From the NCBI GenBank assembly GCA_043228905.1, contig JBHGNT010000009.1, positions 3,410,001-3,474,000 of the forward strand: DNA of 64,000 bases, read 5' to 3'. This DNA is from Azolla caroliniana. Taxonomy: Eukaryota; Plantae; Polypodiophyta. The notes under the pieces were generated by a model. It was not told where the DNA came from, made no database searches, and was given only the letters and a program-made list of their open reading frames with translations. How positions within the stretch are numbered: the stretch's first letter is position 1; every line of letters begins with the position of its first letter. This document shows, piece by piece, positions 1 to 64,000 of this stretch. Both the position numbers and the translations under genes were made by a program.

Positions 1-488
1 TTGTGCACTTCCAGATCCATGTCTGAAACTGTCAAGGGACTTTTGCTCCATTGTTAATTCCTCAAATTTGGAAGTTTTGATGACCTACTATTGGTGTATG
101 GAATTCCTCAACAACTATCTTCATTATTGATGGTGATCGCTGTTGGTGTTACCTGAGTTGTTAATCCAACTCCGTCAATTAATTGTGCACTTCCAGATCC
201 ATGTCTGAAACTGTCAAGGGACTTTTGCTCCATTGTTAATTCCTCAAATTTGGAAGTTTTGATGACCTACTATTGGTGTATGGAATTCCTCAACAACTAT
301 CTTCATTATTGATGGTGATCGCTGTTGGTGTTACCTGAGTTGTTAATCCAACTCCTTCAATTAATTGTGCACTTCCAGATCCATGTCTGAAACTGTCAAG
401 GGACTTTTGCTCCATTGTTAATTCCTCAAATTTGGAAGTTTTGATGACCTACTATTGGTGTATGGAATTCCTCAACAACTATCTTCAT
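1..488. repeat. 182-bp tandem repeat, ~2.7 near-identical copies visible (may extend beyond the window start)
   Basis: TTGTGCACTTCCAGATCCATGTCTGAAACT recurs at 1, 183 and 365; copies are almost identical. Confidence 0.95.
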
Positions 489-1153
489 TTAGTAGGAAAG
501 ATATTAGGTATTGATCTGCCCTTCCAGAAGGCAAAAATACAAGCCATCCTGTTAGTGCTTGGTGTAACTTTGGCCAGACTAATGCAGTTGTGGCTTCTAA
601 GTGTTGTCTCATGCAAATGTTTATGTCTCACAACCAAACCTGAATCACCAAGATCACCCATGAATAAATTCAGTTATCCTTGGATCGCAAGCATATTAGT
701 TCTCTCCTCTGTATGGAAGCATCTTCTTGTTTTGGATGTCATGGAATGACCTTTGACAATTCACTCATTTGAACTCTTTATTTGCTTATTGTAGTCCAAA
801 TGTCATGAATGTGTACAATTGAAAGGTTTGTTCTCACTCTTTCACATTTCATTTAGACAATCTAATGAAGATTTCACCAAATCATGGATATGATAACGAC
901 TTTTTAGTGGCCAGAACCTCTTGTAAGGGCAATATGCCAAAAAATGTTGTTCAGACTTTATTGATCACCATGATGCCTCTATGAATGCCTATAATTTTTG
1001 TATCTTGTTCTTCATGGCACTGTGGCATTGCTTAAGATTTTGTTAATGTTTGTCATTGTAGCATTTCTTCAAGTTTGAAACAAACATTAACGATCATGAT
1101 TTCTATTTATTATCCGTGCAGAATATCTCGATGAAAACAATAGCTAATATCCT

Positions 1154-2782
1154 TCATATCACTTCAATATGGTTCATTTTCGTTTCAATTATTTTTGCAT
1201 CTTCATGCCTTCCAGTCGCTCTATAGATGTTACTCATGCAAACATAAGTCGCAGCATCCTTGTCATCTAAACTGATTGCATGTTGAAAAGCAAATTCACC
1301 AAGCTCCACGTCTCCCCATTTCTGACAAACACCCAACAAAGTAACCCATATCTGAGGATCAGTAAGAAATGGCATATTCTTGATAACCTCTACAGCCTTA
1401 TACAAGTCACCTGCACGTCCAAACGAATCAACCATGCAAGTATGATGCTCTAAAGTTGGTATTATGTTATAGTTTTTATTCATCATCTCTAAATACATTA
1501 GACATTTCTCCAGTAAACCCCCATGATTACATAAATTAAGCACAATACTGAATGTCACCAAATTTGGATTTTTTCGTTCTGCCATCATTTTATCAAATGA
1601 GTTGAAAGCCTTTCCTTCCTCTCCAAGCTGAGCATATCCTGCAATCAATGTATTCCACGAGATGACATCCTGCTCAGAAAGCTTGCCAAACAATCTTTGT
1701 GCTTCTAAAAAGGCACCGCATTTCACATACATATTAACTAAGGCGTTGACAACATTTTCTTCTTCCAATAAGTCCTCGCTAACAATCTTTGTGTGTATTT
1801 GTTTGCCTTTGAATACAACACCTGTATTGCCACATGCTTTCAAGATGCAAACAATGGTAACCACATTTGTAGAGAGACCCTCAAGTTGCAAACGCTCAAA
1901 GCACTTCACAGCTTCGCTGTCATGTTCATATTGAGCATATCCAGAAATTAGGGAAGTCCAAGAGAATATATCTGGATCAAACAGATCATCAAACACTTCT
2001 TTTGCCTTTCGAATCATACCACATGTAGCATACATATCTATCAAGGCATTGCCGACAATGTTATTTCTCTCCAATAACCTTGCTCGAGTAATTGCAGCAT
2101 GTAACTGTTGGCCTTTGGAAGCATCTCCAACATTGCCACATGCTTTCAAGCCACAAACAAAAGTGAGTGCATCAGGAGAGAGACCCCTCAGTTCTATCTG
2201 TTTAAAGCACTCTAATGCATCCTCATCATGACCATGCTCAATGTATCCTGCAATTAACACTGTCCAAGAAATTACAGTTTGAAATGGCAGCTTCTTGAAA
2301 ACGTCTCTAGCTTTGGCTAGTTCACCACATTTAGCATACATACCTACCAATGCATTTCCAACTATACAATTTTTCTTCAGCAATCCTAGTCTTACAACCT
2401 CATCATGTATTTCTTGGCCTTTACAAGTTTCTCTTATAATACCACAAGCTTTCAGGATGAAAACAAATGTGACAGCAGTAGGACAGATACCACTAAGTCT
2501 CATTTCTTCATAACAAATGAGTGCTTCCTTACCATGCCCGTATTTTGCATACTCTCCAATAAGTATATTCCACGAGGCTGCATCCTGAACTGGAAGCTCA
2601 TCGAAGACAGCATGGGCTTTCACAAATGCACCACATTTGGCATACATGTTGACCAAACTGTTGCCAAGGCAGATATTCATGTCATGAAGAAGCCCCGATT
2701 TCACAATCTCAGCATGTATTCTGCTACCTGTAATCAGGTCTTTCCTCTTCGCACAATCTCTCAGGAGGGAGATCCAAGCCAT
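1154..2782 (-). CDS. Pentatricopeptide repeat protein, PLS class with E1/E2 extension, no DYW (organellar RNA-editing factor type)
   Basis: 542-aa ORF with repeated P-L-S triplets (GNSLVNMYAKCG, SWNILIGEY, TFVFILKACG). C-terminal HHTCMVDSFGRAG...IWVTLLGVCQKWGDVE...AATYVCMSNIY is the E domain. Confidence 0.93.
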   Translation of the reverse strand: MAWISLLRDCAKRKDLITGSRIHAEIVKSGLLHDMNICLGNSLVNMYAKCGAFVKAHAVFDELPVQDAASWNILIGEYAKYGHGKEALICYEEMRLSGICPTAVTFVFILKACGIIRETCKGQEIHDEVVRLGLLKKNCIVGNALVGMYAKCGELAKARDVFKKLPFQTVISWTVLIAGYIEHGHDEDALECFKQIELRGLSPDALTFVCGLKACGNVGDASKGQQLHAAITRARLLERNNIVGNALIDMYATCGMIRKAKEVFDDLFDPDIFSWTSLISGYAQYEHDSEAVKCFERLQLEGLSTNVVTIVCILKACGNTGVVFKGKQIHTKIVSEDLLEEENVVNALVNMYVKCGAFLEAQRLFGKLSEQDVISWNTLIAGYAQLGEEGKAFNSFDKMMAERKNPNLVTFSIVLNLCNHGGLLEKCLMYLEMMNKNYNIIPTLEHHTCMVDSFGRAGDLYKAVEVIKNMPFLTDPQIWVTLLGVCQKWGDVELGEFAFQHAISLDDKDAATYVCMSNIYRATGRHEDAKIIETKMNHIEVI

Positions 2783-3547
2783 GAATCTTTACATCATGTG
2801 TTGTGGAATTCGGCTTCATCTGACTCTCTCTTTCCTGTTAGCAAGATCTCCTCTTGCCAGGATTGGTGACGGCAGCCAGGCTTTCTTACCCATGATGCGG
2901 CTTCCATCATCCAACAACACGCTAGGCCATATACCTGAGTGTATGTATATAAAGTGTAGGGTCAGATATGGGGCTTGGAATTGGATGGCCATGGCCCTGT
3001 TTATTCCATCTGCAGGATGAATGAATGAATGAGGAGAAAAAGGGAGCCCTATATAGAATGAATTCCTAAGAACACCACCGGTATCCAAATCATCTCTGGT
3101 TTCAAATGTTACAAAATATGTTGCCCACATTGAAGGCACTTGCGCACTAACTATCATCCTTGGTGCCTTGGATTAGATGTGGAAGCTTGCCAAGGCCCAA
3201 AGACTGGCAGAGTGTCCCGCCCCCGAGACGGGAGTGGGGTTTGTTGGGTCATGGTTTGGTTGCCTTGCCAATGTGATCTTTCTTTCTTATCTATCTATTA
3301 GAGCCAAAGAAACTTGACATTTTATGCTAGGGGAACATTTGGTTTCATTCCTACCCAAACACGGCCGCGAAAGCATTACACGCATCGTGACCCGGCGGGG
3401 AACTTTCCGGAAAAAATTAAATTCCTGCAGTCATTCTCAGGGACCTCCAAAAAACTGGAATGGCTGACTCAAAAGCAATCCCCCCCATGTGTCTGAATAC
3501 CATTTCTGCACAAAGAACAGTCGCCCAACACGATATGATAGGATCGA

Positions 3548-3710
3548 TCTGTCATGCCTAAGAAGAGACAGAAGTAGGAGACGGAGAGGAACAGGAAGGA
3601 GAAATAGAAGGAAGAAGAAGAAGAAGGCCCAGCAAGATTAGGGTCTCTGTCATGCCGAAGAAGAGACAGAAGAAGGAGACGGAGAGGAACAGGAGGAAGG
3701 AGAAGTAGAA
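3548..3710 (+). repeat. ~55-bp purine-rich direct duplication in the AAA-ATPase leader
   Basis: TCTGTCATGCC(T/G)AAGAAGAGACAGAAG(T/A)AGGAGACGGAGAGGAACAGGA at 3548 and 3646. Confidence 0.85.
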
Positions 3711-3732
3711 GGAAATTTAAAGAGGAAGAAGA

Positions 3733-5301
3733 ATGGAGGTAGCCAAAACCTTGTGCTCTGTGATGGGTGCGTGTGCCTTCGGGCTGAACATGGTTCCTCT
3801 GGCGGTGCGCAGGAAAGTGGATGAAGCCCTCCGGCGCCTCTGGGAGAACCTCTTCTCCACCGCTGATCCTTTCGCCTACATAGAAATCCCCTGCACCAGT
3901 AACAACCCGTTGCTGATGACAGAAAACAGCCATGGAACTCACCCTACCCCTGCTCCGCATTCCGGAAGCTCCGACTTGCCTAACCCTTTCTATGAGGATG
4001 TATCCCTTTACCTTAGTTCCCTTAACATCGAGCTCCAATCTAAACGAGTGAGTGTCTTCGGAAACCCTAAACCTAACCTTACTATTAACCCTAATCTGAG
4101 TACCAGCCCTAATTCTAATCCGCCTTATGTGTTTGGGCTCCCCCTCAACCAAACCCTAGTTGATACTTTTCATGGTGCCCAACTATGGTGGACACACACC
4201 TCTGACCCCTCTCAGGCTGGGCATATCACAAGCGGTGGTGGTCGTTCTGATGGTAATCCTCATAACGTTTTCATCCTCACCATGCTCAACTCCGACAAGC
4301 CTCGCCTCCTCCGCCCATATCTTTCTCTCATCTCCAAATACGCCCAAGACATGAGACGAAGGAACACTCTTCTAACTCTCCATACAAATACCCGACATGG
4401 ATCACATTGGACACCTTATGTCTTCAATCACCCCTCCACTTTTGAGAGTATCGCGCTGGAGGATGACTTGGCAGAACGCATCCAATCGGATCTCACTTCC
4501 TTCTCAGAATCAGAAGAGTTCTATCATAGTGTTGGTCGTGCTTGGAAGCGTGGGTACCTCCTTTATGGCCCCCCTGGTACAGGCAAGTCTAGCTTGATTG
4601 CTGCCATTGCGAATTTCATGCATTATGATGTGTACGACCTAGAGCTCACCAATGTGTATAGCAACACTGAGCTCAAACAACTCCTCATGCAAACCAAGAG
4701 GAAATCCATTATAGTGATTGAGGACATTGATTGTGCCATTGGAAATGAGCTCCTTAACGAAAACCAAGCTGAAGGGCATGATGCTAAAGCCTCTCATAGC
4801 AACCAGGAAGCTTTTCCTTCTAAATATGATGCTGGACTGGATGAAAGGGTTACGTTCACACACAAGCAGATGAATGGGTTGACTCTTTCTGGTTTATTAA
4901 ATTTTGCTGATGGCCTTCAGTCTTGCTTCGGTGAGGAAAGGATATTTATCTTCACTACCAATCACAAGGAGAGGTTAGATGGAGCCTTGCTGAGGTCGGG
5001 GCGCATGGATATGCACATTCTGTTATCATATTGTTCATTCTCTGCCTTCAAGAAGCTGGCCTTCAATTATTTGCGAATTCAAGAGCATGAACTTTTTGAT
5101 CAATTGGAAGAGGCTATGGAACCTGGTGTGATGATCACACCGGCATCTGTAGCAGAAATTTTGATAAGAAACCGAAAGGACCCCAAAATCGCTATTTCAC
5201 TTGTACTCGCTGCAGTCAAGACTGCAAAGATATTGAATTATCAAAGTGGAGACTTTCAGCATGGCATTGGAGAGGATGCCAAGTTGGATGCTCATAACTG
5301 A
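3733..5301 (+). CDS. Plant BCS1-clade AAA-ATPase (AATP1/ASD-like), intronless
   Basis: 522 aa; HPSTFESIAL, GRAWKRGYLLYGPPGTGKSS (Walker A), IIVIEDID (Walker B), TLSGLLNFADG, FTTNHKERLDGALLRSGRMD (SRH). Confidence 0.95.
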   Translation: MEVAKTLCSVMGACAFGLNMVPLAVRRKVDEALRRLWENLFSTADPFAYIEIPCTSNNPLLMTENSHGTHPTPAPHSGSSDLPNPFYEDVSLYLSSLNIELQSKRVSVFGNPKPNLTINPNLSTSPNSNPPYVFGLPLNQTLVDTFHGAQLWWTHTSDPSQAGHITSGGGRSDGNPHNVFILTMLNSDKPRLLRPYLSLISKYAQDMRRRNTLLTLHTNTRHGSHWTPYVFNHPSTFESIALEDDLAERIQSDLTSFSESEEFYHSVGRAWKRGYLLYGPPGTGKSSLIAAIANFMHYDVYDLELTNVYSNTELKQLLMQTKRKSIIVIEDIDCAIGNELLNENQAEGHDAKASHSNQEAFPSKYDAGLDERVTFTHKQMNGLTLSGLLNFADGLQSCFGEERIFIFTTNHKERLDGALLRSGRMDMHILLSYCSFSAFKKLAFNYLRIQEHELFDQLEEAMEPGVMITPASVAEILIRNRKDPKIAISLVLAAVKTAKILNYQSGDFQHGIGEDAKLDAHN

Positions 5302-8300
5302 AGTGCTAATAAAAACTGATGGATACTTTGGTATTGTGTTATTTTAGAGAGAGATTGCTCCAATTCATCTTCGATCCCATGAAGGTCAGCTTTCATAAAT
5401 GATTATATATGCTCAATGGTGTGATAAGGGTTTTATTTAGATATATAATATCTAAAATGGCAGTTTTCAAGTCCATATGCATTCTCTATAGAGCGTTAGT
5501 TTTCATGGGAAATTTGGGCTTATAGATATGAGAGACAGTTTCAGTTGTTCTTTGCTGAAATAAAAATGCATCAGCATTTTGCTACGTGGATCAGTGGAGA
5601 CCAATCAAATCTGTCTTGTACATCTATAAGCGCAAATTTTATGATGAAAATTAGCACGCCTCCATTAACTCTTACATAGATTGTAGCTTTTTGTTTTCAC
5701 CAGAATCAGTAAAGGACGATGTTGCGTTTTAAAATTCTGGGTGGAGAAGGCTTGTTTCGCAGCATTCAAATCAAAACCTAATAATGGGAGATTTCTGATT
5801 ACAAAAATATATATATATATATCCACCTTTTCGTGTGTTCATATCTTGTAAAGTAAAGTGGATGAGTGATGGCCAACTTGTGTTACCTTTGCATTGACCT
5901 AGAAAGAGATTTTTCACAACATCATGTACAGGAGCGATGTTCAGGCTTTGCATAACCTAGAATGAGATCTAAGTCATATACAAATAGTCAGATATATGAT
6001 GCTCCCAAGTAATGGCAGCAAGGAAAAATGTCTTTGGTCAATTTGACACCATCCTCATACAAGTTGCATGGATCTGATATAGGTGCACACAAAGGTATAG
6101 AATCAGCAATTTCAATCTTTTAAATAATCTCTTAGACCAAATTCTTTTAAGGCAATCTTACTATTGTAAAGGACCAGAAATCAGGTTTTCAGCTGCAGAT
6201 AGCCTTGTGCATTTTCTCATGGTGCTGGCAGTGATAGGAAGGTTGTTTACATATAAATGGAGGGTATTGAAATTGTTGTCATATAATCAAGTCTCATTAC
6301 AAATTAGGGTACAGTGATCCCTGTGCGAAGGGCAAGCCTCAATTTGATGTGGCATCATCATAATTGCATCAACTCCTACAAGGATTTGTGAAGCGTACTT
6401 ATTGACAGGGAAATCAAGGATCATTGAATGATGAGATGAGGGAGCTGCTGGAAGAATATATCTTCTTAGGCTCTTTCTTGTATCAATGATACACAATTGT
6501 TCTGGAGCAAAGCCATAATTGCCAGCTTTGGAGCTGCACACTGATTTTTCTATCCATCACAACAGAGGCACAAGAGTGCTTAGAAATGAGCAATTACCCT
6601 TCTTCCCCTAAAGTTGATTTTGGTAGAAGTGGTATCAAAGTAGCTTTTAGAAATGTTAGAAGATCAGTTTACATCATAAATATCAATTACACACCTAAAT
6701 CTACTCTGCATTAGTGTAACAACTAAGAAGCTATTACAGCAAATGACAGAGCTATTGAGCTCCATCATAGAAGCTACTACAGAAAATGACAAGTAATTGA
6801 TCTCCATAATTGTGTTATAATGAGGAAAAGCCTTTCCGTGAAGCCGTAACTTGTATGAGGCACAAAGTCTCCTTTATTGTCACCAATGGGTCAGGAATCT
6901 TGAATTAATCCGTTTGACAAGAAAACTATCAGCTACTTCGTTATCTGCTCTGTTATCAGACGCTTTGTAAAGTCATTGTTCAAAATGAACAAAAATTTTG
7001 GGAAATAATTTGTTTTGGATTTCATGATAAATTTTAAAATTGATAACAGATCCATATTTGGAAAAATGAAGTTACAATAATAATAACGAAATGATTGCAT
7101 TTAAAATATCAGTATCTTCCATCATCAAACTCTCTTTCACTGGCTTTGATGGCAGCTGAATTGCTAAATTATTTGTTTTACTATGTTTTGTTGCCTCACT
7201 TCATGTTTTAATATGGTGAGCAATGAACATTTTAAGTTTGTGTGAGTTGAAAACCACTTATCCATTTTGTTCATCATCAATAGAAACACCCTTAGAGCTT
7301 ACTCTTCGAAAAGATAGTTGCACTGGTGGTTTTGCCAGATTCTGGTGGATCAGTCGAAATTTCTTTAAATGTGCACTGGGTTTTTATTTGCTTTTTAATA
7401 TAGGCATCCCTGAAAATACCTATTTTCAAGTTCATGCATATATAAACATCATATATCTTGAATTGGTGGTTACATGTCATTCATTTATAAAAATGTTGAA
7501 GCACAGTTTGTTTAAGCTCAAGCTATGTAGTATTACAATCATAGAATTAATACCTGTAAAATTTGCTGAGAAGATAGTAATTATATATCATTATATGTTT
7601 GGAGATCAAGTGATGGGCTATGGTGAAGTGAGGTAGTGAATATATGGCATTATAAATTTGGACATTAAATGATAAATTATGGTTAAACTAAAGGATCATA
7701 AATTGTAATGTAACATGACAGAACCTGATCAATGGTGCAACAAAGCAAAATCAATTAAGGATGACAACTCAATTGCAGGGTCTAGATGGAGATGAGAGTC
7801 AATAATGGTAGCAAGCAGTCACCTTAAAGTTAAAAACATGCAACTATATGTTGGTGATTATTTCTAGCAACATTTGATTTGCTCACTAACATTTCCAGCA
7901 AGACATCAAATTTCAGCTAACATTTGATGTTACTTATCAGTTAAGGAATAACCAAGAAAGAAGAATTTGGGTCCAGACATTCTTTTTCACCTGTATCCCA
8001 GTAGTAGTTTGGCAGTTAAAAAAGCAAAGATCTCTCGAGGAATCACAAATAAAAGCAAGGATGAACCAGTGTTCTACATGGGTACATAATTGGTTCATGC
8101 TAGAATAGTTACATGTAAAGATATTGAAAAGTCATCCCCACCCATCCAACAAAAATACCACAAAGAACATGCATGATAAATGGAAAGATTTTCATGTCCA
8201 CCTACAAATCATGTACATCCCTTATTTCACAGAAGTTGATAATCCAAATATCAAGTTCTCCAACTATCTCTCCCATTCTTTCCACCTCACATCTGCATGC

Positions 8301-9420
8301 ATATAGCACTCCATCAGAGGTCGAAACTTTGATGCAACCAATTATTTTTCGGCTTCAATACTAATGTGTTGTGCTACTTTCATATCATGATCCTGTAAGA
8401 ACTTCCTTGTTTTCTTGTGTGAGTTCGACTTTACTCATACCAAAGGTATGGTTCAATTTAAGAGAAAGATTTGCCACTCACTCGCTAGGTGGCTTAATAT
8501 TACTCCACCATGTACTAGAGCACATCATTCAAACAATGGCTCTTACTGTACATAGCATACAGAAATTTTATTATTCCATGATTTGTTTCATACTCACAGC
8601 TCTTAAAAAAGGTGCATAGGTTATGTAAGCTTTTTTAGTATGCAATCAGAAACTGATACAAGACTACTCTGTCATTACAATCAATAGCTGAATATAGCTT
8701 CTTTTAACTCAGTTTTGACTAACCTAATCAATCTTACACTTGGAATCAGCATCCCAACATTCACCAACACTGTTATTCTATCTTAATTTCCAGCACTGTG
8801 ATCTCTCAAATCCTTTCTCGTCAAATTAAGCCTTACACATAAAATCTTGATTTAGTAGTAGCTTGGACCTGTAAACGGATTAAAACCTGAGGCCACTGCA
8901 TACCAAAAATTTCAAACTACTCTGCGAGTCTTTATAGATATTTATGTCATAACTCTTCAAAGCATTTTCCATTTAGAGCTGGTGCATCACATCCCAGCAT
9001 TCCACTTTTCCTCTGTTAAAGTGATGAAAACAGGGCAGACGTGAATTCAAACACCTCTGTTTTCGCATAAGACAAAAAAATCTTATTAAGGATCAAACCT
9101 CTGCTCATTGGCAGGCCAAAAAGAGGGCTCTTTACTATGTCTCAAATGTCAAAATCTACGCTACATATCTTCACTACTATATGGAAAACAGTTGCAACTT
9201 CTGTAACCAGTGGCTGAGGGAATAGACCACTACCCGATGATGGGATGGAGTAATATAGAGGAAAACTTGGCTTTTTTACTTGTCCACAAACTCATTAAAG
9301 TGGGAAAACCTGGAACCGGAACCAAATCAAAAAGGAAAAAATTGAACGATTGAAGTGGGGGCTGGGCTGTGGGCATGTCAAGGAAAATTGAGGTCATGTC
9401 AATATGACACTACACGAAAC

Positions 9421-11285
9421 TCAGTCTGCAAAACCCATTTGGCTCCAGACAGCATTTCGCACACGGCTCAAGTCTCGGCCCTTTAGGGTTCGACCTTGCC
9501 CTTCACAGACAGAGAAAGTTGTTCTCTGGCTTCGGGCATATTCCCTTGCGACAAGCTCATGTGGAGGGAGTCGTTCGTCGTCGTCGTCGTCATCCCCTTT
9601 ATCATTATCACTATCATCATTTATTATACCTGCCTTTCTGCCCTTTGCCTTTTTTGCTGCATCCACAAATAGATGAAAGAACACATGAATACTATATGAA
9701 ATATCTCTATAAATTGGTATTCTTTGCAGAATAATGAACTTCAATGAAAACATATACATATAATGGATCTTTTTGCCTACAGGAGAAAATCAACTACAGG
9801 AATTGCTGGAGCTAGCATGCCAACCTATTGTATACCCTACTATATGACACAGAAATCTATCCTAATTATATCTTTCTTTGGTTTAGTATTGTCTTACCAA
9901 TCTATCGCATACCCTAAATTGGCATTGAAATCTATCCTAATTATATCTTTCTTTTGTTTGGTATCGCTTGTCTTATAACTAGGGTACATGCGTACTATTT
10001 CACTTGACCTGAGCATCATTCCAGAATTCAAATAAAAAACATGTCATAATCTTACAATAACACTATCTTTGCTTTCCCTGAGTTTCATTAATGAATTCAA
10101 ATCAAAACATGTCATCTTAAGAACACACTATTTCATCTACCCAGAAAAACATGTCACTGCCTTAAAAGCATACTATTACACAGACCCAGAAAAACATGAC
10201 ATTATCTTACAAAACCATCTATTTATATTAACCAGATTTTCATTACTAAATTGAGATCTAACCATGTTTTTATCTTAACAGAATACTATCACCTCACCCT
10301 TTCTTATCTAGTGTTTCAATACTGAATTCAGATCAAAACACAGCTTTGCCTTAAAAGCCTACTAACTGTAAAATCAATGCGATTAGAAATTTCTTGAAGC
10401 ATGTGTCACATACAAAAAACATTCTTAACATTAGGATTCTCGATACTAACCCATGATCTTGGACCAATCTGGAACCTGAACTGGGGCAGACTGGCGCTCT
10501 GCATGCCTCCTAGGAGGTTCTTTGTTCATCAACCCTCCTGCTAGTTGAGGAATCATCCAAGAAGCAGAAGGACGAGAATTTCCGTGACCTGAAACTGAGA
10601 TCTCCGAAACCCTAGATAAAGGTGAAAGCCCAACCGAACTATTATTCAAGAATGCATCGGTGATCCCAAGGCTCTTGTCCCTTCTTCTCGTAGTTGATGA
10701 TCTTACAACCTCCACAGAAGCCACTTTATGTTTCCCATTCCCTATCCCAACCTCATCTAAATTTCCGTTAGCTACCTCACTAACCCCTGATTTCTTTGTC
10801 TCTTTTACCATCCTTTGCTTTCCATAGCCTAAGCCTAAGGAAAACTCATGGGCAGAAGCATTGATGTGCTTTCCTAGCAATAATTCTGAGTTTAGATCCT
10901 TAGAGTTATAAAGATGTTGGTGTGACCCTACCTCAGATAAATTCAAATGTTCCCAAGATCTTGTCTCCGCCGCCCATATGTCTTCTTCTTTGAACTCTTC
11001 GGGTTCATCATCCCCCATTACGTTTAGGTTTAGGTCTAGAGTTAGATCAAGATCAAGAAGTGAGGATTCAACAGGCGAAGAGGATAAAGAGAGCGCCTTG
11101 GGGGGGGTTGGAGGATGATTAGTTATTCCAAGAAGAACATTTGCTCGGTTACAACAAGGCCCTGAAGCGGAAGATGTGGCTGAGGCTGAGGCTGAGGTGG
11201 CTTTCTGGTCCCTGAGAATGCTTCCGAGACCCGCTGAAGTATTGGAGAAAGGTGCTTCTGAGCTCATCCCGCCTAGCCTCGCCAT
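9421..11285 (-). CDS. S40: Senescence regulator S40 / DUF584 family protein, 2 exons (11285-10451, 9656-9421), ~356 aa
   Basis: Exon 1 has EEDIW and [13 protein letters not shown]. Exon 2 has [10 protein letters not shown]...[31 protein letters not shown] donor at 10450 and CAG acceptor at 9657 join in frame (phase 1). Confidence 0.92.
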
Positions 11286-11328
11286 AGATCTCCTCTGGAG
11301 TTGATCGGATCAAAACTTGGCCAAACAC

Positions 11329-11698
11329 CTAACAAATCATACCAATAATATCAGTGGCGACTTTCGATCAGAAGTTTTTTTTTAAAAACCCCACAACGGA
11401 AAGGAGGGTGGGAGAATAGAGTGCATGTATGGATCAGAAACACCGTCGCTCATCAGTAAGACCTAAACGGGTGCATAAAAACGAGATCTTGGTAATGAGG
11501 AGAGGGAGGGAGAGAGATGATTACCTCAGGAAAGATACTGCTCGTCTTCTGTCGATATGGAAAAAAACAGAGTAGATATGGAGGAGCGGGGAAAGGTGTT
11601 CTGCGAAACTTTGAGAGAAACGGAGAGAGATGGAGGGAGATCTTCTGTTTTTATGACGATCTCTCTGAGGGAGAAGAAACAGAGAAAAGAAGCCAAAC

Positions 11699-11738
<40 letters not shown>

Positions 11739-11830
11739 CAGAGAAAAACAGAGAGAAGAAGGGCGATGGAGAAGAAGAAGAAGAAGCAGCAGAAGAAGAC
11801 GATGGAGATGTAAAACTAGAAAATAAATAA
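11329..11830 (-). other. Putative S40 5' UTR with an intron (~11524-11329) and a CT-microsatellite leader
   Basis: Minus strand shows GAG|GTAATC donor, TTTGTTAG| acceptor and (CT)n/(CTT)n tracts typical of plant leaders. Confidence 0.55.
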
Positions 11831-12059
11831 ATAAATAAGAAAAACAAAAGTACGTTTTTAAAAATACTGTATGTATAGAAGAATTAAAGCAAAAATTAGG
11901 GATATTATGGATATGTATAAATAAAATAAAAAAGCAACTATTTAGTTATTATAAATAAATATATATATATGTATATATTATATATATAATATGTATATAC
12001 ATATTCTATAATTCCAGTTATAATATTGTTATTTATGATGATGATGATGATGTGTAAAT

Positions 12060-12340
12060 AAATAAATGGGGACCTTATCCTCTCCGCCAGCTCAGCTGGC
12101 CTGCTGACTCGGATCGGCTAAGCATGTCAGATCAGGTGCTGGAAACCGGCGTCCACGTGGCGCCCCCTCGCCTTGCCACATCACCGTTAACGTTGTCGTC
12201 CCTGCTGACGTGGCCTGACCCTTACCCCAATGAGGTCCTGCCACGAAGCTCTACTCCCCGTGCTCCTGTACACGTGGACCCGCCAACAACCAATGGGCCC
12301 CATGACTCCAGCCACACGCCTCCCGCCACGTGTCGGACTA
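12060..12340 (-). promoter_or_regulatory. GC-rich cis-regulatory island with clustered G-box/ABRE motifs upstream of S40
   Basis: CCACGTGGC ~12153, TGACGTGGC 12206, CACGTG 12271, GCCACGTGTC 12325, TGGGCCC ~12294, in AT-rich surroundings. Confidence 0.7.
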
Positions 12341-12454
12341 TTAATTGTAGGAAACAAGAAGAAAGCCAAACAAAACTAAAAGAATAAAAAGTTCTTCGTT
12401 CTCTCTCCCTCTCTCGCTCTCAATTTTATTTTTTGGGTAAACTCTCTCTCTCTC

Positions 12455-12500
<46 letters not shown>

Positions 12501-12789
12501 AAGCAAAAGGGGGGGGGGGGGGGGACAAAGGGAAAAAGGGAGAATTTATATGGAGGGGTTATTATTTTATATAAGGATTTTCCTTTTACAATTTAATACA
12601 CACATATAAAGGTTATTTTATTTACATAAGGATTTTCCTTTTAGAGTTTATATACAAGGGTTATATTGTTTTCCTTCATCTCCTTCCTTGTTTAAATTCC
12701 GAGTCCCCCCCATGTCCATGCCATCTATCCTTGTTGTGTCAAGGCCGACGTAGAACTCTCTCTCTCTCTCTCTCTTTTTCGTAAGTACC

Positions 12790-13130
12790 TTACCCTAGTG
12801 GTAAGTTGTTAACACTGCAAGCACCGCATCGTGGGTTCGAAACCCAATCTCCTCACCTCTCTATTATATACTTCATATACTCTTAATTCACTAGATGTCA
12901 TTGTGGAATGTAGGGGTTGAACCCATGACCACATGCACTCCATTGGGCAACCTTACCAAGGTAGCTACATCCATCTCAGCACTCAAAACCCAATCTCCTC
13001 ACCTCTCTATTATATACTTCATATACTCTTAATTTACTAGATGCCATTGTGGAATGTAGGGGTTGAACCCATGACCACATGGTCTCCATTGGGCAACCTT
13101 ACCAACTAAGCTACATCCATCTCAACACAC
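12790..13130. repeat. tRNA-derived (SINE-like) heads; a 146-bp unit is tandemly duplicated; flanked by (CT)n
   Basis: Plus strand: TAGTGGTAAG...GGGTTCGAAACCC (12796-12845). Minus strand in each unit (12840-12985, 12986-13130): GTAGCTTAGTTGGTAAG...GGTCATGGGTTCAACCCC (A and B boxes). Confidence 0.7.
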
Positions 13131-16100
13131 TCTCTCTCTCTCTCTCTAGGCAATGATATATATATGTATGTATGTATGTATATGCTCAAATTGGCACTGT
13201 TCCCTTTCCTTTATAACCACTCTTCACGAAATCCGTAGACGCATTGTGATGTTTTTGTTACATGGGCCTGACTTCCTTGTGTCCTACATTACACGTCTTG
13301 TAAAGTAACCATTTTATTCTCTTTGCATTTCAGAAAAATCTGTCTCTCAAGACGTAATCTCTTGTTCAATCTTGTGCCCATTTTGGCCTCTTAAAAATAC
13401 ATTAATATATCTTTCTTCTCTCTCCTCTCCCCCAACCATGCTCATCTACTTAATTATTATTTGATTTCCCATGTATGAACAGATCAAATCAATATTGTAT
13501 TCTCGTATATATCGAAAATTGCTTTGCATGCTTGTGGACGAGATCAACATTAGAATTGTGCATGGTTATAATGTTATTTTGACCCACACCGAATTACTTG
13601 ATATGTATAAATAATTCATACACAATCATTGTGACATGTTCTCCCCTCCCCTAGCCCAAGCACTCTATCACACACGCAAAAAGACCAACTCAAAAGAATC
13701 CAAACTCAGCATGCACACACTTGAGTACATTATTTCGCCGTCAAAAGCATATTGCATGAATGATACAACATTGCTTTAATTACACGGACCCCCAAGTTTG
13801 GTTGTCCTTAGTTATAAGTGGAGCCCTAATCTTCTTCTTTGGATAATTATTATGCACTCCTCGTCAAATAAAAGATCATATGATGTGGTCATGGGTTGTA
13901 CATGTATTACTAGATAACAAATGCATTTTGTTCGAATTCTCTTTTTTCTATGTTTGATTGGGGTATTTAAATGCACAATCACATTTCTCATCATTGTTGA
14001 GATGAGACAAAATATAGTTGTTGCCCCATCCAATGTGACCAAGCACATCAAGGAGTGAAGGGATGGATGAAGCAATGAATTTGCAAAATTGGAGGACTGG
14101 CCAATGAGTCACTTTATACTCTACCCCTAGCCAAAGTATAAGGTGGTTCCAATCTCTTATCAATGACAATGTCCAACCCTGTACATGATGCATGTGATAT
14201 TATTATAATTTGGTATGGTAGCCCAATAAATGAAAAAGGTTTTTACAATAATACATAATGTATGATTATGGATTTCGTGTACATTTGCTCTACAAAACAA
14301 AGCGAGGAATCTTTCTATCGTACCATTCATTCATTTTGTACATATGCATCTTATTGAACATAATGTAACGCCCTCATGAACGTCACATATGTGGATTATT
14401 TTTTGTAAGGCATTTAGCTACTACATTATTTAATCATGCTTCACCATTGTATCATGTTTTAATTATCAATGGTTGTTATTCACATTAAGAGGATGTTGTA
14501 GGTCTTTTGTGTTTATTGGATTAAAACACAAAATTTTCATTATTCAGTGATGGATTTGAATTTCTTCAATATCTCATCGTTCCTCATGTGATTTTCTACT
14601 TATTTCATCTTTTAAAAATTTGAAAGCAATTCAAATTTATACTATTAAGCCCTTGTACGTTCAACATCCTTGTGCCAAAATTATTAATACAACTAAAAAC
14701 ATTGAGAGTCGTAACAAAGAATTTCACATTCTCACAACTTTGATTTTCCTCATTGCCCTGGGATGATTCTTGGATCGTTTTGCCTTTCTTGTTGAAGATA
14801 TTGATGTAGCTCTAGAACTTAGTATCCAAAGGTGCACATTTTGTATGTATAACCATTATATGGTGTCGTATTCAACTCTCCCTCGCTGCATTTGACATGT
14901 AAACAAAACTCAAGCACGAAAAGTAATGCAATGTAGATAAGTCTCTTTGAGCCATTTTCAAGAAAAAGAAATGCAGGATAGTATAATATTAGTATAAAAC
15001 ATACAGAATATATTAGAATCTACATAAACAAGTACATCACGTGTTAGAACATCATGAGGATGAACTCTTTCTTTAATTTCCTTCTTGTTGTCTCCTATGG
15101 TATTCTCTTTTCTGGGTGGGGGTTGTGAAGTATTGAGCACACTTCATCACAAGTTGATGTTGCACACTTCATCACAAGTTTTTGTCGATCCCAATAAGCT
15201 GGTGGATTTTTGTTGTTTGTGCAAGCAAGGAAAGACTATCCATGAATTTGTTTATATCAATTTTGCCTTTCACTGTTTATGTAAGTCTAGTTGAAAAGCA
15301 CCTTGCTTAGGGTATAACAATACTTTTTACATGTATTCAAACGAGTTTTGTTTTTTCCAGGTTTCCCTTTTCTCCATATTCGGAGTGATGCTTGTAATGA
15401 TAATGTATTTTATGTAGAGTTTGCACATATGCATTATGTATAAGCATATATGTGAAGCTCTCTATTGACTCATGTAATTGTAGTATTGATTATGTAAGCA
15501 ATATTCTAGACCAAGTTGGTTCCTTTAACTATTATCTATGTAAACTTGTTTCTGATCTTTATGGAGAACATGCATTTGTATCTTAAGAAGGACGCCAAGT
15601 TAACTACTAATATTTATAATCGCACAATGTTTTTTAAAATTCCACATCTTTGGCTTGTTAAATTTTAATATATTTACACATTTGATGTGGATGATAGGTG
15701 TGAGTCTATTTGCATGCTTGATACAGGTGATAGATATGAGTCAAATTCATTAATGGTAAGAGGAACTCTCATTCATTTTTAGAAACCTCCCTTGTTATGT
15801 TTATATGGGTCCTAAGCTATTTGAAGGCTGAAGCTTCTCATATGTGCCAAGGTTTTACCATGTTGTCTAAGAGAGCCTACATTAAATTAAAATGGATCAT
15901 ATTTATCATTTCCATATAATTTCTCTCTTTAGGTAGACAAAATCTTGCATGTGTCATGAACATTGTTCTCTAAGCCTCCGCATAAATGAGTGGTTGTGTT
16001 TCCAAAAAGTTCCACATGGTTAAACGATTGCACATGATGGAATAGTTGTGTTTGTCAAACATTCCGTAAGTGTTAAAAATTCTCTTGACATTTATTTGCT

Positions 16101-19100
16101 AGAGATCATACAATGTTTTAAACCCAGTTAACCAAAATTCTTGTGGTGGATAAACAATCCTATAAAGTTACGACATCTCAATGCAAAGAAGTTGATAATT
16201 GGATCAACTCAACACTATAGAGCCATATTCTAAATTATCATCATTGCCTCCACCTCTCAATTTGCCATAACCTATTTCACTAACGCTACTTTACCAAAAG
16301 AGGGGTCTATTGTTTTGAGAAGCCTAGCTTGAAAAACGATTAAAAAGCCTATATTTTGGGATGTAGAACTAGGTGCACTTTCATAAATTACAAATAATCA
16401 TGTGTGTGTGTGTTGGGGGGGGGGGGGAGTTCTTAAAATGACCATTTGGCATTTTTACCGTGATGTGCCATATACATAAAAGAAATCTATTCGCCCGCTT
16501 CAATATCCTCGCATAGTTGTTTTCATGTGTAATTTCAATGTAACATTCAATCATATATGGTAATTTCATTGTAACATTCAATCATATATGGTAATTTCTT
16601 CTCTCATATACTTCCCATCACATGTGGTAATGCATAAGCCATCAATATAATCTACAATTTACGTTTGTATACTTCAAATAGTTTTGACTATGGCAATATA
16701 TTTTTCGTTATTAACCTTTTAGAAAATATCCTAAATATCCCCTAAATACTAACAATATTGATGGTTCCAACCCATTATAATAGTTTGTCGTTAAAAAACA
16801 TGGTTAATTACAACAAAATAAGCTGCCAATGCTTACCCTTCATGATCATCATCTAATAGGAGACTATGCATTTGGTCAATGTGGAGGTTTTGCAAGCACT
16901 TTGCAAGTATGAATTAAGTTGGATTGTTTGGATTGAAAATCTTATTAGCTAGCTCAAAAGATTATAAACCAATAATTAAACCTTGTATGAGTTCACTTTA
17001 GTTGTCATGAATCAATGAACAAATTGTTTTAAGGCTATGATCAAGTGACAAAAAATTTTGAGAGAAGAAAGTGTATTGAATGCATGATGTTTATATAACA
17101 AAGGCCACAAGGCAGAGGGAAAATTCAACAAGGGAGATTTATGATGGGTGAAAATTAAAGCTAAAAGGTTATAAAAAATAATTAATCTTGTTAGAGTTTA
17201 CCTTACTTGTTATTAACCCATTAACAAACTACCAAAAGGATAGGAACAAGGGACAAAAAGTACTAGTCAGAAAATCAAGCATTACATTGACTACATGATT
17301 GGTACCATAAAGGGCACAACGAAATGAGAAGAATTGAGGAGAACAACACGATATTGAAATAGAAAACTAGACCTAGATTGAAAACTCCTTTATATAGTGT
17401 AACCTATTAACTATCTTGAATTTTACAGGAGACATTCAATATGGTTGTCAAAGTAGAAAACTAGACCCAAATTGGAAAACTCCTTGATTTAGTGTGGTGT
17501 ATTACAAAAAGCAATCACACCTAACAATTGTGCAACATGGGTAGCATAAATTTGTTATTACTAGAAATAATCCAATTTGCTTCCAAAATGGCCACCAAGT
17601 CGATCTCCTATGGAAACATCACATTTGCATCCAAATCTTGAGACTTTGGACATAACTATGGTGCTATTGAAATCACATGGAGAGAACCTCATGCTCTCCA
17701 CCTGTCCAAGTACTTCTTACACACTTATAAGTTATAGGATATTTTATTGCCATGGGAGTTCACGAAAAACACAACTGAAAGTTTTGCGCATTGCTCTAGT
17801 TCACAACATTGGTGCCAAGTGAGGGAATTTTAGGACTTATCGCACTTGATCTGATTACATTAATCGTTGTTGTGATGAGTAAGTGTGGGTCTCAAGTCAC
17901 TCCTAATCCTATCAACAGATGTTGGCAAATTAACAAGTAAGATTTAAACTTAACTTTTAAGACATAGACTAGAGACTTAAACTTAGTGAAGATTCTTTAA
18001 TAACTTAAATATTAACGTTAAACTACTAACACAGTAAACAAGGAAAGCAATGGAAGAACGCAACAAAGCACTCGATTGAGAAATATGGGACCAGTCTTCA
18101 AGAGTTACACCCAACCCATAACTTAATATTAAGACGAACATGATACCCCAACTTTAAAGACCACGTAATACTTCAAGATATAAAAACACTTACATCTCCA
18201 CTCCATGCAATTCGGGAAGCCTCTAAGGCTTATTAAGTGAAACTAAAATTGACACACACCTAATCACTACAACAATTAAGAAATATGTTTGTCTAAATTA
18301 AATAGATTAGAAACATATGACATAATAGATAATTGCTAATCAAAGAACATGTATATATGAATTTCCTAAAGGTCTTTTTCACATGAGAGCTCTAGCCCAT
18401 TTTATGCCCAACCGATGGTCGTGCCCTACTTACCTGCTGTCGTTGATGGTGGTGCAAATCCTCTTGAGGGATGTTTAGGGATTGCCGCTTCTGCCACAAT
18501 AGTTGTAGAAAAGTTGATTGTCTTTATCAGCCTACATGCTACAGCCAGCTCAGTTGCCGCAATCAACCTCCCAACGTCCTCCATCACCCCGGTCTTCCTC
18601 GATGCAACGACGAACCAAGAACAGTTATTGCGCTATCGCGAATAGTCTAATCAGGGCTCCCATGCAACTAACTCAGATATCCCACCTATTTTGGACAGCG
18701 TAGTAGAGCTTCTATTGAGAAAAGGACAATTCGAAAATATGTGTAAGATGGACACATTACATCTTCTTTCCCGGAATGTGCAAGGCCTGGGTGGTCATGC
18801 TTTTCGCAAATGTAAAGGACTCTTAGGCTCAAATTTAGGTACTACTAATGTAGGTACTATTGATATTTTTTTTCTACAAGAGCATCACATGTGCACGGAT
18901 AGGATTGGGAAGTATGGATCCATTTTACCAGGACGGTGGATTCATTTATGGTTTCTTGCCTTTGGCCCCACTGGCCTCTAGGCTGGATTATGCATTGCTC
19001 TTAAACACCATTTACAATCTATCATCATGTCAGTTGCTACTATTAATATGAATAAACATGCACAATTCCTTATTGTAAAAATAGGATCCTAGAAGGTTGA

Positions 19101-20369
19101 CCTTATGAATCTCTATGCTCCTAATTTTGCGTTAGAAAGGGTAGGTTTATGGCTATCTCTTTTTTAATTATGCGAGTTTAGCATATTGTTGGTTGGTGGG
19201 AGAACACGTTTGCGTTCACAAGTGGAAGGATTGCGCATTCCACTTATAGATTCCTTTTATAATCTTGCGATTTTAGACTATTTTCAAAAACTTGATACAC
19301 CAGTATCACATGTTTTAAATAGCATGTAAAAATTTGCTAGTTTTTTGAGATTTACAAGTTTCAAAATGATCATTTCTAAAATGGAATAGTTTTTCAATAA
19401 ATGTTTAAATTTTGATGGTTTGTAGATATGAAATGTAGTTAACTTAAAGAAAATCACAATGGTCAACTCAAGGCACAAGTTAAGGTTAATGGTTTCACCA
19501 TCTTGAGGAGATTAAGATTACATCTATTGTTAGACTTGAAAATGTTTTAACTATAAAAGGTAACATTGCAATCCTTAATGTCATCATCTATAAATTAATG
19601 CTCACTAACATCCATAAATTCACAACTCAAGAAATGTAGACAATATTCATAAACAATTTTGATAAATCCAAAACTCCTAAAATGTAGACGATATTCATAA
19701 ACTGTCAAACTTTAGATGTGAACATTAATATATCAATTTGAACATAACACATAGTTATCAGGGTATCTACAATGTTATCGTGTTCTTCCTTATAAGAATT
19801 CCCCTTCAAAATTTGTGACGTAATGGCATTTGCAAAGTTCAGTTACCATCAACAGAATTATTAATGGTTTTCTGAATCTAATAAATGAAGCACATGTTTA
19901 CCATAAGGTATTTTGTTGTGCAACATACATCTTTAAAAACCTCTTTTATTTGAAAAACAACAATAGTTTTAAACATGAACACGATATGTTGTATTGAGTT
20001 GATGTAAAAAATAGAGTTTTCATCATAATTCTATACAATATATTGAGTTCATGTTCAAAGTTTTTTTACCGAATTAAACAAAAATAATAAAAATTATAAA
20101 TTAAGCTTGAGTTCATAGAAAAACTAGATTTTTCATCACAATTCGATATAATGTATCGAGTTCATGTTTAAAGTAATTTTTTCAAATTTTTAAATTTTTT
20201 ATTTTCAATTTGTTTCAAAATTTTTTATTTTTTTTCAAATTTTTTGATTTATTTTTATTTTTTATGGAAAAAATAATAATTTAAAACATGAACTCGATAC
20301 ATTGTATCGACTTGTGATAAAAAGTCTGGTTTTTTCATCACCTATTAAAGCACAAAAAAACTTTCTAAG

Positions 20370-20610
20370 ACAGTGACGAAATTAGTACTAAGAGAGAAAT
20401 ATTAGTACTAAGAAGAATAGAAGGTGTAGAACACTTGAGAAAAGAAGAGAGAGAGAGAGTGAGAGTGAGAGAGGGACTAAGTGGGAATGATGATGACAGC
20501 GATATATTATGTGAGAAGAATATACAATGAAGGCTAAGAGGCTTAAGTCTGGCGTTGAACCGATTTGGTTCGAAATAATGCCTTGTGGCTCCTTTGATAG
20601 TGTTCTAAGG
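20370..20610 (-). mobile_element. Chromovirus LTR fragment related to the LTRs at 46524/51842
   Basis: GGCTTAAGTCTGGCGTTGAACCGATTTGGTTCGAAATAATGCCTTG is near-identical to the reverse complement of 46715-46760; TTAGTACTAA repeats and the (GA)n tract are also shared. Confidence 0.85.
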
Positions 20611-20624
20611 CTTGCTAAAGTAGT

Positions 20625-20985
20625 TGAAAATGAAAATATTCTTTGTATTACAATGTATGGTTTAATGGTTAGGAACTTGACCCATGCAATGTTAGGTCAT
20701 GGGTTCAAGTCTCACCTTACCATGACATGAAGAAAACTAACATTTTTAGATGAAAAAATCACGCTTTTAAACATGAACTCGATACGCCGTATCGAGTTCA
20801 TGTAAAAAAGCAGCTTTTTTACATGATCGAGTTCATGTTTAAAAGCATGATTTTTTCGTGCAAAAGTATTAGTTTTGTTTCATGTCATGGTAAGGTAGGA
20901 CTCGAACCCATGACCTTACGCTCATGGGTCCAACTCCTAACCATTAGACCATATATTGTAACACAAGATAAAATCATTTTTAGAA
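20625..20985. repeat. ~350-bp inverted repeat with convergent tRNA-like heads
   Basis: Left arm ATGGTTTAATGGTTAGG...GGTCATGGGTTCAAGTC...CCTTACCATGACATG is mirrored at 20880-20960; a third head lies at ~21315-21390 (-). Confidence 0.85.
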
Positions 20986-21264
20986 ATATTATCAACACTA
21001 AGAATACTATATTAGCTTTTTAACATGAACTCGATACGCCGTATCGAGTTCATGTAAAAACGTTAGCTTTTCAACATGAACTCGATACGGCGTATCGAGT
21101 TCATGTTTAAAAGCGTGATTTGTTACATGAACTCGATACGGCGTATCGAGTTCATGTTTAAAAGCGTGATTTGTTACATGAACTCGATACGCCGTATCGA
21201 GTTCATGTAACAACTCGATACGGCGTATCGAGTTCATGTAAGATACGGCGTATCGAGTTCATGT
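20771..21264. repeat. Array of the 33-bp palindrome ACATGAACTCGATACG(C/G)CGTATCGAGTTCATGT
   Basis: Full copies at 20771, 21023, 21074, 21125 and 21176 (51-bp period in the cluster); truncated copies at ~21212 and ~21242; decayed copies at 19972-20320 and 21484-21640. Confidence 0.95.
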
Positions 21265-22661
21265 TTAAAAGCGTGATTTGTTCATTTAAAAAAATTTAGC
21301 TATATTGAAATCATGATATGGTAGGACTTGAACCCATGACCTAATACTTCATGGGTCTAACTCTTGACCACTAGACCACTAGACCATACTTCATATTTCA
21401 TGGGTCTAACTCTTGAAGTTTCTAAAATTATAAATAAAAATTCGAAAAAAAAATTGAAACAAATTAGAAAAAAATACTTTAAGCATGAACTCAATACATT
21501 ATATTGAATTGTGATGACAATTATGGTTTTCTAGATGAACTCAAGCACAAATTATTATTATTATTATTTTTTAAATCTAGTAAAACAAACTTTGAGATTA
21601 TTATATCGAATTGTGATGAAAATTATGGTTTTTTGGATGAACTCAGATGACAAGGAAACTTGCAAGAACTCAAGATGGGGATATTAATAGCTACACATGT
21701 AGATGGCCATGACCTAGGGTACCAATTCGGCATTGGTAAAGTTTTGGACGTGATGATGCATTAAACCTTTGTAATACATCTATGATTAACATTAATGAGG
21801 TGGATATCATTATGTATGACTTTACACACACAAAATTTGGATGTTTAAGGACAACAACGATATACATAATAAAAGAGATATTAGCAAGTCTAGAAGATAT
21901 CTCAAATTGAAGGGGAAGAAGATTTACTGCACACAATTTGGTGAAGACAATGATTTGATTGGTACATTGGAAAATGAGGAGGAAGAGTCACGATTGTATA
22001 TTATCTATAGTAGTGATTGTTATGAAAAGAATGATGATAGTCATGCAAATAACTCCCAAATGTATTTGTTGTACAACTATATGTAACAAATTTAGACAAC
22101 ATTTTATCGAATGGAATAAAAATGTTCATTGTTTTGAAGTATTGTACTTTCAATTTCCTTAAGATCTAAAAACTTATTAGCTGTCATTTTTCCTTAAAAA
22201 TCCACAAGTTACTTTTCATATTTGACCCAAATTTGGCATTTTTCAATTTTACCAAATGGTGAAAATTTCAACTTTTTCATCAAGTTTTCGAGAACATGTG
22301 ATACTAGTATCAAGATGTTTTGTGAAATGGCAAAAAAACCCCAAAATCAAACGGAATATTCCTTATCCTTCCACTTATGCGCAATCCTTCCACTTGTGAA
22401 CGCGAACGTGTTGGAGGCAACTTTAATATGATTGAGGATGTTGTTGATAGAATGGGAGGTATAAGCACTACAATTTCAGGATGGGAAGCTAAGTGTTGTG
22501 ACTACTTTTGTTTTGCCTATGGTTTGCTTGACTTATGGAAGGTGCATTCATTTTCACGTATACAAGAATCCCTTGAGTTTCTAGATCAGATGGGAGTATG
22601 GTTGCCACAAATTTGTCTTGACTAGATAGATTTTATGCTAGTAGAGTTTTTTGGAGGGGGG

Positions 22662-25600
22662 TGTAGAGACTCTTGAGTAGGAGAGAGAGAGAGGGAGAGA
22701 GAGAGAGGGAGAGGGAGAGAGGGAGAGAACACAAGAAATGGAAATGAGATTACATTATGAGGAAATAAGTTTACAAAGAGTAGGCTAAGGCTAAAGATTG
22801 GTGTTGAATCGAATGAGTTGTGATGAATGAATAGACACCTATTTATAGGTCCTTATGGAGTATTCTAGAATATTTTAGAATATTTATGATATTTATGATA
22901 TTTATTATAATCATGGAATATCTTAGAATGTTCTAGAACACTCTAAATATCTTGTAATAACTAATAATATAGTTATTATAACTATACATCATATATGTTA
23001 TTATAATGGTTAAAGGTCTAACATATATATAAAGACGTCTTGGGCTCGAATCCTTGTAAAGCAAAAATGTATGTATGTATGACATTATCCCCCTTTTTCG
23101 ATGACAAGTTCCACGAGTCGAAAGACAAGATTTCGGACTTGGCTTATGGGGATATTTGTTGTGAAACACGACAACCATTTTGGAGGCATTAGCAAGATTC
23201 TCGAGAGGTTCCCATGTTTGATCATTAGGTGTATAACCTGACCAGTCAACCAAATAATACAGTTTGTTGTGAACGATCTTGGAGTCGAGAATGATAGCAA
23301 CTTCATATTCGGAGCCATCTGAAACTTTGATTGGAGGTGGGGGAGATGTAAGAAGGCCTGGAATAGAGTTGGTTGTGTACGACTCCAAAAGTGAAACATG
23401 GAAGACCGGGTGAAGATGCATATGAGGGGGAAGATCAAGGTGAAATGCCACATCATTGATCTTACCAGATATCACATATGGGCCAAAACGTTGATAATCC
23501 AATTTGCAGCAAGGTCAGGTTGTTTTAATGCGACCTTGTAAAAGCCATACTCAATCTCCCACTTGAAACGTAGTTGATGAATCATGTCGATGATGGTCGT
23601 CAACCTTCTTTTGAGTGTTTTGAGCATCACATAAATGGTGCAAAAGAATATCTTGAACTTCTTGGAGTCGGGTGAGCCGATCTTCAGTAGCTGGGTTTGT
23701 CAGGAGTTTGAAGATGTTCAAGCATAGTACAATGAGGATGATACCCATTGTTTGCAAAAAATGGGGAATATCCAGTAGAAGAATGTTCTGAGTTGTTGTA
23801 TGCAAATTCCGCCAAATGTAATAGATCAACCCAATCATCTTGTTGATAGTTGACAAAACAACAAAGATATTGTTCTACTGTTTGGTTGGTGCTCTCACTC
23901 TGCCCGTTAGTTTCTGGATGGTAGCCAGAAGAGAGTTTGCAAGAAGTATGTAAGAGTTTGAACATGTGCCGCCAAATTTTTGAGATGAATTGGGGACCCT
24001 AATCACTAATAATATCATCGGGAAGACCATGATGCCAAAACACCTCTCGCATGAGTAACTCGACTGTCTCTTGGCTCGTAATGGCCTTTATGCAAGGAAG
24101 AAAATGTGCCAACTTGGTAAAACGATCTACTACCGTGAGAATAGAATCAAAACCCTTGGAAGGGGGTAGATCTGTAATGAAGTCCAATGAAATAGATTTC
24201 CATGAACTCTCAAGAATAGGCATTGGTTGTAATAAGCCATATGGATGATGTCAAGGTTTTTTGGATCGGCAACATGTATCACAACTACGAACATAATCCG
24301 TAACAAAATGGCGAAGTCGTGACCACCAATACCTTCGAGAAATTAACGCCAAAGTCTTGTGGATGCCGAAATGTCCAAGCATTGCTGTGTCATGATATTG
24401 TTGCAAGACTTGGAGTCGAGAAGGACCATCAGGCACATATAAGAGATTTTGTCAAAAAAGTAAACCATCATGCCAATTGAACTGGTTGTAGTCTTGACGA
24501 GGATTTTGATATTGTGAACAAGAAGCTCGATCTGGGATAATATGGTTCAAAATGTCTTGGGCGAATTCATCAGCCTCAATATGATCCCGAATGGAGTCCA
24601 GAAGACTTGAATCCCCGGGTGTGTCTATAGCATGAAATGCCATTAGTCGTAGACGGTCAGGACCCAAGAGGATTTGCTTCTGACTTTCAAATGTGGCCTC
24701 TCCTAGTTGAAGTTCCATATACGAACGTCGAGATAAAGCATCCGCTTTTCCTTGTTGCATCCCAGGGCGATATAGAATTATGAAATCAAAACAAGTTAAG
24801 AATTGTACCCAACGAGCTTGTCGACGACTCATGACTCGAGCACTTTGGAAGTACGTTAGATTTTTGTGATCATTATAGACAATGATTTGTTGAGACGAAC
24901 CCTCCAAAAAATGATGCCATTGTTGAAAAGAATCCACAATGGCAAGAAGCTCTTTATCATGAATCTCATTGTTGATTTCTGCAACTTCGAATTTCCGTGA
25001 ATGAAAAGCCACATGGTGCAGTTGGCCATCATTGCTAGTCTAGGATAATACGTTGTCGTCAAGATCCGTCACTAGGCGCGGATCGCGAGGCGGAACCGTC
25101 GAGGTTCTGGACTGGAAGGACTCGAAGTTTGCACAAGCTTTGGCGGGAAAGGAATTAAGATAGATTGAAAGAGAGAGAGATTGAGATAAGATAGAACGCT
25201 TGAATTTAGATTGAGAGAGAGATTAAGAACTCTTGACTTTAGATTTCAAGAACAAGGTATATCATCAAAAAGATAACGAATTTTTATCTTAATATTAATT
25301 TTGATTTAAAGTACAAAGCTTTCTTTTTTTTCCCAGAAAAAATCCCCCATTGATCTTTTTCATTCCCTCTTTTATAGATGCCCTCATGCATTTGAGGGTT
25401 AAAGACATGTATAAAATGCATGTTTGCCATTTGGCGCCCATGTATTACATGTGGTGCATGATAACCACATCACTCATTTTAGCTCTCATGTATGAGAATT
25501 TACATGTAAAGTTACAATGATAAAAATATTATTTCAAGAAATTGTCTTTGCTTAGTGGTAAGCCTATAGACTCTCAACTTGGAGGTGCAATGTTCAAATC

Positions 25601-26717
25601 CATACTTGCACTCCTTGTGTGTGTATATATATGTGTATACATATATTTATTCATTTATTTATATATCTATCCGGTCGCCGGTTACCGGATGACGCCAGTT
25701 ACAGGTGGCCGTCGATCGTCGGATGTTGGATACCGATACCGTCGGATCACCGGTTACCGTCTAGTTCTGTTTTGGTTGGCCAAAACCTTTACGAGTGGCT
25801 AGGCCAGTTCAATAGTAAAGTGCATCTATTCAAGATCTTCGTCTTTTGTACTAAGATATTAAACTTACTTAGAATTAGTATATTCACTATTATTATTTTA
25901 TATGATTGACACTTGATTTCCTAAGTCTTATGTGATTTTCACACCATTGCCGAAATCTTCACAACAACGCTTCCTAGTGCGAAGTCGGATGCATTAGCTT
26001 CGAGTATAAAGCGCTTCAATGGATCAACATGCATCAAAATTGGTGCGGATGTAAATGCTTGCTTTAATCCTTAAAATGCAGAGTTTGCATTTATACTCCA
26101 CACAAATGGTCGATTCTTTTGTGTCAGTTGAGTGAGGGGCAATACGATTTTTGAATAATCTTTTATGAACATGCGATAAAAATTTGTGAACCCCAAAAAA
26201 CATTGTACATCTCGCATAGACTAGTGTTTGCCAATTCAAAAATATTTGAATCTTTGCTGGATCCATAGAGATGCCATGTGAAGAGACTATGTACCCCAAA
26301 AGTTCCACTTGACGCTGGTTGAAACTGCACTTCTCCAATTTTGCACAGAGACCATATTCACGCAACCGTTGCAAAGCTTGTCGAACGTGTATATCATGAT
26401 CCTCTTGAGTTTTTGAGTAGATCAAGATATCATGTTGTCGACTGTTTGAACCGAATGAGTTGTGATGAATGAATAGACACATATTTATAGGTCCTTATGG
26501 AGTATTCTAGAATGTTCTAGAATATTTATGATATTTAATATAATCATGGAATATCCTAGAATGTTCTAGAACACTCTAAATATCTTGTAATAACTAATAA
26601 TATATTTATTATAACTATACATCATATATGTTATTATAATGGTTAAAGGTTTAACATATAAACCAAGACGTCTTGGGCTCGAATCCTTGTAAGGCCAAAA
26701 TGTATGTCTTCATGACA
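22662..26717 (-). mobile_element. Degenerate, internally deleted Ty3/Gypsy chromovirus (same clade as the 46.5-52.3 kb element)
   Basis: 3' LTR 22662-23084 with PPT GGGGGATAA; truncated 5' LTR 26446-26717; TSD GGGGG (22657-22661 and 26718-26722); RT, RNase H, integrase and chromodomain (YEVAIILDSK..YYLVDWSGY..TWEP) fragments; gag and protease absent. Confidence 0.9.
25054..25966 (-). mobile_element. Solo LTR (~913 bp) inserted in the RNase H region of the chromovirus
   Basis: TG...CA ends; interrupts host codons DASDFALGS|VLS; imperfect 4-bp flank ACGT/ACGC; TATA and CT-rich tract on the minus strand. Confidence 0.7.
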
Positions 26718-29700
26718 GGGGGTGGATCTATAGGAACTATTTCGGGACCAACAATCTCTGACAACAACCCTCTGAAGTTACATGTTACCTTTACTAAGGG
26801 GCGATATTCTAAGCAATTTTGTATCCCTCTTGCATTCCTATTGGAAAGGTATCCAACTTCATCTATGCTATGTTGTGATTTGCAACAAGTAAAAAGCAGT
26901 TTAAGGGAAAAACATGAGGCACGCTTGAGGTTCTTTTACTATCGTAATGTTGTTGGTTGGTCGCGAAGGCAGGATCGGGTCAATAAGGAATTATTTGATC
27001 AGTTTAAACGAAAAATGAGACCTCTTTCTATTACTCTTTGAAGTGGCTTGATGGATCCTATACATCAAATGACTCTGAGATGCGATGTATAGTCTTAGAT
27101 TATTATCATCAATTATTGATGGTTGAATCTTTTACGACAGATGTAATGGCCTCTCAGTTATTGCAACCATTTACATCTCAGGAGGTTTTGGCTGCAGCTA
27201 AATCCTTAGGTAAGGATGTTTGTTCAAGAAAAGATGGAATAGGAATTGGCTTCTATTTGCATTATTGGGATTTTCTTGGTCCTCTCCTTACTAGAGTAGT
27301 TAATTTAATATTCTCAAGTGGTAATATGCCTGCGGAATGGACGGAAGGAATCATATATCTTATTCCTAAGTCGGATGCTCAATGTGATGAAGTCTCCAAG
27401 TGGCAGCCAATAACATTGCTTAATGACGTGTATAAGATTGTGGCAAAAGTTATTGCTATTAGAGTATGATATGTATTGCCGTCTATTATTCATGATACAC
27501 AATTTGGCTTTCTACAAGATAGAAGTATTTTTTATAATATCTTTTTGTTGTGGGAAATGGTTGCATTAGCTCAGTAAAATAAAAAACAACTTGCAATATT
27601 AATGCTTGACTTTGAAAAGGCATATGATAAAGTGGATTGGGACTTTCTTGAGGCAGTACTGTCAATATTAGGTTTTCCCGCTGCATGGATAAAAGGTGTT
27701 TTTGCCCTTTACAGGCATGCTTCTAGTTTAGTTTTGTTCGTTGGAGAATATGGGTCACTATTTCCTATCTCCAAGTCTGTTAGGCAAGGATGCCCTCTTG
27801 CCCCATTTCTTTTTATCTTATTTGGGGAAGCTTTGTCCTCCTACCTAAGATCGTCTATGACTGGTATCAAAGGCATAACATTACCGATTACGCAGTCCAC
27901 TGTAGTGGATGTTGAGTTTGCAGATGATACAAACCTCTATGTTGACATGGAGATTGGTAATCTTGGCTAGGTACAAAATGCTTTGCAAGTTTTCTCGGAT
28001 GCTACAGGTGCATCACTTAACTGGAATAAGTTCGTCGGCCTTTGGGTGCGTGCAAAAACTCACCTTACGTGCTATCTAGGTCCACCTTTCCGATGACTTC
28101 ACCATGGTGAACTAGTTCGATATTTGGGAAGTATGGTTGGAATAGATTTAAGGCTAGAGGCAATGCTATCTCCATTACTATTATCAATAAGTTGCAAGGA
28201 TCAGAAGCTTGGAAATAAATATTTCAAAATCAGCTAATGCAGTTAACTCCTAAGACAGGAGGAGCGTGGTCACTCTTAGATCTAAAATGGTTGTTCTTGA
28301 ATGATATGCAAATGCCAAGGCAAGATCTTGCATCCAATAGATTTTTGCTAGGAATCATAAGAGCAAGGGATGTGATTTAATCATTTTTGCTTAAGGGCAA
28401 GCCTTCTACATGGGATGCATTACTTAATCAGCCTTTTCTTACCAATTCTCTATTTTGGGATCATGCAAGAAAAGTGTTGGGCTTGCGAACTCGCCTTGCC
28501 TGGGGTAAATTGGATAATGGGTCACCTGCATCTGTAAGAACTTGGACTCAATTTCAGCAAATGCCACAAGAAGATTGTCTTGCACATCTACAATCAGTTC
28601 ATGGTGCCAAGATAAGGACTGCTAGCATATCAACAACATGTTCTGGATCCATGTAGGAACATCTATGGTTTGGATGCTTCACAAATGTTACATTGATGGT
28701 TGTTAAGGGTGTTTCAACTAACGGGTGTGCTTCTTATTTTGAGGTCCTAGACAACAATAGATTGCAATCTTATACCTTTGATTGCAGTTATCTACATGAC
28801 TTGCGAAGTGCTCCACTCAAAGTGGTTGCTAAAATTGGAAATAAATGGATGCTTAATCCTTATCCTTCAATTGATCATATGTGTGATATCATGTGGTTAT
28901 ACGCAAAAGACCCTGTTGCAAGATTAACATGGGATCCGAGGGGTTGGTTTTGGCCACACTCCTTGGGGGAAAAGATCGTAAAGATCCCCTTCCTTCAGTA
29001 CTTAGTAAAACTTGGAAGATCATTACTGCTCTTGCGAAATGTAACGATACCAATAGCTTAGAAACATTGGACCAACTGGGGTGTCTCAACTTTGCATTTG
29101 AAAACCTACTGGAGATGGATCTTGTCATTTAAGGGCCAACAAAATTTATTCTCTTTTGATGGCTATTAGTGCATATGGCATTACCAATTGGTCATTCATT
29201 GAAAGGGAGCGTAGCACCCAATTTGCGACAATGTGGCTTTTGTCATGAATCTCAGGAGACTACCAAGCATGTCCTATGGTCTTGTCCCTTTGCTCAACAA
29301 GTATGGAATAAAGTCTTGTCTTTATTCCTAACAATCAATGTCGGTTGCCTATTCTCATGGGGATCAACGATGTGGGGAGTGTTACATTCCAACTTGATGT
29401 TGTATGAGGCAAACGATGTTCATGAGGCAATGACAGTACATAATAAAATATTGATATTAGTTAGTTCCTTTTAGCAACCTCGAAAGCATGTGCAATCTGT
29501 CTAGATTTGGAGGACGATGACCACAATAATGTTATGGACTTTATGGAAATGTTGATGTAACCGACTTTACGATGCAACAGACATTCGTCTCTAAGATGTG
29601 TTGCTTGAGATATGGGGAGGACTTGTTGGCAGTAGTCCATGGCTAGTACGATAATATGCATGGTTCCCTAGAGGCTATGAACAAGAGAAGGAAAAAGCTT

Positions 29701-30439
29701 CTTCACTTATGGAAAAAGTTGCCCCTATTTACAATGTCAACTCAAGAGCCTCAATGGCACTATCGACTTCCATGGACTCTTTCTTGAATATCAACAAATT
29801 CCAACACCTTCTACAAAGTTCAATATTTGGTCATAGGATTATTTTACATCATTGTACATAAAAAGTTGTAGCCTTCTGGGCAGACAAGTTCAAGTTGTAG
29901 CCTTGGGACGTTTTTTCTTAATATTATTGAAGAAAATCTTAATAAATAAATAAACTAAGACTTGTGTTTTAGGTGTTACGATGAGATTAGATTAAATGGT
30001 TATCCTAATAAGTAATGAGACATTTACGAAGTTAAGGGAAACATAAGTTGTACCTTAAGTTTATTAGATGTTAAAAACTCATAAAATATCTTTTATAACT
30101 TTTGTGATACCCTTGGGCCTTTTCAAATTATACTATGAGTTGCTCTATTCCTACCACTTTTCCTAATGCTACAGTTATTCCCTCATTTCTAACCATTGTT
30201 CAAGTGCATGGAAATTGTTAGCGAGTGGAAGTTATGTCAAGACTTTGACATGAAGAACCTCGAAAGGGTGAAGCATATCTTGAGTATGTGAATTGCTTGA
30301 AGAATAATTATATTCACTTGGCCTAGAGGCATTTCCTCCAAAGGGCCCAACATGACTCATACCTTGGACTTTGCACTTTTAAGGGTCACAATTGAATTTT
30401 GTTAAGTATATACTGAACATCTCACATGCAATACTCTCT

Positions 30440-31000
30440 TTGTTTTTAGTAACACTTTTATTACTAGTGGGAAACCTCAAAGTGAGGTAAAAACCCACAA
30501 AGAATAAAGAGAAATATACAATTGTCGATTAGACACTAAAGAGCTTAGAAGCACTCAAAGTAAAGATTGTAAATTTGCAGTGTGATCTCTCTAAGTTGCA
30601 GACAATCAAATAGAGATTGCCTGATGGATTACTTAAAGAAGCTAACTTCATGCGGTTGGTTTCGATCAAAGACCTTATTATTGTGGGCCGTCCAAATGGT
30701 CCAGAGAGAAAATAGGCATTATTGGATAGGGCGCACAGAATTTGTCCAAATAGTCCAAAGTGTTTCCCAAACCTTCGGCCAAGAAATTTGTGATAAAGAG
30801 ATGCACTTAGTCTTTGTACAAATGTTGTAGTGAATGAGCAAGTCCATAATAAGTGTGGGATTGTTTCCAATAGTCCACCACATCTTGCACAATGCGACGA
30901 GGCTATCGATCGATTTTGAAGATTCAACCCAGTAGGGAGCACACCCAATAGGCATCTCCATTGGAATACCCATTGCTTAAGTGGAAGACCAGAGCTCCAT
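30440..31000 (-). mobile_element. LINE 3' fragment (zf-RVT)
   Basis: HCARCGGLLETIPHLLWTCSF motif. Confidence 0.7.
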
Positions 31001-32274
31001 AAGCTTGTACACCTATTTTTCCACCAGGATTATGTTTTGTGTAGGTTCCATAATACTCTAATGTAGGTATACACGCAAGTCTCCTAATAGAAGTATTGTA
31101 GTAGATACAACGAGAGCTAATATTGTAAATGAGATATAAAGGTAATATATACAAGCCTTCATATCCTCCTAAGTGTGCAAGAGGTATAGTTGTAATTTAA
31201 TTAAATAAAGGATGAAGTATAAAAACTATAAACATTTTTGTAAGGGTTCTCCCCATTTGAGTTATGATTCTTAACCAATTATCAAGAGGCTATGAAAAAT
31301 ACTTAGTAAGAACTGCTTGGAAAATAATCAAGAAACATAGGGCGCAATGTAATGGGAAAACTCAAGAAGAGAGATTCACAACTAGCATTGAATCCAAACA
31401 ACTTGATCAATGCTCAAAGACTCATGTACATATTATGGCCTATTCTGTGGAATAATTTTAGAACAATCTAGATGCCGTCGTGTTCTATATTAGACACATT
31501 TCTTGTCTCTTTGGTGGGCCTCAATTCCGTGATTAGGTAGCACCACACATGTAACCCTTTTGGTTTTGGATTTTATTGATTAAGGCTTGGATTAGAAGTT
31601 GGAGGTGAGAGAAAGGGTGGGTGTATGAATGAGGTTGGAGAGGGCAAAATGTGTAGTTGTATGAGATTCCACAATTAGGATGGGTAATGTTGTGAAGGTG
31701 ATGAATTATGTAAGCAGTATACTAAGCTTTTCATTTACCGGCAAATAGATTGATGAAGACCATACCACATTAAATAAATTTTGGTTTTTGTAGGAAATCA
31801 AGGTTAGATTACAGAAAAGACGGTCCTTAATACACATGAAGAAGAACAATTCATATCACGATTAGTTCAGCAACATGTAATTTTTATTACGTTACGTAAA
31901 TAAGAGAAAATTTAAACGTAACTGCTTCCTTAGATATACATCGTAGAAAAAAAAGGAAATGTTGACATTACACTCTTCTTAGAGCCGTGTAATTTCAACA
32001 GACTGACCACAAATCATGAAAGAATATAGCTAAGAGAAGAGGGAAAAAAATATTCTAGGATGTCTTGTCACAAAAAATTCGTTGAGGAACTGGGATGAGA
32101 GAGACTGATACGAGTTGGCCTCCAGTTTTGAGGTTACAATAAGCAGATCTGCAGTCCTCTATATATTTATTGTGACCTAACAATGAATGGTATTTAGTCA
32201 TCCATGTCCTAGAGAGGAAAGGATGAATAGGGGGCAGGATGGGATGGGGGATGGGATGGGGGATGGGGAAGATC

Positions 32275-35200
32275 TTAAAAAATGGCCGACTCGGGTCTCC
32301 AATCTGTCTTCTGCACCGCGATAAGTGCTTCTGTTGATTTAGAGAAAGTCATCCGAACATCCCAATGGAGCGATTCAATCAAGGCTTGCACTTCACTCAT
32401 GCTATCCACCGATTCACGTACAATCAACCATCCACCGGGCCTCAATAAACGATCCATTTCAGCAATGACAACCTTAACATTGCACCTGCAAAAAGATAGG
32501 CTATCTATACTTAGCTTTTCTACAAGATGGGTTTACCTCTTTTACATTAAATGCAAGTCAACCTCTTTTACCTCTTCGTCAACCTGCTGAATAGATGGTC
32601 TGCATGAAGAAGATCGTAAGTACGAGGATATGAGCTGAAAGATTCACACCAATCATGATAGATTCCAAAGAGCCCTCGATCAAATATCACAGGCAATGTC
32701 TTCGGTGCATCAAACAGTACTACATTCATCACCCAGACTGGTTGGGACACAAGAGCAGCTGCGAATCTGTATATCAATAGAGAAATAAATTGTGTAAGCT
32801 TTGGTAAAGCTTATCAAACCATGCACTTCATTGTCCAAGGTAGCATTCAAAATGTGTTTACCCTCCATAAACTGCCCTCGTATCCATCACATTCCTAATA
32901 TTCTGCCATTCAATACCAAGACCTTGAAGGTACGACTTTTTTACAATACGCTCCCAACGTTCTGTGTCCGATTGGAAATCGGATACCCCATTCTGCCTTG
33001 CAGCCAGCCATGCTGGTGCTTCCAAAAGTCGTTGAGGCCACTTTTGAGGCCATTCAGCACCGTGGGCATTTGACTCGGCAGGTATCTTATGAAGGCAAGC
33101 AGTCATTGGAGTATACCTATGTCAACATGTACCACAAATCACCAATCATAAGCAAATATTGCTGAACCATGAAGAGGAAACTAGTTGCTTGAATTGGCAA
33201 GAACGTATACCATGCATCATCTGGTTTATCATCATCTTCACACATGGGAGGAAAATCTTTTTCCCTTTTCTCATAGCAATCATTGGTGGTAGGCTTCTGA
33301 AAAATAGCAGCTCCAATCCCTGTGGAAGGATCGACAAACTTTGCAACGAGTCTCCAGCACATAGCAATTGTCATTGCTCTTGTGTCTGCAATGATTGCAT
33401 CCAAAAGAATTTAAGAGTCTCATTCTAAGCCATAAAAAATGTAGAATCGTGCTTAATGCGCTTTTGAGAGTGTGACCTTTCCAGATCTGGACGTCTTCCT
33501 CATCATCCCAATAAACTGGCGTGGCCGACCAGACGAAATATCCACCAGGCCTCAAAACACGGTTTAGCTCCAAAAGGAGTTTGCCACCTATAGAAATGAT
33601 TATCAAAAGAAAGGCTTAATCCAGAGATATTGCAAGTCTATCCACACAAAGAGAAGAGAATGATCCAAGAAGGAATTTGGCAAGCTACCATATCCTTGGG
33701 CTCAACAAACGTCATGCAGTGTAATTCAAATTGATACCAAGAACGTGCCATACATCAACTTACAACATTATTGACGGTATCAAATGTAGCATACATACAC
33801 ATCACATCAATTCAAGACATTCATGCTACTTAATATGTTGCAGAATACATTGCAGAATTAAATTGCCGTAGACATACCTTCAATATGCCAGGGCACTCTA
33901 CACCGTGCACAATGGACAGCATCATAAACATTGCTTGGAAATACAAGTCGTTGGGTACCCATAACAGAAGATATCGCGGGAATTCCCCGTTCAAGAGCAA
34001 ACTGAACTTGTGCTTCGTGTTCATCTTTTGGAGCAAATGACATGGTAAGCACATCCCTATCAAACATATATCCACCGAAACTTGCAACTCCACATCCGAC
34101 ATCCAAAAGAACACGAGTGCGCTTTCCCCATCTGATCTTTGAAAATTTCTGGTTTCAAGGAAAATTTGTTGTGTGAAACAGCAGAAATAAACATGAGCTT
34201 GCAAACTCTAATCACAACGTCCATCTTAACAGAATGGGATAAACTATATGAGTATTATCCTTAAAACACTTTAAATTATGCGACTATCAAAGACTAAATT
34301 TTTGTCTATAGCTTTCTTTCAATCAATTTCAAACAGATGCTGGCATTTTTTGTATGAATAGATCTATGAAATATCGCACCTCCTCCACATAGTCAATGTA
34401 ATGGAGGGCACCATGTTTAAATTGAGTTCCTCCTCCAGGAAAAATGAGTCGATCATTGGACTTCTTCACCCACTGCTGATCTTTCTTATATGATACTAGT
34501 CCAGTATGAGGAACATTTTTATACCAAACCTGAATTGGAGAACAAGGCATTCATAATGGCTGTTAGTGAGTTGGACAATGAATAATATAATGAAATGTAA
34601 ATCACGTTACATCTTTGAGATATGAAGCCCATACAGCAAATAGAGTATATGCAGGTATTAATCGCAAAACACATCCAGTAATTCAGTTAGTGTGCAGCAT
34701 AAAGAAAAACCTCATTTAGATCACCTTACATTTTGAAGTAAGAATCAGATCACTGAGTCCAGCATGAAATGCATTACAACAATATATTAGCAATAAGTTT
34801 GGATATGCACCTCATTTCTACTGAGAGGCCACGTTATTGGTGTACGATAACCTTCCGGAAGAGGAACCAAGCATTCTGGTGCTGGATCAGGGCAATGTCT
34901 CTCCCGATGCTCATAATGCTTAGTACTGTGGAGCGCTTTTATTGCCTTTGTATTATCCAGACAAGGAATGTAGTCAACTCCAGCATTTGTATCACACAAG
35001 GTCCATTCAATCTTCTGCTTACTCGAGGTTTTCAAACTTTCGTCTGCATCATTGACACTATTATCCTCTGAACCATAGTCTGAGGTCTCCTTAGAGTTTC
35101 TCTTCTTTTGTGTTACATCAGTATCATCATCATACTTTGGAGATTCCGAAGTTTCTTTCGCTTTTATTATCAGTTCATCCTCATCTTTTTGAGACACGGG

Positions 35201-35647
35201 TTTTGACTCAGCTTCTGGTTCCAAATCTTCTGATACTTCTTCCTCTCTTGATATTTTGGCAGGATTTTGCTTCTCTAGGAAAGAGTCAGGTTCTGGTTCC
35301 GGTTCTGATTCTGATTCCTCAGATACTTCCTCCTCTTTCGACGCTTTGGAAGGCTTTGTTTCCTCGGGTTCATTCTTTGGGGTTTCCTCTGGTTTCTCCT
35401 CGGATTCCAATGTCGGGTCACCAGCACTCTCTTCAAAACTCTCATTAATATCGTTGTTACGGACCTTAATCTCAGGCTTTCCTTCTACTTCCACATCAAT
35501 CTCATTGCTTTCAGAGAATTGAGACTCAGAGGGAGAGCTCAATACCCATGCACCAATTAGACATAATCCAACAAAGACCACAGCTGTAACCATAACATAA
35601 AATGTTGGCACGCGCTTTTCTTGTCGGAAATTCTTCCCAGAGGCCAT
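32275..35647 (-). CDS. PMT: Putative pectin / SAM-dependent methyltransferase (DUF248, PMT24-27-like), type II membrane protein, 8 coding exons, ~734 aa
   Basis: Exons 35647-34811, 34529-34380, 34148-33878, 33587-33477, 33385-33211, 33116-32862, 32766-32572, 32485-32275; all GT-AG and phase-compatible (2205 nt). N-terminal TM and acidic stem; [56 protein letters not shown]. Confidence 0.95.
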
Positions 35648-38035
35648 GTTGATTAAATGCTTCTATGTGGCACAAGTCAATTAACTGTAGCATAAAAAAA
35701 AACAATATCATCACACGATCCAGAACACATATTTGAGTACAGAATTCAAGAGCTAAAGAATATGTGAGCTCATCTTGCCAGAGAGAAATGAGAACTACAG
35801 ACTCTTTTGTGCGTATGTGTGTATTATATAAACACACAGACACACACAATAGGTTGCAACTATGGTGAACAAAACCACCATAAGTTGCTAGACCATTGCC
35901 TTGTATACAATATTACAAGTACAAATAATATTCCCAGATGTAGCTGCATCCAGGCTTTCAGAGCCAAGTTAGCTTTAAGAGCATTTCTGCATTAATCTTC
36001 GTTCAGGATGAGGAAAGCAAGCTTGCGCCAAGAAAATTCTAGATATCATGCAGATCTGCAAATTCCTGGCCGATACAATGATATACAGTACTTCTAGGAG
36101 ACAGAGGAGCTAAGTCAATACTTTATGCATTTAGCATTAAATGCAAGCTTGCGCCAGCAAAATTCTAGATATCATGCAGATCTGCAAATTCATGGCAGAT
36201 ACAATGATATACAGTACATCTGGAGAACATAAGAACAAAGTCGTTACTTTATACATTTAGCTTCAAATGCAAGGAGCTTGTCTAAAGAAGTGATTCCTAT
36301 CTCTGGGACAAGTAGCTTTCCAAAGAGATAACGTTCGTCATCACAGCAAAGAATGAAAGAAAACAGCATATGATTTTTTTAATGACAAATAACGAGGCAC
36401 TAGACATAACTTACAAGGGGATCCATGCAGGCTTTCAAAACTAAGTCAAATAAGCATAATTCTTTTCATTAAACTTCAGTATAAGAAGTTAAAGTTGGTC
36501 CATAGAACTTCTGAATATCCTGCAGATCTACAAATTTCTGCAACAGCTGAATATATTTTGAATACAAGAAATGTGTACAACGCATTACTTCAAGCTTTCG
36601 GCATTGAGGTAAGGTGCATGAGAACAAAGGTTATCCGAGAACATCTGAATAGCAAGTAGATCTACAAGTTTCGGCAATGAATACACTCGCAGCACAATGC
36701 GTATGTAAAGCTTCCAGATCTGGTGTAAGGTGATGTGAGTGCCAGACATCCTAAAGAGACAAAAGATGATCTAAAAATAGGATTAGCTAAGCATAATTCT
36801 TCATTGAGTTTCTCTACATGAGAACAAAGCAGGTCCGAGAACATTATGCCATGTTTAGATCTACAAATTTCAGGAACACAATTGCATCAAAGTCCAATAA
36901 ATACACTCAATGCACAAGAGAGGTGCACCAGGCATTGCCTTTAGCTGTGAACTTCAAAGAATGGTAGCTCATAGTACGGAAGGTGGCAAAGGCTTTTCCA
37001 AGCTACCTGAGAAGACTAAAAGAGAGACCAAACTAGAACCAACTAAGAACAATTCTTCATATAGTTTTAATGCACAAAACAAAGCATGTTTAAGAGACTT
37101 CTGGACATCATGTCTAGATCTACTCGGAACAGAAGAAAGGCGTATGAGTCATTGCTTTAATATTTCACATTCAAAGGAATGTAGCTCAAAGTACGTGAAA
37201 ATGCAGAATCGTTTCCATGAAACCTGAGAGTGCTATAGGGGATCTAATGAGAACAGGTTGCTATGAGCACGTGAGAGTACCAAATATTTTCCACGAAACG
37301 TGAGAAGGCTAAACATGTATAGGTGGCTCGACGCCATACATCAGAGCACCAAAGGTAATTCCTCGGAAATCCAAGAAAGGTAAAGAAGATCTGATGCGAA
37401 TGAAGAAAGAAACAGGTGACCAAAGGAAGAGGAAAGAAAGGCTACGCAGTAGTTGCACGGACAAGATCGCATTTTTCCAATGAAGAAAGCGCATGAGTTA
37501 TTACGGCAAGCACTGCTCAAAGAAAGAAAGCGCGTACAAGAGACAAATGCGATGTCTCTCCAGCTATGGTGATGCTTTGCCTGATCGAAAGGGATATGAG
37601 AAGCAAAAATACCAGCACAGAAAATCGAAGTGCAAGAAGTTAACGTCACGCCACGGTAGCGTCCCAATGTGTGAGAAATGCAAGAAGAAAATAGGAAGGA
37701 AGGAAGGAGAGAATGTGATGTGACAGGGTGTGGGAGTACACAAGCAGGAGAAGGAGGAGGAGAAGCAGAAGTCGCCATAGCTAGCCAAGGCGGTGGAGAA
37801 ATGCGTACCTTCAGATTGCAGGGGTCGAGAGGATCTGCACGAGAGTGTGGTGGGAAGAAGCTCAAAGGCGGGAAGAAGAAGAAGAAGAAGGCACCATTGG
37901 CGAGAAGGTCTGGCCTAGAAATGCTGGCCCCCAGAGTGGGAAGAGACTCTGTGCTTGAGATGAGATCGGGATCTGAGTGAGAAATGCAGAGATGGAGATG
38001 GTGATGGAGATAGAGATGGAGAAGCTCCCCCACCT
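35648..38035 (-). other. Putative PMT 5' UTR with a ~2.1-kb intron (~37808-35686) and a pyrimidine-rich first exon
   Basis: Minus strand GAAG|GTACG donor near 37808, CTACAG| acceptor near 35686, CT-rich leader at 37810-38035. Confidence 0.5.
36017..36275. repeat. ~125-bp tandem duplication in the putative PMT leader intron
   Basis: GCAAGCTTGCGCCA..AAAATTCTAGATATCATGCAGATCTGCAAATTC at 36017 and 36142. Confidence 0.85.
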
Positions 38036-38342
38036 CCCTGTTATTTGTCTTTTTGTTGTTGTTGCTCTTTTTTTAATAGTGTAATAGTGGAGAGAAAAAA
38101 GATTGAATCGAGATAATAATAAAAAAGTGTCGCTAAATATAGCGCAGATCTAGCGGTACTACTACCAATACATACATCTCCTTCTTCTTCTTTTTCTTAC
38201 CTCTCTTCTGTTTTTCTCCTCTTGGATGCTATAGATCTAAAATCCTAAGGTCTTCTTATTATTGAACACATCTTGTGAAAGAATCAATCCCTATGTATAT
38301 ACCATGCATGTGTGTATGGTCTTTTGTACACATATGTACAAT

Positions 38343-38680
38343 AAATAGGTTCTCTATTGTTTTGTGCATGGAAAATGGGGGGGCTTTGGTTTATTGGTAA
38401 AAATCATATTGTTTCATAGCATGAAGTTTCCTTTCGTGCGCCTCGACTAACTTTCATTTGGTTAAAATAGATTCTTATTGTTTCGTGCATGGAAAATGGG
38501 GGGGCTTTTGGTTTATTGGTAAAAAGCATATTGTTTCATAGCATGAAGTTTCCTTTCGTGCGCCTCGACTAACTTTCATTTCGTTAAAATAGGTTCTTAT
38601 TGTTTCGTGCATGGAAAATGGGGGAGCTTTGGTTTATTGGTAAAAAGCATATTGTCGTGCGCCTCGATTAGCTTTGTTCG
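38343..38680. repeat. ~122-bp tandem repeat (~2.7 copies) in the PMT upstream region
   Basis: GTGCATGGAAAATGGGGG..CTTTGGTTTATTGGTAAAA..CATATTG...CGTGCGCCTCGA repeated three times. Confidence 0.9.
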
Positions 38681-40510
38681 TTCGGTCACGTATATCCACA
38701 ACCTGAAACTAGTCGGCATTTGGTCTGGTATGTCGTCCACCTTGAAATTCCCATCTCCCTTGTCTTCTCCAAAAGCATTACCTCGCAAAGACCAGAGTGT
38801 GTCACATGTGTCTAGATGTAGCACTTACCCTACAACAAAGGTGTGGTGTCGCAAAGACGACTACACAAATGAAAAGAAAAACATAGAATGGGTGGGGATA
38901 TTGCTTACTAAGTTGATTGGGGAAATGGTGTAGATGTGGATATATTGGATAACACGTGGTCTTTTATGATGTAAAAATGTATAGTTGGGAAGGTTTTTGT
39001 GCATTAGGGTCATATCAATATACCAATTATTCCTTCAAATAGTGATTAGGATTGAAGTAATCACATTGCAAGTTATGCATATAATGCTTAAAATTGCACC
39101 TCCATTTGGATGTCGAAACTCCTAGATGTATAATTAAGACTCCTAGATGTATTATGAAGCATACTTTTTATGGCTCGATAAGATTGCGAAGAGTCACATA
39201 TCCAAACATTTTATTTGAATCTACTAAAGTCGAGTACATAAGTAGAGGCATAAAGTTTTATGCAAATTATGGTTCATGTAGATGTTCTTGAGTCCTCTTC
39301 CAGAATAATGAAAATGCTCTCTCACACATTACGAAGGATTTTATGCTACAATAATGGATACGTTGAAGATCATCCTTCAATGGTGTAGGAAACACCGACA
39401 CATAGTAGACTGTAGGGCATGAGCAGAGCTAACTTTCTCGTTTTTGCCAATCTATGATCACACAAAAAGGTGATGATGAGTGACACAAAAGTAGAAAGAC
39501 AATGAGTATACATGCACATTTAAGTTACTTTTTCCTTTTATTTAGAGTGTTTGTCTATATGAGCAACATTTACTTGCAAGTACCACAAGGATGCCCCTTC
39601 AATCAATAACATGTTGCATGAATTATTATCACTATAAGGACATAGGATTGAGATTCTAGACAATTCAATTGGAGATGCATATGAAGAAAGTGATTGCTCG
39701 ACTACAAAGAGAGGGACGACACAATTTCAATTTCACAAGAAAAATTTACTAACAAAACATACGCAATTATCAACATGTCATAAAGGAATTCCAAGATCCA
39801 CCTTTGCCCTTGTTGGAACATTGGACCAAGGGATGAAAAGATGTTATTGATGTTATTCAACGTCAACCTAATTGAAATCTCGAATTACTCTTAACATTTA
39901 TATTTTCCCATTCAATAGTATCATAGTAGTGGTAGTCAACGTATGTTTTTTTTGTCACGAGGAGACACAATTTTTGCTACAATTTGATGTACAAATTGTG
40001 AAATCTAGCACCATGCGCTTTACTACCAAGCAAAGATTTTTCACAAATTCCACATTACTTCAACATAAAAACATTACAAAGCCCACATTACTTTGACATC
40101 AAAATGTCGTTTCACAATTTCAAATAACCATATGTAAATTGGAAAAGTATTATTATGGCGATGATGCTAATATATATATATCAATCCAACAATGAAAGTA
40201 GGCTATCTTAATGGTTGGGTTATTGATTATGTATTACAAGGTCTTGGGTTCAAGTCTAGGATGTTTATGTGTTCATGACACTCACTCACACACACACTCT
40301 CCCTTTGGAAACAAATAATAATAACAATGAAATCACATAAATACTCAAGCAAAACGAAACAATAATAATAACAATGAAATCACATAAATTTAACAATTGT
40401 CACTATGTTAAATTTCTTAAAACAATATATTAATCTCCCATAATTTTTAAGGATGTCTTCAATGTTCCCTTCCCCCTTGGATCTAAACTTATGATGAATT
40501 GTAGAACTAG

Positions 40511-41980
40511 AATTTTTTTTCCTTCCAAAAAATCACTACTTCGCATTAGTTAGCAAACAAAATTACATCATAGAACTCTCAAAATTCCTCTCAACAGCCC
40601 TCACTCTGGCCTTCCCACCAAAGCGGACATAGTCCCCACCTCATTTTCAACAAACGTATCCAAACAACGCCAATAACCTAGTTATTTGTACCATAACTAT
40701 ACAAATTTACAGCACCTAGACGTTGTTGGAAACTATTGGGGGAAACAGCCATCGGGGTGCTTGGTAGTGCCATTGAGGCCCTGATGATGATCTGCCGACC
40801 ATAGGAGAATTACCCCATTTCAACAAGAACTTTGATCGAGATCTTTCAGCTGCATCAGATTCCCCCTTAATCGAGTCGTATCGTCCCCGCAGCCAAGAGA
40901 CCAACTCAAACCATATATTTATTAATACCTCACCACTAGGGATCTTTTGTTGTTGAAAAACAAACTTATAGCGGTTGGTCCGCGGTTGGTCCAAATGTGC
41001 CAGACTGATAAACAAGCCACCATCCTCTATATCTCTTCAAAAAGTTCTGAGTTAGTGCCAAGTCGAACTCTAGCCCGTTGAAACACCTTGCCACCTTGCA
41101 CTATAAATCCATGTCCGTGAGGGTTTAACTCTTTAGCCCAACCTTCCCCTGTTAACTTCAACCCCTGTACGGACCCCCATACAACTCTCCCACTCACGCC
41201 GCATGCTGCCACTATCCGGAGACTTCTACCCCAAATGTTAATAGCCTCGTTACAATTCCAAAAACAATGAGGAATTGATTCCAAAGGGTGACCACAAAAT
41301 TTGCATCCAGCCTCACCACCACGACACCTAAGCCACTCCCCCACTGGTACAACTTTGTGACTAAGAAGCCACAACCAAAGCTTTATTTTTTCTGGCATAT
41401 CGAACGCCCATAGCCTCCTCCAAAACGACTTCAACCAGCCATCAAAAATGCCTTTATCCTTCTAGCTATTGCGAGTTAAGGCAACACCCATCGATTTAGA
41501 TCCAATGATTTGCCTTCCTAGCTTGATAGTGTACTCGAAAAACCGTTCAAGTTTGTCCGTTCCCGATTTCTGCCACCACACCTCTAGTGGATCCCAATCC
41601 AGACAGATCACATATGGGCTTGTTGTCAACTATCCAAAGCTTACAATCAGATTGCAACTTCCCTGGGTCCGGGTTTAATTGCCACTTCTTACCTTCCAGC
41701 ATTGCCACTCGTACTGCCAACCACTGGCCATTGTCTGCCAAAGCACTTAGGTTGCCCCACCACCGATACTCATTAGATGGGCACCTGCCTCGGATAATTT
41801 GTGCATCGTCCTCACCCACAAACCACCCAAACCAGACCCCCTCTTCTTCATTCAACCTAGCTAGACCATCAACAACCTTATCTATCAAATGGGTAATCTT
41901 TTCCAGCCTGCCGGTAAATCTAGGGCTACCAACCAGTCCCTCCCTTCTTCTCCTTTTGAACTCCTCCTAGTCTCTTATTG
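40511..41980 (-). mobile_element. 5'-truncated LINE copy with TSD and poly(A)
   Basis: zf-RVT CKFCGHPLESIPHCFWNC; T-run at ~40513; TSD TGTAGAACTAG at 40500-40510 and 41981-41991. Confidence 0.85.
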
Positions 41981-43785
41981 TGTAGAACTAGTATTAGTCT
42001 AGTAACTAAAATTTTTGACCATTTTTTTGGATAAAAAATAAAAAATAAAAAATGACCATTTGCTTGTTAAACTTTAGTTAGCAAAGACTCTTTGCAAAAT
42101 TATTGTTTCATTAATACCTTGATTTTCCAAGTTGCAATCATGTGACCACTGACGTTCACAAGCTAAACATCTTTCATTTTTAAGAGAATGTGAAGACCGA
42201 CATAATGATAATTATGATAAAGATAACGTATTGTTATAAAATTTACATTAGCTGTCATGGTTCACTATCCATGTCGACCTTCTTTTGTCGACGATGTGAC
42301 AATTGACCCATTTGAGCTAAATCACAATTCATTGGTGTCTTTTGCATATTGTACGATGATTTGTAAACACAGTAACATTTTTAATTTACCCTCACTTTAT
42401 CTAGTTAGTTTTGTAGACATCAAGATCAATGCCGACCTATCCATTGTAATTTATTTACCTTTGTTTATCAAAAAAATTCTCTTAATTGGAAAATATTTCC
42501 CATTGTGTTTATTATATATTAGTTCTCTTATGTTCTTAACATCTATTAGTTGATATTTTTTCCATAACAAATGTCCAACTTTTAAAGTGTTCTTAGATAC
42601 ATTAAATTACAAAATATGAAAATTGTAAGATACTCAACACCAAATTGTATAGTATTGCAAGTTGCTCGGGTCGTGATGTTTCATGGACGTAAAGTCAATC
42701 CACTTACTTTTCTAAGTACCTCATGGTCTTATGTTGTTTTAATTCTTTATTAATTTCGTGGGTTTGATGATGTTTCCTAGAGAATTTTACCCATAAGAAG
42801 CTTGGTTGTGCTCAACATTTTATCATGGTCAATTCAATTAATTGTCCTTAGTATATTGTACTTTGTTGTTAAAATCTTTACCAGGAAAAGGATGATGCGA
42901 ATATTGTTCTTATAAAATTGTATTAAAACATTTACTGTATCCGAACACTACTAGTGCACTATGTGACCATGACTTATTATTAAGAATTAAAACATCATAG
43001 CTTACAATTTGTGATTAAGTTGCTCACATTTCGTTATCTTATTGCTAGCTTTTTATTTCTCTATCCATCTTACCTAAGGATTGTACGTTTTTGTTATCAA
43101 ATTCCTTTCTTAGAATTTTTTAATATTATTCGGCACCGACAAAAATTTCTATATTTCGAATGAGTTGTGCATTATAGTAAACCTCAAAAAAGCATGCCAA
43201 GATATTGGTAGGGAGTTAGAATGCTAAAGCCCAAAAGTGTGGATTGTGGTAGGGAGTTAGAATGCTAAATCCTATGCATTTCAATGGAGACGAGGATCAA
43301 ATCCTTCTCATATATTGTATTATCCATAAAGTGGACATAACGGCAAACCAAAAATTTATTAGGTCAATGAACTTCCTTGAAGGTTAGTGAGGATATGCTC
43401 TTTAACTCTTAGTGGCTTTCAAGTAGAGATTGTTATTGCATCTAACATGGATTATTCTTCCAAATATTAATGCATAATATTAGTTTCAAGATTTTTTTAA
43501 GATACAATTATGTAATTGACTTTTGACAAAGATCATCATGATCGTTAAGACTCATGCTCAAAAACACGTGTATTATATGAATGACAATTTTGAGCATCGA
43601 TACCAACATTTGCTATGGGATGCATGGTATGATGCAAAAGTCAAGGCTTTTATTGGAAGACTTAGAAGCATGTATGACTTTGAGAAACGATTTCGATATA
43701 TGCTACAAAAAAACCCCATGTATTGTATGAATTGAAACAACTTTTTCTATGATAACTATTACACACAAACTCTAATTTTTATAAT

Positions 43786-43789
<4 letters not shown>

Positions 43790-43839
<50 letters not shown>
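43790..43839. repeat. (GA)n microsatellite
   Basis: ~25 GA units. Confidence 0.95.
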
Positions 43840-43841
<2 letters not shown>

Positions 43842-44829
43842 ATGAATATATTGTATCATAATTCCATGGTTCTTAGTTAAAGGAAAGATAGTGTGGAATG
43901 TATGTAAGATTTTTTAAGATGCTGGAAATTCTACAACATAGTTGGCATTAGTCTCAAACACCATTTTGTGCAAAGTTATTTATTTGAAGAGTGATGACTA
44001 TCACTAGGTTCGACCTTAAGCAAGAGAGGAGTTGGACATGCCACATGTTTCTTTTGTACCATTCCATTGAAGATAGTACACATAGGCTTATTCAATGCCT
44101 TATTGCTCACACCATTTGCAAGTATTTATAAGATATTTGACAATTTTGACTTGTTATGTGAATCCTACACAATAGGTCTTTGCACAATATATTCAAAATT
44201 GTCCAAATGATGAGATGAATATCACATTCCAATCCTTATTTTGATAGGGGTTATAACATAATTGGAATATGTGTAAAGTGATTTGATGAATTTAAAAGAA
44301 GAAAACATTGCTCACCATTAGGGTATAACCTTAACAAAGAGGGAAAACAAAGGGACATTAAGAGAAAAGACATAATGTATGTTACGTTAACATCAAGAAC
44401 CGTGCCTAACTAAAAGTGAAATCCACATGAATTTCATAGAATATTCAGAAGAATAAAGGGGAAAGCACAAATTCACTCTTCATGGATAATTTTGTCGATT
44501 AACCCTTAAAGATTCACAAAAATGATGAGAATCCCCAAAACATTTAGTTTTTAAATATCCTTATTCAAAGCACTTCAAAAGTCCAACAATATAACTTAGC
44601 TATTGTTCAAATAACCATTTTCGTAACCCTTTTTATATTTCTCTAAATATGACCACACAATACATATTTGCTACAAAGACAAAAGGTTGTTTGTACCCAC
44701 TCTATGTTGGAAAACAAACAATATACATTCCACGTCAAAAGGTGTTGGAAGTAACTTACATTGAGGAATTTGATAGAATTGGTTTAAAAACATTGTAAAA
44801 ACTAATAGTTAAATTTTAGTTTTATTTCC

Positions 44830-45276
44830 ATGAAAGGTATGCCTTGGTATTATACGATCACAAGGAACAGGTACAAAAGTTGGAGAAACGGACATAATAT
44901 CCGAATCCCATGAGAGCAGTGTGCAGATTGCAGCAACTCAAAATCAGCAAGAGCCAACAACAAAGTTAACATACATTGTTTCCCAAAATGATGGGAACCA
45001 TATACATCCATCTTCCCTAAAAATGAGCATCGAATCCCATAACCGTTTAAAATGCACTTACTTCTTGAAAATAGTACTATCAAAATTCCTTGTAAAACTT
45101 TCATATTGACCATATAATGTATTAATGAACAACCATAACTCATCGATTATTCGAGTGACATTGTCAAATACTAATGCACATCGCGCCTTCCAAATCACCA
45201 AAATCAAGCTAGATGAAATTGGCTTCCAAATAATATCATCTCGAATTGGCAACTGTGAAGAAAAGCTATGATACCA
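44830..45276 (-). mobile_element. LINE 3' fragment
   Basis: SSLILVIWKARCALVFDN resembles the C-terminal WxxRN/C..vF motif of LINE ORF2. Confidence 0.55.
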
Positions 45277-46813
45277 TGTAAAGAATCGAGTATGATTCTA
45301 TGCAGCGGAATAGGTTAAAGATGTGTGTGAAAGAGGAGAGAGGAGAGACAGAAGATAGGTTGGAAGATGAAATACTCAAGATGTATATTAACAAGAAGTA
45401 GAATGACACTTACAAAGTAGGAGGAGGGTGCTTTATATAAAGTCACCCTCTCACTAAACCACTCATGCACTCTCCAGAAACTTTGGGAGGGGGGAATCTC
45501 ATTAACTATGTATCATAGAGTGTAACTCCTATTGTTGGGGGCAAGGCCGTCAATGCGGAAGAGTAGACAACGTCTGTGATGGTGAAGAATCTACGTATGC
45601 GAGTTAACACTAGATAAGCACAGAGAGAGAGAGAGAGATAGGCACAAAGAAATAGGATTTTATTTCTCAATAGCAACAACTACAAGAATTACAACCAGCA
45701 GCTACTAACGGGTTACAAAGTCACTTTATATAGTGACTGTCCTAGGGCAACTGCCCTTTGTGCTATTTACAAAAATAGCCCAAACTTGGGCTGTCCAAGG
45801 GGACAGTGTGAATACGGCCATTATACACTCGTATTCGACATTCCCCCGTAATGGGCGTATACATGGGTTATCTAAAGAATTACAGGTATATATACAAGGT
45901 TTATCGGACAGATCGGTTTTGTCAGAGTCGGCAAGATCCGAAGACAGAAGACCGAACCAGTTGGGTCGGAAGAGCTGAAGCCGATCCTCAAAGAACCGAT
46001 GTTGGTGGTCCGAAACCGTCTTGTGTTGTGTGTCCAACTTTAACCGGACCGATTTTTCGTTACGCCCATTTGGTGCCGAAGGGGTCGGAAACGATCCGCC
46101 GAAAGACACTTGGTCATTCTATTTGCGACATTATTGGTTGTGGATATCTTCTCTAGACTGATTTTCCTTGAAATGACGCAGTCTCGAACGAAGTGATATC
46201 GAACGTCGATATGCTTGGAGGCGTTGTGGTGAACTGGGTTTTTTGACAAAGCAACAACACCCTGACTGTCGCTGTAGACAACTGGAGCCGAGTCGGAGTC
46301 GACCTGTCAGAATGTGTGCGCCAGCCGGCCGAGCCATAAAGCTTCTTTTGCCGCGTCGGACGCAGCTACATATTCCGCTTCGGTCGTTGAGGTGGCTGTG
46401 CACTCCTGAAGTTTCGACTTCCACGAGATTGCTCCATTGCTGAATTTGAAACAATATCCGGCTGTTGATTTCCGACTGTTCACACAACCGACGAAGTTTG
46501 AGTCGGTGTAACCGACTACGCATTGTCATAACTAGACTCGAACCCATAACCTTTTGTTACACGGGTCGAGACTTTACCATTAGGTTATGAATTGTAATTT
46601 GAAGGATATTATTTTCATTTAGGTTTTATTAGGAAATTGATGTATATTCCAGATTTCTCTGGAACATTCTAGAAACTTCAGGAGTATTCCTGAAGACACT
46701 ATAAAAGGAGGCGCAAGGCATTAGTTCGAACCAAATCGGTTCAACGCCAGTCTTAAGCCTTCTAACCACTGTTGTATATCTTCCTTCATATAATACATAT
46801 ATCTTTCGCATCA

Positions 46814-46859
<46 letters not shown>

Positions 46860-47095
46860 ACTCATTCCTTCTCTCAAAGTTCGACACCTCTCATAGTACT
46901 AATCCTTCTCTGTCTTAGTACTATTCCCCGACAATAGTACTAATCCTTCTTTTAGTACTAATTCCTTCTCTGCCTTAATAGAGTTCCTGACAGTTTGAAC
47001 CGATTTCTGTCGGTGCCTGTCTGGTTTTTTCTCTCCCTCTTCCTTCTGTCTCCCTCCTTTCCTATTAGTCTCTTATTCCCCTTTTCCTTCATCCC

Positions 47096-48265
47096 ATGGC
47101 CACCGTTAGCGCTGAAGAGTATCAATCCGTTTTCTCGGAATTTCAATGCTTGAAAGAGAAGTTTCATGCTTTGGAACAAGAAAATCAACGCTTGTTGGGG
47201 GATCTTCAGCAAATTTCCTTAGAAAAGCAGCAAACGCAACAACAGCATGGGGAACTTGCGTTACGCGTGCAACAACTCGAAGCAACCATCGTAGCAATGC
47301 AACAACAAGGGCACGGAGCACAAGGGATTCATAAAGAACCCAAGATTGGCCTTCCCACGAAGTTCGATGGAACGCGATCGCAGTTTAGAGGGTTTCTTAA
47401 CCAGGTACGGTTAGTTATTCAAATGCATCCGTCCCGATATCCCACCGATGCATCACGAGTGGGTTTAGTAGGCACGTTGTTAAATGGCTCAGCATTAGCA
47501 TGGTTCGCTCCGCTACTAGAAAAGGAATCTCCAGTACTAAATAATTTTGAAGAATTCATAAGTGAGTTTAAAGCATGTTTTGGAGATACTGACAGCATAA
47601 GGACTGCAATCAATAAAATCCGGCGATTACGCCAAGGTGACCGTCCAGCCTCCGCATATGCTGCAGATTTCCGCCTACTCGCCGCCGATATCCCCTGGGA
47701 TGATCAAGCATTGATGGAACAGTTCCGCTATGGTCTACGCAACGATGTCAAGGATTTACTCTTGACTTTCCCTGAAGAGCCAAAATCATTAACAGAAGCA
47801 ATCAGTCGAGCGGTCAGATGTGACAACCGCCTCTTCGAGCGACGTTCGGAACGACAATTTCAGATGCCGAGGGCAAGATCCGAGCCTACCTATGCCTCAG
47901 TGGTAGCGAAACCTTTTCAAAGGGAGTCACATAATGCGCCTCCAGTAAGTACTCCAACTCCAATGGAAATTGACACTACACGTCGTCGTGGGCCGCTATC
48001 GGAGGAGGAAAAGCAACGACGCCGAACAAACCGATTATGCCTTTATTGCGGTGGACCAGGGCATATCGCGATAAACTGTCCCCATAGACCAAGAAGGCAG
48101 GTAAACCAAGTCGTTGTTAGTTCTGACTATACTAAACCCGAGTCTATTTCAGTAGGAATCTCTGATAGTCCTCATAGTCATAATAGTCCTAATAGTACTA
48201 ATAGTCCGAATCTCGCAAACAAATTTGATATCCTTAGCCAATTAGAAGAAGAGTTAAACGACTAA
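47096..48265 (+). CDS. gag: Gag: coiled-coil N-terminus, PEG10/LDOC1-like capsid, CCHC zinc knuckle
   Basis: 389 aa; EPKIGLPTKFDGTRSQFRGFLNQ, LRQGDRPASAYAADF, PMEID, CLYCGGPGHIAINC. Confidence 0.95.
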   Translation: MATVSAEEYQSVFSEFQCLKEKFHALEQENQRLLGDLQQISLEKQQTQQQHGELALRVQQLEATIVAMQQQGHGAQGIHKEPKIGLPTKFDGTRSQFRGFLNQVRLVIQMHPSRYPTDASRVGLVGTLLNGSALAWFAPLLEKESPVLNNFEEFISEFKACFGDTDSIRTAINKIRRLRQGDRPASAYAADFRLLAADIPWDDQALMEQFRYGLRNDVKDLLLTFPEEPKSLTEAISRAVRCDNRLFERRSERQFQMPRARSEPTYASVVAKPFQRESHNAPPVSTPTPMEIDTTRRRGPLSEEEKQRRRTNRLCLYCGGPGHIAINCPHRPRRQVNQVVVSSDYTKPESISVGISDSPHSHNSPNSTNSPNLANKFDILSQLEEELND

Positions 48266-51200
48266 GTCCAGCCAAAATAGGAGCCGTTTGGTTGGACAGC
48301 CCTAGATCTGTGCAGCCCATTAGTGGTTCCATTCCCTCTAAGCAAGTTAGTGATGTGTTCGTAGCCCAAGTAGCAGTTAGTACTAAAAGTACCCCTCCAG
48401 TACATACCTTAGCCCTTCTAGATTCCGGAGCTAATTCTTGCTTCATGGATAGGAATTTTGCCCGAGCTCATCAGATATCTCTCAGAAAGCTCCCATGTCC
48501 AGCCTCAGTAGTAGTCATTGATGGTCGTCCCATTGCTTCTGGTAATATCATAGAAGAGTCGGAACCCATTAATATTGTCCTAGATAACTTAACATGTGTA
48601 GTATCATTTAATATTATTAGTATTCCAGAACATCCCATAGTTTTAGGATTACCATGGTTCGAGTTACATAACCCAGACATAGATTGGAGGACAAGGGAAA
48701 TCCGGTTGCGACAAACCCAAGGATCTACCCAGAAGGTTGCAACCATTTCGCTACGTCAGTTGCGTGAGGAAGGGCGCAAGGAGGAAATGTTTCTCTTCGC
48801 AATATCAGTACAACCCTCCTGCACCACCAAAGAGGAGTCCACCGTTCAACTTCCCGAGAAGTATCATCAGTATGCTGATGTGTTCGATAAAGTACAAGCC
48901 AACACACTTCCTCATCATCGGCCGTACGATTGCGCCATCGACTTACAACCGGGAAAAGAGCCGCCATGGGGGCCGATCTACAATTTGTCACCAACCGAGC
49001 TAGAAGTCCTTCGAGCCTATATAGAGGAGAATTTGGAGAACGGTTTCATTCGGCATTCGAAATCTCCAGCCGGCGCACCCATTTTCTTCGTCAAGAAAAA
49101 AGATGGCTCGCTTCGACTCGTTGTAGATTACCGTGGCTTGAATAAGGTCATAGTAAGAAATAGGTATGCTCTTCCCCTTATCTCAAGTCTTTTAGAACGG
49201 ATCAACGGTGCCAGGTTCTTCACGAAGATCGACTTACGAGGAGCCTATAACCTCGTACGGATCCGACCAGGAGATGAATGGAAGACCGCGTTTCGCACCA
49301 GATATGGGCACTTCGAGTATACGGTCATGCCGTTCGGACTCACTAATGCGCCGGCAGTCTTCCAGCACATGGCGAATGATATATTTCGAGATCTCTTGGA
49401 TGATTTTTTGATCATCTATTTGGATGATCTACTGGTTTATTCAAAGACCCAAGAAGAACATGATTCTCATGTACTATTAGTACTAAAACGACTTCGAGAA
49501 CATGGTCTGTATGCAAAGTTAGAGAAATGTAGTTTCGGGTGCAACCAAGTGGAGTTTCTCGGCTATGTCATCTCCTCAGAAGGCATATCTATGGACCCAG
49601 CCAAGGTCAAAACGGTGATAGAATGGCACACTCCGCGTTCGGTGCGGGATGTGCAATGCTTCCTAGGCTTTGCAAATTTTTACCGGAAGTTCATACAAAA
49701 TTACTCAAAAATTGTGCTGCCTCTCACACAGCTCACCAGGAAGGGACAATCATTCATCTGGTCTAAAGAGACGGACATGGCTTTCGAGAGTCTTAAGAAG
49801 GCGTTTACATCAGCTCCAATTTTAGGTCATGTGGATCCGGAAAAACCATTCATTATCGAAGCTGACGCATCGGATTTCGCATTGGGGAGCATTCTGTCAC
49901 AACAAGGTAACGACGAGAAGCTACATCCTGTGGCTTTCCACTCCCGTAAGTTTGACGCCGCCGAAATCAACTACGAAATTCATGATAAAGAGCTATTAGC
50001 AATAGTTGATTCTTTTATGCAATGGAGGCATTTCCTGGAGGGATCTCCTCATCAGGTCACTGTATTCAGTGACCACAAGAACCTTGCCTACTTTCAAGAT
50101 GCTCGTGTACTGAATCGACGTCAAGCTCGGTGGGCCCACTTCCTCACACGCTTCGACTTCAAAATTACATATCGTCCGGGGAAGCACCAAGGGAAGGCAG
50201 ATGCATTATCACGGCGTTCGTATCTAACACCACGTCCCGGTGAGCCAGCTTTCGATAACCAGAAGCAAGTAATCTTGGGTCCAGCACGACTGCAAGCAGC
50301 ACAGGTCTTTGACATGCCCGTGGATTCCGACATTACCAATACTATACGTGAGGACTTGAAGACTGACGCTTTCGCCCAAGCTATACTAGCACAAATTGAC
50401 CCCTCTCGAGCGTCATGTTCACAATCACAATCACCAGGTACGGATTATCGGCAATTCAAATACTGTGATGGATTACTCTTCTTTAAAGAACTTTTGTATG
50501 TTCCTAATGGTTCTTGCCGCCTTCGAGTAGTACAAAACTGCCATGACACATATACAGCAGGACATTTTGGTAGTACTAAAACATTAGATTTAGTACAACG
50601 ATCATTCTGGTGGCCCCGTATGCGACAATTTGTCGAAGATTTTGTCCGGACTTGCGATACATGCTGCAGAGCGAAAATGCCAAGACATCATCCATATGGT
50701 TTATTAGAACCATTACCAATTCCAAGCAAGCCATGGCAATCCATTGCTCTTGACTTCATTACAGATCTTCCAGTCTCTAAGGGATTCAGTGCGATTCTCA
50801 CAGTGGTGGATCGATATACGAAGATGGCTCATTTCTTACCATGTACTAAAGAAATATCTAGTGAAGACACCGCCGAAATTGTCATGCGGGAAGTATGTCG
50901 GCATCATGGACTCCCTGATAATATCATCAGCGATCGTGGACCCCAGTTTGTGTCAAAATTCTGGAAGCACCTTTTTAAAATGCTGAAGGTCACTTGTAAC
51001 CTCTCCTCCGGCTACCACCCACAAACCGACGGTCAAGCCGAACGAACAAATCAAACACTGGAGCAGTATCTGCGGTGCTTTCTCAACTATCATCAGAATG
51101 ACTGGGCAGATATTCTTCAGTTCGCCGAATTTGCCTATAATAACGCTATCCACGCATCGACTAAAGTCACGCCATTCTACGCTTATACAGGATATCATCC

Positions 51201-51849
51201 CCGGTGGTGTGTCCTTGAAACCCCAGAAGTGTCCACAAATCCGTGCGCGGAGGATCGTTTGGAGCGGTTACGCAAGATACAAGCGGATTTATCTACTCAA
51301 CTCCAGCAAGCTCAACAATCACACAAGGACTACGCAGATCGTCATCGACTTCCATCCAGTTTTAACATTGGAGATCGGGTGTGGCTGCTACGACGACACA
51401 TCAAGACTACTCGCCCATGTGAGAAGTTGGATTATCGGCGATTAGGTCCTTTCCGTATTATCGGGAAGATTAATGATGTCGCTTTTCGTCTCGAGCTACC
51501 TCCGCAACTTCGGATACATCCGGTGTTTCATAGTTCTCTCCTCGAACCCTATCACGAGAGCACTATCCCAGGACGTACTATACAACCACCACCTCCTATC
51601 GAGCTCGAAGATGGACCTGAGTATGAGGTCGCTGCCATCCTCGATTCCAAGATTGTTCGCAACAAGCTCTACTATCTAGTCGATTGGCTAGGATATAGTC
51701 CCAGCGAGCGTACTTGGGAACCGATCGAGAATGTGACCAATGCTCGTGCTCTTCTAGAAGACTTCCATCGACGATATCCCGAGAAACCGGGTCCTCAATC
51801 CAAAACGACTCGTGGAACTCGTCGTTTTAAAGGGGGGATAGTGTCATAA
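48260..51849 (+). CDS. pol: Pol (PR-RT-RNase H-integrase-chromodomain) in the -1 frame relative to gag
   Basis: LLDSGA, YLDD, DASDFALG, H..H..CDTC, ISDRGPQF, GPF, chromodomain YEVAAILDSK..YYLVDWLGY...TWEP. The frame is open upstream of the called TTG at 48292; the stop lies inside the 3' LTR. Confidence 0.95.
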
Positions 51850-52131
51850 CTAGACTCGAACCCATAACCTTTTGTTACACGGGTCGAGACTTTACCATTA
51901 GGTTATGAATTGTAATTTGAAGGATATTATTTTCATTTAGGTTTTATTAGGAAATTGATGTATATTCCAGATTTCTCTGGAACATTCTAGAAACTTCAGG
52001 AGTATTCCTGAAGACACTATAAAAGGAGGCGCAAGGCATTAGTTCGAACCAAATCGGTTCAACGCCAGTCTTAAGCCTTCTAACCACTGTTGTATATCTT
52101 CCTTCATATAATACATATATCTTTCGCATCA

Positions 52132-52181
<50 letters not shown>

Positions 52182-55100
52182 ACTCATTCCTTCTCTCAAA
52201 GTTCGACACCTCTCATAGTACTAATCCTTCTCTGTCTTAGTACTATTCCCCGACAATAGTACTAATCCTTCTTTTAGTACTAATTCCTTCTCTGCCTTAA
52301 TAGAGTTCCTGACACGCATGAGGTTGAGTTCGGGCCGAAGAGAATGTCGTGGTCTTTTGTGCTAGCTAGATATCTGAACACATGCTTGATTGCGTTCCAG
52401 TGCAATCGGCCGGGGTTGTGCATGAATCTGCTGACGACTCCTACGGTGTGAGAAATATCAGGCCGTGTCGCGACCATAGCGTACATAAGGGAGCCGACTG
52501 CCGGTGCATACGGTACCGACTTCATATCTTCCCCCTCCGAACCGGATGTCGGGCAGTCTCGCTGAGACAGCCGAAGGTTAATGGGGAGCGGGGTCGAAGT
52601 AGACTTGGCCGAGTGCATGTTGAAGCGTTCCAAGATACGTCTGATGTAGTCGGTTTGAGACAAGAAAAGTTGTCGTTTATCACGATGCCGACTAATCTTC
52701 ATACCAAGTATGTGTCTTGCCGGACCAAGGTCCTTCATGGCAAACTTCAACCGTAGTTTCCGAACGAGTTCGGTGAGCTCACCGGCATGCTTGCCAGAGA
52801 GGAGCATGTCATCCACGTAGATGATGAGGAAGACGGGAGACCTATCTTGAGCTGTTTTGGTAAAGAGACAGTGGTCCTCATCGCTCTTTGAGAAGCCGAC
52901 CGATTGGATGAAGTCGTCGAACTTCTTGTACCACTGTCAGGGTGCTTGTTTGAGGCTATAAAGACTCTTCCTGAGTCGGCAGACTAGATGTTCCTGGCCG
53001 AATGCCACAAAGCCTTTCGGCTGCTCTATATAGATTTCCTCCTGTAGGTCACCGTGGAGGAATACCGTTTTTACATCTAGCTGACTCAACTCCAAGTTGT
53101 TGGTGGCCACGACGCCGAGCATGAAATGAAGGGTCGTCATTTTCACCATTGGTGAAAAGATTTCATCGAAGTTGACGCCATATTCTTGTCTAAATCCCTT
53201 TGCAACTAATATGGCCTTGTACTTTGAGTTGGTCGAGTCGGACGTTTCTTTTAGTTGATAGACTCACTTACATGGAACAACACGTCGATTCTCCGGTAAG
53301 TCGAGTAAGTCCCAAGTCTTGTTTGCCTGAATGGAGTGCATTTCCGACTCCATCGCTAGATGCCATGTGGCTGAATCGACAGATGCCGATTCTTCTTCGT
53401 AGGACGTTGGTTCGCTGATGTCGTTAAAGAAAATTCCGGGAGAGGACCTGTCCGGAGGTTGCGATAGTCTCTCGGATATGCGAGGTATGACTGGACTAGT
53501 CGCGCCGGGTGTCAATGTCAGATGGTCGGGAGCCGAGCCATTCGGTTGTGCTGAATCGATGGATTCAGGACGAGAGGTGTCGGTTACCCGTGAAACCGAT
53601 CTCGTGTTGTGGGCTGGGCCTTCATGAAGGGTTGGCACTTCGGAGAATATTACCCTTCGGACTTCAATAGGCCTTTCGGCCGTTTTATGCATAGCCGACT
53701 CATTGAACACGACGTCTGAACTTCGGATGATTTGTCTGTGCTCGGGGTCCCAGAGTCGGTATCCGATCTCACCGTCGGGTCCATACCCAAGGAAAACACA
53801 TTTCCTTGATCTTGGTTCGAGTTTCCGGCGATCGTCTTTCGGTATGAGGGCGTATGCCTCGCAACCGAAGATCCTCAGCTTGTCATAATTCGGCTTACTG
53901 CCGGTCCATACTTCTTGAGGTATTTGAAGTCCTAGAGGTCTACTTGGCGACATATTTATTATGTGTACTGCCGTAAGTAGAGCCTTCGCCTAGAAGCCAT
54001 CCGACAATCTGGATGGTTGGAGCATGGATACTACGCGTTCTTGAATCGTCCGATTCATGCGTTCTGCAATTCCGTTCTGCTTTGAACTATAGGGTGCCGT
54101 ATATTCACGTCGAATGCCGCGTTCTCGGCAAAATTTGACAAATTCTTCAGACTTGAATTCTCCTCCATTATCGGTTCGGAGACATTTAAGTTTCCGACCA
54201 GTCTGGTTTTCGACCATTGCAAGCCATTCGGAGAAGATCGAGAACACCCGATCTTTGGTTCTGATGGGGTAAGCCCACACCTTCCGAGTCGAGAGACTGA
54301 TGTGGCATCGGGCCACAGACGTCCGAGTGGACCAAATCGAGGGGACTTGATTCTCTTGGTGCTGATGTCGGATGTGATGCGGCTACCTGTTTGCCGTACT
54401 GGCAATGCTCACAGAATTGATGATCTGAGAAGGAGAGCTTGGGGATGTAACCGACTCTGGATAGGTGCGTTATGCCAGCCTTGTTTAGGTGTCCAAGTCA
54501 TCCGTGCCATAACGATGACACGGGGATATCAACAAAAAATAAGTCACCCTCTTTAAGTGTGACATATAAAGGGTACAAAGAGTGTACCTTCGGTCCTTGA
54601 GCAAGCAAGAGGTTCCCTTTGTGGAGTGTCCACCCTCCTGATGAGAATCCGACATGAATGCCGGCTTCGTCAAGTTGTCCGACTGAGATCAAGGGTCTTG
54701 AGAGCTCAGGAACGTGTCCGACATTGTGTAGTACGAGTGCAGAGCCACCCGGAAGGTTGAGCTCTATAGTGCCGATTCCGGTTATAGCACAGTGCTGTGA
54801 GTTTCCGACTTGAACTAAGTTAGAGTGCCGGTCCGAGTATTGCTGAAACTAAGATCGGTGAGGTGTCACATGATATGATGCGCCCGAGTCAAGAAGCCAT
54901 GTGCTCGATTCCTCAGTCGTAAGCAGAACTTCTGATTCGACTGGGTTCTCTATGAACTGTATGTTTGGGTCGGTCGTCAAAATTTCGGCTGAAGAGCCGA
55001 CATAGTTGACCTCCTCATGCCGGCTACTCTTCTGATCCGCTCTTTGAGATTTGTCGGTTTTTGCTTTGAGTGCCCAACAGTCGGCTTTGATGTGTCCCAG

Positions 55101-57967
55101 TTTCTTGTAGTAGTTGTAGATTCGGTTGTCCCGGGACTTGCTCTGGTTTCGCTAATTGTTCGGCGGTCGGGAAGAACTTCTTCCCTGGTTGTTCGATCGG
55201 TCAGTCGAACCTTGTACTACGTAAGCTTCATCTGCCGAGTCTTTGGCGAAAGACTTTCTCCAAGCTGCTTCAGTCAGGATTGCGCTCGTGACTTCGGAGT
55301 ACTTAACGGCATCTGTTGAAACATTGCACACGGTTGTAACGAAAGTTTCCCATGAAGAGGGGAGGCTACTCATGAGTATCATTGCTCTGATTTCATCCTC
55401 GATTGCCGTCCCCTGAGACGAGATTTGGGAGCTTATGCTTTCGTACTTGTTGAGGTGTGCCTAAACCGAATCAGATTCTTTCATCCGCAAGTTGTAGAGG
55501 CGCCGGATCAGATACATCTTCGTTGCGGCGACCTTCTTTTCATAAGTTTCCGACAATGTTTTCCAAAGTTCAAACGCTGTCGTGCATGATTGCACTGTGA
55601 AGTACACTGACTCCAACAAGTGCATCCGAATCGTGGCTCGGATGACCAGCTTTAGCCACTCGTTTGCCTTGTATGCTTCTGGAGGATTTTCATTCTCAAT
55701 CGGGTCTATCTGACCCTTGACTATGAGATAGTCCTGCATTTGTTTCTTCCAGAAGTTGAAGTTCGAACCGTCGAACTTCCTTAGACTCATCTCCGATGAG
55801 CCGGATGTTGATGCCATCTAATTCGGTTTCAGCTGGGAAGACTCGGTTTGGAGTTGACTACGAACCTTAGTGGGGTGTAGTCAATCGACTCACCCGATAT
55901 CGTTCTAGTCGGTTTTGAACCCGAGTCGGTTTGGTTTTGGATACTTGTTGCTGAACTTGCTCGGAGTGACTCCGATAACTTGAGGGACAGAGCCGGCTGG
56001 TCTTCCCGAATGTTGCCGAGTCGGAGTGAGCCCGGTTAGCTTCCGATTGTATGCCGAATACCGATTACACGAGACCGATTGTTTGGACCGATTCAACTTC
56101 GGATGACTGTAGCGATGAGAGGGACGGATCCAACTGATCTTCCCGAATGTCGATTAGCCGAGTGAAGCACGAATTTGGTTGGTTGTTTCGAGACCAATCT
56201 GCAGCGGGTAGTTACAACAAGCTGGTGAATAGCATTCGACGACCTATTCGGATGTTGTTTAACCAAATGAAGCACGATTGGGTCGGTTGTTGCGCAAGAA
56301 GCTCCCCTCAAGCGGTTACAATCACAAGAACAGAGTACAACCGACTGGCTTACTCCAATTTTTGATTTAACACAGTGAGATGCGAGCTTTTGTTTTTCTT
56401 CTCCCTTCTTTATTCTTCAAGGAAAACGAAAAATGGAATGTTGTGTGGTGTACTATGACGGCTGACAGCGGGTTGAAGAACCTCCAACGCTCTGATACCA
56501 AATGTTGGGGGCAAGGCTGTCAATGCGGAAGAGTAGACAACGTCTGTGATGGTGAAGAATCTGCGTATGCGAGTTAACACTAGATAAGCACACAGAGAGA
56601 GAGAGATAGGCACAAAGAAATAGGATTTTATTTCTCAATAGCAACAACTACAAGAATTACAACCAGTAGCTACTAACAGGTTACAAAGTCACTTTATATA
56701 GTGATTGTCCTAGGGCAACTGCCCTTTGTGCTATTTACAGAAATAGCCCAAACTTGGGCTGTCCAAGGGGACAGTGTGAATACGGCCATTATACACTTGT
56801 ATTCGACACCTATGACACATGAGTTATGTTACAAGACGCATTAATCAGTCAACACTTTTTATACAAGCCCTAACGAGTGGGTTGACACAAGTACCCTCAG
56901 TACTTGAATGCTCATAAATGATCCTGACACTGATTTTGCCTACAATATTCCTATCTACCATAATAGGAATATCGGCCCTCAACGGCGTTTTTGGAATCCT
57001 TCCGCCTCGGCCCACCCGAGTCAAACTTTCTTCGATTCGGCTCCCAACTCTCGACCCTCGTCTTCTTTAGCCGATTTAGCCCATGTTGAGCTTGTCTCTC
57101 AACACTCCTCCTCAAGCTCAACTTGAGGTCCCTCTGTGTCAGTTCTAGTTGGTCCGTCATTCCAGCCTCTTCTCCTGGCGTCTCGATGCCTTGTTCGTGC
57201 TCCTCGTCCAGTTTGGCCTTGTGTCCCATGACCCCTTTGGTCCGACGCTTCTCGACTCAACTGGTTCCGTGCACCTCGACCCTTACGGTTGGCTTGTCTG
57301 CTTCCAGGGCCCTTGTTAGTTCCCTTGCTGTTGCGGTATTAGCGCCCCTCGACCCGTCGGCTCCTCCGTGTCGGCATCGGTTTCGACTGCCTCCTCGTTC
57401 GCGTGGCCTCTGTGTAATTCGGATCGTCCGAATCACCTTCCATGATCGAATCAGCTAGTTCCGATTTGTTCCAACTCTTGTCCAAATTGACTGTCTCGAA
57501 TTCGTCCTCCTTCAATCCCTTGCCCACTGACGAGAAATGTGTAGAATAATCTTTGGCCACAACCGAAGCTTACATCACTTGATGACAATCAAACACAGAA
57601 GAAATGGGAATGGAGGTAATTACACAAATAGAAAAAAAAGAGAATGTACAGGATGTTAACGTGGAAAACCCTGAGAGGGAAAAACCACGGGAGCCCACAG
57701 ACTCCAAACTATCGCTATGTCAAAAATACAACAGAGAGCATAGAGGCAACGACCTCTTTCCCTCAATCTTCGCCTGGCGGCGGTTACAACAGAGACACAA
57801 TCTCTATATATTGCTCTCTCTCTTACGCACTGTACAAGAGTTACACCAATAACTCTCTCTTCTTCTGAGTTTGCCCTAGGTCATATTTATACTAATATGA
57901 CTTTCGGGCTATTTACAAATATAGCCCTAGTGGGCTCTCTGGAACATATTTACATATATGTCCATCC

Positions 57968-58140
57968 GATGAGAGGTTCTCACCGGGTCTGCAACATCCG
58001 GTTCTCACCGGGTCTTCCTTGCCGGGTACTCGTCATCCGGTTCTCACCGGGTCTGCATCATCCGGTTCTTGGTACTCCACATTTGGTTCTCACCGGGTCT
58101 TCCTTGCCGGGTACTCCACATCCGATTCTCACCGGGTCTT
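57968..58140. repeat. CCGGTTCTCACCGGGTCT sub-repeats in Copia B U3 (also at 63928-64000)
   Basis: About five interspersed copies visible. Confidence 0.85.
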
Positions 58141-58841
58141 CCATTGCTGGGCCTTCGTATCCCATCCGGAGGGACCGAGATCCTAACAAATTCCCCCTTC
58201 ACTCCGGCATGGGAGGCCTCGTCAATCCGATCCGCTTCCGGCATGCATCTAGCTTGTCGGGCGTCAGCACCTTGGTCAGCATATCCGACCCGTTTTCCTT
58301 CGTGTGGATCTTTGTCAGCACGAACTCTCGGTCTTCTACTCGCTCCCAAATCCAGTGGTACCTCCGCTGGATGTGCTTCATCCTGGAATGATACGATGCG
58401 TTCTTCGCAAGGTGGATGGCACTTTGATTGTCGCAATAGAGCCGATATTCCTCTTGCCGGATCCCTAGCTCTTCGATGAAGTCCTTCATCCATAGTATTT
58501 CCTTGCCGGCTTCCACAACTGCCATGTACTCCGCTTCCGTGGTTGACAACGCAACCGTCTTCTGCAGCCTCGATTGCCACAAAACAGCTCCCCCCGCATA
58601 TGTCATGACATATCCGGATGTTGACCGGCTGGTATCCGCATTAGCCGACATATCCAAATCGGTGAAACCGTCAAGTTGGGGTTTACCGGAGCCGAATCGG
58701 AGACACATACTTGAGGTGCCTTTCAAGTATCGGAGTATCCATTTTACCGCATTCCAATGCTCCTTTCCGGGATTGCTCATAAACCGGCTCACCACTCCGA
58801 CTGCATATCCGATATCCAGTCGGGTACACACCATTGCGTAC

Positions 58842-59276
58842 TGTTAAGTAATTAGGTAATTAACTAGGGTTAATTAGAGACTAATTATATAGTTACGTTA
58901 AGCAGCGGAAGATTAGTATGATATGCGCGTGAGAGTGTGTGAGAGGAAGAGAGAGAGAGTAAGTTACACTTATGAACACGAAGATAAATGGGGGATGATT
59001 GACTATATTGAAAATTGTCATCAACTACAAAAATACCCACAATGAGGTATATATACAACCCATGTGCAAAGGTGCACATGTGTGGGTAGAACATAAGTAC
59101 TTATGTGTAAGTCCTACATTAAATGTACTGAGTGGAGGATCTAGAATATCCCACTTAAGTACAAGGTCCTATTTAAAGGCTTAAGGTCAACACATTAACT
59201 AGATTCGATCTAGGTAACTATTAAGTTACATGTGTTGACTAACTAGATTAAACTAGTTGAGCTTGATATCTCAACA
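58842..59276 (-). mobile_element. Solo LTR (435 bp) in Copia B RT/RNase H region
   Basis: TGTT...AACA; TSD CGTAC at 58837-58841 and 59277-59281; splits host GSLMY|AMVCTR. Confidence 0.92.
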
Positions 59277-62200
59277 CGTACATTAGGCTCCCGACGGCAG
59301 AGGCATATGGTATCTTCATCATATTCGCCTTCTCTGCCTTCGTCTTCAGGCTTTGCTTACCGGATAACCTGCAGTTTGCCGGAAGTGTTGATCCGACCGA
59401 TTTCGCATCTAACATGTTGAACCGCTGAAGCACCTTTGTCACGTACTTATCCTGTGACAACCACAATTGCTTCGTTGGTCGGTCCCGGATGATATGCATC
59501 CCCAACATCTATCTTGCCGGACCCAAGTCTTTCATTTAGAAGGTCCGGTTCAGGGCCTTCTTTAGCATCCGTATCTCGACTTGGTCTCGTCCAACGATCA
59601 ACATGTCGTCCACATACAAGAGGAGTATCAAGAAGTCTCCACCTTCGAACTTCGTCACAAATACGTAGTGATCGGCCTGCGTCTTGTGGTACCCTTGATT
59701 GTTCATGAAGGAGTCGAACTTATGGTACCATTGCCGGGGAGCCTGCTTCAACCCGTAGAGGCTCTTTTTTAATCGGCAAACCAGGTGCTCCTTCCCTTTT
59801 TTCACAAAGCCCTCCGGTTGCTGCATGTAGATCTCCTCTTTGAGGTCGCCGTGGAGGAACGCCGTCTTCACGTCTAACTGCTCTACCTCGAGGTCCATGC
59901 TTGCCGCTATGCTCAGCACCATCCGGATGGAAGTCATCTTTACTACCAGGGCAAATATCTCGTCGAAGTCCACGCCCTTCTTCTGCTGGAACCCCTTCAC
60001 CACGATCCTAGCTTTGTACCTTGGAGGGTTGCCGGCATCTCCCGGTTTGAACTTGTACACCCACTTGTTTCGAAGTGCCCTCTTTCCTTTCGGCAACTCC
60101 ACCAATTCATACGTGTGGTTCTTATGCAGGGCATCCATCTCGTCCTGTATGGCACTCTACCACTTGCGGCTATGGGTGTCATCCTTCGCTTCTTCGAAGC
60201 TTTCTGGCTCCCCCTCATCGGTCAACAGCACATGCTCTGCATCCGGAAATCTCTGGGGGGGCCTTCTCTCTCTGAGAGGATATCTCCGTCTTTGGCTTTC
60301 GGCAACCAGCTCCTCTATTTGTTCTTCATCCGAATCCAATTCGGGGTCTTGGTCAGTTCCGGTTTCGGCTTCCTCTACTTCTTCTTCTGCCGGTTCAGTA
60401 TCCTCACCGTAACTGGCTGGTTCCTCGAGTGTCAACCGGCTCTTAGCCGGGTGGGTCCGGATCTCAACGGAGTTCATTATCTTCTTCTCCGACTCCTAGT
60501 CGGCAAGATCTTGTCCTCCATGAAGATAATATCTCGGCTCCGGAAAACCTTCTTGTCAACCGGATCCCACACTCGGTAGCCGAACTCATCATCGCCGTAT
60601 CCGAGGAATATGCATGGCCGGTTCTTTGGATCCAACTTTCCTCTCTGGTCCTTAGCAACATGCATGTACGCGAGACACCCGAACACCTTCAAATGCCGGT
60701 AGGACACTTGCTTACCGGTCCACACCTTTTGCGGCGTGTCTCCATCCAAGGGCACTGAGGGTGATCTGTTTATCACATACGTCGCTATCGATAGCGCCTC
60801 ATCCCAAAACGTCTTGGGTAGTTTAGCATTTTCTAGCATACTCCAGACCCTCTCCATTATGGTCTGGTTCATCCTCTCGGCCAACTCGTTTAGTTTCGGT
60901 GTCTTCGGCACGATAAATTCGAGCCGGATTCCCTTCGAGCGATAGTACTCCTCGAACTGCCCTCGGTATTCTCCTCCGTTATATGCTCGAACCGCCTTCA
61001 GCTTCCGTCTGGTTTCTCTTTCCACTCTTGTGTGGAACTCATTGAAGACGGATAACACCTGATCCTTCATCTTCAACTGTGTGGCCCACAGCCTCTTGTT
61101 GTGGTCATCTATGAACGTCACGAAGTACAGTGCTCCGGCATGGAACTTCGTGTCCACTTGACACACATCGGTATGCACCAAGTCCAATGGTGGCTTATGT
61201 CTCATCGATGGCCTTGATCGGAAGGAGGTTCGATTTTGTTTACCAGCTAGGCAGTCGGTGCACCTCTCAAGATGCACGTTCTTCACTGGAATGAGGTTGT
61301 CATCGGCAAGCCTCTTCATCCCCTTCACGCTCATGTGACACAGTCTCTTGTGCCACAACTCACTGGCAGTGTCGGAAGCCACGTTCACTTCTTCCGAGCA
61401 TAACCGGGCATTCATCAGGTACAACGTGTTGACCTTCTCGGCCCGAGCCACTATCAGGCTCCCTATGCTGAATTTCATGACTCTGTTCCGGATGCTACCC
61501 ATGTAGCCTTCATCATCTAGCCCACCGGCTGATATTAGGTTTAGTCGAACCTCAGGAACGTGTCATATATCCTTTAGCAGTAGCTTGCATCCGGTTGGTG
61601 TTGTCAACCACACGTCTCCTATGCCGACAATTCGGCATGTACCTTCATTCCCCATCCGGACATAGCCGTGATCACCGGTTGTGTAGGATGAGAAGCATTT
61701 CCGGTTCGGGGTAAGGTGGAACGACGCTCTGGAATTGACAACCCACGTTGTCTCGTCGCCGGCAAGGTTCAACTCACTGTCCTCGGTGATGAGCATCAAC
61801 TCTTCTTCACTTGCCATGATTGTCGTCATTCCCTTCTGGTTTGTTCCCCTCCGGTCTTTACCGTTTCGGTCCGGTGTCCGCTTCGAATTGGTACCGTCGG
61901 TTTCCTTGTCCTTTCGGAAGTGCCGACAATTCTTCTAGAAGTGTCCCGGCTTGCCGCAATAGAAGCAGGTAGGCCTCCCCCTTGACTTTGACCGTGTCCC
62001 CGACTTTTCCCGGTTCTGGGGACTACGGTTCCTTTGTCTTTCGCGTTCTGATTCGGTAAGGAGCGCTTTGGAGTCGGAGCTCGTATCCTTATCTTTCCAA
62101 CATGCCTCCTCATCTAGCAAGCTCGACTTCACTCTTGCTAGGGATAACCGTTTCCCTTCCGGCCCGATTTGCCCAAGGTGACAACCAACGTCTCCCAGTT

Positions 62201-62281
62201 ATCTGGGAGGGAACCGAGCAGGAGTTGTGCTAGTACCTCATCGGCAAGAGGTACTTCCAATGATGTTGCCTGGTGGATCAG

Positions 62282-63048
62282 TGTTGGGAGATAGGTCCCT
62301 TCGGATGGGAAGGAAGAAGAACAGTGCCGGCCGAGGCCGATAGGCCGAGGCCAAAACGGTATGAGGAGTACCTGGCTACGAAGAGCCGGATGATACAGAC
62401 CCGGTGTGAACCGGATGAGGAGTACCCGGCTACGGAGAGCCGGATGGTGCAGGCCCGGTATGAACCGGATGAGGAGTACCCGGCTACGGAGAGCCGGATG
62501 GTGCAGGCCCGGTGTGAACCGGATGAGGAGTACCCGGCTACGGAGAGCCGGATGGTGCAGACCCGGTATGAACCGGAGGAAGAGACATATTCGTAAATAT
62601 GTTTCTGAGAGCTCATTGTGGCTATATTTGTAAATAACCGAAAAGTCATATTAGTATAAATATGACTTAGGGCAAACTAATATGTGTGGTTGTTATTTTT
62701 TCTTGTTGGTGCAAGAAGAAGAGAGAGCACGTAACAGTGTATAGAGAGAGAGTGAGAGAAAGAGGTCGTTGCCTCTGCTGTAACCGCCGCCTGTGGCGAA
62801 GAACGTGAGTCCGAGGTTGTTGCCTCTGAGAACTCACTGTTTTGTACATTCATACATAGTGATAGTTTGCAGCCTGTGGGCTGCCGTGGTTTTTCCCCCT
62901 AGTTTGGGGTTTTCCACGTAAATCTCATGTGTAGTGTGTGTGTATCTTCCTCTCCTTTGTATCGTGTTTTATTTCCCGTTTTTCTGTGTAAGTAAAGAAT
63001 CTCGGTTGTGGCCGAGCGTCGGACATAAGGAACGTTGGGTTCTCGTCA
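62282..63048 (+). mobile_element. Solo LTR (767 bp) of a Copia-B-related family, inserted antiparallel in Copia B gag; contains a 54-bp tandem repeat (~4 copies, 62362-62580)
   Basis: TG...TCTCGTCA; TSD ATCAG at 62277-62281 and 63049-63053; shares GGTCCCT.CGGATGGGA, AAAGTCATATTAGTATAAATATGAC and TCGGTTGTGGCCGA with the Copia B LTR. Confidence 0.92.
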
Positions 63049-64000
63049 ATCAGCCCCTGGAAGGCATTCATGTGCTCTGCCATGCTGGAGCCATCTTGGT
63101 ACCAGAGCCTTACTAGCTTCCGAAATACCGAAACTTGATTAACAACATTTTTGTTCTGAAACATAATGCCGATCTTCTCCCAGAGCTCATGAGCCAAGGC
63201 TCTCTTCATTGAAGTTGTTGTATAGACTCATGTCGATGAAGCACCGTATGTACACCGTTGTCTTCATGTGCATCACCTCCCAAATCGTGGCGTCGATTTT
63301 TTCCGGTCTCTTGTCCCCGAACTGAACTGGCAACCAAAGATCGTTGACCACGAGCATGTCCCTCATCTTTGACTTCCACACTGAGTAGTTGGAGCTGGTG
63401 AGCTTGAACATGCCTCCCAACGAATTGTCCATTTTTTTCTTTGTCGTTTCGCTCCGATACCAATTTGACGAGAAATGTGCAGAATAATCTTCGGCCACAA
63501 CCGAAGCTTAGATCACTTGATGACAATCAAACACAGAAGAAATGGGAATGGAGGTAATTACACAAACAGAAAAAAAAGAGAATGCACAAGATGTTAATGT
63601 GGAAAACCCTGAGAGGGAAAAACCATGGGAGCCCACAGACTCCAAACTATTGCTATGTCAAAAATACAACAGAGAGCACAGAGGCAACGACCTCTTTCCC
63701 TCAATCTTCGCCTGCGACGGTTACAACAGAGACACAATCTCTGTATATCGCTCTCTCTCTCTCTCTCTCTCTTACGCACTGTACAAGAGTTACACCAATA
63801 ACTCTATCTTCTTCTGAGTTTGCCCTAGGTCATATTTATACTAATATGACTTTCGGGCTATTTACAAATATAGCCCTAGTGGGCTCTCTGGAACATATTT
63901 ACATATATGTCCCTTCCATCCAATGAGAGGTTCTCACCGGGTCTGCAACATCCGGTTCTCACCGGGTCTTCCTTGCCGGGTACTCGTCATCCGGTTCTCA

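Follow-up and report, generated by a model that had tools for sequence, protein, structure and literature searches.

Insertion of the Element in a Decayed LINE

The window (i.e., the whole stretch of 64,000 nucleotides of Azolla caroliniana DNA analysed here) harbours, at positions 19203–22412, a 3,210-bp element that splits the decayed endonuclease region of a LINE (Table 1). The terminal inverted repeats (TIRs) of this element are identical at 35 of 36 bases and, when duplications of one to nine bases were compared at its ends, lengths 1 and 4 alone gave a match, the latter corresponding to GGAG. This 4-bp target-site duplication (TSD) is independently fixed, because GGAG occurs once, in an unbroken motif, in all seven of the paralogous LINE copies examined, the two flanks of the element overlapping by four bases. 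The first-pass annotation of the locus had recognized these TIRs and this duplication, and had argued that a precise excision restores the motif WLVGGNFN of the LINE endonuclease, which is indeed what the empty-site reading gives. The family name of the host is presumed from a GDFN-type motif, a Pfam search of the LINE pieces having returned no match.

Table 1. Features of the 3.2-kb element and of its insertion site (positions in the window).
Feature	Position	Strand	Basis or remark
Decayed endonuclease region of the host LINE, left part	18646..19202	+	Paralogues 80–87% identical
Left TSD (GGAG)	19199..19202	+	Flank comparison, LINE empty sites
Left TIR, counterpart of the autonomous partner's methylase-side end	19203..19238	+	TIR alignment, partner ends
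Terminal arm, with homology to the partner's methylase-side end	19239..19602	.	66% over aligned bases
Left subterminal GATAC..GTATC motif	19291..19314	.	Similar to palindrome half-sites
Four older palindrome units (19978, 20027, 20140, 20291)	19978..20313	.	A/T-rich centre, partly decayed
Captured chromodomain Ty3/gypsy LTR with internal deletion	20360..20729	-	Left border approximate
LTR-end ("tRNA-like") module 1	20643..20730	-	
Perfect G[GC]C-centre palindrome	20776..20798	.	On the axis of the 20597–21010 hairpin
LTR-end module 2	20880..20975	+	Module 1 duplicated in inverse orientation
Five perfect G[GC]C-centre palindromes (21028, 21079, 21130, 21181, 21212)	21028..21234	.	
LTR-end module 3	21311..21378	+	
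Older palindrome block repeated in inverse orientation	21424..21645	.	Unit at 21488
Decayed C-terminal transposase remnant	21639..22017	+	Partner residues 748–924; stops, frame changes
Right subterminal GATAC..GTATC motif	22293..22314	.	
Right TIR, corresponding to the transposase-side end	22377..22412	-	TIR alignment, partner ends
Right TSD (GGAG)	22413..22416	+	Flank comparison, LINE empty sites
Host LINE, right part	22413..22660	+	Interrupted near 22660 by another LTR element

The left arm of the element has 593 candidates in the genome, of which five are nearly identical (0–7 differences per 1500 bases), and 50 right ends lie within one mismatch of its own, at least one of them belonging to an autonomous copy. 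Since sibling copies are near-identical, whereas the LINE paralogues are 80–87% identical, the element is far younger than its host. It is a genuine, recent insertion, devoid of genes, from a multi-copy family of Sola1-type DNA transposons.

A Multi-Copy Family of the Sola1 Group

A 27-mer of the TIR has 729 exact matches (376 + 353) in the 523-Mb genome, as against 0 for the control. Perfect 4-bp TSDs flank 43 of the 45 paired ends tabulated (copy L056, for which one end was not found, being left out of the count); these TSDs are 70% A+T, with AWWT in 2/43 and TTAA in 0/43. In copy L066, the flanks match over five bases, and older, decayed copies retain a perfect 4-bp TSD in nine out of 15 end pairs. 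The tabulation of TSDs proposed in the first-pass annotation thereby agrees with its description of a non-autonomous TIR element with a true 4-bp, non-TTAA duplication. It had also proposed searching the genome with the TIR for long copies with an ORF, and such copies do exist: 16 TIR pairs of 7.7–9.3 kb hold two head-to-head genes, one of them a DUF7869 ORF, the length of the autonomous partner being 8.8–9.3 kb. Non-autonomous copies measure 2.5–5.4 kb, and this variable length sets them apart from MITEs, which are short and homogeneous in length (PMC3845634).

The DUF7869 ORF of the partner (927 aa, E 1.8e-51) has relatives in Ceratopteris (60%), Riccia, Chara and marine animals. Its residues D390/D393, D471 and D513 are conserved at 90–100% across 47 sequences, and dN/dS is 0.27–0.34 in four comparisons. 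The structural model aligns with Metnase, Mos1 and intasomes (VIA-align Z 8.7, rmsd 2.5–3.5, 129–163 aligned), which indicates an RNase H-like fold of the DDE/integrase type; the best Foldseek match of the model reached E 0.006 only, and a PDB sequence search with the transposase returned nothing useful. The model also features winged-helix-like matches at residues 246–325 and weak BAH-like matches at residues 747–864 (Z 5.4–6.5). Moreover, within positions 82–107 of the Sola1 HMM (supplement of PMC5751038), D-n-c-a-g-q-N-k-n-s is in register with D471-N-T-A-R-E-N-K-N-S of the transposase, in a comparison made by eye, without a score, over 26 of the 124 profile positions. The ORF is a predicted Sola1-type DDE transposase. 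The ESM Atlas returned DUF3723 clusters at 0.96.

Several other superfamilies were considered. AAC termini and a 4-bp TSD do not fit CACTA/Chapaev, hAT or MULE transposons, which are characterized by CAC termini or by TSDs of 2–3, 8 or 9–11 bp, and the first-pass annotation was right in setting these aside. Nor does the TSD census above fit the TTAA target of piggyBac and Kolobok. Ginger and GingerRoot have TG..CA termini and an rve integrase, as opposed to the AAC termini, the 4-bp TSD and the absence of any rve match observed here, and the TSD of GingerRoot is 6 bp (PMC6839031). Finally, the Sola2 motifs DFAENY, SDGA..QYKN and FATSHGK (PMC3627910, file S10, part 1 of 2) are absent from the transposase ORF.

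A reading in which tRNA-derived and palindromic modules make up a so far undescribed TIR superfamily could draw on the A/B-box-like look of some internal modules and on the near absence of AWWT, a target reported as the hallmark of Sola1 (PMC3845634) and known from insect Sola1. This reading is largely refuted and we regard it as scarcely credible: the transposase carries the Sola1 HMM motif, AAC termini and a 4-bp TSD are those of Sola1-1_Ec32 from Ectocarpus (PMC12477816), and the modules are LTR ends (see below). Because Sola1-1_Ec32 is also listed without AWWT, the lack of this target separates subgroups and does not exclude the family from Sola1. By its transposase motif, termini and TSD, the family is assigned to the described group Sola1, for which a 4-bp TSD is an ordinary feature. 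The first-pass annotation, in which the family was held to be rare or undescribed, did count Sola among its candidates, but 729 exact ends and a Sola1 assignment leave little of the rarity.

A Predicted ParB-Fold/Methyltransferase Gene in the Partner

The second gene of the autonomous copies, which lies head-to-head with the transposase gene, was predicted from the sequence with six exons (GT-AG introns: 5/5) and 974 aa without stops in copy L041. Both frames are open in two of the 16 autonomous copies, and all motifs are present in one. A search with exon 5 alone reached E 0.5 only. The model of the N-terminal half (pLDDT 82) gave 13 Foldseek matches at E ≤ 0.001, the top ones, as listed, being all ParB or Noc (structures 7bnr, 7nfu and 6t1f), and it shows a ParB/Srx fold that precedes a helical DNA-binding region; a Pfam search of this part found no match. 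Canonical ParB proteins have a CTP-binding arginine patch. Here, G95, H98 and S99 are invariant in 28 sequences and, since GGSHS replaces the arginine patch at its canonical position, a CTP clamp is doubtful.

The C-terminal half matches N6_N4_Mtase (PF01555) above the cut-off (E 3e-8), with motif IV preceding motif I (DIPY at 692, FSGTG near 852), i.e., the layout of beta-class N6/N4 DNA methyltransferases; the methylase motif is DIPY, not DPPY, and reads DALY in the Adiantum homologue. Further homologues of the second gene occur in Ceratopteris (71%) and Ginkgo, the latter being closest to the adenine methylases CcrM, MboIIA and RsrI. In eight out of eight comparisons with divergent copies, dN/dS is 0.10–0.15, which is indicative of purifying selection. 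The second gene encodes a predicted ParB-fold/N6-N4 DNA methyltransferase (hereafter ParB-methylase). Iyer 2016 and the Marchantia DN4MT1 preprint deal with other methylase clades, and adenine methylases from other transposons gave negative results when tested in heterologous systems (10.64898/2026.05.21.726589).

The Element as a Deletion Derivative

The element is a deletion derivative of an autonomous element, and its palindromes are the latter's own array. Its arms are 66–69% identical to the autonomous partner; over element positions 400–760, the alignment score with the methylase-side end of the partner is not above that of shuffles. The first-pass annotation saw no transposase ORF, and there is none, but a decayed C-terminus of the transposase has survived (51–67% identity to the partner protein, E 5e-27). 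Neither the window element nor any of 20 siblings yielded a methylase remnant. Among 50 loci examined for this purpose and for related checks, no direct autonomous parent turned up, the best homologue being 59% identical to the remnant.

The inverted symmetries that had been listed at several scales are all present. Besides the subterminal motifs, they comprise two inverted blocks (19995–20224 vs. 21424–21645, 76%), a self-inverted segment (20597–21010, 75%) and 11 palindrome-type units, as against 0.035 on average over 200 shuffles; the fold z-score of 20597–21290 is −49.7. An assembly from tRNA-like and palindromic modules, which the first-pass annotation had deduced from this architecture, gives way to descent by deletion. 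The tRNA-like modules, A/B-box-like in look, align to the end of a chromovirus LTR, an end that is present three times in the element, and the captured LTR is about 75% identical to an LTR pair in the window (46524–46992 and 51842–52314). ARAGORN called no tRNA in the modules with default settings (two of the three with lowered thresholds) and Rfam gave none. In a search with the modules, the top matches fetched were all within the same transposon family, without free dispersed copies. An origin from a tRNA or a tRNA-derived SINE is ruled out, the modules being LTR ends. Matches to Rfam miRNA families in the element are all below the gathering score and are ascribed to its hairpins. The fold-back look of the element would result from inverted duplication and slippage around hairpin-forming sites, to which the co-amplified end of the captured LTR would add.

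Palindromes Shared with the Autonomous Partner

In the partner, the ParB-methylase gene carries the array within its intron 1. The palindrome consists of inverted 10-bp half-sites, and the 23-bp site exists in two natural variants, with either a G[GC]C or an A[AT]T centre. Perfect units number 2120 genome-wide; the first 50 sites fall into 14 clusters, all in this transposon family (11 near an exact TIR and three beside gene remnants). The core is identical in gene-less and autonomous lineages, and a 51-bp period is observed in both (71/97 and 51/114 spacings). The palindromes at 21028–21234 share this core with the intron-1 array, four of them lying at the 51-bp period. The 28-bp spacers of the two lineages have 18 of 28 bases in common, spacers and arms having diverged by 31–36%. 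The outer units of the window element are both of the A[AT]T type and decayed. That A[AT]T-centre units are mere decay products is partly ruled out by the existence of 150 perfect ones, of which older subfamilies hold uniform arrays.

The arms have a CpG observed/expected ratio of 0.25–0.40, and palindrome cores hold 29 of the 67 CpGs of the element. Protection of the array from 5mC decay was sought via CpG mutation rates, and no footprint was found: CpG mutation in autonomous copies amounts to 18/824 in palindromes vs. 133/6510 elsewhere (p = 0.79). CG/CHG transitions are 3–12 times above those at other sites. Because palindrome CpGs decay like the others and these transitions are raised, inserted copies appear to be silenced normally.

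The array might be a by-product without function, if the gap repair that gives rise to non-autonomous copies stalled or switched template at hairpins, deletions ended there and the units were duplicated in inverse orientation and multiplied by slippage. Such a process agrees with the missing CpG protection, with a symmetry centred on the arrays, with the co-amplification of a foreign LTR end and with the number of central units, which varies from four to eight among the five near-identical copies. Hairpin repair, however, would keep symmetry and not one particular sequence, whereas the half-sites are identical to those of the partner across several successive subfamilies, next to spacers that have drifted as described above; we consider a by-product rather unlikely.

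Genes Lost, Array Retained

A right-arm tree was computed from 39 non-autonomous copies and three autonomous outgroups. Of these 39 copies, 11 were chosen by palindrome search, and hence represent a biased sample, the other 28 being chosen by ends or arms; L118 and eight truncated or rearranged copies (L083, L084, L085, L113, L114, L116, L117 and L120) were left out of the trees. Two basal copies retain methylase remnants. They are followed by successive clades without methylase and without LTR, in which the palindromes have an A[AT]T centre, and by a derived group of 22 copies (support 88/85, within a 100/99 clade), in which the LTR piece is present and 21 of the 22 copies have G[GC]C-centre units, as do young autonomous copies. 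The window copy belongs to the youngest clade (support 100/100).

Each of the 28 tree copies selected on their ends or arms has at least six palindrome units; among the copies outside the trees, L083, L084 and L116 have no unit and L113 has two. The spacers next to G[GC]C units are closer, as compared by eye, to the A[AT]T-unit spacers of older gene-less copies than to those of the partner, which argues for an array inherited within the lineage, as opposed to one recently taken over in its entirety from the partner. A deletion copy of autonomous length that lacks the array has a junction that is private among the 40 scored of 641 candidates; this copy did not amplify, and represents one case. 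The novelty lies in this history of the non-autonomous lineage, a natural deletion series in which the genes were lost and the array was retained and re-amplified. No land-plant report of the gene pair, or of a gene-less derivative keeping the array, was found in the open-access literature; Repbase and closed supplements could hold one.

Comparison with Known Systems

Sola1-1_Ec32 (PMC12477816) resembles the Azolla family in more than its group, its 4-bp TSD and its AAC-starting termini: it carries, on the strand opposite to the transposase, a ParB-like and N4/N6 methyltransferase gene, for which its authors proposed self-modification. It differs in coming from a brown alga, in its length (21.5 kb) and in its 282-bp imperfect TIR, the likeness being one of description, not of sequence. 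In the main text of that source, "palindrom" has 0 occurrences, and no array-keeping non-autonomous lineage was found there. A Sola1 element is also listed for a non-flowering land plant, Physcomitrella (PMC9033089, Table 1), and is likened here by name.

In the Plavaka (EnSpm) elements of the red alga Bostrychia (PAG2/PAG3), which are giant DNA transposons of another superfamily, a ParB-like accessory gene lies beside tandem inverted-repeat arrays and a PF01555 methylase gene is present as well, the two being separate genes with ParB-2OG oxygenase and methylase-SET fusions (10.1101/2025.02.11.637652). These elements bear on another explanation of the Azolla palindromes, according to which they are internal enhancer sites bound by the transposase, the ParB-methylase acting elsewhere, e.g., only on partner promoters. 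A related GATAC..GTATC motif lies 85–110 bp from both ends of the element, the transposase has a predicted winged helix and C-terminal barrel domain, and retention of the array in gene-less copies would be equally explained. Against this, the array is located in intron 1 of the ParB-methylase gene, and tandem inverted repeats accompany ParB-fold genes in the red-algal Plavaka, with an unrelated transposase (10.1101/2025.02.11.637652). Binding by the transposase thus strikes us as improbable.

Bacterial ParB/Noc proteins (7bnr, 7nfu, 6t1f) appear, from the model, to share their N-terminal fold with the second-gene product, and parS sites are palindromes in several copies (10.1101/2025.02.11.637652), as are the units of the array. 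The second-gene product differs in being fused to a methylase, eukaryotic, spliced and without the canonical CTP-binding arginine motif. In the VANDAL/VANC system of Arabidopsis (PMC5735166), the short targets of the transposon-encoded accessory protein are likewise fast-changing tandem repeats in introns or upstream regions that differ between subfamilies. However, VANDAL is a MULE, VANC is neither a methylase nor a ParB, and its targets are non-palindromic; moreover, binding and demethylation have been shown for VANC (PMC5735166), whereas the Azolla family is known from its sequence and bears no anti-5mC footprint. Finally, DAM-carrying retrotransposons (10.64898/2026.05.21.726589) also place a prokaryote-type adenine methylase on a eukaryotic transposon, but these are retroelements with a Dam-type enzyme, and the terms "ParB", "Sola" and "land plant" do not occur in its text.

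Possible Role of the Array in Transposition

We lean towards the view that the element is a non-autonomous Sola1 derivative, mobilized in trans, that retains the array as binding sites for the ParB-fold/methylase, which would aid the use of its ends. Very probably, the partner transposase recognizes the 36-bp TIR common to both elements, cuts with a 4-bp stagger and moves the element by cut-and-paste in trans. As a dimer, the ParB-fold protein would probably bind the inverted half-sites of 10 bp, which recur with a period of 51 bp. Once bound, it may spread or bridge towards the element ends and write N6-methyladenine, or open chromatin, so that the transposase reaches the ends; N6-methyladenine is the proposed mark because the nearest solved relatives are adenine methylases.

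Whether the array benefits transposition itself is, in our estimate, close to an even bet. A gene-less element has nothing to transcribe and would gain nothing from a promoter mark, and the array sites multiplied through several waves while adjacent bases drifted and the arms lost CpG; both points argue for a role in transposition. Several observations speak against it: palindrome CpGs decay at the ordinary rate, the ParB CTP motif is not canonical and the methylase motif is DIPY, few autonomous copies have both frames open, the heterologous tests cited above were negative, the array-less copy is a single case, fewer of the older end pairs have a perfect TSD and no direct parent was found. Hairpin-driven gap repair could also preserve the array without function, and the transposase is another candidate binder. 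The loss of both genes together with the retention of the palindromes would point to a role in cis in transposition, not in transcription alone. It has been proposed that ParB/methylase genes carried by transposons mark the element in which they reside, the published basis being gene arrangement (e.g., PMC12477816). The 3.2-kb element, with its intact ends, represents a compact natural reporter, and the young partner has both frames open; transposon-written 6mA or 4mC in land plants, and its effect, are directly testable.

More tentatively, the array could be part of a parS-like mobility system, in which the docking ParB-methylase licenses the ends with a bacterial-type methyl mark and gene-less copies hijack it. 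The change of array centre in the gene-less copies, where A[AT]T gave way to the G[GC]C of the active partner, would then reflect the hijack of the second protein in addition to the transposase. If this is true, the series of non-autonomous copies would provide the first evidence from nature that the array is needed in cis for transposition. Since single G[GC]C units are also present in the older copies L125 and L055, this shift may represent drift in a mixed array, and not convergence.

The ParB-Methylase Gene and the Transposase C-Terminus

When L041, an autonomous copy of the family, was compared with four other loci (L073, L088, L071 and L087), exon 2 of the methyltransferase gene, which encodes the ParB part, showed a dS of 0.57–0.60, against 0.14–0.17 for the transposase, while the introns were about 85% identical. 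Because the synonymous divergence of this exon lies far above that of the transposase and the introns, these sequence comparisons suggest that the ParB part has been swapped as a module between subfamilies. Ginkgo, a seed plant, has an annotated gene (Gb_10123; P0148) that is homologous to the ParB-methylase.

The C-terminal barrel of the transposase weakly matches BAH domains of DNMT1/MET1 (Z 5.4–5.9) and may be a chromatin reader. This barrel is also the part of the transposase that survives as a remnant in the gene-less window element.

Palindrome-Like Sites in Related Loci

A distant relative lies at L140, with a methylase that is 51% identical; by eye, its intergenic region holds only decayed AACTCGAT-N7-ATCGAG-like sites, with a different centre. 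Long arrays of A[AT]T or G[GC]C units occur at L133, L135 and L136, where their periods are 31–41 bp, not 51, and they adjoin gene remnants from other subfamilies.

Other Repeats in the Window

Read on the minus strand, the 5′ end of the LTR of the young Ty3/gypsy element resembles a tRNA-type A/B-box promoter; the likeness recurs in locus L083 and, to a lesser degree, in the LTR near 22660–23080. The remaining repeats are listed with their coordinates below.

Coordinates of the features discussed (window positions unless a locus is named)
Position	Feature	Remarks
12840–13128	Tandem duplicate	146 bp; weakly matches the LTR-end (tRNA-like) module of the window element
22660–26717	Ty3/gypsy element	Decayed; cuts off the host LINE
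22804–23084 vs. 26446–26717	LTR-like repeat of the decayed element	91%
46524–52314	Chromodomain Ty3/gypsy element	Young; LTRs 99% identical; gag-like and pol ORFs long and open
57528–64000	Repeat-rich region	Higher GC; tandem units of 25–54 bp; large direct and inverted repeats
57528–58046 vs. 63466–64000	Repeat pair of this region	94%
L041 659–3442	Transposase	C-terminal barrel at residues 747–864
L140 1700–2700	Distant relative	A gene-less copy interrupts its transposase gene

Follow-up and report, generated by a model that had tools for sequence, protein, structure and literature searches.

Why should a transposon with no intact gene carry an array of long, perfect palindromes in its interior? 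The question arises in the window, a 64,000-nucleotide stretch of Azolla caroliniana DNA (contig JBHGNT010000009.1, positions 3,410,001 to 3,474,000). From sequence comparison, the palindromes are probably the retained core of the element and candidate parS-like sites for a ParB-methyltransferase supplied in trans. They are regarded as candidate docking sites because of their co-location, their conservation, their phasing and their retention in gene-less families.

An earlier note on this DNA described a 33-bp palindrome with 16-bp arms around a single central base, and five perfect 33-mers were found. The first (20771..20803; central base C within a GCC centre) is followed by a fold-back junction and a half dyad (20798..20838). 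The remaining four (21023-21055, 21074-21106, 21125-21157 and 21176-21208, together 21023..21208) have a 51-bp period and the centres C, G, G and C. They end in a second fold-back junction with two truncated dyads (21209..21264), centred at 21223 (G, left arm of 11 bp) and 21248 (G, left arm of 6 bp). The centre order C, C, G, G, C, G, G, the truncated copies at the end of the array and the palindromic linker at 20804-20820 are all as the note had them. Its regular 51-bp period with 18-bp linkers holds for three intervals only; the full series of spacings is 252, 51, 51, 51, 31 and 25, the first unit lying apart from the rest (252 bp centre to centre). Five decayed versions of the same dyad with ATT, AAT or GTT centres had been overlooked. 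Four of them (19973..20318; centres 19989, 20038, 20151 and 20302) are the same or almost so across the five closest copies, and the fifth (21483..21515; ATT, centre 21499) lies within an inverted duplicate of the left arm.

In the 523-Mb genome there are 177 exact copies of the 33-mer and 2273 of its 23-bp core, against 0 for the reversed control, so the palindrome is not a product of chance. The note had asked whether the 33-mer is confined to one family of terminal inverted repeats (TIRs); all 50 listed places, of the 177, lie within family members. The array is unlikely to be an assembly artefact, since differently built arrays occur at dozens of loci and two centres are linked by short-read contigs. 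Short-read contig X12, from another run, covers 21135-21205 with 1 difference. The palindrome region folds very stably (z -21.8); a reading as an RNA gene or miRNA was rejected because none of the 33 Rfam matches at E<=1 attains the gathering score.

The palindromes lie in a non-autonomous, Sola1-like DNA transposon of 3210 bp with AACAC termini (19203..22412). Its 36-bp TIRs, 19203..19238 on the forward and 22377..22412 on the reverse strand, are 97% identical, and it is flanked by the target-site duplication (TSD) GGAG at 19199..19202 and 22413..22416 (both forward). The family TIRs, the TSD, the multicopy state (649 TIR matches genome-wide) and the want of an intact gene mark it as a non-autonomous derivative. 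Among the first two sets of elements fetched, the TSD measures at least 4 bp in 38 of 38 paired elements, 5 bp in one of these. The termini AACAC..GTGTT occur in the element's own autonomous family, A, and in two sister families, B and C; Sola1-1_Ec32, in a single comparison, has AACCG..CGGTT. The 4-bp TSD and the termini suggest a Sola1-like element, and the motifs of the transposase are presumably like those of Sola1. The features of Sola elements were taken from the accessible portions of PMC3627910, PMC4455052 and PMC5751038.

Within the element, a captured LTR-retrotransposon fragment (20365..20726), which 43 of 62 gene-less copies share, is 75% identical to the LTRs at 46696-46923 and 52014-52245. 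Inverted copies of its 3' piece lie at about 20883-20982 and 21311-21378. Part of this piece (20658-20725, with the same inverted recurrences) makes up, together with dyads, a higher-order repeat of ~330 bp in larger copies, for example L012 and L019. We take the piece to be tRNA-like, with motifs resembling A and B boxes; no tRNA match to it was found in Rfam. A remnant of the transposase C-terminus (21639..21940, forward) is 52-59% identical to the family A transposase. The host of the insertion is a decayed LINE reading frame (18740..19198, forward), presumably of an endonuclease, which is split by the element and resumes after 22416. A join of 19198 to 22413, with the element absent, is found in contigs of three of four runs and comes from an allele that lacks the insertion or from a further LINE copy.

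The rest of the window holds further mobile DNA and host genes. An LTR retrotransposon at 46524-52314, which we assume to be of Ty3 type with a chromodomain, has LTRs that are 99% identical and frames for gag (398 aa) and for pol (1203 aa) that look intact, and a decayed relative lies at about 22804-26717. Further LTR pairs with Copia-like frames, 45533-45840/56503-56808 and within 57528-64000 (97% and 94%), suggest nested retrotransposons, and GC-rich tandem repeats of 39-54 bp are seen inside Copia-like LTR elements. The host genes presumably encode a PPR protein (1154-2788, reverse), an AAA ATPase (3721-5301, forward), a senescence-regulator-like protein (9421-11309, reverse) and a putative methyltransferase, of which one exon was noted (34787-35662, reverse).

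Family A was first found as two palindrome-bearing loci of 8.6-9.2 kb with the same TIR as the window element. It encodes a DDE-type transposase in an ORF of 921-927 aa (DUF7869, E 2e-51) and, divergently, a second gene that appears to be spliced (its exons are modelled on splice signals) and joins a ParB-like part to a bacterial-type DNA methyltransferase part (N6_N4_Mtase). There are at least 131 transposase matches and at least 128 ParB-exon matches at 98-100% identity. The 19 TIR-paired copies (22 were fetched) carry 2-16 cores with a 51-bp period between both genes, and 18 of the 19 have a 4-bp TSD. Families B and C of the same genome have transposases of ~50% identity and TIRs that are unrelated past AACAC; a different dyad, AATCCGATGCA-N-TGCATCGGATT, occupies the same position as in family A. 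Old copies with the left end of the window element (L070, L071, L072 and L082) contain methyltransferase or ParB remnants, about 76% identical at the DNA level to L139-L142, which suggests a parent family, now decayed, that was not family A. Homologs of the ParB-methyltransferase are present in 'Gb_' gene models and in Adiantum (P0033, P0037, P0040, P0041, P0043 and P0045), so the cassette extends past this genus.

The dyads keep close company with the ParB gene. Among 80 metagenome loci and 8 loci of the genome itself, 43 had enough upstream sequence to be scored, and in 38 of these a dyad lies upstream of the ParB exon. The density is 215 sites in 44.5 kb upstream of that exon versus 15 in 274 kb elsewhere. 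These counts overstate independence, as the copies are related, some share flanks and the metagenome loci resemble one campaign. Common flanks are seen in L025, L026 and L038 and again in L040 and L042, yet the arrays differ; such sharing is segmental duplication or assembly redundancy.

The consensus CGATRC-N3-GYATCG is constant across related families, while TIRs, spacers and synonymous sites have diverged. In 29 distinct sites the CGAT-R-C positions are kept in 55-58 of 58 cases, and the central three bases are variable and often asymmetric; because they vary freely, the C or G at the centre is a mere orientation marker. At locus L134 the 23-mer is identical to the family A core, with synonymous sites of ParB saturated (pS 0.82) and different spacers. 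The sites are also phased on the helix. Of the 73 locus-spacing values up to 65 bp, which come from 34 related loci and do not amount to 73 independent tests, 71 fall at 30-33, 39-43, 49-54 or 63 bp, that is, in windows of 3, 4, 5 or 6 whole helical turns, where about 55% would be expected by chance.

Non-autonomous elements normally keep just what the transposase needs at the ends. The internal dyad was nevertheless found with at most one mismatch in its core in 62 of 62 TIR-paired gene-less copies of the window's family, and with the core intact in 58; 25 of the 62 had been seeded by the terminal pattern irrespective of the array. Loci with no usable TIR pair (15 of 40 TIR-seeded loci, 5 of 20 sister loci, and L011, L031 and L034) were left unscored, and several of them show no dyad. 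As an independent replication, seeding with the B/C TIR (n=20) gave 15 short paired elements, all with GATGCA-type dyads, and 13 of these form one family of 3.3-4.0 kb with 5-12 dyads each. L210 and L225 consist of both ends and a 600-bp dyad block of family C alone, a layout which implies two deletions that removed both genes and spared the dyad block. Three separate gene-less families hold on to their cognate sites.

In autonomous copies the array is placed between two divergent genes, as regulatory sequence would be, and it might bind a host transcription or chromatin factor, or yield hairpin small RNAs, that the element exploits. That the site is kept in copies without any gene to express, the confinement of the listed 33-mers to the transposon family and the lack of an Rfam match at gathering score make this very unlikely.

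The candidate binder is the protein of the second gene. An AlphaFold model of its ParB region has a pLDDT of 80.6, and every listed Foldseek match with E<=1e-3 is a ParB or Noc protein (7bnr, E 1.4e-5). The model has the ParB/Srx N-terminal fold, superposing on 7bm8 with a VIA Z of 11.1 and an rmsd of 2.0 over 97 aligned residues. For the putative DNA-binding helical region, the alignment to the ParB-parS complex 4umk reaches only Z 5.1, with an rmsd of 4.5 over 98 residues. The CTP-binding arginine patch of ParB has the sequence GxxRxxA; its place is taken by GSHSAEAR or a near variant in 36 of 36 rows, which makes a CTP clamp doubtful. The methyltransferase part belongs to PF01555 (N6_N4_Mtase, E about 3e-8). 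DIPY is found in 56 of 61 relatives and DLFSG in 46 of 48, and the DIPY exon precedes the DLFSG exon, so that motif IV comes before motif I, an order which we take to indicate the beta class of DNA amino-methyltransferases. DIPY is conserved yet non-canonical when compared with DPPY or (D/N/S)PP(Y/F). A PDB sequence search with one methyltransferase exon as the query returned only 2zie (E 0.54). A search with alignment A1 for longer fused homologs found none, but it covered only 1328-3790 aa and is uninformative. With dN/dS of about 0.02-0.05 for both parts against L127 and L129, where dS is measurable, the ParB and methyltransferase parts are both under strong purifying selection.

The earlier note had proposed a binding site for the mobilising protein. 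The direction was right, but the likely binder is an accessory protein, the ParB-methyltransferase, and not the transposase. Retention and helical phasing would suit any cis element for a transposition protein, and the dyads could form an internal enhancer that the transposase itself binds in building a transpososome. The transposase is disfavoured as the binder because the one autonomous copy checked has no half-site in its terminal 300 bp and because the TIRs of A and of B/C are unrelated beyond AACAC despite a common dyad consensus. The array, moreover, adjoins a gene whose fold belongs to known palindrome binders, and a transposase-bound enhancer is therefore unlikely. Under the preferred reading, binding by the ParB-methyltransferase, one dimer would bind each dyad, the phased sites would bring several dimers together along the same side of the helix, and the protein of the autonomous relatives would act in trans on the gene-less copy.

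The alternation of C and G at the centres had been attributed to template switching or to site-specific inversion. Two fold-back junctions, at 20798-20826 and at 21171-21213 (21-bp arms), are private to the window copy, and four sister copies whose left 1560 bp show only 3-7 mismatches have different numbers of units and different centres; both observations bear out template switching. Spacers of the commonest types are found either way round, and the centres that flank the commonest spacer are independent of each other (20/10/10/4, Fisher p=1.0). The background of C-G transversions is 64 in 61549 sites, as against a 70:70 split at the centre. Because any two arms match each other in both direct and inverted orientation, unequal exchange between them and template switching would flip spacers and centres and alter the number of units. 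The alternation fits such a by-product of exchange in the arms, and a fixed crossover is unsupported.

Site-specific inversion, nicking or resolution, for which the commonness of centres and spacers in both orientations might speak, is scarcely credible. The breakpoints are scattered, the junctions varying in position (spacings 25, 29, 31, 36, 42, 62 and 66), and ordinary exchange in the arms would by itself leave the centres independent. Pfam recognised DUF7869 and N6_N4_Mtase and no other family in the six autonomous ORF pieces scanned, and no recombinase family among them; neither a cognate recombinase nor a fixed crossover point was found.

The same mobility might be all there is to the array: a functionless palindrome could maintain and multiply itself by cruciform- or hairpin-driven template switching, as the very stable folding, the private junctions and the fast change of number and orientation would allow. 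This explanation is largely refuted, and its probability is very small. Conservation is position-specific around a free and often non-palindromic centre, the spacing follows whole turns, an identical 23-mer persists despite synonymous saturation, and the dyad block survives double deletions.

The centres of the dyads have also turned over in time. In older gene-less copies every dyad has an ATT or AAT centre, and so it is at the ParB-gene loci L138 and L202. In the young clade that includes the window element, the central GCC/GGC dyads have the core of the active family A (209 of 289 intact), and the outer ATT dyads are decayed (29 of 321 intact). In trees rooted on the autonomous relatives the ATT-only copies form a basal grade. 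Constraining nine of them to one clade was rejected (p-AU 0.0066), in a test of 26 rows only, with long-branch outgroups and a group chosen after the tree had been seen. We infer that GCC was gained by short conversion, with family A as the candidate donor, although the GCC units may simply be younger. Copy-by-copy decay of GCC was rejected as the origin of the ATT centres, the old copies being uniformly ATT/AAT with few intermediates and the L138 and L202 arrays perfect ATT; ancient fixation of ATT through deamination is possible.

Whether the enzyme writes on the element is a separate matter. In gene-less copies, deamination of CpG is 3.8-4.2% in the dyads versus 8.5% in the arms; younger array units could account for the difference. 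In autonomous copies the core CpG gives 1/580 versus 101/8695 (p=0.02) and the inner CpG no difference (p=0.69), which, with units that are not independent, is suggestive only of protection of the core CpG. The enzyme may write 6mA or 4mC on the element and so counter host silencing or license transposition, a weaker proposition than binding, with chances somewhat short of even. More tentative still, and rather improbable as a whole, is a scheme in which the ParB-methyltransferase loads on the phased array, the 6mA or 4mC that it deposits licenses the element, gene-less parasites rely on the protein as a second trans factor, and their sites have been updated from ATT to GCC to match the active master family. 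With DIPY conserved but non-canonical and the dyad CpGs still subject to deamination, the protein may write a mark or may only bind. The outcome is a defined site (CGATRC-N3-GYATCG with a 51-bp period) and a candidate for its binder, in a genome whose >2000 sites would allow 6mA or 4mC to be read directly from long-read kinetics. If true, writing would place a sequence-targeted writer of a mark other than 5mC in a land plant, and VANC would be joined by a second strategy against silencing.

VANC, the anti-silencing protein of VANDAL elements, co-evolves with its motifs, as described in the consulted part of PMC5735166. The system differs from that of Azolla in being a MULE with another protein, non-palindromic motifs of 8-9 bp and removal of 5mC; its binding was shown experimentally, whereas the sites described here are candidates from sequence. 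ParB-HTH-fused methyltransferases are on record in chlorophytes (PMC4738411, in part). The bacterial ParB/parS and Noc/NBS systems (7bm8, 6t1f, 7ol9, 4umk) share with the Azolla protein the ParB/Srx N-terminal fold followed by a helical region, and with its array the clustering of palindromic sites. They differ in that the Azolla protein has another sequence in place of the arginine patch and a methyltransferase fused to its ParB part, that no ParA was found and that a role in partition is implausible. By analogy, the candidate system would work like ParB/parS but is not classed as a partition system.

The nearest known parallels come from algae. Plavaka PAG3 of Bostrychia likewise has a ParB-like accessory gene beside tandem inverted-repeat arrays, proposed as its own binding sites (bioRxiv 10.1101/2025.02.11.637652). 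It is an EnSpm/Plavaka element in which a 2OG oxygenase is the fusion partner of ParB and the methylase has a gene of its own, and the available text of the report contains no test of phasing or retention. Sola1-1_Ec32 of the brown alga Ectocarpus has the same gene pair, a ParB-like and N4C/N6A methyltransferase gene on the opposite strand, along with a 4-bp TSD and termini that start with AAC (AACCG); the protein was proposed to bind and modify its own element (PMC12477816). It is unlike the Azolla element in its size of 21.5 kb and its TIR of 282 bp. The main text of that paper has 'palindrom' 0 times, and the accessible portion describes neither a site nor gene-less derivatives. In the literature searched, which lay outside subscription journals and the supplements to bioRxiv preprints, no report of non-autonomous elements retaining such arrays turned up. 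For Ectocarpus, a Sola1 element with this gene pair has been published (PMC12477816), and what is new here is the evidence from gene-less copies for retention, phasing and site turnover. Gene-less families that keep and amplify an internal site provide a natural experiment for selection in cis, where the algal papers only proposed it.

Follow-up and report, generated by a model that had tools for sequence, protein, structure and literature searches.

A Ty3/gypsy chromovirus in the genome of Azolla caroliniana (Polypodiophyta) probably primes its reverse transcription with the first bases of its own transcript and not with a tRNA. The element, which lies in a window of 64,000 nucleotides (the whole stretch of DNA analysed here, from contig JBHGNT010000009.1), is intact and recent, is likely of the Tcn1 type, and carries a primer-binding site (PBS) that matches a 12-mer in its own long terminal repeat (LTR, the 12-mer being termed the arm below); judging from the sequence, we put the probability of this reading at roughly 0.88. 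The whole chromovirus occupies 46524-52314 (5791 bp) and has intact gag and pol ORFs, and its 5' and 3' LTRs are identical save for 4 nt in a CT microsatellite, which argues for a very recent insertion. It lies within a copia element of the minus strand whose own PBS is of the tRNA-Met type (Table 1). The exact LTR/PBS junction is present in 266 copies genome-wide, and that of a sister type in 655, in a genome of 523 Mb; plant genes, including a PPR-E gene, are also found in the window.

Table 1. Features of the chromovirus and of the surrounding window, with window positions and the basis of each annotation.
Feature	Position	Strand	Evidence or remarks
5' LTR	46524-46992	+	469 nt; TG..CA ends
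3' LTR	51842-52314	+	473 nt; arm copy at 52051-52062
TSD CGCAT, 5 bp	46519-46523	+	second copy at 52315-52319
TATAAAA box	46700-46706	+	33 nt before arm; 32-33 nt in all related families
Arm, 12 nt; predicted transcript 5' end and self-primer	46733-46744	+	sequence, covariation and inversion breakpoints; start placed indirectly
Predicted RNA cut	between 46744 and 46745 (+12/+13)	+	inversion breakpoints
Two predicted U5 hairpins from AGTACT palindromes	46893-46960	+	predicted folds; within loop closed by primer/PBS duplex
PBS TTGAACCGATTT, preceded by GT spacer	46995-47006	+	sequence match to arm
Hypervariable post-PBS patch	47007-47011	+	2-9 nt across pattern-picked copies
gag ORF: Retrotrans_gag, Ty3_capsid, weak CCHC knuckle	47096-48265	+	ORF and domain matches
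pol ORF, overlapping -1 frame: protease, RT, RNase H, integrase, SH3, chromodomain	48238-51849	+	
Polypurine tract, adjoining 3' LTR	51829-51841	+	
Defective family-B relative, TSD CCCCC	22662-26717	-	U3, 11-nt arm 26456-26446, 12-nt linker, RT to chromodomain, 3' LTR
Truncated related LTR, arm 20555-20566, no PBS	20370-20730, bounds approximate	-	
Copia-type element, tRNA-Met PBS, hosts chromovirus	45533-56808	-	only 4 exact-junction genome copies
Second copia-type element, tRNA-Met PBS	about 57530-64000	-	
PPR protein piece with E motif	1154-2788	-	
AAA ATPase piece	3721-5301	+	
Senescence regulator piece	10446-11309	-	
SAM methyltransferase piece	34787-35662	-	

The original prediction held that the PBS at 46995-47006 and LTR positions 46733-46744 are exact reverse complements, that the TATAAAA at 46700 lies about 30 nt upstream of this arm and that no TGG tRNA site follows the 5' LTR, and we found all three statements to be correct, the TATA distance being 33 nt. 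The 12-nt arm/PBS pair is the longest reverse-complement match between the leader and the LTR, and a match of at least 12 nt arose by chance in 2 of 20,000 first-order Markov resamplings of the LTR. In line with the expectation that no tRNA end would fit, a search with the PBS in a partial sample of 40 distinct tRNA genes of 12 types, complemented by one T-arm pattern search, yielded no 3'-end match. The best tRNA matches to the PBS region measure 9-11 nt and all lie inside T-arms (Asn, Thr, Gln, Ala): those of tRNA-Thr(GGU), -Gln and -Ala genes offer 10-11 complementary nt, and that of tRNA-Asn offers 9 nt with the GT spacer included. On this basis one might argue that priming is done by a host tRNA fragment whose end lies in the T-loop, the LTR match being incidental or captured. 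We regard this as extremely improbable, since in this partial sample the tRNA matches are internal and none is at a 3' end; moreover, the last two PBS bases fall outside these matches and yet match the LTR and never vary among 85 copies, and arm/PBS types D, F and G have no GGTTC T-loop match but still match their own LTR at 12 of 12 positions. As a separate observation, nuclear tRNA genes were found to be tightly clustered, each cluster holding a single type or a few (Lys-TTT, Ile-TAT, Asn, Cys; loci L290-L319, L321 and L322), some of them degenerate.

Compensatory change between arm and PBS across families, for which the original prediction had proposed to look, was indeed seen. We identified eight arm/PBS types in which each arm has its own matching PBS (AAATCGGTTCAA, AAATTGGTTCAA, ATTCGGTTCAA, AATTCGAATCAA, ATTCCGGTTCAA, AGTTCGAGTCAA, AATTCGGATCAA and AATTCGGTTCAA), using genome loci recovered by LTR and gag searches together with 46 of 79 screened metagenome loci; an arm/PBS pair was present in 15 of these 46, with many old or short loci lacking a match. 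The 11-nt type ATTCGGTTCAA is that of family B, for which a PBS of the form TTGAAYCGAAT had been forecast, and genome copies of family B carry it. All eight types lie 32-33 nt from the TATA box, and their PBS always follows GACA-GT. Across 62 loci, with anchors chosen blind to pairing, arm and PBS form on average 11.08 of 12 Watson-Crick pairs versus 10.02 after shuffling (maximum 10.42 in 2000), in a test where the loci may be related, kinship being uncontrolled, and which includes three mis-anchored rows. The motif was also said to be retained in related LTRs at ~20555, ~22803 and ~26446. Here, the LTR-side arm is present, on the minus strand in all three cases, but the PBS after it is missing, and a single defective family-B copy accounts for both 22803 and 26446, which mark its two ends and hence do not provide independent support. 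A hairpin spanning the start, formed by an upstream GAACC and the arm, was considered as a conserved feature and rejected, as it occurs in families A and C and is absent from B and D.

When the leaders of other copies were folded, the duplex between the predicted transcript 5' end and the PBS had P>0.5 in 59 of 59. For the window copy, the predicted duplex probability was 0.32 with 30 nt and 0.07 with 90 nt of downstream sequence, and this poor folding is predicted to result from a competing hairpin formed by the copy's own post-PBS patch (see below). The 368-nt leader folds with a z of -4.45 and contains two predicted U5 hairpins; a U5 stem-loop inside the priming structure is a feature of Tf1-type self-priming. 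Pairing and covariation do not by themselves show priming, and the start of the transcript is placed by its spacing from the TATA box, so that the duplex might instead be structural or regulatory, serving packaging, translation or dimerisation, with priming carried out by something else. We consider this very unlikely, because the duplex sits exactly at the position of a PBS, no other primer site exists, variation sets in exactly at the 3' edge of the PBS and R breakpoints cluster at the 3' edge of the arm, as described below.

The chromodomain, TSD, size, overlapping frames and RT-RH grouping of the element together make it likely to be a Tcn1 member. Its domain order, PR-RT-RH-INT plus chromodomain, is that of Ty3/gypsy and the one expected of Tcn1. 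The translated chromodomain in the pol ORF has a Y..W..Y aromatic cage and appears to be of Group I, its YEV..YLVDWLGY fitting by eye the aromatic-cage and chromo-box residues given in the accessible text of PMC3350952. In an RT-RH tree of 33 rows chosen from 120 matches, none of them named Tcn1 (midpoint root, long branches flagged), the element falls among fungal, frog and fish elements and is separated from the seed-plant and Closterium rows by a split of 100/100; RT-RH identity is 55-58% with the frog and fish rows and with most basidiomycete rows, and 43-47% with seed-plant rows. A moss or lycophyte host is a further expectation for a Tcn1 element. A PDB search with the element returned generic Ty3 and retroviral matches only. 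As far as the accessible parts of the sources go, Tcn1 elements share with this one a 5-bp TSD, overlapping gag/pol frames, predicted self-priming, an aromatic-cage chromodomain and an affinity to fungal and vertebrate elements (PMC6317226; PMC2864245; Novikov 2012, PMC3350952), and their size range of 5.5-9.4 kb includes the 5.8 kb found here. The same partial record bears on novelty: self-priming was predicted for 83% of 1500 Tcn1 elements (Neumann et al. 2019, REXdb, PMC6317226), and for Selaginella SM-Tcn1 evidence of self-priming was not found (Novikova 2010, PMC2864245). The inference that a plant element self-primes is supported, but the original prediction underrated the prior art, and the basic mechanism, already predicted for Tcn1 in plants, is not new. 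In the accessible text of PMC6317226 the Tcn1 prediction comes from complementarity, and a covariation table, a cut site, a post-PBS patch and inverted integrants are absent from that text.

Directly observed are the pairing and its covariation, the abrupt start of variation after the PBS, and the inversion junctions with their TSDs; to these we fit the following sequence of events. Transcription would begin at 46733, and the first 12 nt of the RNA are predicted to fold onto the PBS. By analogy with Tf1, and from the breakpoints, the RNA would be cut after base 12, presumably by the RNase H of the element, so that minus strong-stop DNA would end at +13. Plus-strand DNA would then copy the retained primer, at which the onset of variation after base 12 and the PBS-to-U3 joints hint indirectly, and rebuild the PBS from the LTR arm in every cycle, so that arm and PBS would change together and their covariation is expected on mechanical grounds. 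Finally, reverse transcriptase would run off the 5' end of the primer and add untemplated bases, which would be fixed at the second strand transfer as a variable patch, and mis-transfer of the same intermediates would give rise to integrated inverted copies.

Tf1 reportedly uses an 11-nt self-primer that is cut by RNase H. In Tf1 and Tf2 of Schizosaccharomyces pombe and in Tj1 of S. japonicus, the PBS pairs with the transcript 5' end, as predicted here, and PBS-directed joints are likewise seen (accessible texts of PMC5341516, PMC4600332 and PMC11042837); the U5 structure predicted here inside the loop is another point of resemblance. Unlike in Tf1, the primer here would be 12 nt long (11 in family B) and combined with a GT spacer, and self-priming, established by experiment in Tf1, is proposed from sequence in the present case.

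To characterise the sequence that follows the PBS, we used 88 pattern-picked copies, of which 85 lead into gag; the remaining three, which are PBS joints to other element parts, were dropped. PBS bases 11-12 are invariant in 85 of 85 copies although they lie outside the search pattern, and diversity rises from 0 at these bases to 0.58 at the next one (C30/T46/G7/A2), whereas the background over U3-R, U5 and gag, taken from 61 copies, averages 0.005-0.012 and includes five subfamily sites that exceed 0.3. The patch differs in 41 of 46 pairs of the same leader class that are otherwise identical over 873 nt, and patches contain G and A too, the leader being CT-rich. Similar post-PBS variation was seen by eye in family C. 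In a control of 70 tRNA-Met sites, which gave 19 pairs at >=90% identity, the next 12 bases are identical in 12 of 19 pairs versus 4 of 46 for family A, the control pairs being more distant than the family-A pairs and some of them probably local duplicates. Some tRNA-primed control subfamilies likewise show 1-2 nt of variation at the edge of the PBS, and a second control family (16 copies, ~92% identical) shows CpG-type changes after the PBS and length changes in 2 of 16; the host copia family, with only 4 copies, was too small to serve as a control. We infer that plus strong-stop DNA ran off the primer and that its tail became fixed as the patch; the primer 5' end would then lie at 46733. Untidy strong-stop ends in Ty1 are related prior art. 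In four copies (L360, L161, L167 and L128) the patch complements bases just upstream of +1, over 3 nt and once over 11 nt, which suggests occasional upstream starts that give longer primers.

A second kind of scar was found at 20 loci, where U5-GT-PBS is joined to the reverse complement of the sequence just upstream of the arm. These loci comprise one normal element, in which the patch copies 11 upstream bases, two with longer LTR pieces, two duplicates of another event and 15 independent truncated events. In the 15 events R-U5 starts at +11, +12, +13, +15, +15, +17, +19, +25, +27, +37, +54, +114, about +125, +156 and +159, positions that are blurred by a few bases through short microhomologies. 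The R segment begins between +11 and +19 in 7 of 15 events, between +1 and +10 in 0 of 15 and between +25 and +159 in 8 of 15; the binomial probability of the +11 to +19 cluster is about 1e-6 for a 9-nt window that was chosen after the data had been seen. Reversed U3 mostly ends at the TG end of the LTR, and among the 11 events followed to the far end the 5-bp TSD is exact in six, matches at 4 of 5 positions in one and is not resolved in four. One locus (L373) has a second junction at +13, and in two others (L354 and L355) the inversion continues past the arm on its upstream side and reaches U3. Read most simply, the inverted integrants are mis-transferred reverse transcription products, with minus strong-stop DNA ending near +13, where +1 is taken to be 46733 from the TATA spacing and the C/A start context. 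A genome-wide comparison of junctions at +13 and at +1 (2 events in 11 matches versus 3 in 30, with 30 of 36 examined) was non-discriminating at so few events, and a mutation hotspot at -1, as a mark of an uncut RNA start, was rejected, with 36 changed sites there and 43 at a C of the same context that served as control.

Both scars could have other causes even if self-priming is true, namely slippage in a neutral pyrimidine tract for the patch and, for the inversions, recombination at the DNA level between the inverted 12-nt arms with a subsequent deletion. The CT-rich leader and the PBS-edge variation in some controls would fit the former, and an arm-to-arm inversion would likewise be bounded at +13. 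We nevertheless judge this account unlikely: G and A occur in patches as well, and copies that match everywhere else have different patches; no truncated event among the 15 has the form of a simple arm-to-arm inversion that continues into leader and gag; and the extension of reversed U3 mostly to the TG end, together with exact TSDs in 6 of 11, fits the action of integrase on finished cDNA.

For an origin of both scars in reverse transcription, the accessible Tf1 literature offers parallels. Most 3' ends of Tf1 cDNA receive untemplated bases from Tf1 reverse transcriptase, and a single-stranded PBS persists on about 50% of this cDNA (PMC11042837), properties that we liken to the features described here, which are deduced from the genome alone. 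In vitro, the enzyme has strong template-independent synthesis and uses a 2-nt clamp, an activity that was set apart from the classical strand transfers (PMC3035444). Such a clamp and untemplated addition could be the source of both the patch and the microhomology jumps. Tf1 insertions at PBS homology do not depend on integrase; the inverted copies described here differ from them in having TSDs and intact LTR ends. Our search, in which coverage of the subscription literature was thin, found no published description of a post-PBS patch or of inverted integrants.

Several further arrangements were noted. The family-B copy at 22662-26717, whose RT-chromodomain part is split by an insertion at about 25968-25051, has a 12-nt linker, and 7 of the first 8 linker bases agree with the reversed LTR end; this copy may be a mis-transfer product of the same kind in which extension stopped after about 8 nt. 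The truncated LTR near 20555 interrupts a palindrome-rich array at 19940-21530, which consists of units of about 51 nt with long inverted repeats and is MITE-like or foldback in character. Elsewhere in the genome, family-A copies form a nest (L149/L150 at G000:C2:12.255-12.275 Mb, L363 and L364), in which an inverted integrant lies inside the gag of another copy and recurs as a passenger at two more loci, and in which one LTR-PBS is joined to the PPT end and a second LTR via a 3-nt overlap. In addition, a low-depth contig from a public run (X10) that corresponds to window positions 46662-46744 has the arm followed by reversed U5, which is the inversion junction described above; that it derives from RNA is a guess.

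What is new here is independent, genome-only support at both ends of the primer: variation sets in sharply at one end, and breakpoints cluster at the other. The family is young, has many copies and covarying relatives, and yields exact predicted positions, with +1 at 46733 and the cut at +12/+13, and both footprints could be sought without wet work in any candidate self-priming lineage. More tentatively, and at somewhat less than even odds, the second strand transfer may proceed via an untemplated tail made off the capped self-primer, such that nearly every new copy receives a freshly written post-PBS sequence. If true, each insertion would be barcoded by its post-PBS sequence, the leader would shorten stepwise (the gag ATG lies about 101, 88, 78 or 50 nt past the LTR) and priming would sometimes be disabled, which is the prediction for the window copy. 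Together with the inverted integrants, the post-PBS scar would then constitute a genome-only proof of self-priming that maps the start and the cut of the primer in any lineage.
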